From: Acaryochloris marina S15
Lineage (GTDB): Bacteria > Cyanobacteriota > Cyanobacteriia > Thermosynechococcales > Thermosynechococcaceae
Assembly: GCF_018336915.1 (NCBI RefSeq)
Contig: NZ_CP064923.1
Span: forward strand, 3,090,001-3,122,000
DNA: 32,000 nucleotides
Direction of reading: 5' to 3'
Positions within the stretch are counted from its first letter, which is position 1, and the number at the start of each line of letters is the position of its first letter. Positions 1-32,000 of the stretch are shown piece by piece. The translations under genes were made by a program, and so were the position numbers. The notes beneath the pieces were generated by a model that was not told the DNA's origin, made no database searches, and was given only the letters and a program-made list of their open reading frames with translations.

Positions 1-56
1 GACTCATATCGCTACGTAGGCAGCCTACCTTTAGCATTACAGAGAGAGTCCAAATT

Positions 57-233
57 ATGGATAGTCAGTTCAAGACCCTCGTCGTATTTAGTCACGCCAC
101 GATGATTGTCATGCTCATGGTTACCCTATTTTGGCTGTCAAATTCTTGGCCCAATTTGTTACCTGGCTCATTTCTACCGGCGCAGGAGCAAAATCAGATT
201 ATCAACCCTTCCCTCAATTGGCCGCAGTCCTAG
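57..233 (+). CDS. possible small membrane protein (58 aa)
   Basis: ATG at 57 to TAG at 231-233. The translation MDSQFKTLVVFSHATMIVMLMVTLFWLSNSW... contains one hydrophobic helix. It falls below the ORF-track length cutoff, and I did not assess an RBS. Confidence 0.25.
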   Translation: MDSQFKTLVVFSHATMIVMLMVTLFWLSNSWPNLLPGSFLPAQEQNQIINPSLNWPQS

Positions 234-347
234 CTTCTGAAGACAGAAGACGTCTGTTTAGATAGGATTGCTGACTAGACTGCCCCAAAGAATATTCATT
301 TACGCCAAACATTTTAGCCAGGGATTTGTCTACACTCTTAAATTGAG

Positions 348-1670
348 GTGAAGATTATCTCTTTGTCTCAATTATTGAAGTGTGGATGCGTGGCAGTGGC
401 AACAACCCAAAGAAGCGAACAGAATCAATCAGAACCCAAACAACCCCAACGCTCTAGGGATTGGTCATGGCCCTATTGGCCATTTGTCCCCCTGTACCCC
501 TATAGTCAACGCCGCACCCTCTGCCGAGAGATCATCAAAGGAAAAATTTGGACCTTTGAGCAGCTCCAGGGCATTCTTTATGTGATTATCCCCGTGCGGA
601 TGACGGTCATTAAATTAGCTGCTGGGGGGTTGTTGGTTTATGCGCCAGTTGCCCCCACACGGGAATGTATCCGCCTGGTCAAAGACCTAATTGAAAAGCA
701 TGGTGAGATTAAATACATTATCCTGCCGACTGCTTCTGGGATTGAGCATAAGGTGTTTACGGGGCCTTTCTCTAAGCGGTTTCCACAGGCCCAAGTTTTT
801 GTCTCACCTAGCCAATGGACGTTTCCACTCAATATCCCCTTGAGTTGGCTGGGGCTGTCTCGTCGCCAAACCCAAGAACTACCAGCCAATAGTGCAGATA
901 CTCCCTTTGCCGATGAATTTGACTATGCCATTTTAGGTCCCGTGGATTTGGGCCTAGGTCCATTTGAAGAAGTCGCTCTTTTTCATAAACAATCCAAAAC
1001 TTTGCTGGTAACAGACTCCATTGTTTCTATTCCCGTGAACCCACCCCAGGTGTTACAGTTTGCCCCCTATCCGATGCTATTCCATGCCAAAAATAATGCC
1101 TTTGACGTAGTTGAAGATACGCCAACGGTCCGGCGCAAAGGGTGGCAACGTATGGCCCTATTCGCCTTCTATTTCCAGCCGAGTGTGTTAGACGTTGTGA
1201 ATACAAAACAGACTTTTAAGGATGCCCGGAAAGCTCCTGATCGATCCAAGAAAGCTTATTTTGGCTTATTTCCCGTACAGTGGAATCCAGATTGGAAGAG
1301 AGCCTTCGATGCATTCCGCCAAGATGGAAATCCGATTGTGGCACCCATTCTGCGAAAACTGATTTTTAATCGCAATCCAGAGATGGTACTCCAGTGGGCT
1401 GATCGAGTGGCTCAATGGAATTTTCGTCGCATTATTCCCTGCCATTTAGATGCGCCTGTTATGACCACGCCCCAGAAATTTAGTCAGGCTTTTGACTTTT
1501 TGCGGCCTTTACCACCTCCTAAACGAGGGTGGTTTGCTAAAAAACAACCCATCTCAGTGAGCTTTCCCAAGGAAGATATGGCCTTTTTGGATCGGGTGGA
1601 TCGATTCTTGTGCGATCGCAACATTACACCACCGGCTAAATCCTTGCCTAGAGAGACCTCAGAGCAATAG
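348..1670 (+). CDS. DUF4336-family protein (conserved cyanobacterial/plant, metallo-beta-lactamase-like fold)
   Basis: 440-aa ORF. The N-terminal block WPYWPFVPLYPYSQRRT...IWTFEQLQGILYVIIPVRMTVIKL..GGLLVYAPVAPT...ILPT.SGIEHKVF matches my recollection of DUF4336 proteins. Confidence 0.75.
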   Translation: MKIISLSQLLKCGCVAVATTQRSEQNQSEPKQPQRSRDWSWPYWPFVPLYPYSQRRTLCREIIKGKIWTFEQLQGILYVIIPVRMTVIKLAAGGLLVYAPVAPTRECIRLVKDLIEKHGEIKYIILPTASGIEHKVFTGPFSKRFPQAQVFVSPSQWTFPLNIPLSWLGLSRRQTQELPANSADTPFADEFDYAILGPVDLGLGPFEEVALFHKQSKTLLVTDSIVSIPVNPPQVLQFAPYPMLFHAKNNAFDVVEDTPTVRRKGWQRMALFAFYFQPSVLDVVNTKQTFKDARKAPDRSKKAYFGLFPVQWNPDWKRAFDAFRQDGNPIVAPILRKLIFNRNPEMVLQWADRVAQWNFRRIIPCHLDAPVMTTPQKFSQAFDFLRPLPPPKRGWFAKKQPISVSFPKEDMAFLDRVDRFLCDRNITPPAKSLPRETSEQ

Positions 1671-1709
1671 TTTCTTGTTGTTGGATGCTTGGATCAAGGC
1701 GATCGCTCT

Positions 1710-1831
1710 GGGAGCATGTCACCTTTGCAATCTAGTATTTATACTTATCCCAGAAATCCTTGCTAGTCTTGCTTTCAGACATCAAATTTCTGATTACAAA
1801 TTTTGTGCATCTGCAAAGGTGACATGCTCCC
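1710..1831. repeat. MITE-like element or long hairpin: perfect 20-bp terminal inverted repeats
   Basis: GGGAGCATGTCACCTTTGCA at 1710-1729 and its exact reverse complement at 1812-1831 flank an AT-rich core of about 82 bp. The element lies just downstream of the DUF4336 stop codon. Confidence 0.6.
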
Positions 1832-2078
1832 CATGCCAACCACCACGAAGCTCAGAATGCCGCTTTAAGGGGACGATGTAGTGCTTATCGAAGGAGACAG
1901 AATCTCTACGCCAAGAAGCTGTCAGGGTTACAGCGGGTGTTAGACGTACAACGACTGATTCATAACTGAGTTAGGCCAAATTGAGGCCTCAGTAAGCAAA
2001 CAATACCGGCAATGGAGATGGGATTTTGTTCACGCCCGCTGAGCACTTTAGAACTCCTAATCAGTAAAAGTTTGAAGT

Positions 2079-2756
2079 ATGTGCCCTGGTCATAGACCAG
2101 TCCCCCCCGCCCAGATGTCCGCTCTAGCCAAAACCTATGGTGCTCAGAAAGGGAGTAAAGCTATTGACTCATTCCAACAACAGATTCCATCAATGGCTCA
2201 AGGGATTCATGCTTGGTGGCTATGGGTGACTCAAGCGCTAAAGGGAGTCACAGATGATCTTGATGTACAGAACTGGGTACTCATGTGCCTATTGCCCTGG
2301 GCTTATTGGCAACAGCAAACGGACAAAACCCGGCATCCTCTACTCAAGGCAGATTATCGAAAGGCGACTGAACAAGCTTATGAACAGTTGCTTAAGCACC
2401 CCATAACTCAACAGATGGACTCTCAAAAAAGCCAGGAGTGGGTAGACTGGGCGCAATGGATGAGTACGAAGTATCAACGAACTTCCTCCGCAGTTGAGGG
2501 ACGTAATGGCTATCTATCCCGATTGCATCATGCAGCCCGAGGGTTCTCGGAAGAATCCTTGAAGGTACTCACCATCATCCACAATTTTGACCTCAAAAGA
2601 GCAGATGGCATTACCGCAGCACAACGGCTTTTTGGACATCCTTTTCCTGATGTGTTTGAGTCAGTTGTTAGCTCTATGGGGGAATTGCCAGTGGCACGTC
2701 AGTCTTCAAAAACAAAACGGCCTAACCCTTTAACCCAAGCTATTTTCCCGGCTTAA
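2079..2756 (+). pseudogene. C-terminal fragment of a transposase-like (DUF6399-like) protein
   Basis: 225-aa ORF. The motif SSAVEGRNGYLSRLHHAARGFSEESLKVLTIIHNFDLKRADGITAAQRLFG resembles the C-terminus of much longer cyanobacterial transposase-associated proteins (from memory, unverified). No matching N-terminal part is present upstream. Confidence 0.45.
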
Positions 2757-2897
2757 ATTGATACCCGCCCTTAGTGCATACAGAGAGGCAGATATGCGAA
2801 CCCTTCTGTTATTAAATGCCTTCAGATGTACCTTTATCACTCACTGTTTTAACCCTTGCAAACGTGCGTTAGATCATTTGTAACACGTTTGTAGCAT

Positions 2898-2950
2898 ATA
2901 CTACCAGGTGAATATTCCCTTTCTGAAGGGGAATATTCACCTGGTAGTAT
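2898..2950. repeat. perfect 22-bp-stem hairpin / palindromic repeat
   Basis: ATACTACCAGGTGAATATTCCC (2898-2919), a 9-nt loop TTTCTGAAG, then the exact reverse complement (2929-2950). Confidence 0.8.
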
Positions 2951-3398
2951 TTCCTTGAGAATGCTTCACCCACATGAGTTTTAGTGTGTTCAATCGGATG
3001 ACTTTTTCGATCTGAAGCCTTGAAGTTAGATGTGCCTGCAAGCCATGTCAAACAGAGTTTTCAAGCGCCAGGTGAAGTAATATGTAATACGAGTTTTGCT
3101 TATTTACTATTTATTCGAACTGGTTTTAAGCCTCTAGTAAAGGCGAAATATATATCGATAAGAGAGAAATTAATTTTCAGTGGAAACTGAACCTCTGGGG
3201 TCTCTGACCATATTTAGAATTCTAAAAAAAATAAATCGACCTATATATATAACTTATTAGTGAGTTTAAACAATATGATTGAATCAAAAAATCATCGATT
3301 AAACGTACAAGATTGTCTCAAAAATTACTATATTTTTCATTGAAATAGGCCAGGATATCTGTAGATAAAGCTCAGTCCTAGGAAGCAAAGTAAAAGCC

Positions 3399-3644
3399 GT
3401 GGCTAAAAGTTGTCGCAGATGTAAGAGCCGTTATCTCATACATTCTCGCCTTAGAGGATTCCATGAAAATGTGCTTTTACTTTTTAACATTCACCCCTAT
3501 CGCTGTAAGTCTTGTGGACATAGATTCTACGGGTTCTTGAGAGTTAGTCAGTCTAGGGATAAATTGCCTATCATAAGCCTCCTAAAACACTTTTATTCCA
3601 AAGCCTTTAGGGCATTGCAAAATTTTAAGACTTCCCGCCATTGA
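3399..3644 (+). CDS. hypothetical small zinc-ribbon protein
   Basis: 81-aa ORF with two CxxC pairs (CRRC...CKSC). It is preceded by a visibly AT-rich region. Coding status is uncertain. Confidence 0.3.
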   Translation: MAKSCRRCKSRYLIHSRLRGFHENVLLLFNIHPYRCKSCGHRFYGFLRVSQSRDKLPIISLLKHFYSKAFRALQNFKTSRH

Positions 3645-3699
3645 GTAGAGCTGGACCAAAATAATCCTCAATAATCGTTCGCATCGCATTTCCTAAGGA

Positions 3700-3792
3700 A
3701 TTGCCCCTACAGCGGACCGAACCCTTCTGGTGGAATTCTAGGTATAGAGCTAATCTTTATCCACTCTTCGACAACAGCATATGGGATGAGAA
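3700..3792 (-). pseudogene. tRNA remnant (Ser-tRNA-derived variable arm/T-stem fragment)
   Basis: The RNA-sense sequence ...GGGTTCGGTCCGCTGTAGGGG parallels ACGGTTCGCTGTAGGGG of the adjacent tRNA-Ser. I could not build an acceptor stem, anticodon arm or T arm. Confidence 0.25.
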
Positions 3793-3875
3793 AGGAAGGT
3801 GGAGGAATCGAACCCCTACAGCGAACCGTACCCTGATTTTCAAGACCAGTTGCCGACCATTCGGCGGCACCTTCC
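3793..3875 (-). tRNA. tRNA-Ser(UGA)
   Basis: Acceptor GGAAGGT/ACCTTCC; anticodon stem CTGGT/ATCAG with loop CTTGAAA; long variable arm; T arm AGGGG-TTCGATT-CCTCC. CCA is not encoded. Confidence 0.8.
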
Positions 3876-3891
3876 ATAAAGCGTGAATTGG

Positions 3892-3966
3892 GGTGGCCGA
3901 CGGGACTTGAACCCGCTAACACTAGGATCACAACCTAGCTCCTCGTCCGCTTCGGATTCGGCCAAC
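3892..3966 (-). tRNA. tRNA-His(GUG)
   Basis: Anticodon stem CTAGG/CCTAG with loop TTGTGAT; T arm GCGGG-TTCAAGT-CCCGT; an extra 5' G opposite C73, as expected for His. Weak points are a 1:72 mismatch and a D stem of only 3 bp. Confidence 0.6.
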
Positions 3967-4062
3967 ACAGTGGATTCTGGTCGGATTTGTACGCATAGCG
4001 TCTCCGATAGGAGATACCGACATCTTTCTGCACAAGGCAGATGCTTTGCCAATTACATATAG
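3967..4062 (-). pseudogene. tRNA-like gene with T-loop module and degenerate 5' half
   Basis: Perfect T stem GTCGG/CCGAC enclosing TATCTCCTATCGGAGACGCTATGCG+TACAAAT. There is a possible anticodon hairpin TCTG-CCTTGTG-CAGA. I found no convincing acceptor pairing or D arm. Confidence 0.35.
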
Positions 4063-4135
4063 AAGGAGTGGTAGGATTTGAACCTACACAGACCGATTTA
4101 GAAGATCGGTGCCCCATCCTTTAGGCGACACTCCC
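4063..4135 (-). tRNA. tRNA-Arg(UCU)
   Basis: Acceptor GGGAGTG/CACTCCT (G1-U72); anticodon stem CCGAT/ATCGG with loop CTTCTAA; T arm GTAGG-TTCAAAT-CCTAC. Confidence 0.85.
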
Positions 4136-4140
4136 AGGTT

Positions 4141-4230
4141 TGGTAGGGGATCTGGGTTATGATCCCAGCCGTCTAGACTAATCTGGTCCCCTCGCTTATA
4201 AGGCGAAGCCGCTCACCAGAGCTATCCCCC
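4141..4230 (-). tRNA. atypical tRNA-like gene with UAU anticodon (Ile AUA reader), long extra arm, non-canonical T-loop
   Basis: Acceptor GGGGGAT/ATCCCCT followed by encoded ACCA; D stem GCTC/GAGC with a 4-nt loop; anticodon stem TTCGC/GCGAG with loop CTTATAA; extra arm of about 21 nt; T arm CTGGG-ATCATAA-CCCAG, which lacks TTC. Confidence 0.5.
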
Positions 4231-4235
4231 ACTGA

Positions 4236-4357
4236 TGGTCCCTGTAGGATTCGTACGCGAAGCAGCTCCGTTGACGAAGCCACCCCAAAGGGGCTTGGAG
4301 CTACCTATGGCCACCTTTTTGTAAGAAAGGCACTCTCCCAGGCTGAGTTACAGGACC
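4236..4357 (-). tRNA. tRNA-Val(UAC)-like with enlarged T-loop module
   Basis: 5' acceptor GGTCCTG; D stem ACTC/GAGT; anticodon stem CCTTT/AAAGG with loop CTTACAA. T stem (A)TAGG/CCTA(C) encloses TAGCTCC-[27-nt inner hairpin]-GGAGCTGCTTCGCG+TACGAAT. The 3' acceptor strand has one extra G. Confidence 0.55.
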
Positions 4358-4361
4358 ACAA

Positions 4362-4432
4362 AGCGAGTGGTGAGATTCGCACTCACGCGCTGGCGTTGGC
4401 ACTGCCAGATGCTACTGCTACATCACACTCGC
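4362..4432 (-). tRNA. tRNA-Gly(GCC)
   Basis: Perfect acceptor GCGAGTG/CACTCGC; D stem GATG/CATC; anticodon stem TGGC(A)/(C)GCCA with loop GTGCCAA; T arm GTGAG-TGCGAAT-CTCAC. Confidence 0.7.
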
Positions 4433-4436
4433 CCAA

Positions 4437-4517
4437 AGCGGATAACGAGATTTGTTCGCGAAGCGTCTCCTCACATCAAGAGTTTAGAAGCCTCTGATGC
4501 TGGCACACCATATCCGC
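4437..4517 (-). tRNA. tRNA-Arg(UCU)-like with short T-loop module
   Basis: Perfect acceptor GCGGATA/TATCCGC; anticodon stem AGAG/CTCT with loop CTTCTAA. T stem GTGAG/CTCGT (two G-U pairs) encloses GAGACGCTTCGCG+AACAAAT. The D arm is irregular. Confidence 0.5.
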
Positions 4518-4582
4518 AAAAGGTTTATATCCGTTAGGTTTTATGCACCTAAGTTATTTAGACCTCAATGATTTCGCACCTA

Positions 4583-5098
4583 TTAATTCGGCTGTTCAGC
4601 TATTTTTAAGTAGGTGTTATAAGTCAAGTCGCCAAAGCAGGCAAAGATAACTTTGGTCATAAATTGATTTTCCTGCAAGAAATTGAGGGTCGTTTCAAAG
4701 GCGATCTGACAGGCTTGGTCTATCGGATAGCCATAGACTCCGCAACTAATGGCAGGAAAGGCTATGGCTTGAATCCCATTGCCAACTGCTAACTCTAAGC
4801 TACGTTGATAGCAGGCTTGCAACAAAATCGCTTCATTGGCTCCCCCTCCTCGCCAAATAGGACCAACGGTGTGAATCACATACTTGGCTGGCAGTTGATA
4901 CCCTTTCGTGAGTTTGACATGGCCTGTTTTACAGCCTTTAAGCATTCGGCATTCTGCCAAAAGTTGTGGCCCGGCTGCGCGATGAATTGCTCCATCGACT
5001 CCACTCCCGCCAAGCAATGACTCATTAGCTGCATTGACAATCGCATCTACCTTAAGGGTTGTGATATCAGTTTGGACAATTTCGATTCGAGCATTCAT
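4583..5098 (-). CDS. macrodomain protein (YmdB / O-acetyl-ADP-ribose deacetylase-like)
   Basis: 171 aa with hallmark macrodomain motifs: [49 protein letters not shown]. It is embedded between tRNA genes on the same strand. Confidence 0.85.
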
Positions 5099-5163
5099 GG
5101 ATTAGCCCCTTAGGGAATTCCCTTGTGAGAAATATCATCATTCTGTACCTAAATAATGGAACA

Positions 5164-5260
5164 AGCTGGTGACAGGGGTTGTTCGCGAAGCGTCTCCGAA
5201 GGAGAAACCTGCAACCTATTGTTTACAAGACAATTGCTCTAGCCATTGAGCTGCACCAGC
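5164..5260 (-). tRNA. tRNA-Thr(UGU)-like with 24-nt T-loop module
   Basis: Perfect acceptor GCTGGTG/CACCAGC; D stem GCTC/GAGC; anticodon stem ATTGT/ACAAT with loop CTTGTAA. T stem GCAGG/CCTGT encloses TTTCTCCTTCGGAGACGCTTCGCG+AACAACC, a 31-nt loop. Confidence 0.65.
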
Positions 5261-5275
5261 TCAAGTTTTGGTATT

Positions 5276-5352
5276 TGGTAGCGGAGGTGAGAGTTGCACT
5301 CACGGATGTGCAGCTTATGAAACTGCCGAGCCCCTCTTGCTCCATCTCCGCT
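5276..5352 (-). tRNA. tRNA-Met/Ile2(CAU)
   Basis: Perfect acceptor AGCGGAG/CTCCGCT followed by encoded ACCA; anticodon stem GCAGT/GCTGC with loop TTCATAA; T arm GTGAG-TGCAACT-CTCAC. Confidence 0.7.
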
Positions 5353-5457
5353 ATGAGGGTTGGGATATTACATTGCTCTAGAGTGGTTGCCAATTTTGGA
5401 GTTGTTTTAGGAGGTGGAGGATGATTTGCGATCGCAAAACTCATACCTACCGTGAAC

Positions 5458-5880
5458 CTATACTCCTGGCATTTGAGCCAGATCTGGCTCCACCCAACAC
5501 TGTCTGGCTGCCTTCGACATCAACCGATCCTTCGAGTAGTAGATCAAGGGGAGATGGCGTTCACCCCACTCTTCTATCAAAGTCTCAGCTAGTTGATCGA
5601 TGGGCTGTGAGACATCATGCTGTTCAAGGAAATAAATAATCACTTTCAGATAAAATTGCGTGATGGTCTCGTGATAGCCCGAAGTCTCCGTGTTCACCAC
5701 ACCACACACAATGTTGTACCGTTGAATACACTCCCGAAGCAGATTTAACGCTGTTTGAGAGGAATAGTGCATCAGATGCCAGAGTCCTACCCGCAAATGA
5801 GCTTCATGAGTCCACGCTGATTTTGGTAACGTGCAATCACAAAATTCTTGGACGATTGTACTGGTGTTGGATTTGACCAT
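5458..5880 (-). CDS. hypothetical protein (140 aa from the ATG at 5880; the ORF track extends it to a TTG at 5907)
   Basis: ORF inside the tRNA operon. GGAAG lies 5 nt upstream of the ATG (MVKSNTS...). The sequence is His-rich (WTHEAHLRVGLWHLMHY, GYHETIT). I do not recognise a family. Confidence 0.55.
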   Translation of the reverse strand: MVKSNTSTIVQEFCDCTLPKSAWTHEAHLRVGLWHLMHYSSQTALNLLRECIQRYNIVCGVVNTETSGYHETITQFYLKVIIYFLEQHDVSQPIDQLAETLIEEWGERHLPLIYYSKDRLMSKAARQCWVEPDLAQMPGV

Positions 5881-5989
5881 TAGACTTCCATCTTGACTCG
5901 CAAGCAATCATGAGCTGGCTTTCACCCGGAAATTGAGGTTGGGAGGTGGCCAATGATCAACTCCCATAGGAGCGATAGTGACCACCTGC

Positions 5990-7291
5990 CTACTGAGCAA
6001 TGTCAGAGAAAGACAGGATGCGATCGCGAAACCAAGACTTCCCAGCATTAGTAACCGCTTTATTGACATCCTTCCAAGAAAGCTGTGCTGTTTCTAATTC
6101 AGCTTTGCTTTCTTTTTGGACATCCTGGGCCAGCCACTTCAGGAATCCACCCAACTGCTTCATATCTAATGGCCCTTGGCAACTCTCAGTTAACCCTTGC
6201 TCCAAGCGAGCGGGAGTCACCATCAACGCCACAAATTCATCAATACTCTTAACGAATTCAGGATCTAGTTGCACTGGCTGCTTAGTTTTGACCACCTGAT
6301 GTTTTTCGCCTTTGGCCTTAAACATCAGCTCAGGATAGGTCAGTCGATCCACCCGGGTTTGGCTTTGAGGATAGAGAACCAGTCCTTCCCCCAATCCTTC
6401 AATTCCGAAGGTCGCTTTAACCCAAGGGTCAATTTGCTCAACTTCAGACACAAACTGGTTGATAGAATTGGCGGCTGATTCCAATTGGTCTCGGTTGCCA
6501 AAATCCAAGGTCAATGGCTCACCCAAAAAAGGTAAGACAAAGATATCTGGATGGGATGGTAAAAGCTGGGAAATCGGAGCTGGATTAACCTCCAACTTAG
6601 CAACTTCATTTTCTACTCCGCCATACTGGATTGCAAACACCGTAAAGATTCTGCGATCAATTTGGGAAATAGAAGTCCGCTTTTGAATTCCCTGACCACA
6701 CCATTCTCCGAAGATCGTGATGTGCTCGTGATCTGCCAACGCAGTGAAGTAATCCATGTGTTGACTGACCCAGTGGGCAAATCCCATATTGTCATCGTCT
6801 GGTGTGATGATCTGGGAACGACTTTGAGCAGCCACTCGACCATCCGTGAAGATTTGCACCCCGGCATTGGTTCCATCCAGCTTGATTTTTGCTCGATAGG
6901 TCACCACCGGAGTGGCTTCCAACACTATTAAGCTGCGTCGAACATTATGCAGGAGTTCCACACTCGGCCATCGCTGCATTTGCACCGACTGGACAACGGA
7001 CTGTTGGCAATAGGTCTTGGATACATCTTGCCCCATTGGTAATTCAGTTTTACCCAGTGCCATTCCATAAGAGACGATGCCTCGCAATTTAGTTGCTTTG
7101 ATTTTGGTGCCGTCTTTGAGAACGGAATTTACTTGGGCAACCAAAACTAGATCACCGACCTCATAGGTTCGTTCCAAATTTGCAATTACCTGAGTAGGAG
7201 GAGATCCAGGGGATTGCATCGTATACACTTTGAGTGAGTCAGCATTCGGATGCTTCTCGACGTTTTTTACCTCCATTACAATCACAGTCAT
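5990..7291 (-). CDS. tRNA-binding OB domain fused to an Rnl2-type (PF09414-like) ATP-dependent RNA ligase
   Basis: The start is taken at ATG 7289-7291 with GGAG 7 nt upstream; the ORF-track extension to 7441 overlaps tRNA-Lys. The N-terminus VEKHPNADSLKVY...KLRGIVSYGMAL is a Trbp111/EMAP-type tRNA_bind domain. The nucleotidyltransferase motifs follow: KLDGTN (I), IFGEWCG.GIQ (III), GEGLVLY (IV), MFKAKGEKH (V). Confidence 0.8.
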   Translation of the reverse strand: MTVIVMEVKNVEKHPNADSLKVYTMQSPGSPPTQVIANLERTYEVGDLVLVAQVNSVLKDGTKIKATKLRGIVSYGMALGKTELPMGQDVSKTYCQQSVVQSVQMQRWPSVELLHNVRRSLIVLEATPVVTYRAKIKLDGTNAGVQIFTDGRVAAQSRSQIITPDDDNMGFAHWVSQHMDYFTALADHEHITIFGEWCGQGIQKRTSISQIDRRIFTVFAIQYGGVENEVAKLEVNPAPISQLLPSHPDIFVLPFLGEPLTLDFGNRDQLESAANSINQFVSEVEQIDPWVKATFGIEGLGEGLVLYPQSQTRVDRLTYPELMFKAKGEKHQVVKTKQPVQLDPEFVKSIDEFVALMVTPARLEQGLTESCQGPLDMKQLGGFLKWLAQDVQKESKAELETAQLSWKDVNKAVTNAGKSWFRDRILSFSDIAQ

Positions 7292-7371
7292 CACGTCACT
7301 CCTCAATTGGCTGACTAATATCAACGAAATCAATGCCAGATATTCTGGCTTTTTCACCCCAAATTGGATGA

Positions 7372-7444
7372 TGGGCTGTGTAGGCTTCGAACCTACGCGC
7401 TTCCGCTTAAGAGGCGGCTGCTCTGCCAGCTGAGCTAACAACCC
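7372..7444 (-). tRNA. tRNA-Lys(CUU)
   Basis: Acceptor GGGTTGT/ACAGCCC; D stem GCTC/GAGC; anticodon loop CTCTTAA; T arm GTAGG-TTCGAAG-CCTAC. Confidence 0.9.
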
Positions 7445-7543
7445 TGGTGGGCCGCCTAGGGGATATACGCGAAGCGGCTCCGAAGGAGCTACCTAGATCT
7501 ATCCGCTTAAAAGGCGGCTGCATATTCGCTCTGCCAACGGCCC
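7445..7543 (-). tRNA. tRNA-Lys(UUU)-like with 24-nt T-loop module
   Basis: Acceptor GGGCCGT/GCGGCCC followed by encoded ACCA; 3-bp D stem GCA/TGC; same anticodon stem as the neighbouring Lys(CUU), with loop CTTTTAA. Perfect T stem CTAGG/CCTAG encloses TAGCTCCTTCGGAGCCGCTTCGCG+TATATCC. It abuts the Lys(CUU) gene with no spacer. Confidence 0.65.
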
Positions 7544-7576
7544 ATTAGTCTTTTGAGCTATATCAGCTTCATAGTT

Positions 7577-7625
7577 CCCTAACAGATCAATGGAGAGGAA
7601 GGCCCCTCCATTGATCTGTTAGGGG
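7577..7625. repeat. long inter-tRNA hairpin (about 19-bp perfect stem)
   Basis: CCCTAACAGATCAATGGAG ... CTCCATTGATCTGTTAGGG around a GC-rich centre. Neither strand has a flanking U-tract. Confidence 0.8.
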
Positions 7626-7630
7626 CTCAG

Positions 7631-7704
7631 TCCGGGTGGCAGGATTTGAACCTGCGACATCCTGGTCCCAAACCAGGCGCGCTACCAAACTGCGCTACAC
7701 CCGG
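7631..7704 (-). tRNA. tRNA-Pro(UGG)
   Basis: Acceptor CCGGGTG/CACCCGG (C1-G72, typical of bacterial Pro); D stem GCGC/GCGC; anticodon stem CCTGG/CCAGG with loop TTTGGGA; T arm GCAGG-TTCAAAT-CCTGC. Confidence 0.9.
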
Positions 7705-7709
7705 ATATC

Positions 7710-7787
7710 TGGTACTCCCGACAGGAGTTGAACCTGCAAAAACTCTGTCTCTCAAACAGAGGCGTTTACCAATTTCGCCACGGGAGC
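7710..7787 (-). tRNA. tRNA-Leu(GAG), class-I architecture (no long variable arm)
   Basis: Acceptor GCTCCCG/CGGGAGT followed by encoded ACCA; Leu-type D arm TGGCGAAATTGGTAAACGCC; anticodon stem TCTGT/ACAGA with loop TTGAGAG; only 6 nt between the anticodon and T stems; T arm GCAGG-TTCAACT-CCTGT. Confidence 0.7.
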
Positions 7788-7791
7788 ACAA

Positions 7792-7865
<74 letters not shown>

Positions 7866-7917
7866 ATAAAAGGAATTTAGAGTTAGAAATTCAAAGATGA
7901 GTTCTTTAAATTTCTAG

Positions 7918-7991
7918 TACTCCTGGTGGGAATCGAACCCACAACCTCTAGTTTTTGAGACCAGTGCCTCTTCCAATTGGGCTACAGGAGT
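7918..7991 (-). tRNA. tRNA-Leu(CAA), class-I architecture
   Basis: Paralog of 7792-7865 with the same acceptor and T stem. Anticodon stem CTGGT/ACTAG with loop CTCAAAA; 5-nt variable region. Confidence 0.7.
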
Positions 7992-8057
7992 AAATTGAGA
8001 AATCAGGCAGGCCTGACAGGTTAACGGAAACAAGGGGTGAACTCACCCTATTCCCGA

Positions 8058-8131
8058 TACTCCTGGTGGGAGTCGAACCCACAACAAACTGTGTTTAAGA
8101 CAGTTGCGTCTGCCAATTGCGCCACAGGAGT
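8058..8131 (-). tRNA. tRNA-Leu(UAA), class-I architecture
   Basis: Same acceptor ACTCCTG/CAGGAGT; D arm TGGCGCAATTGGCAGACGCA (GCG/CGC stem, Leu-like); anticodon stem ACTGT/ACAGT with loop CTTAAAC; variable region TTGTT; T arm GTGGG-TTCGACT-CCCAC. Confidence 0.7.
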
Positions 8132-8187
8132 AGTAAAAGGAGGCGTGAATAGACCCAGGCGATAGGTTTTGTTTCAACGGCCTCCAA

Positions 8188-8259
8188 CTGTCCCACCAGG
8201 ATTCGAACCTAGAATTTCGCTGTCAAAGAGCGAAGTGTTGCCAGTTACACCACAGGACA
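8188..8259 (-). tRNA. tRNA-Gln(UUG)
   Basis: Acceptor TGTCCTG/TGGGACA (U1-A72) with G73; D stem GTGT/ACAC; anticodon stem TCGCT/AGCGA with loop CTTTGAC; T arm CTAGG-TTCGAAT-CCTGG. Confidence 0.85.
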
Positions 8260-8270
8260 ATAAAAGATAG

Positions 8271-8342
8271 ATGCCGAGGTAGGATTCGCACCTACACCCT
8301 CCTGATTCAGAGTCAGGCGACTTGCGATTCGTCCACTCGGCA
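8271..8342 (-). tRNA. tRNA-Gln(CUG)
   Basis: Perfect acceptor TGCCGAG/CTCGGCA (U1-A72); anticodon stem CCTGA/TCAGG with loop CTCTGAA; T arm GTAGG-TGCGAAT-CCTAC. Confidence 0.8.
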
Positions 8343-8348
8343 AAGAAT

Positions 8349-8424
8349 TGGCTGCCCCGGCAGGGATTGAACCTGCGACCGTTCGCTTAACAGGCGACCG
8401 CTACTACCACTGAGCTACAGGGCA
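8349..8424 (-). tRNA. tRNA-Asn(GUU)
   Basis: Acceptor TGCCCTG/CGGGGCA followed by encoded GCCA; anticodon stem GTCGC/GCGAA with loop CTGTTAA; T arm GCAGG-TTCAATC-CCTGC. Confidence 0.85.
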
Positions 8425-8431
8425 ACGACAG

Positions 8432-8553
8432 CTCCCCAGGTCGGTTTTGGTCGCGAAGCATCTCCGAATGAGAAACTGGCGACCTCCTGCACTAAGCCCT
8501 TCGGGTAGGCTGCGCCAACACACAGGCGCTACTACCTCTGAGCTACCGGGGGA
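8432..8553 (-). ncRNA. aberrant tRNA-like gene: 8-nt anticodon-position loop, long extra arm, T-loop module
   Basis: The 5' part TCCCCCGGTAGCTCAGAGGTAGTAGC is tRNA-like. Stem GCGCC/GGCGC closes the loop TGTGTGTT. An extra hairpin follows around CCCGAAGGG. The module TTTCTCATTCGGAGATGCTTCGCG+ACCAAAA is present, but the T-stem and acceptor registers are ambiguous. Confidence 0.4.
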
Positions 8554-8579
8554 CAAAACAACCGATGGGTTGTCTAAAG

Positions 8580-8653
8580 CGAGAACGGAAGGACTTGAAC
8601 CCTCAATCTTCAAGTTCGTAGCCTGAGATGTTATCCAGTTACACCACGTTCTC
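8580..8653 (-). tRNA. tRNA-Arg(ACG)
   Basis: Perfect acceptor GAGAACG/CGTTCTC; D stem GTGT/ACAT; anticodon stem TCAGG/CTTGA with loop CTACGAA; T arm GAGGG-TTCAAGT-CCTTC. Confidence 0.85.
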
Positions 8654-8657
8654 AAAA

Positions 8658-8743
8658 CGGAGAGGACAGGATTCGAACCTGCAACGGTCTTAAACCGTAC
8701 TCCCTTAGCAGGGGAGCGCTTTTCCCCACTCAGCCACCTCTCC
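8658..8743 (-). tRNA. tRNA-Ser(GCU)
   Basis: Perfect acceptor GGAGAGG/CCTCTCC; anticodon stem CTCCC/GGGAG with loop CTGCTAA; long variable arm TACGGTTTAAGACCGTT; T arm GCAGG-TTCGAAT-CCTGT. Confidence 0.9.
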
Positions 8744-8796
8744 AAAAGCTATTGCTGAGTGATAAGTACTACAAGCTGCCAACTTGTAATACAAAC

Positions 8797-8881
8797 TGGT
8801 AGTTCGGGCAGGAATTGAACCTGCAACACAATAAGCGGCTGCTTTACAGGCAGTTGCCCACACCAGTAGGCGAGCCGACCT
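8797..8881 (-). tRNA. tRNA-Tyr(GUA)
   Basis: Acceptor AGGTCGG/CCGAACT (one mismatch) followed by encoded ACCA; anticodon stem CTGC/GCAG with loop CTGTAAA; 13-nt variable arm (class II, as in bacterial Tyr); T arm GCAGG-TTCAATT-CCTGC. Confidence 0.75.
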
Positions 8882-8886
8882 ATGTT

Positions 8887-8963
8887 TGGGAGTGGCGACA
8901 GGATTTGAACCCGCAATCACCTGGGTGAAAACCAAGCTGCTTAAACCATTTGCATACGCCACT
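8887..8963 (-). tRNA. tRNA-Glu(UUC)
   Basis: Perfect acceptor AGTGGCG/CGCCACT followed by encoded CCCA; anticodon stem CTTGG/CCAGG with loop TTTTCAC; T arm GCGGG-TTCAAAT-CCTGT. Confidence 0.8.
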
Positions 8964-8970
8964 TTGGTAT

Positions 8971-8996
8971 TTGCCTGAACCGATGGATTCAGGCAA
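8971..8996. repeat. inter-tRNA hairpin (9-bp perfect stem)
   Basis: TTGCCTGAA-CCGATGGA-TTCAGGCAA, located between tRNA-Glu and tRNA-Trp. Confidence 0.75.
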
Positions 8997-9067
8997 CACG
9001 GAGACTAGGATTTGAACCTAGAACATCAGCTTTGGAGACTGAGGTGTTGCCATTACACCATCCCCGC
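8997..9067 (-). tRNA. tRNA-Trp(CCA)
   Basis: Acceptor GCGGGGA/TCTCCGT (two G-U pairs) with G73; D stem GTGT/ACAC; anticodon stem TCAGT/GCTGA with loop CTCCAAA; T arm CTAGG-TTCAAAT-CCTAG. Confidence 0.8.
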
Positions 9068-9072
9068 AAAGG

Positions 9073-9144
9073 TAGCAGTGACAGGACTCGAACCTGCATC
9101 TTCTCGGTTATGAGCCGAGTACCTTGCCGTTAGGTTACACTGCG
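9073..9144 (-). tRNA. tRNA-Met(CAU), possibly initiator-like (unpaired 1:72)
   Basis: The 5' end CGCAGTG pairs with CACTGCT leaving a C1/U72 mismatch. Anticodon stem CTCGG/CCGAG with loop CTCATAA; T arm GCAGG-TTCGAGT-CCTGT. Confidence 0.7.
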
Positions 9145-9149
9145 TCGTT

Positions 9150-9224
9150 TGGAGTCCAGGGTGGGAGTTAAACCCACGATTTCCGGCTTTGCAGACCGAC
9201 GCTTTATCCCTTAGCTACCTGGAC
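9150..9224 (-). tRNA. tRNA-Cys(GCA)
   Basis: Perfect acceptor GTCCAGG/CCTGGAC with U73 (a Cys identity element) and encoded CCA; anticodon loop CTGCAAA; T arm GTGGG-TTTAACT-CCCAC. Confidence 0.8.
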
Positions 9225-9227
9225 TTG

Positions 9228-9255
9228 TGGCCTATAGCGATTTGCTATTAGGCCA
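9228..9255. repeat. inter-tRNA hairpin (stem of about 11 bp)
   Basis: TGGCCTATAGC-GATTT-GCTATTAGGCCA, with one bulged T. Confidence 0.65.
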
Positions 9256-9262
9256 AATTCAG

Positions 9263-9336
9263 AAGTCTCGACGGGAGTTGCACCCGCTTCTCCTTGGCTG
9301 AGAACCAAAGCGACTTATCTAATCGTCCACGAGACT
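9263..9336 (-). tRNA. tRNA-Glu(CUC)
   Basis: Perfect acceptor AGTCTCG/CGAGACT; anticodon stem TTTGG/CCAAG with loop TTCTCAG; T arm GCGGG-TGCAACT-CCCGT. Confidence 0.75.
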
Positions 9337-9339
9337 ATA

Positions 9340-9414
9340 CGGGGGAGACGGGATTTGAACCCGCGACCTTTCGCTCGACAGGCGACTGCTCTAGACCCAC
9401 TGAGCTACACCCCC
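9340..9414 (-). tRNA. tRNA-Asp(GUC)
   Basis: Acceptor GGGGGTG/CTCCCCC (one mismatch) with G73; D stem GCTC/GAGC; anticodon stem GTCGC/GCGAA with loop CTGTCGA; T arm GCGGG-TTCAAAT-CCCGT. Confidence 0.85.
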
Positions 9415-9490
9415 AAATGTGGAAAATATTCAGTTTTCAAGGTTCAGAAGTTGATTGGCTGTAGTAGCTCGTTTCAACTGCATTACATTT

Positions 9491-9519
9491 ATACTACAAA
9501 TATACTACAGAAATGTCAA
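9491..9519 (-). promoter_or_regulatory. candidate sigma70-type promoter of the tRNA operon
   Basis: The minus strand reads TTGACA (9519-9514), a 17-nt spacer, then TAGTAT (9496-9491), about 75 nt upstream of the first tRNA (Asp). The -10 element is one of three direct TGTAGTAT repeats. Confidence 0.5.
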
Positions 9520-9615
9520 GGGCATACTACAAGTTTTTTTGACTTTCTTTTGAGCAATTAAGTTTGAGAGAGAGCAAACCCATAGAATGAGCTAAAATAC
9601 TCCCTCTCAAGGATC

Positions 9616-10005
9616 TTAATCGACAACTACCGTTGTTAGGGCCTGATCAGCAGCTTGCCAGAGACGACGAAGAATTAACTCCGTCTCATAGTCATAGGCG
9701 GCTAAGAACATCCCCTCATGAGCTTGGGCAGTCTGTGCCATCCAGGTCCCAGAAAGGTTAACTTCGACATATTCCGCATCCACACGAGCAATCTCTAGGG
9801 TTTTGTCATATTGGCGAAGTGCCGTTTCTAAAGCACCCAAACCAGGGGTCAACACTGGGAGTAGGAAAGAAGCCTGTCCCATTTCAATATGGAGGGTTAG
9901 GCCGGTACGGACGGTGAGAACAACATGGTGAGAAACAACGGTTTCTAAGGAATCCCCTACATATTCCATATGCAGTCCCAAGTCGGTATAGATCAGTTTC
10001 AGCAT
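9616..10005 (-). CDS. hypothetical protein (129 aa from MLKLIYTD)
   Basis: The longer ORF-track version (to 10113) overlaps the 3' end of the HNH gene. The internal ATG at 10005 gives a compact arrangement just downstream of the HNH stop. No family recognised. Confidence 0.5.
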   Translation of the reverse strand: MLKLIYTDLGLHMEYVGDSLETVVSHHVVLTVRTGLTLHIEMGQASFLLPVLTPGLGALETALRQYDKTLEIARVDAEYVEVNLSGTWMAQTAQAHEGMFLAAYDYETELILRRLWQAADQALTTVVVD

Positions 10006-10063
10006 GGTGGACTGTCTCCAAAAAATTCTGAGTTGTAGTCGGAGAACTGGGACGGCCCAGCCC

Positions 10064-10582
10064 TTAATGCATAGCGGTTTCTTGGCTTTTCCAAAACTGG
10101 TCTGCAAAGGCAACAGCCGGATGGATGGGGGCCTTGGGTTTGGTCTGCAAGGTCATCCCTGCCTGGGTTGGCGTTCGGTCGCTTTTTGAGGAGTTACAAG
10201 GCTCACAGGCAGCGACGACGTTGTCCCAGGTATGCAATCCACCCTTAGACCGGGGAATGACGTGATCCAAGGTGAGTCGGCGATGGCTACCGCAATATTG
10301 GCAGCGATGCTGATCTCGTTTAAGGACCTCGCGGCGGTTGACGGGAGGGATTTTCCACATCCGCCCTGGGTTCCCCATCAGCAGGCGGATATGCTCCGAT
10401 ACCTGCAAGACCTGATTGGGCGATCGCACTTCCCATACCTGGGTATTGCCAAAATCGAGAGACTCAGCTTGACCCGTTATCAGAAGAACAATGGCGCGCT
10501 TGATATTGATCCGGGCCAGGGGCAAGTAGGCTTTAGAAAAGACGACCACGGAGTTTTGGAGAATAGGCTGGATAACGGTCAT
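10064..10582 (-). CDS. HNH endonuclease
   Basis: 172 aa with the HNH core CQYCG....LTLDHVIPRSKGG..TWDNVVAACEPCNSSK. GAGGAG lies upstream of the ATG. Confidence 0.85.
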   Translation of the reverse strand: MTVIQPILQNSVVVFSKAYLPLARINIKRAIVLLITGQAESLDFGNTQVWEVRSPNQVLQVSEHIRLLMGNPGRMWKIPPVNRREVLKRDQHRCQYCGSHRRLTLDHVIPRSKGGLHTWDNVVAACEPCNSSKSDRTPTQAGMTLQTKPKAPIHPAVAFADQFWKSQETAMH

Positions 10583-10593
10583 GGATCACTCCT

Positions 10594-10634
10594 CAATAAA
10601 AGAACCCCCGCTCTGGGTGTCAGAGCGGGGGTTC
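10594..10634 (-). terminator. rho-independent terminator
   Basis: Perfect 14-bp stem GAACCCCCGCTCTG/CAGAGCGGGGGTTC with a 5-nt loop, followed on the minus strand by TTTTATT. It lies downstream of the 10660-10998 ORF. Confidence 0.75.
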
Positions 10635-10659
10635 AGCAAAGTTTGGGTAAGGCTTGCTG

Positions 10660-10998
10660 TTATGTCGGTGCTGGGGCGCACCTACCGCTCTGGATGATTG
10701 GATCTTGATATAGTCCACCTAAAATGGTTTCCCAATTTCTGCCTTCCGGGAGACTGCAGACTATGTTTGTCAAAGCCTCAAAGCCAAATTGCATCGCTGC
10801 ACCAGCAACGGAACGTTGCGAGGGGCGATGGAGGTTGGCTGAGGTAAGTCTGCGTTTCATTTGAAGGGTTCGATCCAAAGCGGATGAAATACTACGTTTG
10901 TAGTACCAAATCTCGCACAGGTTTTTGGCTTCGTCAAGGGTTTTGGCAAAATTTTCTATTTTGGGTGGAGAAAAGAAAGCCTTGACCTTGAGATTCAC
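10660..10998 (-). CDS. hypothetical protein
   Basis: 112-aa ORF with a non-ATG start. A strong terminator follows it. No family recognised. Confidence 0.4.
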   Translation of the reverse strand: MNLKVKAFFSPPKIENFAKTLDEAKNLCEIWYYKRSISSALDRTLQMKRRLTSANLHRPSQRSVAGAAMQFGFEALTNIVCSLPEGRNWETILGGLYQDPIIQSGRCAPAPT

Positions 10999-11076
10999 GC
11001 TAGTATCAATGCGGATTGCCTTTTGTATCGGATCTAGAAAAAGCTAGATGGTATAAGGCATTGACCTACTCAAAAA

Positions 11077-12648
11077 ATGCAAGTGATGATTCTTGAGCCT
11101 TTGGTGACTCAACCCGATACTTCTATCGCAGATGCGGTGGCAATTTTATATCAAGCGGAAGCCAACTACTTAGTGGTGGTTGATGAACAAGTTCCTGTGG
11201 GTGTGGTTTGCGATCGCACCCTAGTTACCGCCCTAGCCACTGAACTTGACTTGTCTGCAACTGCAGTCCAATCCGTAATGGCCCCACTGCCCACCTTGCC
11301 TTTAGACCAAGCCGACAACTTAGCAGTAGTCACTCAAGTCATGCAAACTGAGGGCAGTTCTTACATTGCCCTCGTGGATCAAGCGTCCCATCTCCAAGGG
11401 CTCGTCTCATCAGACACCCTCATCCAACAAACCTCATCGCCCCCTCTCTCCGATGATGTCGCCACCCTGCAACAGCGAATCAAGGAATTAGAAAATCAGG
11501 TCAGCGATCGCCAATTATTAGAAGCCAAGCTACGCAGCTCAGAAGGCAAAATTCGGGCTGTGTTTGAGGCTATGAAAGACTTAGTGTTTGTCTGTGATGT
11601 TGATGAGGGAGAAATTAGCAATATCGAAGTTGCTCCCACCAGCTCCAGTGAAGGCAGTGAACCAGATGCCGAGCTGATCAGTTACACCATTAATGAGCTA
11701 TGGCAAGACCCTGAACAACAATGGTCCCACATTATTCAGGAAGCTATTAAAACCCAGCAGACCGTCAACTTTGATTATCAATTGATGATTGATGAAGAAC
11801 CTGTCTGGTTTACCGCGAGTGTCTCTCCCCTTCTAGATAGCTCAGTTGTCTGGGTGGCTCGTAATGTCACCGAACAAAAAGACTCCGTCGTCTGGGTCGC
11901 CCGCAATATCACCGAGCGGAAGCACTTCGAACATGAACTTCAACAGCTAAATGAAGAGCTAGAACGATCAAATAGAGAGCTAGAACAGTTTGCCTACGTG
12001 GCCTCCCATGATTTACAGGAACCCCTCCGCATGGTGACTAGTTTTACCCAGTTATTGGGACAAAACTATGCGGGACAGCTCGATGAGCAGGCCGACCAAA
12101 TTATTGGCTTTGCGGTGGACGGAGCGACTCGTATGCAGCAGCTCATCCAAGATTTACTCAGCTATTCTCGGGTCGGTACCCAGGCCAAAATCTTGGAAAC
12201 GGTAGATTGCAATCAAATTGTGGAAAGCGCGATCGCAAATCTGCAGCTCTCTATCCAAGAAAGTGGGGCAACCCTAGACTGTTCCCCTTTGCCCACACTG
12301 CAAACCAATCCCCGCCAACTCACTCAACTCTTCCAAAATTTAATCGGCAATGCTCTGAAATATCGAGGAGAACGAGTCCCCGCCATTGAAATCAACTACC
12401 AACAACAGGGAAAAAACTATCTTTTTTGGGTGAAAGACAATGGGATTGGGATTGAGTCTAAACATGCTGATCGGGTGTTTATGGTCTTTCAGCGCTTACA
12501 TACTCGCCAAGAATATTCCGGTACGGGCATTGGCTTAGCAATTTGCAAAAAAATAATTGATCAGCAAGGTGGCAAAATCTGGGTAGAGTCAGAAGTCGAT
12601 CAAGGCTCAACATTTTTCTTCACATTGCCTATTGAATCTGCCAGTTGA
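11077..12648 (+). CDS. sensor histidine kinase (CBS - coiled coil - PAS - HisKA - HATPase_c)
   Basis: CBS-like N-terminus; H-box FAYVASHDLQEPLR; N, G1 and G2 boxes (NLIGNALKY, DNGIGI, GTGIGLAICKKI). Confidence 0.9.
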   Translation: MQVMILEPLVTQPDTSIADAVAILYQAEANYLVVVDEQVPVGVVCDRTLVTALATELDLSATAVQSVMAPLPTLPLDQADNLAVVTQVMQTEGSSYIALVDQASHLQGLVSSDTLIQQTSSPPLSDDVATLQQRIKELENQVSDRQLLEAKLRSSEGKIRAVFEAMKDLVFVCDVDEGEISNIEVAPTSSSEGSEPDAELISYTINELWQDPEQQWSHIIQEAIKTQQTVNFDYQLMIDEEPVWFTASVSPLLDSSVVWVARNVTEQKDSVVWVARNITERKHFEHELQQLNEELERSNRELEQFAYVASHDLQEPLRMVTSFTQLLGQNYAGQLDEQADQIIGFAVDGATRMQQLIQDLLSYSRVGTQAKILETVDCNQIVESAIANLQLSIQESGATLDCSPLPTLQTNPRQLTQLFQNLIGNALKYRGERVPAIEINYQQQGKNYLFWVKDNGIGIESKHADRVFMVFQRLHTRQEYSGTGIGLAICKKIIDQQGGKIWVESEVDQGSTFFFTLPIESAS

Positions 12649-12873
12649 AGGGCAGTATTCTAGGAGGCAGACGAATATTAACCTAGGGCTTGTGTGAAGA
12701 TTAATACTCCGGCAAGCTGTAGTGACTGTTGAGGTAAAAAATTCTTTTTTTTAGGTAAAGCGACTGACAAAAGTAGGATTTTGTTTGCCAACTGTGCAAA
12801 TTTCAGTGGGAATTGTGCAACCTAGATACAACTCAAAAGGCAATCGTCTATCAATTTTTGAACCGTTGTTTCG

Positions 12874-13302
12874 ATGGAAACGAATCCCATTGACATTCTC
12901 CTCGTAGAAGATAACCCCGGCGATGTATTTTTAATCACTCGGATGTTGGAAGCAAGCTCCCTGCAATACACGTTGCATCGGGTTGACAATGGCAAATCTG
13001 CTACGGATTTCCTACGAAATCTGCGTTCCTATGAGCAGGCTCCTTTCCCTCAATTGATTTTGCTTGATTTAAACCTACCGATTATGAACGGAAAAGAGGT
13101 CTTGGCAGACATTAAAACTGACCAGAAATTAAAACACATCCCTGTTATAGTGCTTTCTACCTCCAATGCCCCTGAGGATATTGAAGAAAGCTATCGGCTC
13201 AATGCAGATTATTATGTCACTAAGCCTAGTAGTTTTCATGAATTCGCTGGAAAAGCGCAGGATATTCAAGATTTTTGGTTGCAATGGCAAGGACGTAATT
13301 AA
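12874..13302 (+). CDS. single-domain response regulator (CheY/Rcp1-like receiver)
   Basis: ILLVEDNPGDVFL, LILLDLNLP (phospho-acceptor Asp), VIVLSTS, KP. Confidence 0.9.
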   Translation: METNPIDILLVEDNPGDVFLITRMLEASSLQYTLHRVDNGKSATDFLRNLRSYEQAPFPQLILLDLNLPIMNGKEVLADIKTDQKLKHIPVIVLSTSNAPEDIEESYRLNADYYVTKPSSFHEFAGKAQDIQDFWLQWQGRN

Positions 13303-13352
13303 TAAACCTATTCACCACTCATAAAGGAATGTCTACCTCCTCTTAGGAAATA

Positions 13353-14624
13353 ATGGCCAAGTCACTCAAATCGAAGCGATCTAAACCCGAACAAGAGGGA
13401 AAACTTTCCTCCACATCTTCACCCCAGGAAGATGGGACTATCCGCGTGTTGCTGGTTGAGGATAATCCTGGGGATGCCTTTTTGATTCAGGGCATGTTGG
13501 GGGTCAAGCGGAGCGAAGATGCACTTCAATATGAAATCACCCATGTCGATAAGCTTGAGGATGCCTTGCAAACTCTGACCCAAAAAGAATTTGGCGTTGT
13601 TTTGCTGGATTTGTCCTTGCCGGACAGTCATGGGTTAACCACCTTAGAGAAAGTAGTGGCCCAAAGTCCCATTGTCCCGATTGTGGTGTTCACGGGTTTA
13701 GATGACGAGACGGTGGCCATGCAAGCCGTTCAACAAGGTGCCCAAGATTTCTTAGTGAAAGGTCAAGTGACCCCAGGCTCCTTAATTCATGCCATTCGAT
13801 ATTCTATTGAACGCCAACAAAATGAGCTGGCTCTCAAGCAAAAAACCATTGAATTAGAACGTGTCAATAAAGAACTTCGTAAACGGTCTTTAGAGCTAGA
13901 AGCGGCCAACACTGAACTCGAAGCCTTTAACTATACTGTCTCCCATGATCTGCGCAATCCTTTAACTGGGATTAAAACAGGCTGCGCCTTGCTGACAGCC
14001 TATATGGGGGATGAAGATCCCAGACTCCAAAAATATTTGGGCACAATACAAGACTATACGCGGCACATGGCCACCTTACTAGAAGGGCTCCTACAGCTAT
14101 CGAATATAGGCCGTAACCCGATCCAGGCCCAGGTGGTTAATTTAAGCTCTACCGTACAAACTATTGCTAGACAGCTCCTGCAGCAAGAACCCAAACGGAA
14201 TGTCAAATTCGTCATTGAACCCCAAGTTAGTGTAGAGGGGGATACCCATCTGCTCTGGGTTGCCCTCGAAAATGTATTGGGAAATGCCTGGAAATATACT
14301 GGGGCACTAGATCACGCCCAAATAGAGTTTGGTAAAACCACCCTCAACCATGTGAGTCGGGAACCCCTGAATGCGGCAGAGACCATTGCCCCCAACCAGC
14401 CCATTTATTTTGTCCGGGACAATGGGGCTGGGTTTGATCTGAACCAAGCCGATCGGATCTTTTTGCCCTTCCAACGACTCACCAATTCTGAAGACTTTTC
14501 GGGTAGCGGGATTGGCCTCTCGACGGTGCAACGCATCATCCACTGCCATGGTGGGCAAATTTGGTTCGATGCAGTGGTAAATCAAGGTGCTACATTTTAT
14601 TGGACCCTGGCCCACAAACAATAA
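13353..14624 (+). CDS. hybrid receiver - histidine kinase
   Basis: N-terminal receiver (VLLVEDNPGDAFL, VLLDLSLPD), then the H-box FNYTVSHDLRNPL and an HATPase_c domain (NAWKY, DNGAGF, GSGIGLSTVQRI). Confidence 0.9.
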   Translation: MAKSLKSKRSKPEQEGKLSSTSSPQEDGTIRVLLVEDNPGDAFLIQGMLGVKRSEDALQYEITHVDKLEDALQTLTQKEFGVVLLDLSLPDSHGLTTLEKVVAQSPIVPIVVFTGLDDETVAMQAVQQGAQDFLVKGQVTPGSLIHAIRYSIERQQNELALKQKTIELERVNKELRKRSLELEAANTELEAFNYTVSHDLRNPLTGIKTGCALLTAYMGDEDPRLQKYLGTIQDYTRHMATLLEGLLQLSNIGRNPIQAQVVNLSSTVQTIARQLLQQEPKRNVKFVIEPQVSVEGDTHLLWVALENVLGNAWKYTGALDHAQIEFGKTTLNHVSREPLNAAETIAPNQPIYFVRDNGAGFDLNQADRIFLPFQRLTNSEDFSGSGIGLSTVQRIIHCHGGQIWFDAVVNQGATFYWTLAHKQ

Positions 14625-14642
14625 GCTCCAGGGTGCGCCCAT

Positions 14643-17135
14643 ATGTCGACACCCCAAACCTCTCCCCTCCCAAACCTCTCTTCTACAGCTGCCCCCTTTG
14701 TGGAAGTCCTCGTGGACTGTCCTGGCGCTGACAAGCTCTTTACCTATCGCATTCCCTCCGATCTGAGTATTCAGCCCGGAGATATTCTTAGCGTTCCCTT
14801 TGGCGCTCAGCAAGTCGGAGCCATTGCCATTCGGTTTCGGGCAGATCTCCCGCCAGAGTTAGCCACCACTCGGATTCTGAATGTGGTGGATGTGGCTTGC
14901 CGCACGTTATTCCCCCCCGGCTATTGGCAAATTTTAGAAAAAGTTGCGGCCTACTATTACACCTCTTTAATGGCGGTGATTCGCGTGGCATTACCGCCGG
15001 GATTGTTGCAGCGATCGCAACGCCGTATCCGCTTAAACGCTGCCCTTCCCCCCCAAGACATCAACGGTTTAGGAACCGCTGCCCAAGGCATTCTAGCGCT
15101 GCTACAGCAAAGTCCAAACCAAGACTATACCTGGCAATACCTCCGTCGTCAGATTAAAAAAGCCCAGGTTGGCTTAAGGGAGCTTCAACAGCAAGGACTC
15201 GTAGAAAGCTACCTACAAACCCAAACGCCAACCAAACCCAGGCAGCAGCAGGCCGTTACCCTCACCGCCCCCAGTGCGCCGGACCTGACCCTGCGCCAAC
15301 AGGAAATTCTGACCCTCCTCAAGCATGAGGGTGGAGAATTATGGGCCCAAGATCTCCTAAGACTGGCCCATACAAGCAGCAGCACCTTGAAGAAATTAGC
15401 CAGTAAAGGCTGTATCACCCTGCATCAACAGGAGCGACTCCGATTAGAAACCTCCCCCATACAGCCCGATCAACCTCGAACCCTAACCCCTGACCAAGCT
15501 GGGGTCCTGGCTCAAATTCACCAGCTTCAGGATTACGCAGAAGTCTTACTCCATGGCGTTACCGGTTCTGGCAAAACAGAAGTTTATTTGCAGGCCATCA
15601 CTCCTGTTTTGGCTCGCCAACAGTCCGTGATCGTCCTGGTGCCAGAAATTGGACTCACCCCCCAACTGACGGATCGATTCCGGTCTCGATTTGGCGATCG
15701 CATTCGGGTCTACCACAGTGCCCTCTCCGATGGGGAACGGTATGACACCTGGCGACAGTTTCTCACCAGCACGCCTCAAGTAGTGATTGGGACCCGGTCC
15801 GCCATCTTCGCCCCCATCGCCAATATTGGCCTAGTGATCCTAGATGAAGAGCATGATACAGGCTATAAGCAAGATCAACCAGCCCCTTGCTACCATGCTC
15901 GTACTGTCGCTAGATGGCGGGCTCAACAGGCAGACTGTCCCCTGATCCTTGGCTCTGCAACCCCTTGCTTGGAAAGTTGGTCCCAAACGCCCCCCGCCAA
16001 CGCCCAGCCATCTCAGGCCAGCATCCATTATCTCCGGCTTCCTCAGCGAGTCAATGCTCGCCCTATGCCTCCCATTGAAATCGTGGATATGCGTCTGGAA
16101 CTAGCGGATCGGAACCATTCCATCTTTAGTCGACTCCTGCAAAAACGCTTACATAACCTGCAACAAAAGCAACAGCAGGGGCTATTGTTTATGCCCCGTC
16201 GAGGCCATAGTACGTTTGTCTCCTGCCGCAGCTGTGGTTATGTCTCCGAATGTCCCCACTGCAGCGTTTCTTTGACCTATCACCATAGCCCCGATTCCCG
16301 CCAAACCTTGTTGCGGTGTCATTACTGCAATTATACTCAGCCCCAACCGGAAGCGTGTCCAGTCTGCCAGTCGTCTTATTTTCGTTTTTTTGGCAGCGGT
16401 ACTCAGCGGGTCATGCAGGAATTAGCCAAAACCTTTCCTGATTTACGGGTGATTCGCTTTGATAGTGACACCACTCGCCGCAAAGGGTCCCATCGTCAGC
16501 TTCTCAATCAGTTTGCTCGCGGGGAGGCAGACCTGATGGTGGGCACCCAAATGCTAACCAAAGGGATTGATCTACCTCAAGTTCAACTCATTGGTGTTTT
16601 AGCTGCAGATAGTTTGCTCAATATTCCCGATTTTCGAGCCAGTGAACGCACCTTTCAAACCTTATTGCAAGTGGCCGGACGGGCAGGCCGAGGGGAACAT
16701 CCAGGGCAAGTTCTTCTCCAAACCTATGCCCCTGAACATCCCGTGATCCAAGCCGTTCAAAAATATGAAATGGATACCTTCCTTATCGCTGAACTCAAAC
16801 AGCGCCGGGAAGCCAATTATCCGCCGTTCCATCAGTTAATCCTCTTACGCATTAGTGGTTTGAATGAAACGATAGTTGAGAAGACGGCTCTAGAGATTGC
16901 CGATTACCTGCATGCTTATATCCATACTCATCAATATCAGGGCAGCATTCTGGGTCCAGCACCTGCCAATATTTTGAAGGTGGCTCGACGCTATTATTGG
17001 CACGTCTTAATCAAACGCCCCCAAACAGAAATAGGGCAGACTGAACTCTGGCCATTTCCCAGACAAGGGTGCCAACAAAAATGCCCGCAAAATATTCGCC
17101 TACAAGTAGATGTTGATCCCCTCAAACTCTTGTAA
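14643..17135 (+). CDS. priA: primosomal protein N' (replication restart helicase PriA)
   Basis: 830 aa. Walker A LLHGVTGSGKTEVY, DEEHD box, the Cys-rich zinc-binding insertion (CRSCG...CPHC...CHYC...CPVC), and the C-terminal PriA region. Confidence 0.92.
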   Translation: MSTPQTSPLPNLSSTAAPFVEVLVDCPGADKLFTYRIPSDLSIQPGDILSVPFGAQQVGAIAIRFRADLPPELATTRILNVVDVACRTLFPPGYWQILEKVAAYYYTSLMAVIRVALPPGLLQRSQRRIRLNAALPPQDINGLGTAAQGILALLQQSPNQDYTWQYLRRQIKKAQVGLRELQQQGLVESYLQTQTPTKPRQQQAVTLTAPSAPDLTLRQQEILTLLKHEGGELWAQDLLRLAHTSSSTLKKLASKGCITLHQQERLRLETSPIQPDQPRTLTPDQAGVLAQIHQLQDYAEVLLHGVTGSGKTEVYLQAITPVLARQQSVIVLVPEIGLTPQLTDRFRSRFGDRIRVYHSALSDGERYDTWRQFLTSTPQVVIGTRSAIFAPIANIGLVILDEEHDTGYKQDQPAPCYHARTVARWRAQQADCPLILGSATPCLESWSQTPPANAQPSQASIHYLRLPQRVNARPMPPIEIVDMRLELADRNHSIFSRLLQKRLHNLQQKQQQGLLFMPRRGHSTFVSCRSCGYVSECPHCSVSLTYHHSPDSRQTLLRCHYCNYTQPQPEACPVCQSSYFRFFGSGTQRVMQELAKTFPDLRVIRFDSDTTRRKGSHRQLLNQFARGEADLMVGTQMLTKGIDLPQVQLIGVLAADSLLNIPDFRASERTFQTLLQVAGRAGRGEHPGQVLLQTYAPEHPVIQAVQKYEMDTFLIAELKQRREANYPPFHQLILLRISGLNETIVEKTALEIADYLHAYIHTHQYQGSILGPAPANILKVARRYYWHVLIKRPQTEIGQTELWPFPRQGCQQKCPQNIRLQVDVDPLKLL

Positions 17136-17146
17136 TGATGACTCTC

Positions 17147-17185
17147 CAACACAAAAGCGCACCCCAAAGATGCGCTTTTGTGTTG
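17147..17185. terminator. bidirectional terminator hairpin between the convergent priA and glycosyltransferase genes
   Basis: 14-bp perfect stem CAACACAAAAGCGC/GCGCTTTTGTGTTG. The U-rich tract lies within the 3' arm. Confidence 0.6.
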
Positions 17186-17215
17186 AGATAAGCCCTAAAA
17201 CTGATGAGACAGTGT

Positions 17216-18139
17216 TTAGAGATTAAAAGCGTTAAGCAGTCTCTTCGGTGCCAAGTGATGGGCCACTAACTGCATACTGGCGAAAAAGATAAAAGGTGGA
17301 ATCGTTTGGGTATAGCGACCCAAGAGGCGCTTAGGCTCTTGGAGTAGGCGATACAGCCACTCAAGTCCTGCTTGTCTTACCCAGCGAGGAGCCCACTTCT
17401 TCAAGCCAGCATAGACTGGAAAAGCGCCGCCGAGGCCAATCATTACCGCTTGAACACGACCCTGATGTTCGGCCATCCACTTTTCTTGCTTGGGGCAACC
17501 TAGAGACAAAAAGACAATGCCAGCGCCAGATTCATGGATTTCTTCCATTAACTCCTCATCCTCAGCCGCGGTCAGCGGACGGAAGGGTAAAGGCTTCATG
17601 GCCGCAATTTCTAGATTGGGATATTCCTTCTCTAAGCGAGCGCGCATCCGATCCAAGATGGACTTCTGAGATCCGAGGAAAAATACTTTAACTTTCTCTT
17701 CTGAAGCTTTTTGGCAAAGGTTTTGGAGGATATCCATGCCAGCGACGCGATCTTGTCCTTTACGCCCCAACAATCTCATCATCCAAACCAAAGGCATCCC
17801 ATCAGGGGTTACCATGTCTGCATTTTGTAGAACCTGAGAAAACTGCCGGTGCCAATAGGCTTCCATTAACATGTGGACATTAGCAACACAGACTGCTTTG
17901 CTTTCTCCGCCATGAGCCCACTGCATGATAGTGCGCGTTGTTTTATTCAATCGAAGAGCAGTGATAGAAGAGTTCAGAACTGGCTGCTCTGGCAATGACT
18001 TGTTCATGTTGGCCGCGCTGGTTGGTTTTAATAAGACCTTGGGTTGAGGCAAAGACATGAGGACTTTATCTGCAGTGAAGTTTGGGCTGACGTTGGTTGG
18101 CTTTGGCAAAGTCGTTTTCATGGCGGTCACGCAATTCAC
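17216..18139 (-). CDS. WecB/TagA/CpsF-family glycosyltransferase
   Basis: Family-typical blocks: CVANVHMLMEA, ADMVTPDGMPLVWMMRLLG, VFFLGS, IVFLSLGCPKQEKW, LEWLYRLLQEPKRL. The start codon is uncertain because there is a long N-terminal extension. Confidence 0.8.
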   Translation of the reverse strand: MNCVTAMKTTLPKPTNVSPNFTADKVLMSLPQPKVLLKPTSAANMNKSLPEQPVLNSSITALRLNKTTRTIMQWAHGGESKAVCVANVHMLMEAYWHRQFSQVLQNADMVTPDGMPLVWMMRLLGRKGQDRVAGMDILQNLCQKASEEKVKVFFLGSQKSILDRMRARLEKEYPNLEIAAMKPLPFRPLTAAEDEELMEEIHESGAGIVFLSLGCPKQEKWMAEHQGRVQAVMIGLGGAFPVYAGLKKWAPRWVRQAGLEWLYRLLQEPKRLLGRYTQTIPPFIFFASMQLVAHHLAPKRLLNAFNL

Positions 18140-19098
18140 TCAGGGCAGGCTGGACTTGGATAAATAAAGAAGATGTGGGTGCAGAATGTCTGCCATCTTA
18201 CTTAAGAGGGGAAGTAAGAACTAAATAAGCCGTACCCAGCAGATTTGATTCTTTTCCCGATGACCTTATACTCGGCCCTAATACCCTTGGGTGCAGTGAT
18301 CGAGCGCACAAAAAAGCGTTGATCTATTGCCACTCTTTACCTCTCCAATAGAAGGGAGTTAATGGGAAAGCAGCTAGCCTTTCAAAAGCGGTTAGGAAGT
18401 TAGACAACCCTACAGATGGTTGTTCTTAGATAATTTCTTTAACGGTTCAATGCTTAATTAACGAGAAGATAGGAACAGTAATCTTCAAAATAAAGGTCGG
18501 TAAAACGGGATAAGAATCTCCACAATAAGCTCGATAAAACTACCAAAAATTCCTCGATTCTAGAACTAGAGATGGTAGCTCCTTCTCCATAAAGACTGAA
18601 AGCAATCTGATTGTATTTTTTTCATCTTTATCTTTTCTGTATAAATAAAAACATCTTAAAAAAAGCTATGAAATCTTATTTTATCTTTTCTCAAAGAAAT
18701 AAACAAGGAAATCTTTAATGGAAGTAATGAGTTACTAACCATCATAATCAAGAGTTATATGACTCATAAATTCTATTTATATCGAATTTAGGACTCAAAA
18801 CAACTTAATTCATGAAATCAGGTAGTTAAACATATTAGCCCCTTATTAAGCAGACAGGCTGATCTATCTCTAATATTCAACACCAGCTGTATTTTTCACC
18901 CTGCCCATTCAAATTGCCCTATGGCATGCCGAAATCATTGATTTATGGCAACAATATGATGTTTCAATTCTTTCTCACTCTAGACGTAAACAACAATTCA
19001 CTAATTCCCTGAAAGAGTTTTATAGCATTGCTTTCAGCGTATAACAAAATCAAAATCCACCCTGTTATTCGCCATATAGTTCTGGGCAGGCAACAATC

Positions 19099-19461
19099 TT
19101 ATCGATCTCCTTCAGCAGGCCATGGCACTAAAGGAGTGTCTTTTTTTAGATAGAGCGGATGGCGGGGACACCCTGATTGCGTGACTCCAAAGCACTCCAC
19201 CTTAGCTGAGGATGAATGCAATAGGGTACTAATGATGCGATCTCGCCCACAAAACCCACCCTGATTGCCCCAAGCGACGACCACCCGATCTTGATTCTGG
19301 CATTTGACCCCTATCACCGAATCATTTTCTGGACCAATGGGATCCTGAGCTTTTTTCAAATCATGAGGAGCCGTCGCTCGAAAGGCGAATAAATTGAGCA
19401 TCAATAAGCCACCATATCCCTCACGTCGGGCAAAGCCAATACAGCGAGTAATGGTTGGATC
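19099..19461 (-). pseudogene. DUF1643 protein, C-terminal part (gene split by an IS)
   Basis: In-frame translation DPTITRCIGFARREGYGGLLMLNLFAFRATAP...VVAWGN...GCPRHPLYL matches DUF1643. It ends at the target-site duplication. Confidence 0.75.
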
Positions 19462-20947
19462 GGGCGTATTTAGCGGATCGGGGATGCCTTAGTTTTCGGA
19501 ATGGTCACCTCTGGGAATAAGGAGTCAAACCGTTCATTGACCCAGGCAATTCTCAAGATCAGTAAATGGTTGAAACCATCCTCACTCCAGCGCATGCCAA
19601 CTCCCTTAAAGCGCTGCTGAATCAACCACTTGCATGCACTTTCAACCATTCCTGACCCGAGAGGAATCTGTTGCTGTTCAAAGTGCCGATAACGGATGTG
19701 GTTATGATGGCGTTGGAAATAAGCCTGCACCTGGAGCAACGTTGAAAAAGACTTTCCCGTTAACAGTTGTGAGTGAATCAATATCGTCAAGGACCGTAAT
19801 ACAAGTAGGTGTTGCCCGTGTCGCAATTGGTGTCGCCAGTGCCGGAACCAGGCTTGGGCTTGAGCAGAGCGGGCATCTCCAAACATCGCTTTAGTTGCTC
19901 GTGCCAGATGGCCTGCTGAATGAAAAAAGTCGAGGACTGCCACAGCACAATGAGAGAACAAGGTGCGATAGACTCGCCAGAAGCCTCGTCCCCCATCACT
20001 GAGCCAGATGACTTTTGGAGCAGATTCAAAGTCTTGTTTGTGAGCTTCGAGTTGAAGTAAAGGGATGAACTGGTCGATATCGCCCAATACTGCCACCAGT
20101 CTTCGACGCAGTAATTGGGGGACCTCCTTTTTAGCTCGGGTAACCCGTGTTCCCAGGCGAGCTAAGATGGCGACTTTGACTTCTCGCCACTGGATTTTTC
20201 CCTTGGGTGAGTTCGGGGTGGGGCGAAAGGGGACCATCACACCATCGGCGGCAATGGCCAAAGGTAGAGCAGATAACATCTCTGAAATCGCTTCACAAGG
20301 GGCCTGAGTCCCTGATGATTGAGCGTTGAGTTGAGCTTCTAATTCCTGCTGAGCTTTGTTACCCACGGATTGCACCCAGTTCCACAAACTGGATGGACTC
20401 ACGGATAGACCACTCCACTGACCCAGCATCCAACTGGCCAGTTCATAGGGCATGAACAGACTCAACAAGCAGCCCAGACGCACCAGTTCTTCGCTGCTGT
20501 GCTGATAGGGGGCAATCCCAATGGCTTGATCCAGGGGAGTCAACAGACTGCCTGGACATCCTTTGGGACAACGGCCCACCCGTCGCTTTCAAGAGATAGT
20601 GCCTACCAGTGTCTGCATCTGACGAGATTCCCATCCCTTCGAATGTAAGCGGGTTCCGCAGGTAGTACATACAGGCCATACAAATACTGCTTTCGCGCGC
20701 CTTGAGAGTTCATCCTCCAGAAGACAGCGAGCTAGAAACAAGCCCATTTGCAGAACGATATAAACCATCTGACTCAGGCTGGTTGATACTTTGAGTGCTT
20801 CAGTTTGTTCTAGAAATTCGTCATGGGCTAGCACGGTTAGCAATTGCGATGGTAGGGTCATGATAGTTTTTTGGTTCGGGTACAGGATCTATTGTCCTTG
20901 ACCCGTTTTTCTTTGAGCCATGCATCCCCGATCCTTTGCTTACGCCC
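19462..20947 (-). mobile_element. insertion sequence (1486 bp) with imperfect terminal inverted repeats of about 27 bp and a 9-bp target-site duplication
   Basis: The ends GGGCGTATTTAGCGGATCGGGGATGCC and GGGCGTAAGCAAAGGATCGGGGATGCC (reverse complement) match at 7+14 positions. The direct repeat GGTTGGATC flanks the element at 19453-19461 and 20948-20956. Confidence 0.85.
19470..20861 (-). pseudogene. DDE-type transposase interrupted by one in-frame TGA (family uncertain, possibly ISKra4-like)
   Basis: ORFs 20589-20861 and 19470-20579 are in the same frame. The junction reads ...LVGTIS*KRRVGRCPKGCPG, with the TGA at 20589-20591. The downstream part contains WLSDGGRGFW and LDFFH. Confidence 0.7.
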
Positions 20948-21100
20948 GGTTGGATCGTTATGAGATTCATCAGCCTTACTGGGATTGAGACCCATGAGGA
21001 TCAACAGAGGAGCATCATTCCACCGACGCCACAATTGATATCGCCAAGTCCGGCAAGGGGAAAAGGCTGCCCCTGAACACTCATTACCTAAGGTGAACAT
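20948..21100 (-). pseudogene. DUF1643 protein, N-terminal part
   Basis: MFTLGNEC...CRTWRYQLWRRW...LLILMGLNPSKADESHNDPT is followed directly by the IS end. The remainder of the 80-aa ORF is read-through into the IS. Confidence 0.75.
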
Positions 21101-21223
21101 CTAGAACCCCAACGCTACAATCATGATCGCGTTCAATCAGTGACTCAATCAAGACACCTTCCGGGATTCTTCCCAGAAGGTGTCTGAAGCGATTGAAAGC
21201 TGGTAGGACGGAGAAGTTAACTC

Positions 21224-23716
21224 TTAATTCTCAGTGAATTCAAAACCCGTATTAAAGTTTTCAACTCTTCCTTCTAGAATGGCAATCAAATCGTTACTCC
21301 CCGCTAAACGAAGGCTAGTTCGACTACCAAAAGTCATTAAAGTATAGTCTGCAGCACTGCCAGCGAGCTCAATCGTATCTTGATTGAGTTCAAACCGTTG
21401 AATAATTGCCAGACCCCGACCTTGGTAAAAGACAGAACGCTCATCTCCTAAGATAAAGACATCTTCGCCTCTACCTCCCTTTAAGAGGTCAAAGTCGTGT
21501 CGGCCAAACTGATCGCCAACACCATTAATGATGTCATTGCCGTTGCCACCTCTGACCATATCGTTGCCATTACCCGCAACTAATACATCGTTATCAGCAT
21601 ATCCAGTCAACACATCATTACCATCACCGCCAATAACGGTATCGTTACCCGCACCACCGATTAAGTAGTCATCCCCAAGATTACCGATCAGGATATCGGC
21701 CCCAAAATTCCCCCGGATGAAGTCATTGCCATCTAGTCCATCAATCAGATCATTCTGTCGAGTTCCCCGTAATGAGTTTTGGCCATCATCTCCCAAGATT
21801 TTGTTCTCATAGGGGACCTGGAATACATTATCTTGAACCAGATAATCTTGGGTCGTGTTCAGACGAATGATATTCGATAAATTTGTCTGGGTAATGTCTG
21901 CAGCGAGCACCTTTAATTCATCCAGATCATTCAAGAAGAAAAAGCGATCGCCAGCCGCTGCACGAGCGAATTGATCTTTGATGAAAAAGCTAAAGGTGGG
22001 TCCAAGCAAACCACCATGATTCGCCGACAACTCCGAAATACCCCCTAGCCATAAGTCGATCTGGCCCACATGTTTGTAGGCTGTCTCAAACAGCTCAATC
22101 ACAGCAGGGGCAAACGGCAACTCTTCAAAAGAGGTAATCTCAACACCAAATAGCTGTTTTTGAGCGTCAACATAACTGGGAAGACCCACTTCTCGACCCC
22201 GCTGAATATTGACAGATGCTAGGTCAAAGCCTCCTGTACCAGCGCCAAAAAGGAAGTTGCGGACGCCATCCACAATAAAGTTATCCAGTTCTTGAGCTTC
22301 TTGCAAAACTAGCCCTCGCAAAAGGGAATCAACCCCATTGGCCGACACTTCCCCAGGTTTAAAGAAGGCATCTTTAAGGGCAATCGACTCTAAACCGTTG
22401 TCATCAAAACGGTGGATTTGATTATTGAGTAGGGTATGGCCCAAACGATAAGCCGCATTCGCAAATTCATTACTAACGGCTGGATTGATATAGGGTTGAT
22501 ACCCCTCATAGTCATCGAGCAGGGTATCTCCAATCAGAAGCGGGAGAAACTCTTTATAGGTAATGATTTGGATCTTGGCCCCAATAACCTTACGAGCCGC
22601 TTGGTAAAGGTACTCATCCTTCACCTTATCTGCATGGGTTACTCCGTTCTGGTTGAGATACTCCCCTTTAAAGGATTGATATTGAGCGACGAGTCCCGAT
22701 TCGCCGGCCTCTAGTCGTTCTGAAATATCAGCGGCTAATCGATTATGTTCACGCACAAACAGAACATGATTGGCCGTGAGCCCAAGTTGTTCATTGGCAC
22801 GAACATCTCCTGCCAAGTAAAGGTCTGCATCCGCGATATTTTGTCCACCGTTAGCGTTGCCAAATGGGTGATCAGCACGATTGTATGGCAAGAGTTGTTC
22901 GCCATTCTCGGCAACAGTGGTTTTCAGCTCACCGTTTGCATAGGACCGAAGAAAGTTAGCTCGCTCTGCATCTGAACCGTACACTCCAGAACCATCAATA
23001 AATGAGGTAATCTCATTATTTTGCTCACGAGGATTATGTCGGTTAGTCCCTGTATCATGTGCAGCTGGCACACGAGTAAAAGGCAGATAAGGAAATTTCG
23101 GATTAAAGAGTGAATCAGACTTAGAAACAGGAATAAAAAAGGCTTCTTTTCCACCCTCGTTCAAATCTAGGTCGTGATCAATAAATTGTCCCCACTGCCA
23201 CAACCAATCACTCGCTCCCAAAAAATTAGGAATCGACTCAGTTTGGCTAGCAACTGTATTGCTTATCTCTCTCGGATTAGGTAACCCAGCTGGATCTGGA
23301 ATGCTATAGGAGCCACCATGTGGAGAGTCAATCATGATCGCCCCCCCTCGAGGAGTACTCACACCATCATCATAAGCAGGGGTTAATAGTCTTAAAAGCT
23401 GAGTATCACTCGAACCCGCATGGTGATGGTATGGATTATTGCCTGTTCCGTCAATTGAGCGATATTGAAACAACGAGTTCGTATTGCCTGGAACGGTACC
23501 TTCCTCTTGATCTATATCCAATATTCGAGAGCCATAGAGTGGTGTAGCGGTCAACTCTAAATAAGTAGGCTCCATTTCGTTATCGTTCATTTGACCTGAA
23601 GAAGACGTATCGTCTAGAACGGTACCTTCCTCTTGATCTATATCCAATATTCGAGAGCCATAGAGTGGAGTGGCGGTCGACTCTATATCATTGGGTACCA
23701 TTTCATTATCGTTCAT
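21224..23716 (-). CDS. animal-haem-peroxidase-family protein with C-terminal RTX (hemolysin-type Ca-binding) repeats
   Basis: 830 aa. Peroxidase blocks: WGQFIDHDL, FIDGSGVYGS, LLPYN, GD.RANEQ..LT..H.LF.REHNRLA, AAYRLGHTLL. The C-terminus carries GxxGxD nonapeptide repeats (GNDFIRGNFGADILIGNLGDDYLIGGAGNDTVIGGDGNDVLTG...). Confidence 0.88.
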   Translation of the reverse strand: MNDNEMVPNDIESTATPLYGSRILDIDQEEGTVLDDTSSSGQMNDNEMEPTYLELTATPLYGSRILDIDQEEGTVPGNTNSLFQYRSIDGTGNNPYHHHAGSSDTQLLRLLTPAYDDGVSTPRGGAIMIDSPHGGSYSIPDPAGLPNPREISNTVASQTESIPNFLGASDWLWQWGQFIDHDLDLNEGGKEAFFIPVSKSDSLFNPKFPYLPFTRVPAAHDTGTNRHNPREQNNEITSFIDGSGVYGSDAERANFLRSYANGELKTTVAENGEQLLPYNRADHPFGNANGGQNIADADLYLAGDVRANEQLGLTANHVLFVREHNRLAADISERLEAGESGLVAQYQSFKGEYLNQNGVTHADKVKDEYLYQAARKVIGAKIQIITYKEFLPLLIGDTLLDDYEGYQPYINPAVSNEFANAAYRLGHTLLNNQIHRFDDNGLESIALKDAFFKPGEVSANGVDSLLRGLVLQEAQELDNFIVDGVRNFLFGAGTGGFDLASVNIQRGREVGLPSYVDAQKQLFGVEITSFEELPFAPAVIELFETAYKHVGQIDLWLGGISELSANHGGLLGPTFSFFIKDQFARAAAGDRFFFLNDLDELKVLAADITQTNLSNIIRLNTTQDYLVQDNVFQVPYENKILGDDGQNSLRGTRQNDLIDGLDGNDFIRGNFGADILIGNLGDDYLIGGAGNDTVIGGDGNDVLTGYADNDVLVAGNGNDMVRGGNGNDIINGVGDQFGRHDFDLLKGGRGEDVFILGDERSVFYQGRGLAIIQRFELNQDTIELAGSAADYTLMTFGSRTSLRLAGSNDLIAILEGRVENFNTGFEFTEN
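23491..23716 (-). repeat. 126-bp-period tandem duplication at the 5' end of the peroxidase gene
   Basis: 23491-23590 and 23617-23716 are near-identical. They encode MNDNEM.P....TATPLYGSRILDIDQEEGTV twice, and each copy begins with ATG. Confidence 0.9.
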
Positions 23717-24503
23717 GATTTAAACCTCAGAAAAATCCAACAATTGAAAATTTATTCAAGCTTCATTGATGGAATTTCCCCCAAAAAACTTACCCCTTAA
23801 TTAGATCTAAATTAAGGGAAGGTTTATCGGTTCAATAACTCCTCAATCCATATTTCCGGTCAGAAGAACCAGCCAAAGTTAAATAACCTTGGCGGCCTTA
23901 AGAGCCAAAAATAGCTTGAATATTTTATTAATCCAGCAGGGAACTGATTTAGCACCCTCAAGTACATAGATAAGACTGATTAAGTCTCATATAAGTGATT
24001 ATGCACAACAACCCAAGTTTCTACTGAGAGTCAGTTGGTCCAGAAAGCTGGGTGACAAGGGGAAGCAATTAACAACAAAAAAGAGGTGAGTGTTTAGTGT
24101 TGATTAGCTGAGGCACATATTTATTTTGCGAATTTCGAATAACTTATCTTTTACTCATCAATATGAGATACTCCGTAGGATAGTATTTCTCTGTCCCCGC
24201 GCAATTTTTTATTTGTAGCATTATTCTAAGGTTAGATTCAGGGAAATCTCATATTTCTTTAAAAAATATTTTATATTGTCCTTTGATTGCCAGGCGTAAA
24301 TTTCTTCAAAGAGCAGCATAGGGTCCAGGAGGGTATCACTGGCGCTAAAGTCCATATCAAGCCCAGTTGACCCGTCAATTAGGCTCATTCAAGATCGCTT
24401 GCTTCCTGATACTGCGGCATCTTCAACTTTTGGCTAATAGAGAATCCTGAACCGTTGCTCTATAAGTGAGGGGCACGAACCATTGTCTAAGTAGGGTTGA
24501 ACG

Positions 24504-24713
24504 ATGGCAAAAACAGAATTTGCAAGATTATTCAGAGCAACTCAGGAGAATCCCACACTGCGTCAGCAATTAAATGCAGCTTCTAATCAAGAAGAATTTG
24601 TCAGCATGGCCCAGATGTATGGCTATGACTTCACGGTAGATGAGTGGCAAGAGATGATTGGCTTCAACGTAGAAGAACTACAGTGCGAGCTCTCCGAAAT
24701 TCCTGGCATCTAA
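24504..24713 (+). CDS. Nif11-like small protein
   Basis: 69 aa. The N-terminal pattern F..L....P.LRQQL.AA.N.EEFVSMAQ.YGYDFTVDEW is typical of the Nif11 domain or leader family. Confidence 0.7.
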   Translation: MAKTEFARLFRATQENPTLRQQLNAASNQEEFVSMAQMYGYDFTVDEWQEMIGFNVEELQCELSEIPGI

Positions 24714-24731
24714 AATACGCTCTAATTCATT

Positions 24732-24772
24732 AACCCTAGCAAATTGCCCTCTTTCTGCAAAACGCTAGGGTT
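24732..24772. terminator. possible terminator hairpin shared by convergent genes
   Basis: AACCCTAGC...GCTAGGGTT followed by TTTTCTTT on the plus strand. The 3' arm overlaps the stop codon of the minus-strand gene. The loop is long. Confidence 0.35.
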
Positions 24773-26954
24773 TTTTCTTTGATTTCGCCCGACAAGCAGA
24801 TTTTACAGAGATTTTGCGATATGGGGCTAATCCAATTTGCTGTAGCCAACATTGGGTCTCTTGGGTTTTGAGAATATTAGCAAAGGTTTGTCCAGCCGGT
24901 TGACGCCGATTATCACGAGGGTAAACCACATTCAGCGAAAACGTGAGGGGATAAGTTTGGTTCTGAAGCGCCTGAGCATTGACGGAATAACTGGCTTTGG
25001 AATTGCATAAGTCCGTGGCAGGTGTAACGGGTCGATGATTATTTAGCCGCAACGGAGAAACAGTAGCCTTCCCTTTTTCTGCCAGGGCTAAGGGATAGAC
25101 AGAACATTGGTTAATGACTTTGTTCAGCTCATCAAACCCAATGCTGAATGAGTCTCGATCTTCGAAGTCTTCAATCACCGCTCGGAGTTGCAAGGTGGTA
25201 CTTGCAAAGCCGCAAAAGGAACCCACACACTTTTGATTCGGTTTATGAATGGGGATTCGACCTCGAGTTGCTACCAGTTTACGGAAAGCGGCAATACTAG
25301 AATCATCTACAAGAACTTGACGTTCGAAGATTCGCAGCAGTCCATCCTGATCGGGAAAATACACTTTAACGGGACGATTAGGACCGCCTAACTCCTGCCA
25401 GTTCTTGATTTGGCCAGTATATAACCTTCGTAGCTGGTCTAGGGTAATTTTGCCCTTCAGTCTTCGAGGAAGGCTATTCTCCCGCTGAGCATAGCCAAAG
25501 GCAACGAATACAGCGATGCCATTATAGGCAAAGGGCTTAACGCCAAAGGATGGATCAATATCATCCGTATGGTTGGTAATAATAAAGTTTGCTGTTTGCC
25601 CATTGAGCAACGTTATCACTCTCTGCCCATGTGCCCCAGGTTGATTGGCAATCGAATCTTGTGATATCGATATCGGCTGATATTCCCAAGACTGTAGAAG
25701 AGCTTGGGCCTGAATTAACTCCCGCTGAAGGGTTGTATTTCGCTTTAGTAAGTGGGGTTGGGTATAGAGGAAATCCCAGGTCCCCTGTTTCTCAGCTAAG
25801 AATTGCACAGGGCCTATCGGCACATTGGCAACTTGATCGATACAGCAAGAGATATTCTCTGTAGAAAGTGAGTGTTTAGTTTGATTTCTAAGGTACAGCC
25901 ACCCTATCCCTACACTGCCTATGAATAAATAAGCAAAAACCCATCCCATCCACCAGCATGGACGAGTTGGTCTCGATTCTTGTGCCGTAACTGAAGATGA
26001 TAAAATTTCTGACTTTGGAATAGGAGGTAAGCTTAAGAGTACTTGCCGTGCCTGTTCAGAGGTTTCGAAGGGGGGATCAGATTCTCCAGTTAAGCGCTGA
26101 ATAAATTGTTGATCTGCTGGGGGAAAGTCAGATCTAAACTGACGTTCCATAGATGTTTCACCCAAAGGTTGCTGCGGGTCTTTGGATGCTGCGGTTAAAT
26201 ACTGTGCTATTTCTCCAACGGCCTGTAAATCCTGTGCGATCGCAGGTCGGCATTGTGGATCTAAGGGAGACGTAAAAAGAGACTCCCAAAAATAGAAATC
26301 GCATAAATACACTAATAGTCCTGGATTTTGCTCAGCAACTAATACGCTGTCTAGGTTGAGATTGCCATGGAGAAGACCTGATTGCACCTGGCCTGAAATC
26401 CATCGGAATTGCTGTTGGTGCATAAATTCCAAACTTTGCAGAATCTGGGACAAGATATTCCGGATTGATGCAACAGATAGTGGAGATTTATTCTCTAGGA
26501 ACTGCCTTAAAGATATGGTATCGGTCTGCTCACCGCCGTACACCAAGAAATAACGTTCCGGTGAAGATAGGGAAGGAACTATGGCCTCTAAAGGCATCAC
26601 TAACCGGAAATTCTGGGCACGACCATCCGCCAAGCGAATGCCTGATCTTTGGGTAAACGCCTCTCTCCGCTTAAAAATTTGTTCGAAATTGAATGTTTGC
26701 TGCGGCAGCACATATTCTTTCAGGACACAGGAACTTTGATCTGAGAGATTGGTGGCCTCGTATAAGCGCCCATTTCCTCGCTGGCCTAAAAAAGCAACCA
26801 TTTCATATTGATGTTGGCCGTTGATTTTGGTTTTTGGCGAGAGAATCCCTGGGAAATGACAAACTGAGCAACTCCCCTTCTCAGACACGGCATTACACGT
26901 TAAAGGGTTTCCTTGGGGGCATGCATATTGGGAATAAGGGGGCTTAGGGATCAT
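24765..26954 (-). CDS. kinase-like protein: N-terminal 4-Cys motif, degenerate Ser/Thr kinase domain, TM helix, C-terminal PstS-like substrate-binding domain
   Basis: CPQGNPLTC...CSVC at the N-terminus. The kinase-like blocks are VLKEY, LHGNLNLDSVLV (where HRDLKxxN is expected) and LCDFYFWE. A hydrophobic segment WWMGWVFAYLFIGSVGIGWLYL follows. The C-terminus has LDQLRRLYTGQIKNWQELGGPNRPVKVYFPD, which is PBP/PstS-like. Confidence 0.7.
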   Translation of the reverse strand: MIPKPPYSQYACPQGNPLTCNAVSEKGSCSVCHFPGILSPKTKINGQHQYEMVAFLGQRGNGRLYEATNLSDQSSCVLKEYVLPQQTFNFEQIFKRREAFTQRSGIRLADGRAQNFRLVMPLEAIVPSLSSPERYFLVYGGEQTDTISLRQFLENKSPLSVASIRNILSQILQSLEFMHQQQFRWISGQVQSGLLHGNLNLDSVLVAEQNPGLLVYLCDFYFWESLFTSPLDPQCRPAIAQDLQAVGEIAQYLTAASKDPQQPLGETSMERQFRSDFPPADQQFIQRLTGESDPPFETSEQARQVLLSLPPIPKSEILSSSVTAQESRPTRPCWWMGWVFAYLFIGSVGIGWLYLRNQTKHSLSTENISCCIDQVANVPIGPVQFLAEKQGTWDFLYTQPHLLKRNTTLQRELIQAQALLQSWEYQPISISQDSIANQPGAHGQRVITLLNGQTANFIITNHTDDIDPSFGVKPFAYNGIAVFVAFGYAQRENSLPRRLKGKITLDQLRRLYTGQIKNWQELGGPNRPVKVYFPDQDGLLRIFERQVLVDDSSIAAFRKLVATRGRIPIHKPNQKCVGSFCGFASTTLQLRAVIEDFEDRDSFSIGFDELNKVINQCSVYPLALAEKGKATVSPLRLNNHRPVTPATDLCNSKASYSVNAQALQNQTYPLTFSLNVVYPRDNRRQPAGQTFANILKTQETQCWLQQIGLAPYRKISVKSACRAKSKKKP

Positions 26955-27106
26955 GATTCATATTGGCAATGTGGAAGAAACCTAGCCAACTAATCGCTCA
27001 ATCTCTCGAATCCACTGCAACCGTTCTCCATGTTCCATCTGCAGAATGTCATTCCGGGACCAATGAAAGTGATAAGCGATATAGGCTACCTCCTCGTAGA
27101 GTTTAT

Positions 27107-27439
27107 CTAGGGGGTAGCCAAGTGCTCCCCCAGTTCAATCGGGCCTCCATAAGCGTGGGTGAGATTGACGTAAACATCTTGCAAGTAAAGAAAGTCTGTC
27201 AGAAATAATTGCTCCAGATGATGTGGCGTAATCTGCTGAAATTGTCCTAAAAAGGTGATGGCTTGGGTGAGCAAAACCAAAGCTCCATAGTAGGGGTTGT
27301 CATGAACCCGCTGATCTCGCTGAATTTTGAGTTCATCATGTCCCGTCGCTAAGCGTAGCCCTCCTTGACGATGGAGCCTGCCTTGATCATCCAGTAACCC
27401 TTTAGGCAAAGTAAATACGTAGGTTGAAGATTCGTTCAT
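27107..27439 (-). CDS. small CIS-associated protein, paralog B (tail-assembly-chaperone-like?)
   Basis: 110 aa, paralogous to 27460-27879. Shared pattern: LPKG.LD..G.LHR.G..RL....DE......D.RV..NP.Y......IT.LG........E.LF..D..YLQ..Y. Confidence 0.55.
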   Translation of the reverse strand: MNESSTYVFTLPKGLLDDQGRLHRQGGLRLATGHDELKIQRDQRVHDNPYYGALVLLTQAITFLGQFQQITPHHLEQLFLTDFLYLQDVYVNLTHAYGGPIELGEHLATP

Positions 27440-27459
27440 TCCGCATAATCTAATAAGAG

Positions 27460-27879
27460 TTAGGATTCCTGGGTTTCGGGATATGAAGGTGCTTCAGCTC
27501 CAGAGCCATCTTCTAGTTCATTGATGTGTCGATAGAACTTTTGAAGATAGCTGAGATCACAGGCAAACAGTCCTTCAACAACATTGGGGCTGATGGAGTC
27601 TAGGGCCCCTAAACGCGTGATCACCCGAGACAGAATAATGACCGTCGCATAGGCCGGATTGGCTTTTACCCGCGGATCACGCATCGGTACAATCTCATCC
27701 ATCGCCCTGGACAAGCGCATGATGCCCTTGCGATGCAAATTCCCAGCCGTATCGAGATATCCTTTGGGCAACTCAAACTCAAACTCTATTTGCACCGAAC
27801 CCAAAACTGTCTGAGATTCTGTTACCGGTCCAGGGACCTCAGGGGGAGGTGATAGCCCTAAATTATTACTCAGTTGCAT
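27460..27879 (-). CDS. small CIS-associated protein, paralog A (tail-assembly-chaperone-like?)
   Basis: 139 aa. Its start codon lies 1 nt from the preceding stop. See paralog B for the shared pattern. Confidence 0.55.
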   Translation of the reverse strand: MQLSNNLGLSPPPEVPGPVTESQTVLGSVQIEFEFELPKGYLDTAGNLHRKGIMRLSRAMDEIVPMRDPRVKANPAYATVIILSRVITRLGALDSISPNVVEGLFACDLSYLQKFYRHINELEDGSGAEAPSYPETQES

Positions 27880-27880
27880 A

Positions 27881-28375
27881 TTACGCCGTGACCTCTACTC
27901 GCTTAACGGATTCAACCGTAATCTCCACCTCTTCGATGTTATGGTCTCCACTTTTGACATCTAGATCAGAAATTTTGTAGCTGACGGGCCAGGCTCCTTG
28001 AAATTCCAATCGACACTGTTCTTTCGCAGCTTGGTTATAAATCACCAATGCACCTTCCCGGCGCTGCTCAGCCCAGTCTCCTTCTTGCACCTTTTGTAAC
28101 CAATTCCACAAAGTCATTGAAGACATCAAACCCCGCTTTAAGGTGAGGTTAGAGTAGGTGGCATTGCCAGGAATCTTGGTGCGGATGTTGCGACCTTTGG
28201 TTTTTCCCTGTTTCCCCCAGAGTTGTGGGGTCACCTCTACCACTTCAATCACGTCCTGGGAAGCTTGAAACCCGCTACATTCCATAAATATTCCATCAAC
28301 TGAATCTTGGCTTCCTTCCAGTTTCAGTTCTAGATAGAATCTTGACCGTGTGAGGATTTCTGGTAGATCGGGCAT
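27881..28375 (-). CDS. phage-tail-tube-like protein (CIS tube paralog 3)
   Basis: 164 aa. The N-terminal RSRFYLELKLEG...CSGF block is typical of the gp19/Afp1-5 tube family. It lies next to two other tube genes. Confidence 0.7.
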   Translation of the reverse strand: MPDLPEILTRSRFYLELKLEGSQDSVDGIFMECSGFQASQDVIEVVEVTPQLWGKQGKTKGRNIRTKIPGNATYSNLTLKRGLMSSMTLWNWLQKVQEGDWAEQRREGALVIYNQAAKEQCRLEFQGAWPVSYKISDLDVKSGDHNIEEVEITVESVKRVEVTA

Positions 28376-28410
28376 TAGAGCGGTTCACCCTAGTGAAATG
28401 TGCACAAAAT

Positions 28411-28893
28411 TTAGACTTTCCGGATGACCTGAGTGAAGTACAGATCAATATTGTCTTCTGCTAGTTGTCCACCACTATCCACTGACAGACTTCCCACCTG
28501 CTTTTTCGCCCCTGGGAACAGGTCGGTAAAATTAAAGCGCATGGCTTCTTTGCCATCTGGGTTATAAATGACTAAAGACCCCGTTTTACGGCCTTCCATC
28601 GCTTTAGAGCCTCCCCCAGAAAAGGTATCTGGGTGACAATCGTCGTACCAATCCGAAAGCTTCTTTTGTTCTCCCTCATTGCCTGCAACATAGGTGAGGG
28701 CAATAGTGCTGTTGTATTTAACTCCACCAATCGTCGCTTGAGTCTGGGTTTTAGCATCTTTGGTGACTCCAATAGCTGAATCGCCCCCCGCAACTTCCAG
28801 TTCAATTTCAGGACCACTGATTGATTTAAGGGTCAAAGAAGTTACCCCATCTATCTCAAAATAAAACTTGGAATTGGCTAGATACTGAACCAT
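28411..28893 (-). CDS. phage-tail-tube-like protein (CIS tube paralog 2)
   Basis: 160 aa: NSKFYFEIDGV..LTLKSISG...GSLVIYN..G.E..RFNF. Confidence 0.75.
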   Translation of the reverse strand: MVQYLANSKFYFEIDGVTSLTLKSISGPEIELEVAGGDSAIGVTKDAKTQTQATIGGVKYNSTIALTYVAGNEGEQKKLSDWYDDCHPDTFSGGGSKAMEGRKTGSLVIYNPDGKEAMRFNFTDLFPGAKKQVGSLSVDSGGQLAEDNIDLYFTQVIRKV

Positions 28894-28960
28894 TTTGGGT
28901 CTCCGAATTTATCCCTGATCATTACACTGTTGTGCTGGATCCAATGAGAAGCAATCAGCA

Positions 28961-29461
28961 CTATTTTGTTCGATTAAATTTCTCACACGTGATGGTGTAG
29001 GTCTCTTCGATATAGCTGTCGGCGGTAACATCTAAGTCTGCACATTTATACTTAGACGGCCAAGCTTCACTAAACTGCCATTTGGCCACTTCCTCACCAT
29101 CCGTGTTGTAGGCGGTAATACTGCCTTCTTTCTGGTTATCTGCCCACTTGCCTTTGCCACCACTGGAAGAGGGCAAACATTGCTCAAACCATTTATACAT
29201 ATTCAAACTGGTGCTATCGCCATCTCCACTGGCAATACAAATGCAGTCAAAGGAGAATAAGCCTTCAAAACCTGCTGAGTTGACTTGCCAAATGGTTTTC
29301 CCCCCTTTTGTGGTTCCCACGGCCTGTTGTCCCCCTTGGACTTTGGGAGAGTAGTCGGGAATATTTACACTCTTGAATACAGATTTTTCACCATCAGCAA
29401 CACCAGAAATCTCTAGATAGAAACTACTGGGGGCAATGGGTTTATTAAGTTCACTTGCCAC
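28961..29461 (-). CDS. phage-tail-tube-like protein (CIS tube paralog 1)
   Basis: 166 aa: PSSFYLEISGV......FKSV......GSITAYN.DGEEVAKWQFSEAWP.KY. Confidence 0.75.
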   Translation of the reverse strand: MASELNKPIAPSSFYLEISGVADGEKSVFKSVNIPDYSPKVQGGQQAVGTTKGGKTIWQVNSAGFEGLFSFDCICIASGDGDSTSLNMYKWFEQCLPSSSGGKGKWADNQKEGSITAYNTDGEEVAKWQFSEAWPSKYKCADLDVTADSYIEETYTITCEKFNRTK

Positions 29462-29563
29462 AGATATGCTCCTTGTTCAGTGATCGATGAAATAGACGAT
29501 CAGCAATCCCGATAGATATGCTGAGAGGCAGAAAGAGGCAATCCCCTTCCTGCCTAAAAGAGT

Positions 29564-31264
29564 TTACTGATTAGGAGCCCACTGGCTAATCCGGAAGATC
29601 ACAAATTCCGCTGGCCGTACTGGACAGACACCCACTTCGACGTAGAGCCGACCTAACATAATGGTTTCGTTGGTGTTCAATTCACCATCGCATTTGACAT
29701 AAAAGGCTTCGGAGGGAGAGGCCCCAAATAATGCGCCCTCCCGCCAAAGTCGCTCTAGGAAATTACTGACGGTTCGAGTAATCCGTGCCCATAAATCCTG
29801 ATCATTGGGTTCAAAAACGACCCACTGAGTACCAATCTCAATTGATTTTTCGATATAGCTGATCAGGCGACGGACACTAATATAACGCCATTGGACGTTA
29901 TCCGGTTCAACCAAGGTGCGTGCCCCCCAAACCTTAAAGCCGCGGTTGTAATTGGCAAAATTGCGAATACAGTTGATTCCCTTAGGATTCAGAAGTTCCT
30001 GCTCTCGCATATTGGTTTCATAGGCTAAGCCAATGACTCCCCTTGGAGTATCATTTGCAGGTGCTTTAAAGACACCTCTTGACTCATCTGTCCGACACCA
30101 AATCCCCATCATATGCCCGCAGGGCGGCACCATAATCGGGCGTCCACCATTGCGAGGATTCGCGACTTTTATCCAGGGATAATAGATAGCCCCAAACATA
30201 GAGCGGCGATTAAATTCATTCAGCCATTGAGCGACATGCTGGGGGCGCTGTTGTTCTGGGGGAACCGCAGTATTATCATTTTTGCCAATTTTGACAGGAG
30301 GTGGATCAAGGACGGCCATCCGGTAAGCAGGGCCCGGAAAGGAATTCTCGCATAGGCTGACCATCATTTCCATGACTCCATGCACCTGATCCAGATCGAG
30401 CAGGCCATTTTGATAGGCACGCATCAAGTCAGGACAGGCAATCATAGCCACTTCATCAATCTCGAATATGCCCTGCATGCCGGTGCGGTCATCCCGCTGC
30501 CCCTGCAAATCACGAGGGAATCTTTCAGGCGTAGAGATTTGAGGCGGGGGGGTGATTTCAAAGGCTCCATTGGCTGGCCGACGAGATAGCGCTTGCCCAG
30601 ACTGAGAGAGGTTCGCAACCGTGACGAATTCAGATTCTTCCAAAGCCGTGACGACATAGTCAGCAACAGCCGTGTCAACATCGGGATTCATGGTCAGGTA
30701 TTCATACTTCTCTAGCTGTTCTCCACCCTGCCTAACGACAACGGTAAAGTATTCACCAGAGTTGAGAGGAGGCTCTTCATCGTCCTCCACTGGCTTGGGC
30801 GCGCTCTCAAAGATAGCAACTTGAATCCGTGCATCTCCGGATGGAAGTGCGGGAGTATCCCCAGAGGCTTCTGGAAGCTTTAGACTAAATTTTAAGGAGG
30901 GTCGGCCACTAAAAGTGGGTAATAAAGTTCCAGCTTCTTCTGGATCTGGTGCAGCAGATCCCGGTAATTGAGTGCCAATACTCGTCACCCAACAGCGTCC
31001 ACCGCCATTCAGAAACCAGCCTTGAACAGCGAAAGGTAAGTAGGCATCAAAATCAGTAAACCCATCCGAACCGGGTTTGGCAAAAAATTCCCGATATTGA
31101 TCCCAATTGGTAATCATCATCGGCTGAAACAATTCAGCATCTCCACGCACGTCTTCAGTAAACCCGATAAATCCGGCCACACTGAGACTGACACCTTCGA
31201 TCGGGCGACTTCCTCGGTCAACTTCTTCGACATAAACGCCAGGGGCAAAATAATCCAGGGCCAT
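29564..31264 (-). CDS. contractile tail sheath protein
   Basis: 566 aa. The N-terminus YFAPGVYVEEVDRGSRPIEGVSLSVAGFIGFTE and the C-terminal block INCIRNF...GFKVWGARTL.......WRYISVRRL are sheath-family hallmarks. Confidence 0.88.
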   Translation of the reverse strand: MALDYFAPGVYVEEVDRGSRPIEGVSLSVAGFIGFTEDVRGDAELFQPMMITNWDQYREFFAKPGSDGFTDFDAYLPFAVQGWFLNGGGRCWVTSIGTQLPGSAAPDPEEAGTLLPTFSGRPSLKFSLKLPEASGDTPALPSGDARIQVAIFESAPKPVEDDEEPPLNSGEYFTVVVRQGGEQLEKYEYLTMNPDVDTAVADYVVTALEESEFVTVANLSQSGQALSRRPANGAFEITPPPQISTPERFPRDLQGQRDDRTGMQGIFEIDEVAMIACPDLMRAYQNGLLDLDQVHGVMEMMVSLCENSFPGPAYRMAVLDPPPVKIGKNDNTAVPPEQQRPQHVAQWLNEFNRRSMFGAIYYPWIKVANPRNGGRPIMVPPCGHMMGIWCRTDESRGVFKAPANDTPRGVIGLAYETNMREQELLNPKGINCIRNFANYNRGFKVWGARTLVEPDNVQWRYISVRRLISYIEKSIEIGTQWVVFEPNDQDLWARITRTVSNFLERLWREGALFGASPSEAFYVKCDGELNTNETIMLGRLYVEVGVCPVRPAEFVIFRISQWAPNQ

Positions 31265-31304
31265 TGACTAGCTTCCTCCATTCGTTACGGGGTAAAGACT
31301 TGAA

Positions 31305-31865
31305 CTACTGCATAGGCGTGCTTTCACACCAATGATTCTTACTAGGTTTGGAAAGAGCAGGCGATCGTTCGGATACAAAAAATGGAATAGTGACGACTAC
31401 GTGTAGCGCCGGACGTAAGGGAGCACCTAACGCATGCCAGAGTTCGATTGGATTCATTAACCTTCCAGTGGAAATTCTCATCGGCAAACGGCCATAGCCT
31501 TGCAAGACTGGAGATAAATATTCAATCGGCAAGAATGAATGACGGGATAAGAGCATAAGGACTTCAGAAAGCAAATGTTGCTCTCCTAAGGCAGTAAAAT
31601 CCCAGACACTGACTAAGAAGGAAATATCAAACCACTTCAATGGCTTTGTCTGTTCTGCTTCTATATCCTGAATAGACTCTTCTTCCCCAGACAAATATTG
31701 TGGGGGGCAAGAATAGCTTTCACGAACGTCGTAACAGTAAAGGTTTACCCCAACTGCCATCTCCTGATCCACTTTGGGGTGGTTGAAAAATATCTGGTCC
31801 TTAGTGATGGAGGACGTTCCGTCAGACAGGATTTCTGCCAAGGTTTGAGTGACAGCAGGAATCAT
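31305..31865 (-). CDS. DUF4255 (Pvc16/Afp16 N-terminal-like) protein
   Basis: 186 aa. MIPAVTQTLAEIL....VGVNLYCYDVRE resembles the DUF4255 N-terminus. It sits immediately upstream of the sheath gene, as in many extracellular CIS (eCIS) loci. Confidence 0.65.
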   Translation of the reverse strand: MIPAVTQTLAEILSDGTSSITKDQIFFNHPKVDQEMAVGVNLYCYDVRESYSCPPQYLSGEEESIQDIEAEQTKPLKWFDISFLVSVWDFTALGEQHLLSEVLMLLSRHSFLPIEYLSPVLQGYGRLPMRISTGRLMNPIELWHALGAPLRPALHVVVTIPFFVSERSPALSKPSKNHWCESTPMQ

Positions 31866-32000
31866 AAATGAGCGCCATGAGGAAGCACAGCTCTACAGTA
31901 AGGAGTTAGTGAAGATATCGTTATTAGACTTTGGTCGGAATTATTGTTGTCCTTAAGCTACATCGGTTATTGCGACTTAAAACAAGTATTTTTATCCTTA

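Follow-up and report, generated by a model that had tools for sequence, protein, structure and literature searches.

A tRNA array with embedded RNA ligase and macrodomain genes in Acaryochloris marina S15 and its relation to the cyanobacterial long tRNA operons

Long tRNA operons, known as L-arrays or trn operons, have been described in cyanobacteria (PMC8421152, PMC10272220) as spare sets of tRNAs that are turned on when translation is under stress. RNA-processing and translation genes are enriched in their neighbourhoods (the paper with the Figure 6 comparison; PMC8421152/PMC10272220), and an HNH endonuclease gene is conserved upstream of L-operons (PMC8421152). The published TrcR operator, TGTAGTAT, was footprinted overlapping the TAGTAT -10 box of the Anabaena trn promoter, and an Anabaena trcR mutant derepresses alr0856 (HNH) and alr0857 (PMC10272220, regulon table). 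In phages, the association of their own tRNAs with Rnl or RtcB and with Macro or NADAR proteins has been described, and the idea of tRNA supply coupled to repair has already been published with respect to RtcB and to phages (PMC7824862 and PMC9503650 for the phage theme).

Here we analysed a 32-kb window, the whole stretch of A. marina S15 DNA under study, in which region 3664-9531 carries tRNA genes arranged head to tail along the minus strand. The array of A. marina MBIC11017 is collinear with this locus at ~86% identity in a locus alignment. Furthermore, the gene order matches that of the experimentally studied trn operon of Anabaena PCC 7120, as the order Asp-Glu-(Cys-Met-Trp)-Glu-Tyr-Ser-Arg-Phe-Asn-Gln-Gln-Leu/Pro-Lys-Met-Thr-Gly-Val-Arg-Ala-His is common to S15, Anabaena (locus L053) and seven other arrays. 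A preliminary description was aware of no earlier account of the gene combination. This view was not borne out, since the locus is a known L-array, the phage theme is in print and the MBIC11017 orthologue is named in the legend of Figure 6, a published neighbourhood comparison (PMC8421152/PMC10272220 L-array literature). The system is of a known kind and not a new one. Our best explanation, which as a whole we hold to be on balance probable, is that region 3664-9531 represents the form that the long tRNA operon of cyanobacteria takes in Acaryochloris.

tRNA genes of the array

In the whole 32-kb window ARAGORN identified 22 tRNA genes, every one of which is on the minus strand and falls between 3891 and 9415. 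The Rfam tRNA model (RF00005) identified 21 genes at its gathering score, adding Gly(GCC) to the ARAGORN set, and at a relaxed threshold it added a Ser(UGA)-like gene (3794-3875), an insert-bearing Val gene (4236-4357) and a partial Thr gene (5198-5252). The dense minus-strand array of tRNA and tRNA-like genes in the preliminary description was thus confirmed by ARAGORN and Rfam, which upheld most of the individual calls. Its total of 31 is unchanged, while the division into 23, 7 and 1 becomes 24 intact genes (22 from ARAGORN and two more from Rfam) and seven that are damaged or insert-bearing. Anticodon cover of 18 amino acids holds only with the insert-bearing Thr and Val genes included, whereas the intact genes alone cover 16. 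Intact Phe and Ala genes are indeed missing, but both exist as wrecked genes.

Reading from the upstream end on the minus strand, and supported by both ARAGORN and Rfam unless indicated, the array begins with Asp(GUC) (9339-9415), Glu(CUC) (9262-9336; ARAGORN), Cys(GCA) (9150-9224), Met(CAU) (9071-9144; missing from the A. marina array by alignment), Trp(CCA) (8996-9068), Glu(UUC) (8887-8963), Tyr(GUA) (8797-8881; Rfam 30.6 bits), Ser(GCU) (8657-8744), Arg(ACG) (8579-8653), Asn(GUU) (8349-8424), Gln(CUG) (8270-8342) and Gln(UUG) (8187-8260). Four genes follow that have a short variable arm together with the Leu anticodons UAA (8056-8132, 77 nt), CAA (7917-7991), UAG (7791-7866) and GAG (7710-7787). 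Between Pro(UGG) (7630-7704; Rfam 72 bits) and the Lys genes, which include Lys(CUU) (7372-7444), lies a minus-strand inverted repeat with a ~19-bp stem and no U-tract (7577-7625); it was recognized in the sequence itself, persists in A. marina, where changes in one arm are paired with changes in the other, and is possibly a processing or pause site. Further downstream are Met(CAU) (5276-5352; ARAGORN, Rfam 32.4 bits), Gly(GCC) (4362-4432; Rfam 42.4 bits, its orthologue in the A. marina locus L002 being Gly(GCC) by ARAGORN), a 90-nt tRNA-like gene whose anticodon is UAU (Ile) and whose T-loop is non-canonical (4141-4230; ARAGORN only, identical in A. marina), Arg(UCU) (4062-4135) and His(GUG) (3891-3964). 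The Ser(UGA)-like tRNA at 3794-3875 combines an acceptor stem of 8 bp with a long variable arm, and scores 39.1 bits with the Rfam tRNA-Sec model, below the gathering score of 47; this element also follows the arrays in L002, L006, L009 and L021.

Promoter, operator boxes and upstream genes

The near-consensus promoter noted at the upstream end of the array was found at 9491-9531 (minus strand), with a -35 TTGACA at 9519-9514 and a -10 TAGTAT at 9496-9491, separated by 17 nt. Three exact TGTAGTAT boxes are present in this region on the minus strand (9524-9531, 9502-9509 and 9491-9498) versus 0.44 expected by chance. The box at 9491-9498 overlaps the -10 box, an arrangement that matches the site footprinted for TrcR at the trn promoter in Anabaena. 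The A. marina locus L002 has boxes with the same spacing as S15, and similar boxes occur upstream of the arrays in L003, L053, L055 and others. Allowing at most one mismatch, TGTAGTAT precedes 11 of the 16 arrays examined, Anabaena L053 included.

As in other arrays, an alr0857-family gene (9616-10005; NCBIfam NF045647, 140 bits, cut-off 75) and an HNH endonuclease gene (10064-10582, 172 aa; PF01844 and PF14279, E = 9e-15) form a pair upstream of the S15 array, both on the minus strand. The arrays in L002, L003 and L021 likewise have an HNH gene upstream, and one is annotated in Anabaena L053. Counting against our explanation, no TGTAGTAT box was found ahead of the HNH gene in S15.

The TTGACA-17-TAGTAT promoter is predicted to give a transcript that begins near 9484, and the TGTAGTAT boxes are putative operators for TrcR, a repressor of the ribbon-helix-helix type. 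If the parallel with Anabaena PCC 7120 holds, the operon would stay silent during normal growth, and impaired translation would lead to derepression and thereby to a pool of supernumerary tRNAs. Both co-transcription and stress induction are extrapolated here from Anabaena.

Mini-repeat inserts in the damaged tRNA genes

All seven copies of a 24-nt mini-repeat that a motif search located in the window lie inside the array, the remaining 26 kb having none. In tRNA-Thr(UGU) (5164-5260; motif match and A. marina alignment) the copy TCTCCTTCGGAGACGCTTCGCGAA occupies 5182-5205, inserted between T-loop positions 55 and 56, while no insert is present in the A. marina orthologue (L002 12021-12095), a canonical gene. 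tRNA-Val(UAC) (4236-4357; Rfam 28.1 bits across the full model) has a 48-nt T-loop insert (4255-4302), which is the AGCUCC/GGAGCU variant of the mini-repeat with an enlarged loop, and its A. marina orthologue is likewise canonical (L002 12899-12975). A wrecked tRNA-Phe (8433-8552; motif match 8449-8465), recognized by alignment to the canonical A. marina Phe(GAA) (L002 7362-7435), is interrupted by 24 nt in the anticodon loop (~8495-8518) and by a ~24-nt mini-repeat in the T-loop (~8450-8473), and was missed by ARAGORN and by Rfam even at the relaxed threshold. In all, three mini-repeat copies are missing from otherwise orthologous A. marina genes.

Other damaged genes, also on the minus strand, were recognized from the sequence, motif matches and alignment. 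A Lys(UUU)-like gene (7448-7543) with a T-loop mini-repeat at 7467-7490 and a D-loop without GG is common to S15 and A. marina in insert-bearing form (L002 8656-8755), and L003 has a canonical Lys(UUU) in the same position. The tRNA-Ala(UGC) remnant (~3972-4056; mini-repeat ~3991-4015) has deletions of 10 nt and 2 nt relative to A. marina, in which the gene is complete, insert-bearing and scores 32.1 bits as a tRNA (L002 13153-13249). A degenerate Arg-like gene (4437-4517) with a UCU anticodon-like loop and a truncated mini-repeat, called by neither ARAGORN nor Rfam, is also present in A. marina. The array ends in what is left of the 3' part of a Ser-like tRNA, whose T-loop carries a diverged mini-repeat (~3664-3735).

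The preliminary description proposed that the ligase might process these insert-bearing tRNAs. This reading is weakened, because the mini-repeat is dispersed, the identical 24-mer being found outside tRNAs as well as in T-loops within other arrays, and because older insert-bearing genes are further decayed. Each T-loop insert is a copy of this dispersed 24-nt mobile hairpin mini-repeat, and disruption is a better reading of the inserts than a role as ligase substrates. As part of the explanation favoured above, and with the same measured confidence, we regard the aberrant tRNAs as tRNA genes with a mini-repeat inserted at T-loop 55/56 and not as dedicated substrates. Such genes have presumably lost their function, and the redundancy of the array may have allowed insertions to be tolerated.

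The ligase, the macrodomain and tRNA repair

The three coding sequences reported on the array strand were confirmed at 5990-7291, 5458-5880 and 4583-5098. The first encodes a 433-aa RNA ligase whose fusion of a tRNA-binding domain to an Rnl2-type ligase is supported by Pfam (tRNA_bind PF01588, 39.6 bits; RNA_ligase PF09414, 49.3 bits), motifs and fold matches. An N-terminal tRNA_bind OB domain (residues ~1-95) precedes an Rnl2-like nucleotidyltransferase domain (residues ~125-345) and a helical C-terminal domain (residues ~350-432). All Rnl2 catalytic motifs are present: K35 (motif I), FGE (motif III) and KxK (motif V) of T4 Rnl2 are matched in the alignment, the motif I lysine is K137 in KLDGTN, and K137, E196, E302, K325 and K327 are invariant across 35 homologues. 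The AF2 model (pLDDT 87.5) matched NgrRnl (Rnl5; E = 6e-12) and full-length T4 Rnl2 (E = 1.6e-10).

In cyanobacteria the ligase gene lies inside same-strand tRNA arrays at 16 of 21 loci, with 3-40 tRNA genes around it, the upper figure being reached on contigs of sufficient length. Among 80 homologue loci on viral contigs, 19 contain same-strand tRNAs, up to 14 of them around the ligase. Against a general association, five cyanobacterial loci have the ligase without an array, and Nostocales and Kovacikia plasmid arrays have no ligase. None of 22 non-cyanobacterial loci lies in a same-strand array, one having six opposite-strand tRNA-Ser genes nearby. The ligase is a conserved passenger of cyanobacterial tRNA arrays, and this linkage, together with its relatives among phage-contig tRNA genes, supports a module for tRNA supply plus repair.

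The MacroD/YmdB-type macrodomain protein (4583-5098, minus strand, 171 aa; Macro PF01661, E = 1e-46) scores 221 bits (cut-off 200) with NCBIfam NF001664, the O-acetyl-ADP-ribose deacetylase family. The expected linkage of ligase and macrodomain to arrays elsewhere held for the ligase but not for the macrodomain, which the neighbourhood comparison places with arrays only in Acaryochloris loci. Other cyanobacterial arrays instead have NADAR (L007, L011, L012) or PARG (L008, L011) genes on the array strand. The macrodomain would be a lineage-specific accessory whose place NADAR or PARG takes in other arrays, and this replacement suggests that such modules repeatedly need to remove ADP-ribose, be it from a by-product or from RNA or protein. 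The 140-aa all-alpha protein (5458-5880, minus strand; AF2 pLDDT 95.8) has 463 homologues and invariant H25, H28, H70 and D133, with no Pfam or NCBIfam family match and no PDB match in a fold search. It occurs near arrays in L001, L002, L006 and L009, but its relatives are mostly in unrelated contexts, which, like the restriction of the macrodomain to Acaryochloris, counts against the favoured explanation.

By means of its Trbp111/EMAP-type OB domain the ATP-dependent ligase probably docks on tRNA, where it probably reseals 3'-OH/5'-phosphate breaks; it would then fill, in arrays without RtcB, the role that has been proposed for that enzyme. The source of such breaks bears on this proposal. 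The window contains no kinase/phosphatase (Pnkp), 2H, Tpt1/KptA or RtcB gene, and no end-healing enzyme, Tpt1 or endonuclease was found as a repair partner; the rationale that tied the macrodomain to Tpt1 and Appr-1''-p therefore lacks its partners. Metal-independent anticodon nucleases leave ends that this type of ligase cannot join. VapC toxins have been reported to leave 5'-OH ends (PMC6459853). The lack of healing enzymes in the window and these incompatible ends count against the resealing role, which needs ligatable 3'-OH/5'-phosphate breaks.

If the proposal is true, the S15 array would be a spare set of tRNAs for translational stress, which also carries a tRNA-binding ligase and an ADP-ribose hydrolase.

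The array and its relation to cyanobacterial L-arrays

In the 32-kb window ARAGORN called 22 tRNA genes, which all lie on the minus strand, from 3891 to 9415. The Rfam tRNA model found 21 genes at its gathering score and added Gly(GCC) at 4362-4432 to the ARAGORN set. Three further elements appeared in Rfam at a relaxed threshold: one at 3794-3875 that resembles Ser(UGA) and has a sub-gathering score of 39 bits on the tRNA-Sec model, one full-length match of 122 nt at 4236-4357 and one truncated match at 5198-5252. Seven more tRNA-derived genes, missed or half seen by the tools, were resolved by reading the strand and by alignment to a relative. Together the results describe an array of 24 intact and seven damaged genes in about 5.8 kb, 2.2 kb of which is coding sequence, and the gene count of the preliminary description was thereby essentially reproduced. 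With L-arrays (the long tRNA operons of cyanobacteria) defined as 20 or more same-strand tRNA genes packed more densely than two per kb, the window array belongs to the class. The three protein genes within it are also those originally described, namely a fusion of tRNA_bind and RNA_ligase domains (5990-7291), a Macro protein (4583-5098) and a 140-aa protein without a family (5458-5880), and the near-consensus promoter reads TTGACA-17-TAGTAT at 9519-9491. No convincing promoter or terminator was found in the intergenic gaps of 66-109 nt within the array.

Four tRNAs with Leu anticodons at 7710-8132 are 75-78 nt long, have a short variable arm and are mutual paralogues at 77-91% identity, and the 90-nt Ile(UAU) gene at 4141-4230 has a long extra arm and departs from the canonical T-loop. 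The identity and charging of these tRNAs are uncertain. Between the tRNA-Pro and Lys genes lies an inverted repeat (7577-7625) with a stem of about 19 bp and without a U-tract. It is retained in A. marina MBIC11017, where changes in one arm are matched by changes in the other, and it may serve in processing or pausing as a divider of the array.

Three exact copies of TGTAGTAT, the TrcR operator box, lie in the array promoter region (9491-9531) and none elsewhere in the window, where 0.44 would be expected by chance; the copy at 9491-9498 covers the TAGTAT -10 box. The TrcR binding site on the trn operon promoter of Anabaena PCC 7120, mapped by DNase footprinting, is the same sequence (PMC10272220), and the same repeats, moved into another promoter, conferred stress-regulated expression (PMC8421152). 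Upstream of the array and on its strand are an HNH endonuclease gene (10064-10582) and a gene of the alr0857 family. An HNH gene upstream of L-operons has been reported as conserved (PMC8421152), and in Anabaena alr0857 and the HNH gene alr0856 are derepressed in a trcR mutant (PMC10272220). Since no TGTAGTAT box precedes the window HNH gene, its regulation may differ from that of Anabaena all8564. A strong intrinsic terminator, with a 14-bp stem and a T-run, occupies 10602-10634 and ends 20 nt before the HNH start codon. The core gene order, as read from ARAGORN, is common to the window and to eight compared loci (L002, L003, L053, L054, L055, L009, L011 and L021), which include A. marina MBIC11017 (L002), Anabaena PCC 7120 (L053) and Kovacikia (L054).

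The closest locus is the A. marina MBIC11017 array (NC_009925, 284-306 kb), which is orthologous to and collinear with the window at about 86% identity and shares its ligase (88% aa identity), 140-aa protein, macrodomain, promoter and HNH pair. The two differ in that MBIC11017 is without the mini-repeat insertions of the window in Thr, Val and Phe, the window has an extra tRNA-Met, and two stretches of MBIC11017, each of about 1.1 kb, are missing from the window, one separating Lys from the ligase and the other lying upstream of the promoter. The MBIC11017 array is named in the Figure 6 legend of PMC8421152, and the citing passage in PMC4758250 counts it among the four original cyanobacterial arrays of Puerto-Galan & Vioque 2012.

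Among known systems the closest is the trn operon of Anabaena PCC 7120 (Santamaria-Gomez et al. 2021, PMC8421152; PMC10272220), which has a dense same-strand array with the same core gene order, the TGTAGTAT operator over a TAGTAT -10 box, an HNH gene upstream, short-arm Leu-anticodon tRNAs and pseudogenes among its genes. In contrast to the window, it has no embedded protein genes, no ligase of the window family and no T-loop inserts found in our scans. It lies on plasmid delta, whereas the MBIC11017 orthologue of the window locus is chromosomal, and its associated ligase is RtcB, which is encoded elsewhere and has end chemistry opposite to that of an Rnl2-like enzyme. Based on the TrcR boxes, the upstream genes, the gene order and the collinearity with MBIC11017, we conclude that the window locus is a member of a known, experimentally studied kind. 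During normal growth the Anabaena array is silent; translation inhibitors induce it, and it supplies 23 aminoacylated tRNAs and contributes to survival (PMC8421152). By analogy with Anabaena, the window array would be repressed by TrcR, induced by stress and transcribed as a single RNA.

The embedded ligase and its neighbors

A scan of one genome per species identified 43 loci that encode a relative of the ligase, 21 cyanobacterial and 22 non-cyanobacterial. The gene lies inside a same-strand tRNA array at 16 of the 21 cyanobacterial loci and at 0 of the 22 others. Ligase-bearing arrays on long contigs hold 17 to 40 ARAGORN tRNAs, and three short or cut loci hold 3 to 6. Viral contigs yielded 210 relatives; among the best 80 of these 210, five carry the tRNA_bind fusion (L056-L060) and 19 have, within 8 kb, tRNA genes that in every case share the strand of the ligase, with as many as 14 of them around it. 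Because of this linkage both in cyanobacterial arrays and on viral contigs, we consider the association of the ligase with tRNA genes to be real and recurrent. No ligase was found in the arrays searched in Nostocales (Anabaena, Calothrix) and on the Kovacikia plasmid. No conserved partner of the non-cyanobacterial homologues emerged, high-GC antisense ORFs having swamped the neighbor clustering. In one deltaproteobacterial MAG (L017, 8534-9182), six tandem tRNA-Ser genes lie beside a full-length tRNA_bind plus ligase homologue, on the opposite strand.

The ligase is a 433-aa protein with an N-terminal OB domain of the Trbp111/PheT type (PF01588, 39.6 bits against a gathering score of 27). This domain aligns to the N-terminal domain of PheRS-beta (E = 7e-8) and to the putative tRNA-binding protein PDB 3bu2, with a fold rmsd of 1.5 A, and the match to NCBIfam YtpR was sub-threshold only. 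In alignments, motif I K137-L-D-G-T-N corresponds to K35 of T4 Rnl2, motif III FGEW (E196) to Rnl2 FGEF and motif V KAK (K325/K327) to Rnl2 KCK. Residues K137, E196, E302-G303 and K325/K327 are invariant across 35 homologues, and the similarity to T4 Rnl2 is marginal in sequence (E = 0.006). The AlphaFold model (pLDDT 87.5) has its best fold matches in Naegleria NgrRnl (Rnl5) and full-length T4 Rnl2. Helices occupy residues 350-432 of the model, and Rnl2 2hvq matches over 360 columns, with a TM-score of just 0.34-0.46. Rnl2 needs its helical C-terminal domain for nick sealing.

The protein scored 28 bits against TIGR02307 (Rnl2, cut-off 197) and 21 against TIGR02306 (DRB0094/Rnl5, cut-off 151). 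Because it falls far under both curated equivalog cut-offs, we assign it to a distinct subfamily. The PF09414 nucleotidyltransferase with motifs I, III, IV and V is shared with T4 Rnl2 and with Rnl5 (Naegleria NgrRnl, Deinococcus DraRnl), and the model suggests that the window ligase joins the appendages of both, the N-terminal OB domain known from Rnl5 and the helical C-terminal domain known from Rnl2. Unlike in either enzyme, however, the N-terminal domain is of the tRNA_bind type. Judging from the enzymology of the family, the ligase would seal 3'-OH/5'-phosphate breaks in a tRNA docked by its OB domain.

The macrodomain is of the YmdB/MacroD type (NF001664, 221 bits against a cut-off of 200; PF01661, 158 bits) and is linked to the array in Acaryochloris only. 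At other loci, NADAR genes were observed on the array strand just after the ligase (L007 12295-12876, L011 11779-12228 and L012 11704-12153), as were genes for microbial-type PARG on the array strand (L008 6880-7752 and L011 8402-9244). The presence of Macro, NADAR and PARG, three unrelated families, in equivalent array contexts looks like non-orthologous replacement. The pattern agrees with the published association of Macro and NADAR domains with RNA repair (PMC9503650, PMC7824862). That the ligase and these interchangeable proteins form an undescribed ADP-ribose-linked pathway of tRNA mending is conceivable but improbable. For the 140-aa protein, AF2 gave an all-alpha fold (pLDDT 95.8) that had no match at E <= 0.001 in a PDB fold search. 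The protein has 463 homologues and invariant H25-x-x-H28, Y69-H70 and D133, a pattern that suggests an uncharacterised family of metal-binding enzymes. Its relatives lie near arrays in L006 and L009 and mostly in unrelated contexts elsewhere, and no common theme was found in their neighborhoods.

Among the ORFs of the 32-kb window there was no kinase/phosphatase, Tpt1/KptA, 2H protein or endonuclease for a splicing or healing pathway, nor the set of endonuclease, 5'-kinase plus cyclic phosphodiesterase and 2'-phosphotransferase by which yeast/plant-type tRNA splicing was defined. Known tRNA-cleaving toxins mostly leave ends that Rnl2-type sealing chemistry cannot use. The PIN/VapC toxins of sister arrays were considered as makers of ligase-ready ends and dropped, because VapC products are reported with 5'-OH ends (PMC6459853). 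Phage tRNA-plus-repair modules (T4 Pnkp/Rnl1; jumbo-phage tRNA sets with Rnl1/Rnl2/RtcB, KptA, 2H, Macro and NADAR; PMC7824862, PMC9503650) offer a comparison. Like the window, they place their own tRNA genes beside an ATP-dependent RNA ligase and an ADP-ribose-processing domain, and relatives of the window ligase occur among tRNA genes on viral contigs. In contrast, the window locus is a cellular chromosomal operon under a predicted host stress repressor and is without a kinase/phosphatase, KptA or 2H partner.

Several sister L-arrays contain a mimic of the 23S rRNA GTPase-associated centre (the L11/thiostrepton-binding domain), 58-75 nt in length, which scores 47-55 bits on the Rfam LSU model at about positions 1081-1156. 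It was located at L006 94-132, L008 9787-9825, L009 9826-9864, L013 9821-9859, L007 11718-11756, L011 11488-11526, L012 11443-11481, L005 4678-4716 and L054 15885-15923. In ligase-bearing arrays it is roughly 150-450 nt from the ligase, in L005 about 1.1 kb downstream, and it is also present in the ligase-less Kovacikia array (L054). The mimic is absent from the window and from Acaryochloris, and no mention of 23S or L11 was found in PMC8421152. A function as decoy or in regulation is conceivable. Other cargo comprises a spare EF-Tu gene of 409 aa (L007, L009, L011, L012), a PIN toxin with a 72-aa partner, VapBC-like (L004-L013), and genes of the RNase T-like (L006, L008, L009), GNAT (L006, L009, L013) and RibD_C-like (eight loci) types. 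The sister arrays behave as translation-stress islands with variable cargo. Elsewhere in the window are a contractile-injection-system cluster on the minus strand (27460-31865), with Pvc16_N, a tail sheath and three gp19-type tube proteins, and a gene for an animal-haem-peroxidase protein with RTX repeats (21224-23716); both are unrelated to the array.

A 24-nt mini-repeat in damaged tRNA genes

The motif GGAGnnGCU(U/A)(C/U)GCG occurs seven times in the array and nowhere else in the window. The corresponding copies of the mini-repeat, (T)TCTCCTTCGGAGACGCTTCGCGAA, lie at 5182-5205, 7467-7490, 4255-4302, 8450-8473, 3991-4015, 4454-4470 and 3677-3693, and further copies were found at L236, L189, L207, L170, L192, L161 and other loci. 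Thr(UGU) carries an exact 24-nt insertion of TCTCCTTCGGAGACGCTTCGCGAA between T-loop positions 55 and 56, Val(UAC) a 48-nt variant insert at the same site and the Phe gene one mini-repeat in its T-loop. All three insertions are missing from MBIC11017, where the orthologous genes are canonical. The anticodon loop of the Phe gene holds another 24-nt insertion (8495-8518), about TTGGCGCAGCCTACCCGAAGGGCT, which is unrelated to the mini-repeat, is likewise missing from MBIC11017 and may represent another family of mini-elements.

The remaining four insert-bearing genes are common to the window and MBIC11017. All of them bear extra damage: GG is missing from the D-loop of Lys(UUU), the Arg-like gene makes a poor cloverleaf and its element is truncated, 12 nt have gone from the window copy of the Ala gene, and a 3' stump is all that is left of the Ser-like gene. 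At the more distant locus L003, Lys(UUU) is clean and an insert lies in Cys, so that the mini-repeat was gained independently.

Scanned for the core of the element, metagenomes yielded at least 120 loci, many expected by chance; the whole hairpin unit was present in 36 of the 120 loci listed, in at least four kinds of context. In three other arrays it occupies T-loops at the same position as in the window, as in GGGTT-unit-CGACTCC of L236, and in L170 a copy is nested inside a different T-loop insert. Copies at clearly non-tRNA sites lie in CAAAACT heptamer tandem repeats, in another hairpin repeat and in tandem. Because the same unit is dispersed over T-loops and non-tRNA sites, we conclude that the insert is a very small dispersed mobile repeat. 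A structural regular expression for T-loop inserts gave 24 matches against 17 on the control strand, and therefore only individually inspected matches were used. A loose motif scan across all loci was too noisy in GC-rich loci, and because MFE folds varied from copy to copy, neither a hairpin formed by GCUUCGCG nor pairing of that sequence with the T-stem is claimed. The long tRNA-Arg of Kovacikia (L054 9036-9132) was tried as a case of T-loop insertion and proved to have a variable-arm insert instead. A tRNA-like gene with an acceptor stem, a T-arm and a divergent core was observed in Anabaena (L053 3596-3679), where it scores 31.9 bits on the Rfam tmRNA model, and in Kovacikia (L054 8270-8375), where it has a T-loop insert of another type, AGCCTTCGGCAAGCAAGC.

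We took as SDR-like a unit of 21-27 nt with a hairpin, with many copies in unrelated contexts and with presence or absence at orthologous sites. The mini-repeat has 24 nt, seven copies in the window, 36 full metagenome units and three insertions absent in MBIC11017, and it has the appearance of a very small mobile element of the SDR type that prefers T-loops. The SDR are very small mobile dispersed repeats of Nostocaceae, reportedly described by Elhai and co-workers in 2008; the mini-repeat resembles them in its 24 nt with a hairpin, in dispersal that includes heptamer tandem repeats and in polymorphism at orthologous sites. We know of no report of T-loop targeting by such repeats. SDRs have been stated not to be found outside Nostocaceae (PMC5861425), whereas the mini-repeat resides in Acaryochloris. 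The simplest reading is that the redundant array tolerates the insertions and that the genes struck then decay.

Competing explanations and significance

Taken as a whole, the locus is probably best explained as an Acaryochloris L-array that combines stress-induced tRNA supply with repair by the ligase. From the interpretation offered in the preliminary description, the linkage of array and ligase survives. The gene combination is not a novel system, since the kind of array, its regulator, the MBIC11017 orthologue and the idea of supply plus repair are already in print; that idea was proposed earlier for RtcB with operonic tRNAs (PMC8421152) and for phages with their own tRNAs (PMC7824862, PMC9503650). 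The further proposal that the ligase exists to process insert-bearing tRNAs is opposed by the dispersed non-tRNA copies of the insert and by the further decay of the genes that carry it.

It is possible, but in our judgment rather unlikely, that this is a known L-array whose three protein genes are hitch-hiking cargo without a functional tie to tRNAs, the ligase being merely a common passenger of arrays that spread horizontally and pick up HNH genes, toxin-antitoxin pairs and acetyltransferases. Cargo does vary greatly between arrays, the macrodomain is confined to Acaryochloris, the 140-aa relatives sit in unrelated neighborhoods, and the ligase occurs without an array at five cyanobacterial and 22 of 22 non-cyanobacterial loci and is lacking from the Anabaena, Calothrix and Kovacikia arrays. 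However, at 16 cyanobacterial loci whose ligases span 54-96% protein identity the gene is kept on the array strand, although its place within the array varies; it bears a tRNA-binding domain and its phage relatives are also among tRNA genes. The cargo is moreover skewed to functions in translation and RNA metabolism (EF-Tu, PIN, RNase T, ADP-ribose hydrolases), a bias also noted in PMC8421152. We give small weight to the view that the module, from a phage-like ancestor, serves mainly in defence or counter-defence against tRNA-targeting nucleases of phages or competitors and not in general translational stress. Viral contigs are rich in members of the ligase family (210 relatives), some with the tRNA_bind fusion (L056-L060) and in tRNA clusters, phage tRNAs with RNA ligases and Macro/NADAR are an established counter-defence theme (PMC7824862, PMC9503650), and L-arrays spread horizontally (PMC8421152). 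Set against this, the TrcR operator in the promoter ties the array to the host translational-stress regulon, the chromosomal context holds PriA and two-component genes with no prophage genes adjoining the array, and the window has no end-healing enzyme for the products of anticodon nucleases.

That the T-loop insert is cut from the RNA and the ligase rejoins the ends, as protein-only tRNA splicing in a bacterium, we regard as very improbable. Equally hard to credit is the detail that the HNH protein or a host RNase (for example RNase III) would make the 3'-OH/5'-P cuts and the YmdB-like macrodomain would modulate RNase III, and we strongly doubt that tRNA halves are held together by the acceptor and T stems with the 24-nt element as a mobile, intron-like RNA. 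All T-loop inserts lie in the same part of the loop, beside positions 54-56, their stems vary and still pair (UCUCC/GGAGA versus AGCUCC/GGAGCU), and the Thr gene minus 24 nt has a 7-nt T-loop. Rnl2 chemistry also suits ends from metal-dependent nucleases, and every ligase-bearing array examined closely has at least one insert-bearing tRNA. On the other hand, copies of the same 24-mer are scattered through heptamer repeats and other hairpin repeats and also stand in tandem, the four insert-bearing genes common to MBIC11017 all have further lesions (D-arm deletion, truncated element, lost D-loop GG), and the Phe gene was struck twice. The Kovacikia array has a T-loop insert yet no ligase, and no endonuclease candidate tracks the inserts, Anabaena having the HNH gene and no inserts. 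The hairpins of the mini-repeat are, in addition, far too short for RNase III. Were the splicing reading true, a bacterium would have protein-catalysed splicing of tRNAs, linked to a mini-element that spreads itself.

In the literature searched, we found no description of the array-embedded OB-Rnl2 ligase subfamily as such, of the exchange of Macro, NADAR and PARG, of a T-loop-targeting mini-repeat or of a 23S GTPase-centre mimic beside the ligase in sister arrays. On its own the array contributes little, as its kind, its regulator and its MBIC11017 orthologue are all published. The two Acaryochloris genomes provide fresh before-and-after pairs of insertion, a rare handle on the movement of tiny elements. 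The recurrent ADP-ribose hydrolases point to an ADP-ribose step in the translational-stress response. The ligase subfamily, encoded in most of the cyanobacterial L-arrays examined, is a natural candidate for the mending of tRNAs, a role so far ascribed only speculatively to RtcB.

Follow-up and report, generated by a model that had tools for sequence, protein, structure and literature searches.

A tRNA_bind-type OB domain fused to an Rnl2-type RNA ligase inside a cyanobacterial tRNA gene array

The window analysed here, a 32,000-nucleotide stretch of Acaryochloris marina S15 DNA, encodes a protein in which an N-terminal OB domain of the tRNA_bind type is fused to an Rnl2-type RNA ligase (OB-Rnl2). 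The ligase conserves the catalytic residues of its family, and its gene is embedded in an array of tRNA genes whose promoter carries TrcR operator motifs. OB-Rnl2 is most likely a stress-induced ligase that seals nicked tRNAs and is controlled by TrcR together with its array, a reading to which we give a probability of about 0.6. The gene and the parts of its product are the following.

5990..7291, minus strand: OB-Rnl2 RNA ligase gene (CDS 7291..5993, stop codon 5992..5990; 433 aa)
7299..7302, minus strand: Shine-Dalgarno element GGAG, read from the sequence, with 7-nt spacing to ATG 7291
6992..7291, minus strand: OB domain of tRNA_bind type, aa 1-100 (PF01588, TIGR00472, PheRS-beta chains in PDB, Foldseek match 3bu2)
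6347..6979, minus strand: nucleotidyltransferase (NTase; adenylyltransferase) domain, aa ~105-315 (PF09414, T4 Rnl2 alignment, invariant residues)
6881..6883, minus strand: codon of Lys137, the predicted AMP-accepting lysine of motif I (invariant in alignments A1 and A2; aligned with T4 K35)
5993..6346, minus strand: all-helical C-terminal domain of the Rnl2 C-domain type, aa ~316-433, ~118 residues (T4 Rnl2 244-301, PHROG 548, BFVD)

The longest minus-strand ORF at this locus spans 7441..5990, and its first 50 codons overlap a tRNA-Lys(CUU) gene at 7372-7444, confirming the view of the first-pass annotation that the N-terminus extending to 7441 is not real. The same annotation had placed the true start at ATG 7291 behind a GGAG sequence, which is borne out both by the element at 7302-7299 and by the orthologues: a Met equivalent to ATG 7291 is the start in all 23 that were aligned, and the 433-aa product is therefore correct. 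These orthologues come from an alignment of 24 members (A1), 23 of which are orthologues of the window ligase; a second alignment is called A2. The nearest relatives are Acaryochloris entries named "RNA ligase family protein", with 88-96% identity.

Residues ~105-433 constitute a complete Rnl2-type ligase, including the helical C-domain. Pfam RNA_ligase (PF09414) is matched over aa 134-312 (E 6.1e-13; 49.7 bits against a cut-off of 27), and the core profile aligns with residues 3-301 of the 335 of T4 Rnl2 (E 3.5e-16). PHROG 548 "RNA ligase" is matched by aa 104-425 over profile positions 2-335 of 341 (E 8e-48), and a phage Rnl2 is the top structural match in BFVD, with E 2e-31 and a target-normalised TM of 0.70 over 328 columns. 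Since PF01588 and PF09414 both exceed their cut-offs in the window protein, and are matched in all 24 members of A1, the fusion read from the sequence at first pass is upheld; the T4 Rnl2 alignment bears out the Rnl2 type of its ligase half, and profile and structure searches (PF09414, PHROG 548, BFVD) assign the C-terminal region to RNA ligases. Motifs I (KIKLDGTN, aa 135-142), III (FGEWCG, aa 194-199), IV (EGLVLY, aa 302-307) and V (FKAKGEKH, aa 324-331) lie where they had been recognised, and orthologues keep motifs III, IV and V and the motif I lysine without variation. K137, R158, E196, E302, K325 and K327 are invariant in A1, and a check of the motif I lysine found K137 invariant in A2 as well. 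In the T4 Rnl2 alignment, K137, R158, E196, F219, E302, K325 and K327 correspond to K35, R55, E99, F119, E204, K225 and K227, and the residues matching the T4 catalytic set are invariant or nearly so in both alignments. Helices occupy aa 350-432 of the AF2 model; PF18043 stays below threshold in the window protein, with E 0.024 in one of 24 orthologues and E 1.3e-5 in orthologue P0125. The Rnl2 equivalog model TIGR02307 yields 28.2 bits against a cut-off of 197 (E 1.2e-6) in a partial match to aa 131-224; the window ligase is a distant Rnl2 member, recognised by profile and fold and not by the equivalog model.

A His two residues past the motif I lysine (KxHG) is the signature of Rnl2 (PMC1807946). 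It is absent from the window protein, whose KLDGTN contains Asp139 where T4 Rnl2 has His, while KLHGTN is present in Pleurocapsales-type fused orthologues and in the consensus of the stand-alone enzymes; the His/Asp position is therefore variable within the clade, and many orthologues keep the KxHG. Like T4 Rnl2 and its phage and bacterial relatives (PHROG 548; TIGR02307), the ligase consists of an NTase domain followed by an all-helical C-domain, with the catalytic residues conserved. It differs from T4 Rnl2 in having Ala at the position of D120 and an extra ~100-aa N-terminal tRNA_bind OB domain, which is absent from every phage homologue (covered in 0 of the 221 phage records matched). Unlike the phage enzymes, it is chromosomal, lies within a tRNA operon and is predicted to be under TrcR control. 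The window protein is a variant of the Rnl2 family and a predicted ligase.

The N-terminal domain is matched by Pfam tRNA_bind (PF01588) over aa 4-86 (E 4.6e-10; 39.9 bits against a cut-off of 27), and a beta-barrel across aa 3-81 is predicted by AF2. It had been described as a tRNA_bind OB domain of the Trbp111/EMAP subgroup; the domain type stands, but the subgroup does not, as the nearest curated models are PheRS-beta B2 (TIGR00472, the pheT model, positions 46-132; E 6.5e-16), YtpR (E 9e-11) and TapR (E 5e-9), and the MetRS-C model, of Trbp111/CsaA-like type, is far weaker (E 0.009). PheRS-beta chains in PDB match the domain by sequence profile (E ~2e-9), and Foldseek aligns it with 3bu2, a putative tRNA-binding protein of S. 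saprophyticus, at 1.5 A over 77 columns; identity to 3bu2 and to the YtpR chain of the integrative model 9a77 is 34-36%, at ~1.5 A. An OB fold and PF01588 are common to PheRS-beta B2, YtpR and TapR and to the remoter MetRS-C, Trbp111, CsaA and EMAP II. Whereas known tRNA_bind domains are joined to a synthetase or free-standing, the OB of the window is joined to a ligase. The PF01588 profile is matched over positions 2-77 of 96 only, with positions 78-96 unmatched. The missing C-terminal part is presumably the segment by which Trbp111 and CsaA dimerise, and the partial coverage may count against a tRNA-binding role of the domain.

A survey of the phyletic distribution of the fusion, proposed at first pass, places the fused forms, which come from cyanobacteria and Myxococcota, in a single clade that is nested within stand-alone Rnl2 ligases of bacteria and phages; these are ~330 aa long and share 40-54% identity with aa 101-433. 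The OB domain has been lost in five cyanobacterial orthologues inside the fused clade, three of which still lie within tRNA arrays; a split gene was rejected for these loci, where tblastn shows no separate tRNA_bind ORF. With the fused clade nested among stand-alone ligases and members without the N-domain still in arrays, the OB appears to be an accessory module. Plasmid-borne copies were not found, the only matches being two partial and distant ones, and PADLOC gave no match of the ligase to a known anti-phage defence system. A literature search found no biochemical or expression studies of any member of the OB-Rnl2 clade.

The ligase gene is surrounded by the following features.

3891..9415, minus strand: L-type tRNA gene array of 22 ARAGORN tRNA genes on one strand, with three protein genes interposed
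9491..9531, minus strand: array promoter, TTGACA (9519-9514), 17 nt, TAGTAT (9496-9491)
4583..5098, minus strand: Macro-domain protein of YmdB/MacroD type (O-acetyl-ADP-ribose deacetylase), inside the array
5458..5880, minus strand: conserved 140-aa all-helical protein directly downstream of the ligase (the mechanical ORF reaches 5907)
9616..10113, minus strand: alr0857-family small protein between the HNH gene and the array promoter (NF045647, E 3.6e-41)
10064..10582, minus strand: HNH endonuclease gene upstream of the array promoter (HNH, E 9e-15)

The location of the ligase gene within a tRNA array, noted at first pass, is borne out: the 22 tRNA genes share the minus strand and span 5.5 kb, and the cluster is an L-array in the published sense of at least 20 tRNA genes at a density of at least 2 per kb (PMC4758250). 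Rfam backs 19 of the 22 ARAGORN calls and adds one full and one partial tRNA-like match; atypical genes comprise a 90-nt "Ile(tat)", four tRNA-Leu of 75-78 nt and three calls not above the Rfam threshold. Among 80 related loci, the ligase lies inside a tRNA array in 33, every array tRNA being on the ligase strand, and array loci with at least about 13 kb of sequence contain 17 to 41 detected tRNA genes. About half of the related loci, including all those of Myxococcota, have no tRNA genes nearby. The position of the ligase in the arrays is roughly conserved, and the spacing to the neighbouring tRNAs can be as little as 29-48 nt on the upstream side and 45-87 nt on the downstream side, too short for separate promoters.

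The array promoter carries three exact copies of TGTAGTAT (9531-9524, 9509-9502 and 9498-9491), two of which form a tandem across the -10 box, and these are the only three in the 32-kb window. In the Anabaena trn operon, TGTAGTAT is the site of TrcR, which represses both the Anabaena trn array and rtcB through operators of this type (PMC10272220); the geometry of the repeats also matches that described in PMC8421152. At 24 cyanobacterial ligase loci outside arrays, exact copies occur no more than 250 nt upstream in 9, and 14 have a copy when one mismatch is allowed; the 11 exact matches observed at these loci compare with 0.03 expected (P ~2e-24). No TrcR box was found at the Myxococcota ligase loci. 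From these motifs, TrcR is predicted to control expression of the OB-Rnl2 ligase. L-arrays have already been published as translational-stress operons (PMC8421152, PMC10272220), and the array state reported there, silent normally and induced by translational stress or by loss of TrcR, was recorded in Anabaena 7120 only.

In the proposed mechanism, Lys137 would be adenylylated by ATP, as family membership suggests; the AMP would move to the 5'-phosphate of a break, and attack by the 3'-OH would seal it, as in T4 Rnl2. The ligase would be co-transcribed with the 22-gene array from the promoter bearing the TrcR operators; as these cover the -10 box, the ligase is predicted to be silent normally and to be induced along with the spare tRNAs under translation stress. 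Its place in a cluster of 22 tRNA genes and its apparent control by TrcR make it probably a dedicated repair enzyme for broken tRNAs, the most likely job of which would be to reseal tRNAs with 3'-OH/5'-phosphate breaks, with the OB domain increasing tRNA affinity. Breaks of this kind can be sealed without prior healing, in keeping with the lack of Pnkp or Hen1. As the first-pass annotation had noted, Pnkp, Hen1 and RtcB are not found among the ORFs of at least 100 aa lying wholly inside the window, and clustering of all ORFs of at least 70 aa from the 80 related loci and the window yielded no conserved end-healing partner. Metal-dependent PIN/VapC tRNases induced in the same stress response are candidate sources of the breaks; in Anabaena, translational stress induces the array and VapC RNases, and array-encoded tRNAs are cleaved (PMC8421152). 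Several observations count against this reading. According to a review-type statement (PMC10246899), the cuts of most microbial anticodon nucleases end in a 2',3'-cyclic phosphate and a 5'-OH, which an Rnl2-type ligase could not seal unaided; about half of the loci are without nearby tRNAs, and those of Myxococcota are without a TrcR box. Anabaena 7120, in which the TrcR regulon was measured, has no OB-Rnl2 locus in a genome scan and no such ligase in the published TrcR regulon table.

The domain combination had been taken at first pass to imply recruitment to tRNA, which is not established, as Rnl5 has the same OB-NTase order without a tRNA role and as three of the five orthologues that lost the OB have stayed in tRNA arrays. 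In Deinococcus radiodurans DraRnl and Naegleria gruberi NgrRnl, a PheRS-beta-B2-related OB precedes the NTase domain (PMC1807946, PMC7261155), and an N-terminal OB on an RNA ligase is not unique to the window protein; given this precedent, tRNA recruitment is plausible but not implied. The N-domain of Rnl5, a homologue of PheRS-B2, is needed for adenylylation: it touches the gamma-phosphate of ATP, and the substrates on which it furthers adenylylation are nicked duplexes and not tRNA (PMC1807946, PMC7261155). By analogy, the OB of the window could be an intramolecular catalytic or nick-sensing helper in a general sealer of nicked duplexes (rRNA, mRNA:sRNA or RNA:DNA) that travels with a mobile array, an explanation we regard as unlikely. 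It draws on the NgrRnl structures, which are the top Foldseek PDB matches to the predicted model of the ligase (about 380 columns, E 1e-12, the PDB entries being full-length proteins of 335-340 residues), on weak N-terminal matches to PF21189 "PHA02142 OB-fold" and, over aa 3-60, to the phage RNA-ligase family phrog_968, and on the many ligase loci without tRNAs nearby. NgrRnl, however, does not appear when PDB sequences are searched by profile with E allowed up to 1, the Rnl5 model TIGR02306 scores 20.8 bits where 151 are required and covers the NTase part only, and the N-domain fits PheT-B2/YtpR models far better than Rnl5-type ones, the OB of Rnl5 being far more diverged from tRNA_bind. Rnl5 is without a domain C-terminal to its NTase (PMC1807946), whereas the window ligase already has the helical Rnl2-type C-domain in its core, and it is the C-domain that senses nicks in T4 Rnl2 (PMC1807946). 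T4 Rnl2 makes ligase-AMP without any extra domain, its NTase domain self-adenylylating by itself (PMC1807946), and orthologues without the N-domain persist within the fused clade, so that the OB is not catalytically indispensable.

The other alternatives take their cue from the genes that accompany the array. The ligase might act together with the Macro, NADAR and PARG-type enzymes of arrays as one module for ADP-ribose-linked repair or detoxification of RNA, either removing ADP-ribose from RNA ends or tRNA before sealing or disposing of the by-product of KptA-type 2'-phosphate removal. ADP-ribose hydrolases of four families (NADAR, two Macro types and microbial PARG) occur, singly or together, at 18 of 34 array loci as compared with 2 of 47 non-array loci, NADAR adjoins the ligase in two Spirulina-type non-array loci, and a YmdB-type Macro gene lies inside the window array, two genes downstream of the ligase (Pfam Macro, E 1.2e-46; NF001664, 221 bits against a cut-off of 200). 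TIGR02452 is a family that we take to be PARG-like. One of its proteins (alr1372) belongs to the Anabaena TrcR regulon (PMC10272220), and in phages RNA ligases are linked to KptA, 2H, Macro and NADAR domains (PMC9503650). This module nevertheless seems improbable: the hydrolases follow the arrays and not the ligase, most non-array ligase loci being without them, each single family occurs in at most about a quarter of the array loci, and no KptA/Tpt1, 2H or ADP-ribosyltransferase stood out in a non-exhaustive look at the conserved neighbour clusters. Least credible of all is a role in array maintenance or maturation, in which the ligase would join split or permuted tRNA pieces or unusual precursors, or would be selfish cargo aiding the spread of the array with HNH. 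In its favour are the atypical or degenerate tRNA genes, the HNH gene conserved upstream of the array (PMC8421152) and the phage Rnl2 enzymes as closest relatives of the ligase core; yet solo ligase genes with their own TrcR box occur without any array, no splicing endonuclease is present, and in the Anabaena array, which has no such ligase, 23 of 26 tRNAs are made and aminoacylated (PMC8421152).

The preferred reading of OB-Rnl2 as a tRNA nick-sealing ligase can be widened, tentatively and with distinctly less confidence, to a larger system. OB-Rnl2 may serve repair within a mobile "tRNA replacement and repair island" under TrcR control, in which spare tRNAs, resealing of OB-selected tRNAs nicked with 3'-OH/5'-phosphate ends without a healing enzyme, and stripping of ADP-ribose from damaged RNA by Macro, NADAR or PARG would act together under translational stress or toxin attack. 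Two known systems invite comparison. RtcB of the TrcR regulon is likewise an RNA ligase, whose gene adjoins L-arrays in some cyanobacteria and is repressed through the same TGTAGTAT-type operator, and it has been proposed to repair cleaved tRNAs (PMC8421152, PMC10272220). Its fold and chemistry are unrelated: RtcB joins a 3'-phosphate or 2',3'-cyclic phosphate to a 5'-OH, whereas an Rnl2-type ligase needs a 3'-OH and a 5'-phosphate, and the two would therefore handle different breaks. The tRNA repair of T4 (Rnl1 and Pnkp) follows a common logic of spare tRNAs plus resealing against tRNA-cutting nucleases, and phage tRNA clusters adjoin a homing endonuclease (SegB in T4), as the window array has its HNH gene (PMC8421152, PMC9503650, PMC7824862). 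In contrast to T4, the window encodes no kinase-phosphatase healing enzyme, the ligase is of the Rnl2 and not the Rnl1 family, and the module resides in a cellular chromosome under a predicted host stress repressor.

Rnl2-family ligases are in wide use as reagents. To our knowledge, their role in cellular organisms is largely undefined, and a literature search turned up nothing to the contrary. The OB-Rnl2 clade offers a testable setting for a cellular Rnl2, with a predicted regulator (TrcR), inducer (translational stress) and substrate class (tRNA). Its three-domain architecture of OB, NTase and Rnl2 C-domain unites hallmarks of Rnl5 and Rnl2, and the natural variants without the N-domain permit a direct test of what a tRNA_bind-type OB adds to a ligase. 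The published picture of cyanobacterial L-arrays is also extended, as a ligase of their own, often along with ADP-ribose hydrolases, is found in many arrays, which suggests damage-response modules and not only spare tRNA genes. If the wider island reading is true, OB-Rnl2 would add a seventh architecture to the ATP-dependent RNA ligases, and it would be the first of the bacterial Rnl2 enzymes for which a physiological substrate and a regulator are defined.

Other neighbours of the ligase vary among loci. The 140-aa protein adjoins the ligase only in Acaryochloris-type loci and has no match in Pfam, NCBIfam, PHROG or PADLOC; it was rejected as a ligase partner, since its family is elsewhere unlinked to ligases or tRNAs. 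Its AF2 model is all-helical with a pLDDT of 96, and the best PDB fold match has an E of 0.5. At the non-array and Myxococcota loci, the neighbours are heterogeneous and include an M23 peptidase, an opposite-strand HAD phosphatase, a kinase-TPR protein and spurious high-GC ORFs. The presence of an HNH gene ahead of L-arrays has been described previously (PMC8421152), and the alr0857 family follows the HNH gene in six loci.

The ligase gene of the window (7291..5990, -) lies within a minus-strand ORF, 7441..5990, that runs over tRNA-Lys(CUU) at 7372-7444. A GGAG sequence (7302-7299) stands 7 nt before ATG 7291 and the equivalent Met is the start in all aligned orthologues, so the product has 433 aa, and the start proposed by the first-pass annotation is retained. 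The fusion of a tRNA-binding domain to an RNA ligase that it had described is likewise borne out: tRNA_bind (aa 4-86; Pfam E 4.6e-10, 39.9 bits against a cut-off of 27) and RNA_ligase PF09414 (aa 134-312; Pfam E 6.1e-13, 49.7 bits against 27) both occur in 24/24 aligned fused orthologues. When the ligase motifs it had named were read across 24 orthologues (55-88% identity), the motif I lysine K137 proved invariant, as did L138, G140, T141, N142, G195-E196-W197-C198-G199, K325, K327, G328 and H331, with E302 nearly so. The closest proteins are Acaryochloris-type and 88-96% identical.

The catalytic half was placed by profile and fold searches. Of 1.84 billion representative proteins scanned, 4031 matched; among the best 150 clusters of these, ~30 are full-length fused forms, and most others are stand-alone proteins of ~330 aa with 40-50% identity to aa ~105-425. 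A core profile built from window aa 101-433 and 47 stand-alone homologues matches T4 RNA ligase 2 in the PDB (E 3.5e-16; profile 3-298 to T4 3-301 of 335), a span covering the entire nucleotidyltransferase domain and ~60 residues of the Rnl2-specific C-domain. K137, R158, E196, F219, E302 and K325/K327 of the window protein are equivalent to K35, R55, E99, F119, E204 and K225/K227 of T4 Rnl2, and in the C-domain R362 and D390 are equivalent to R266 and D292, presumably residues of importance in the T4 enzyme. PHROG 548 'RNA ligase' spans aa 104-425 (E 8e-48), and 221 phage records found by tblastn, many labelled 'RNA ligase 2', all match aa ~107-432 only. The AF2 model (pLDDT 86) has a roseophage Rnl2 as its top BFVD match (E 2e-31, target-normalised TM 0.70), and in the PDB it matches full-length T4 Rnl2 (E 5e-12) and NgrRnl of Naegleria gruberi (E 1e-12). 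These searches (T4 Rnl2, PHROG 548, BFVD) agree with the Rnl2-type assignment made at first pass, and the Rnl2 catalytic apparatus is complete and conserved.

The family numbers 1278 clusters at E up to 1e-3, and its members already bear database names such as 'RNA ligase family protein' and 'tRNA-binding EMAP/Myf-like protein'; no characterised member was found in the literature searched. In a neighbour-joining tree of the ligase core, all fused forms (cyanobacteria, Myxococcota and other 'delta' lineages) make up one clade nested among stand-alone ligases. A few orthologues that lack the OB domain fall inside this clade, five of them cyanobacterial, and no separate OB gene was found near those five. 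The simplest history that the tree suggests is that an Rnl2 of bacterial or phage type acquired the OB once, with later occasional OB loss. Two fused orthologues bear inteins (Hint plus LAGLIDADG), P0125 (794 aa) with one and P0132 (1152 aa) with two; that of P0125 interrupts motif I itself, after KLDG and before (T/S)N, the kind of position in a catalytic motif that is classic for inteins.

The tRNA array in which the first-pass annotation had set the ligase comprises 22 same-strand tRNA genes around it (3891-9415; 19/22 backed by Rfam). Its protein genes, and the two genes upstream, are:

10064-10582 (-), HNH endonuclease, upstream of the array
9616-10113 (-), alr0857-family small protein, following the HNH gene, upstream of the array
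7291..5990 (-), ligase
5880..5458 (-), conserved hypothetical protein of 140 aa
5098..4583 (-), YmdB/MacroD-type Macro protein

Such an array is what Santamaria-Gomez et al. (PMC8421152) call an 'L-array'; their Figure 6 takes in the A. marina and Acaryochloris RCC1774 arrays, and their text mentions conserved HNH, rtcB and dpsA neighbours but has no discussion of the present ligase. A scan of one genome per species yielded 80 related loci, 33 of which have the ligase within a tRNA array, with every tRNA on the ligase strand and 17-41 tRNA genes per array locus where the sequence is at least ~13 kb. The position of the ligase is roughly conserved (…Gly-Val-Arg / ligase / Arg-Ala-Ala-His…). In the tightest loci the ligase is separated from the neighbouring tRNA genes by 29-48 nt upstream and 45-87 nt downstream, spacings at which co-transcription would be hard to avoid; the window leaves 80 nt between tRNA-Lys and the ligase, with no convincing terminator in between.

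The best promoter-like site of the region, TTGACA-17-TAGTAT (9519-9491), lies just upstream of the first array tRNA. The sequence TGTAGTAT has only three copies in the 32-kb window (9531-9524, 9509-9502 and 9498-9491), all at this promoter, two of them in tandem across the -10 box. In the Anabaena trn operon, the operator of the translational-stress repressor TrcR is TGTAGTAT overlapping a TAGTAT -10 box (PMC10272220), and what confers stress induction is an element of 9-nt repeats in tandem, spanning the -10 box and transcription start (PMC8421152). Among 24 cyanobacterial non-array loci, the 250 nt upstream of the start codon contain an exact box in nine (11 hits, where the remainder of the same loci predicts 0.03; Poisson P ~2e-24) and a box with at most one mismatch in 14 (21 hits against 1.7 expected). 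Several other solo loci carry GTAATAC / TGTATTAC, related boxes of the kind found at the trcR promoter; no TrcR-type boxes occur upstream of the ligase in Myxococcota loci. Since boxes stand both at the array promoter and upstream of solo ligases, the ligase is predicted to belong to the TrcR translational-stress regulon, in or out of an array; no published statement of such control was found in the literature searched. Three loci (L010, L013, L028) have extra TGTAGTAT box pairs downstream of the ligase, at a distance of 6-10 kb.

ADP-ribose enzymes are recurrent array cargo. After clustering of neighbouring ORFs (34 array and 47 non-array loci, window included), NADAR was found in 8/34 array loci, two types of Macro protein in 5/34 and 7/34, and microbial PARG, a family that TIGR02452 resembles, in 6/34; at least one of these is present in 18/34 array loci versus 2/47 non-array loci. 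In Anabaena, the TrcR regulon includes a TIGR02452 protein (PMC10272220). These findings suggest that array islands handle ADP-ribosylated RNA or ADP-ribose by-products, and that the arrays are damage-response modules. The hydrolases are scattered over the arrays of L005-L063 (e.g. L005 4530-4994, L047 7462-8067, L027 8127-8969; window 4583-5098). Oscillatoriales arrays (L010, L013, L015-L017, L020, L024, L025, L027, L029, L051) have further cargo: a RibD_C/DHFR-like protein (14 loci), a retropepsin-like aspartyl protease (8), an additional EF-Tu and a DEDDh/RNase T-type exonuclease (7 each), and PIN toxins (6).

The N-terminal domain is nearest to PheRS-beta B2 (E 6.5e-16), YtpR (9e-11) and TapR (5e-9), with MetRS-C-type domains far weaker (E 0.009), and is by these matches a genuine tRNA_bind OB domain. 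An N-terminal OB followed by a nucleotidyltransferase domain is also the defining layout of Rnl5 (DraRnl of Deinococcus radiodurans and NgrRnl), a precedent that the first-pass annotation left out of account and whose discoverers noted the likeness of its OB to PheRS-beta B2 (PMC1807946). The pairing of a tRNA-binding-type OB with an RNA ligase is thus not new and does not by itself imply tRNA recruitment, contrary to what the first-pass annotation had held; the description given there stands, and the mechanism proposed there is partly supported. The window protein nevertheless differs from Rnl5 in retaining the Rnl2 C-domain, in falling below the Rnl5 sequence model (20.8 bits versus a cut-off of 151, nucleotidyltransferase part only) and in an OB that matches tRNA_bind much better than the Rnl5-type OB does. 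The protein is not an Rnl5. Its architecture, Rnl2 with a tRNA_bind OB added at the N-terminus, is a new variation on a known type and unites hallmarks of both families. In NgrRnl, which acts on nicked duplexes, the OB touches the ATP gamma-phosphate and promotes lysine adenylylation (PMC7261155), and a similarly catalytic OB within a general nick sealer can be envisaged here. T4 Rnl2 self-adenylylation, on the other hand, needs no accessory domain (PMC1807946), and orthologues without the OB survive; this makes a role as affinity module more likely for the OB, and the Rnl5-like alternative is unlikely.

Under the preferred reading of stress-induced tRNA repair, translational stress would lift TrcR repression so that array and ligase are co-expressed, and the ligase, adenylylated at K137, would seal 3'-OH/5'-phosphate tRNA breaks, with the OB adding tRNA affinity. 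Such ends need no Pnkp/Hen1 healing, which fits the absence of Pnkp or Hen1-type genes among the window ORFs, a point already made at first pass. The Anabaena stress response includes induction of metal-dependent PIN/VapC tRNases as well as cleavage of array tRNAs (PMC8421152), which would make these tRNases the obvious candidate source of breaks; according to one paper, the cuts of most microbial anticodon nucleases have cyclic phosphate and 5'-OH ends (PMC10246899). RtcB, the TrcR-regulated ligase of Anabaena, joins the latter type of ends, unlike Rnl2-type enzymes, so the two ligases may be complementary or alternative solutions. With the gene found both inside and outside arrays, a role in array maturation, or a selfish one, is very improbable. 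The array cargo would accord with the ligase being a component of an ADP-ribose-linked repair pathway, but the tie of those enzymes to the ligase itself is indirect and this is rather improbable. The physiological setting of this ligase variant is unusually explicit and testable.

Several other features of the arrays and the window were observed. CCA is unencoded in most array tRNA genes. A long variable arm is usual in bacterial tRNA-Leu, and the four consecutive tRNA-Leu genes (7710-8132, -), at just 75-78 nt, would be without one. A 90-nt 'tRNA-Ile(tat)' (4141-4230, -), a tRNA-Met (5276-5352) and a tRNA-Glu(ctc) are under the Rfam threshold; Rfam adds one full and one partial tRNA-like element missed by ARAGORN, and the spans 4362-4432 (-) and 5198-5252 (-) belong to this set of observations. 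In a Microcoleus array (L012), the last tRNA before the ligase is an ARAGORN 'Pyl(cta)' with anticodon CUA, a potential amber suppressor. The HNH and alr0857-family mechanical ORFs overlap by 50 nt, and the pair precedes arrays in 6 loci; the best NCBIfam matches of the HNH domain are those of IscB and Cas9d, both far under cut-offs. The 140-aa family (5458-5880, -) has 232 cluster matches in cyanobacteria, Gemmataceae and soil metagenomes, with invariant residues including W23, H25, H28 and G68-Y69-H70-E71; no Pfam domain was found, and its all-helical AF2 model (pLDDT 96) has no significant PDB fold match. Genes of a contractile, phage-tail-like system at 27460-31264 (-) encode a tail sheath protein and two tail tube proteins of T4 gp19 type; they may be what is left of a prophage or may specify an extracellular contractile injection system. 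An 830-aa protein at 21224-23716 (-) has RTX calcium-binding repeats alongside an animal haem peroxidase domain (E 1e-138).
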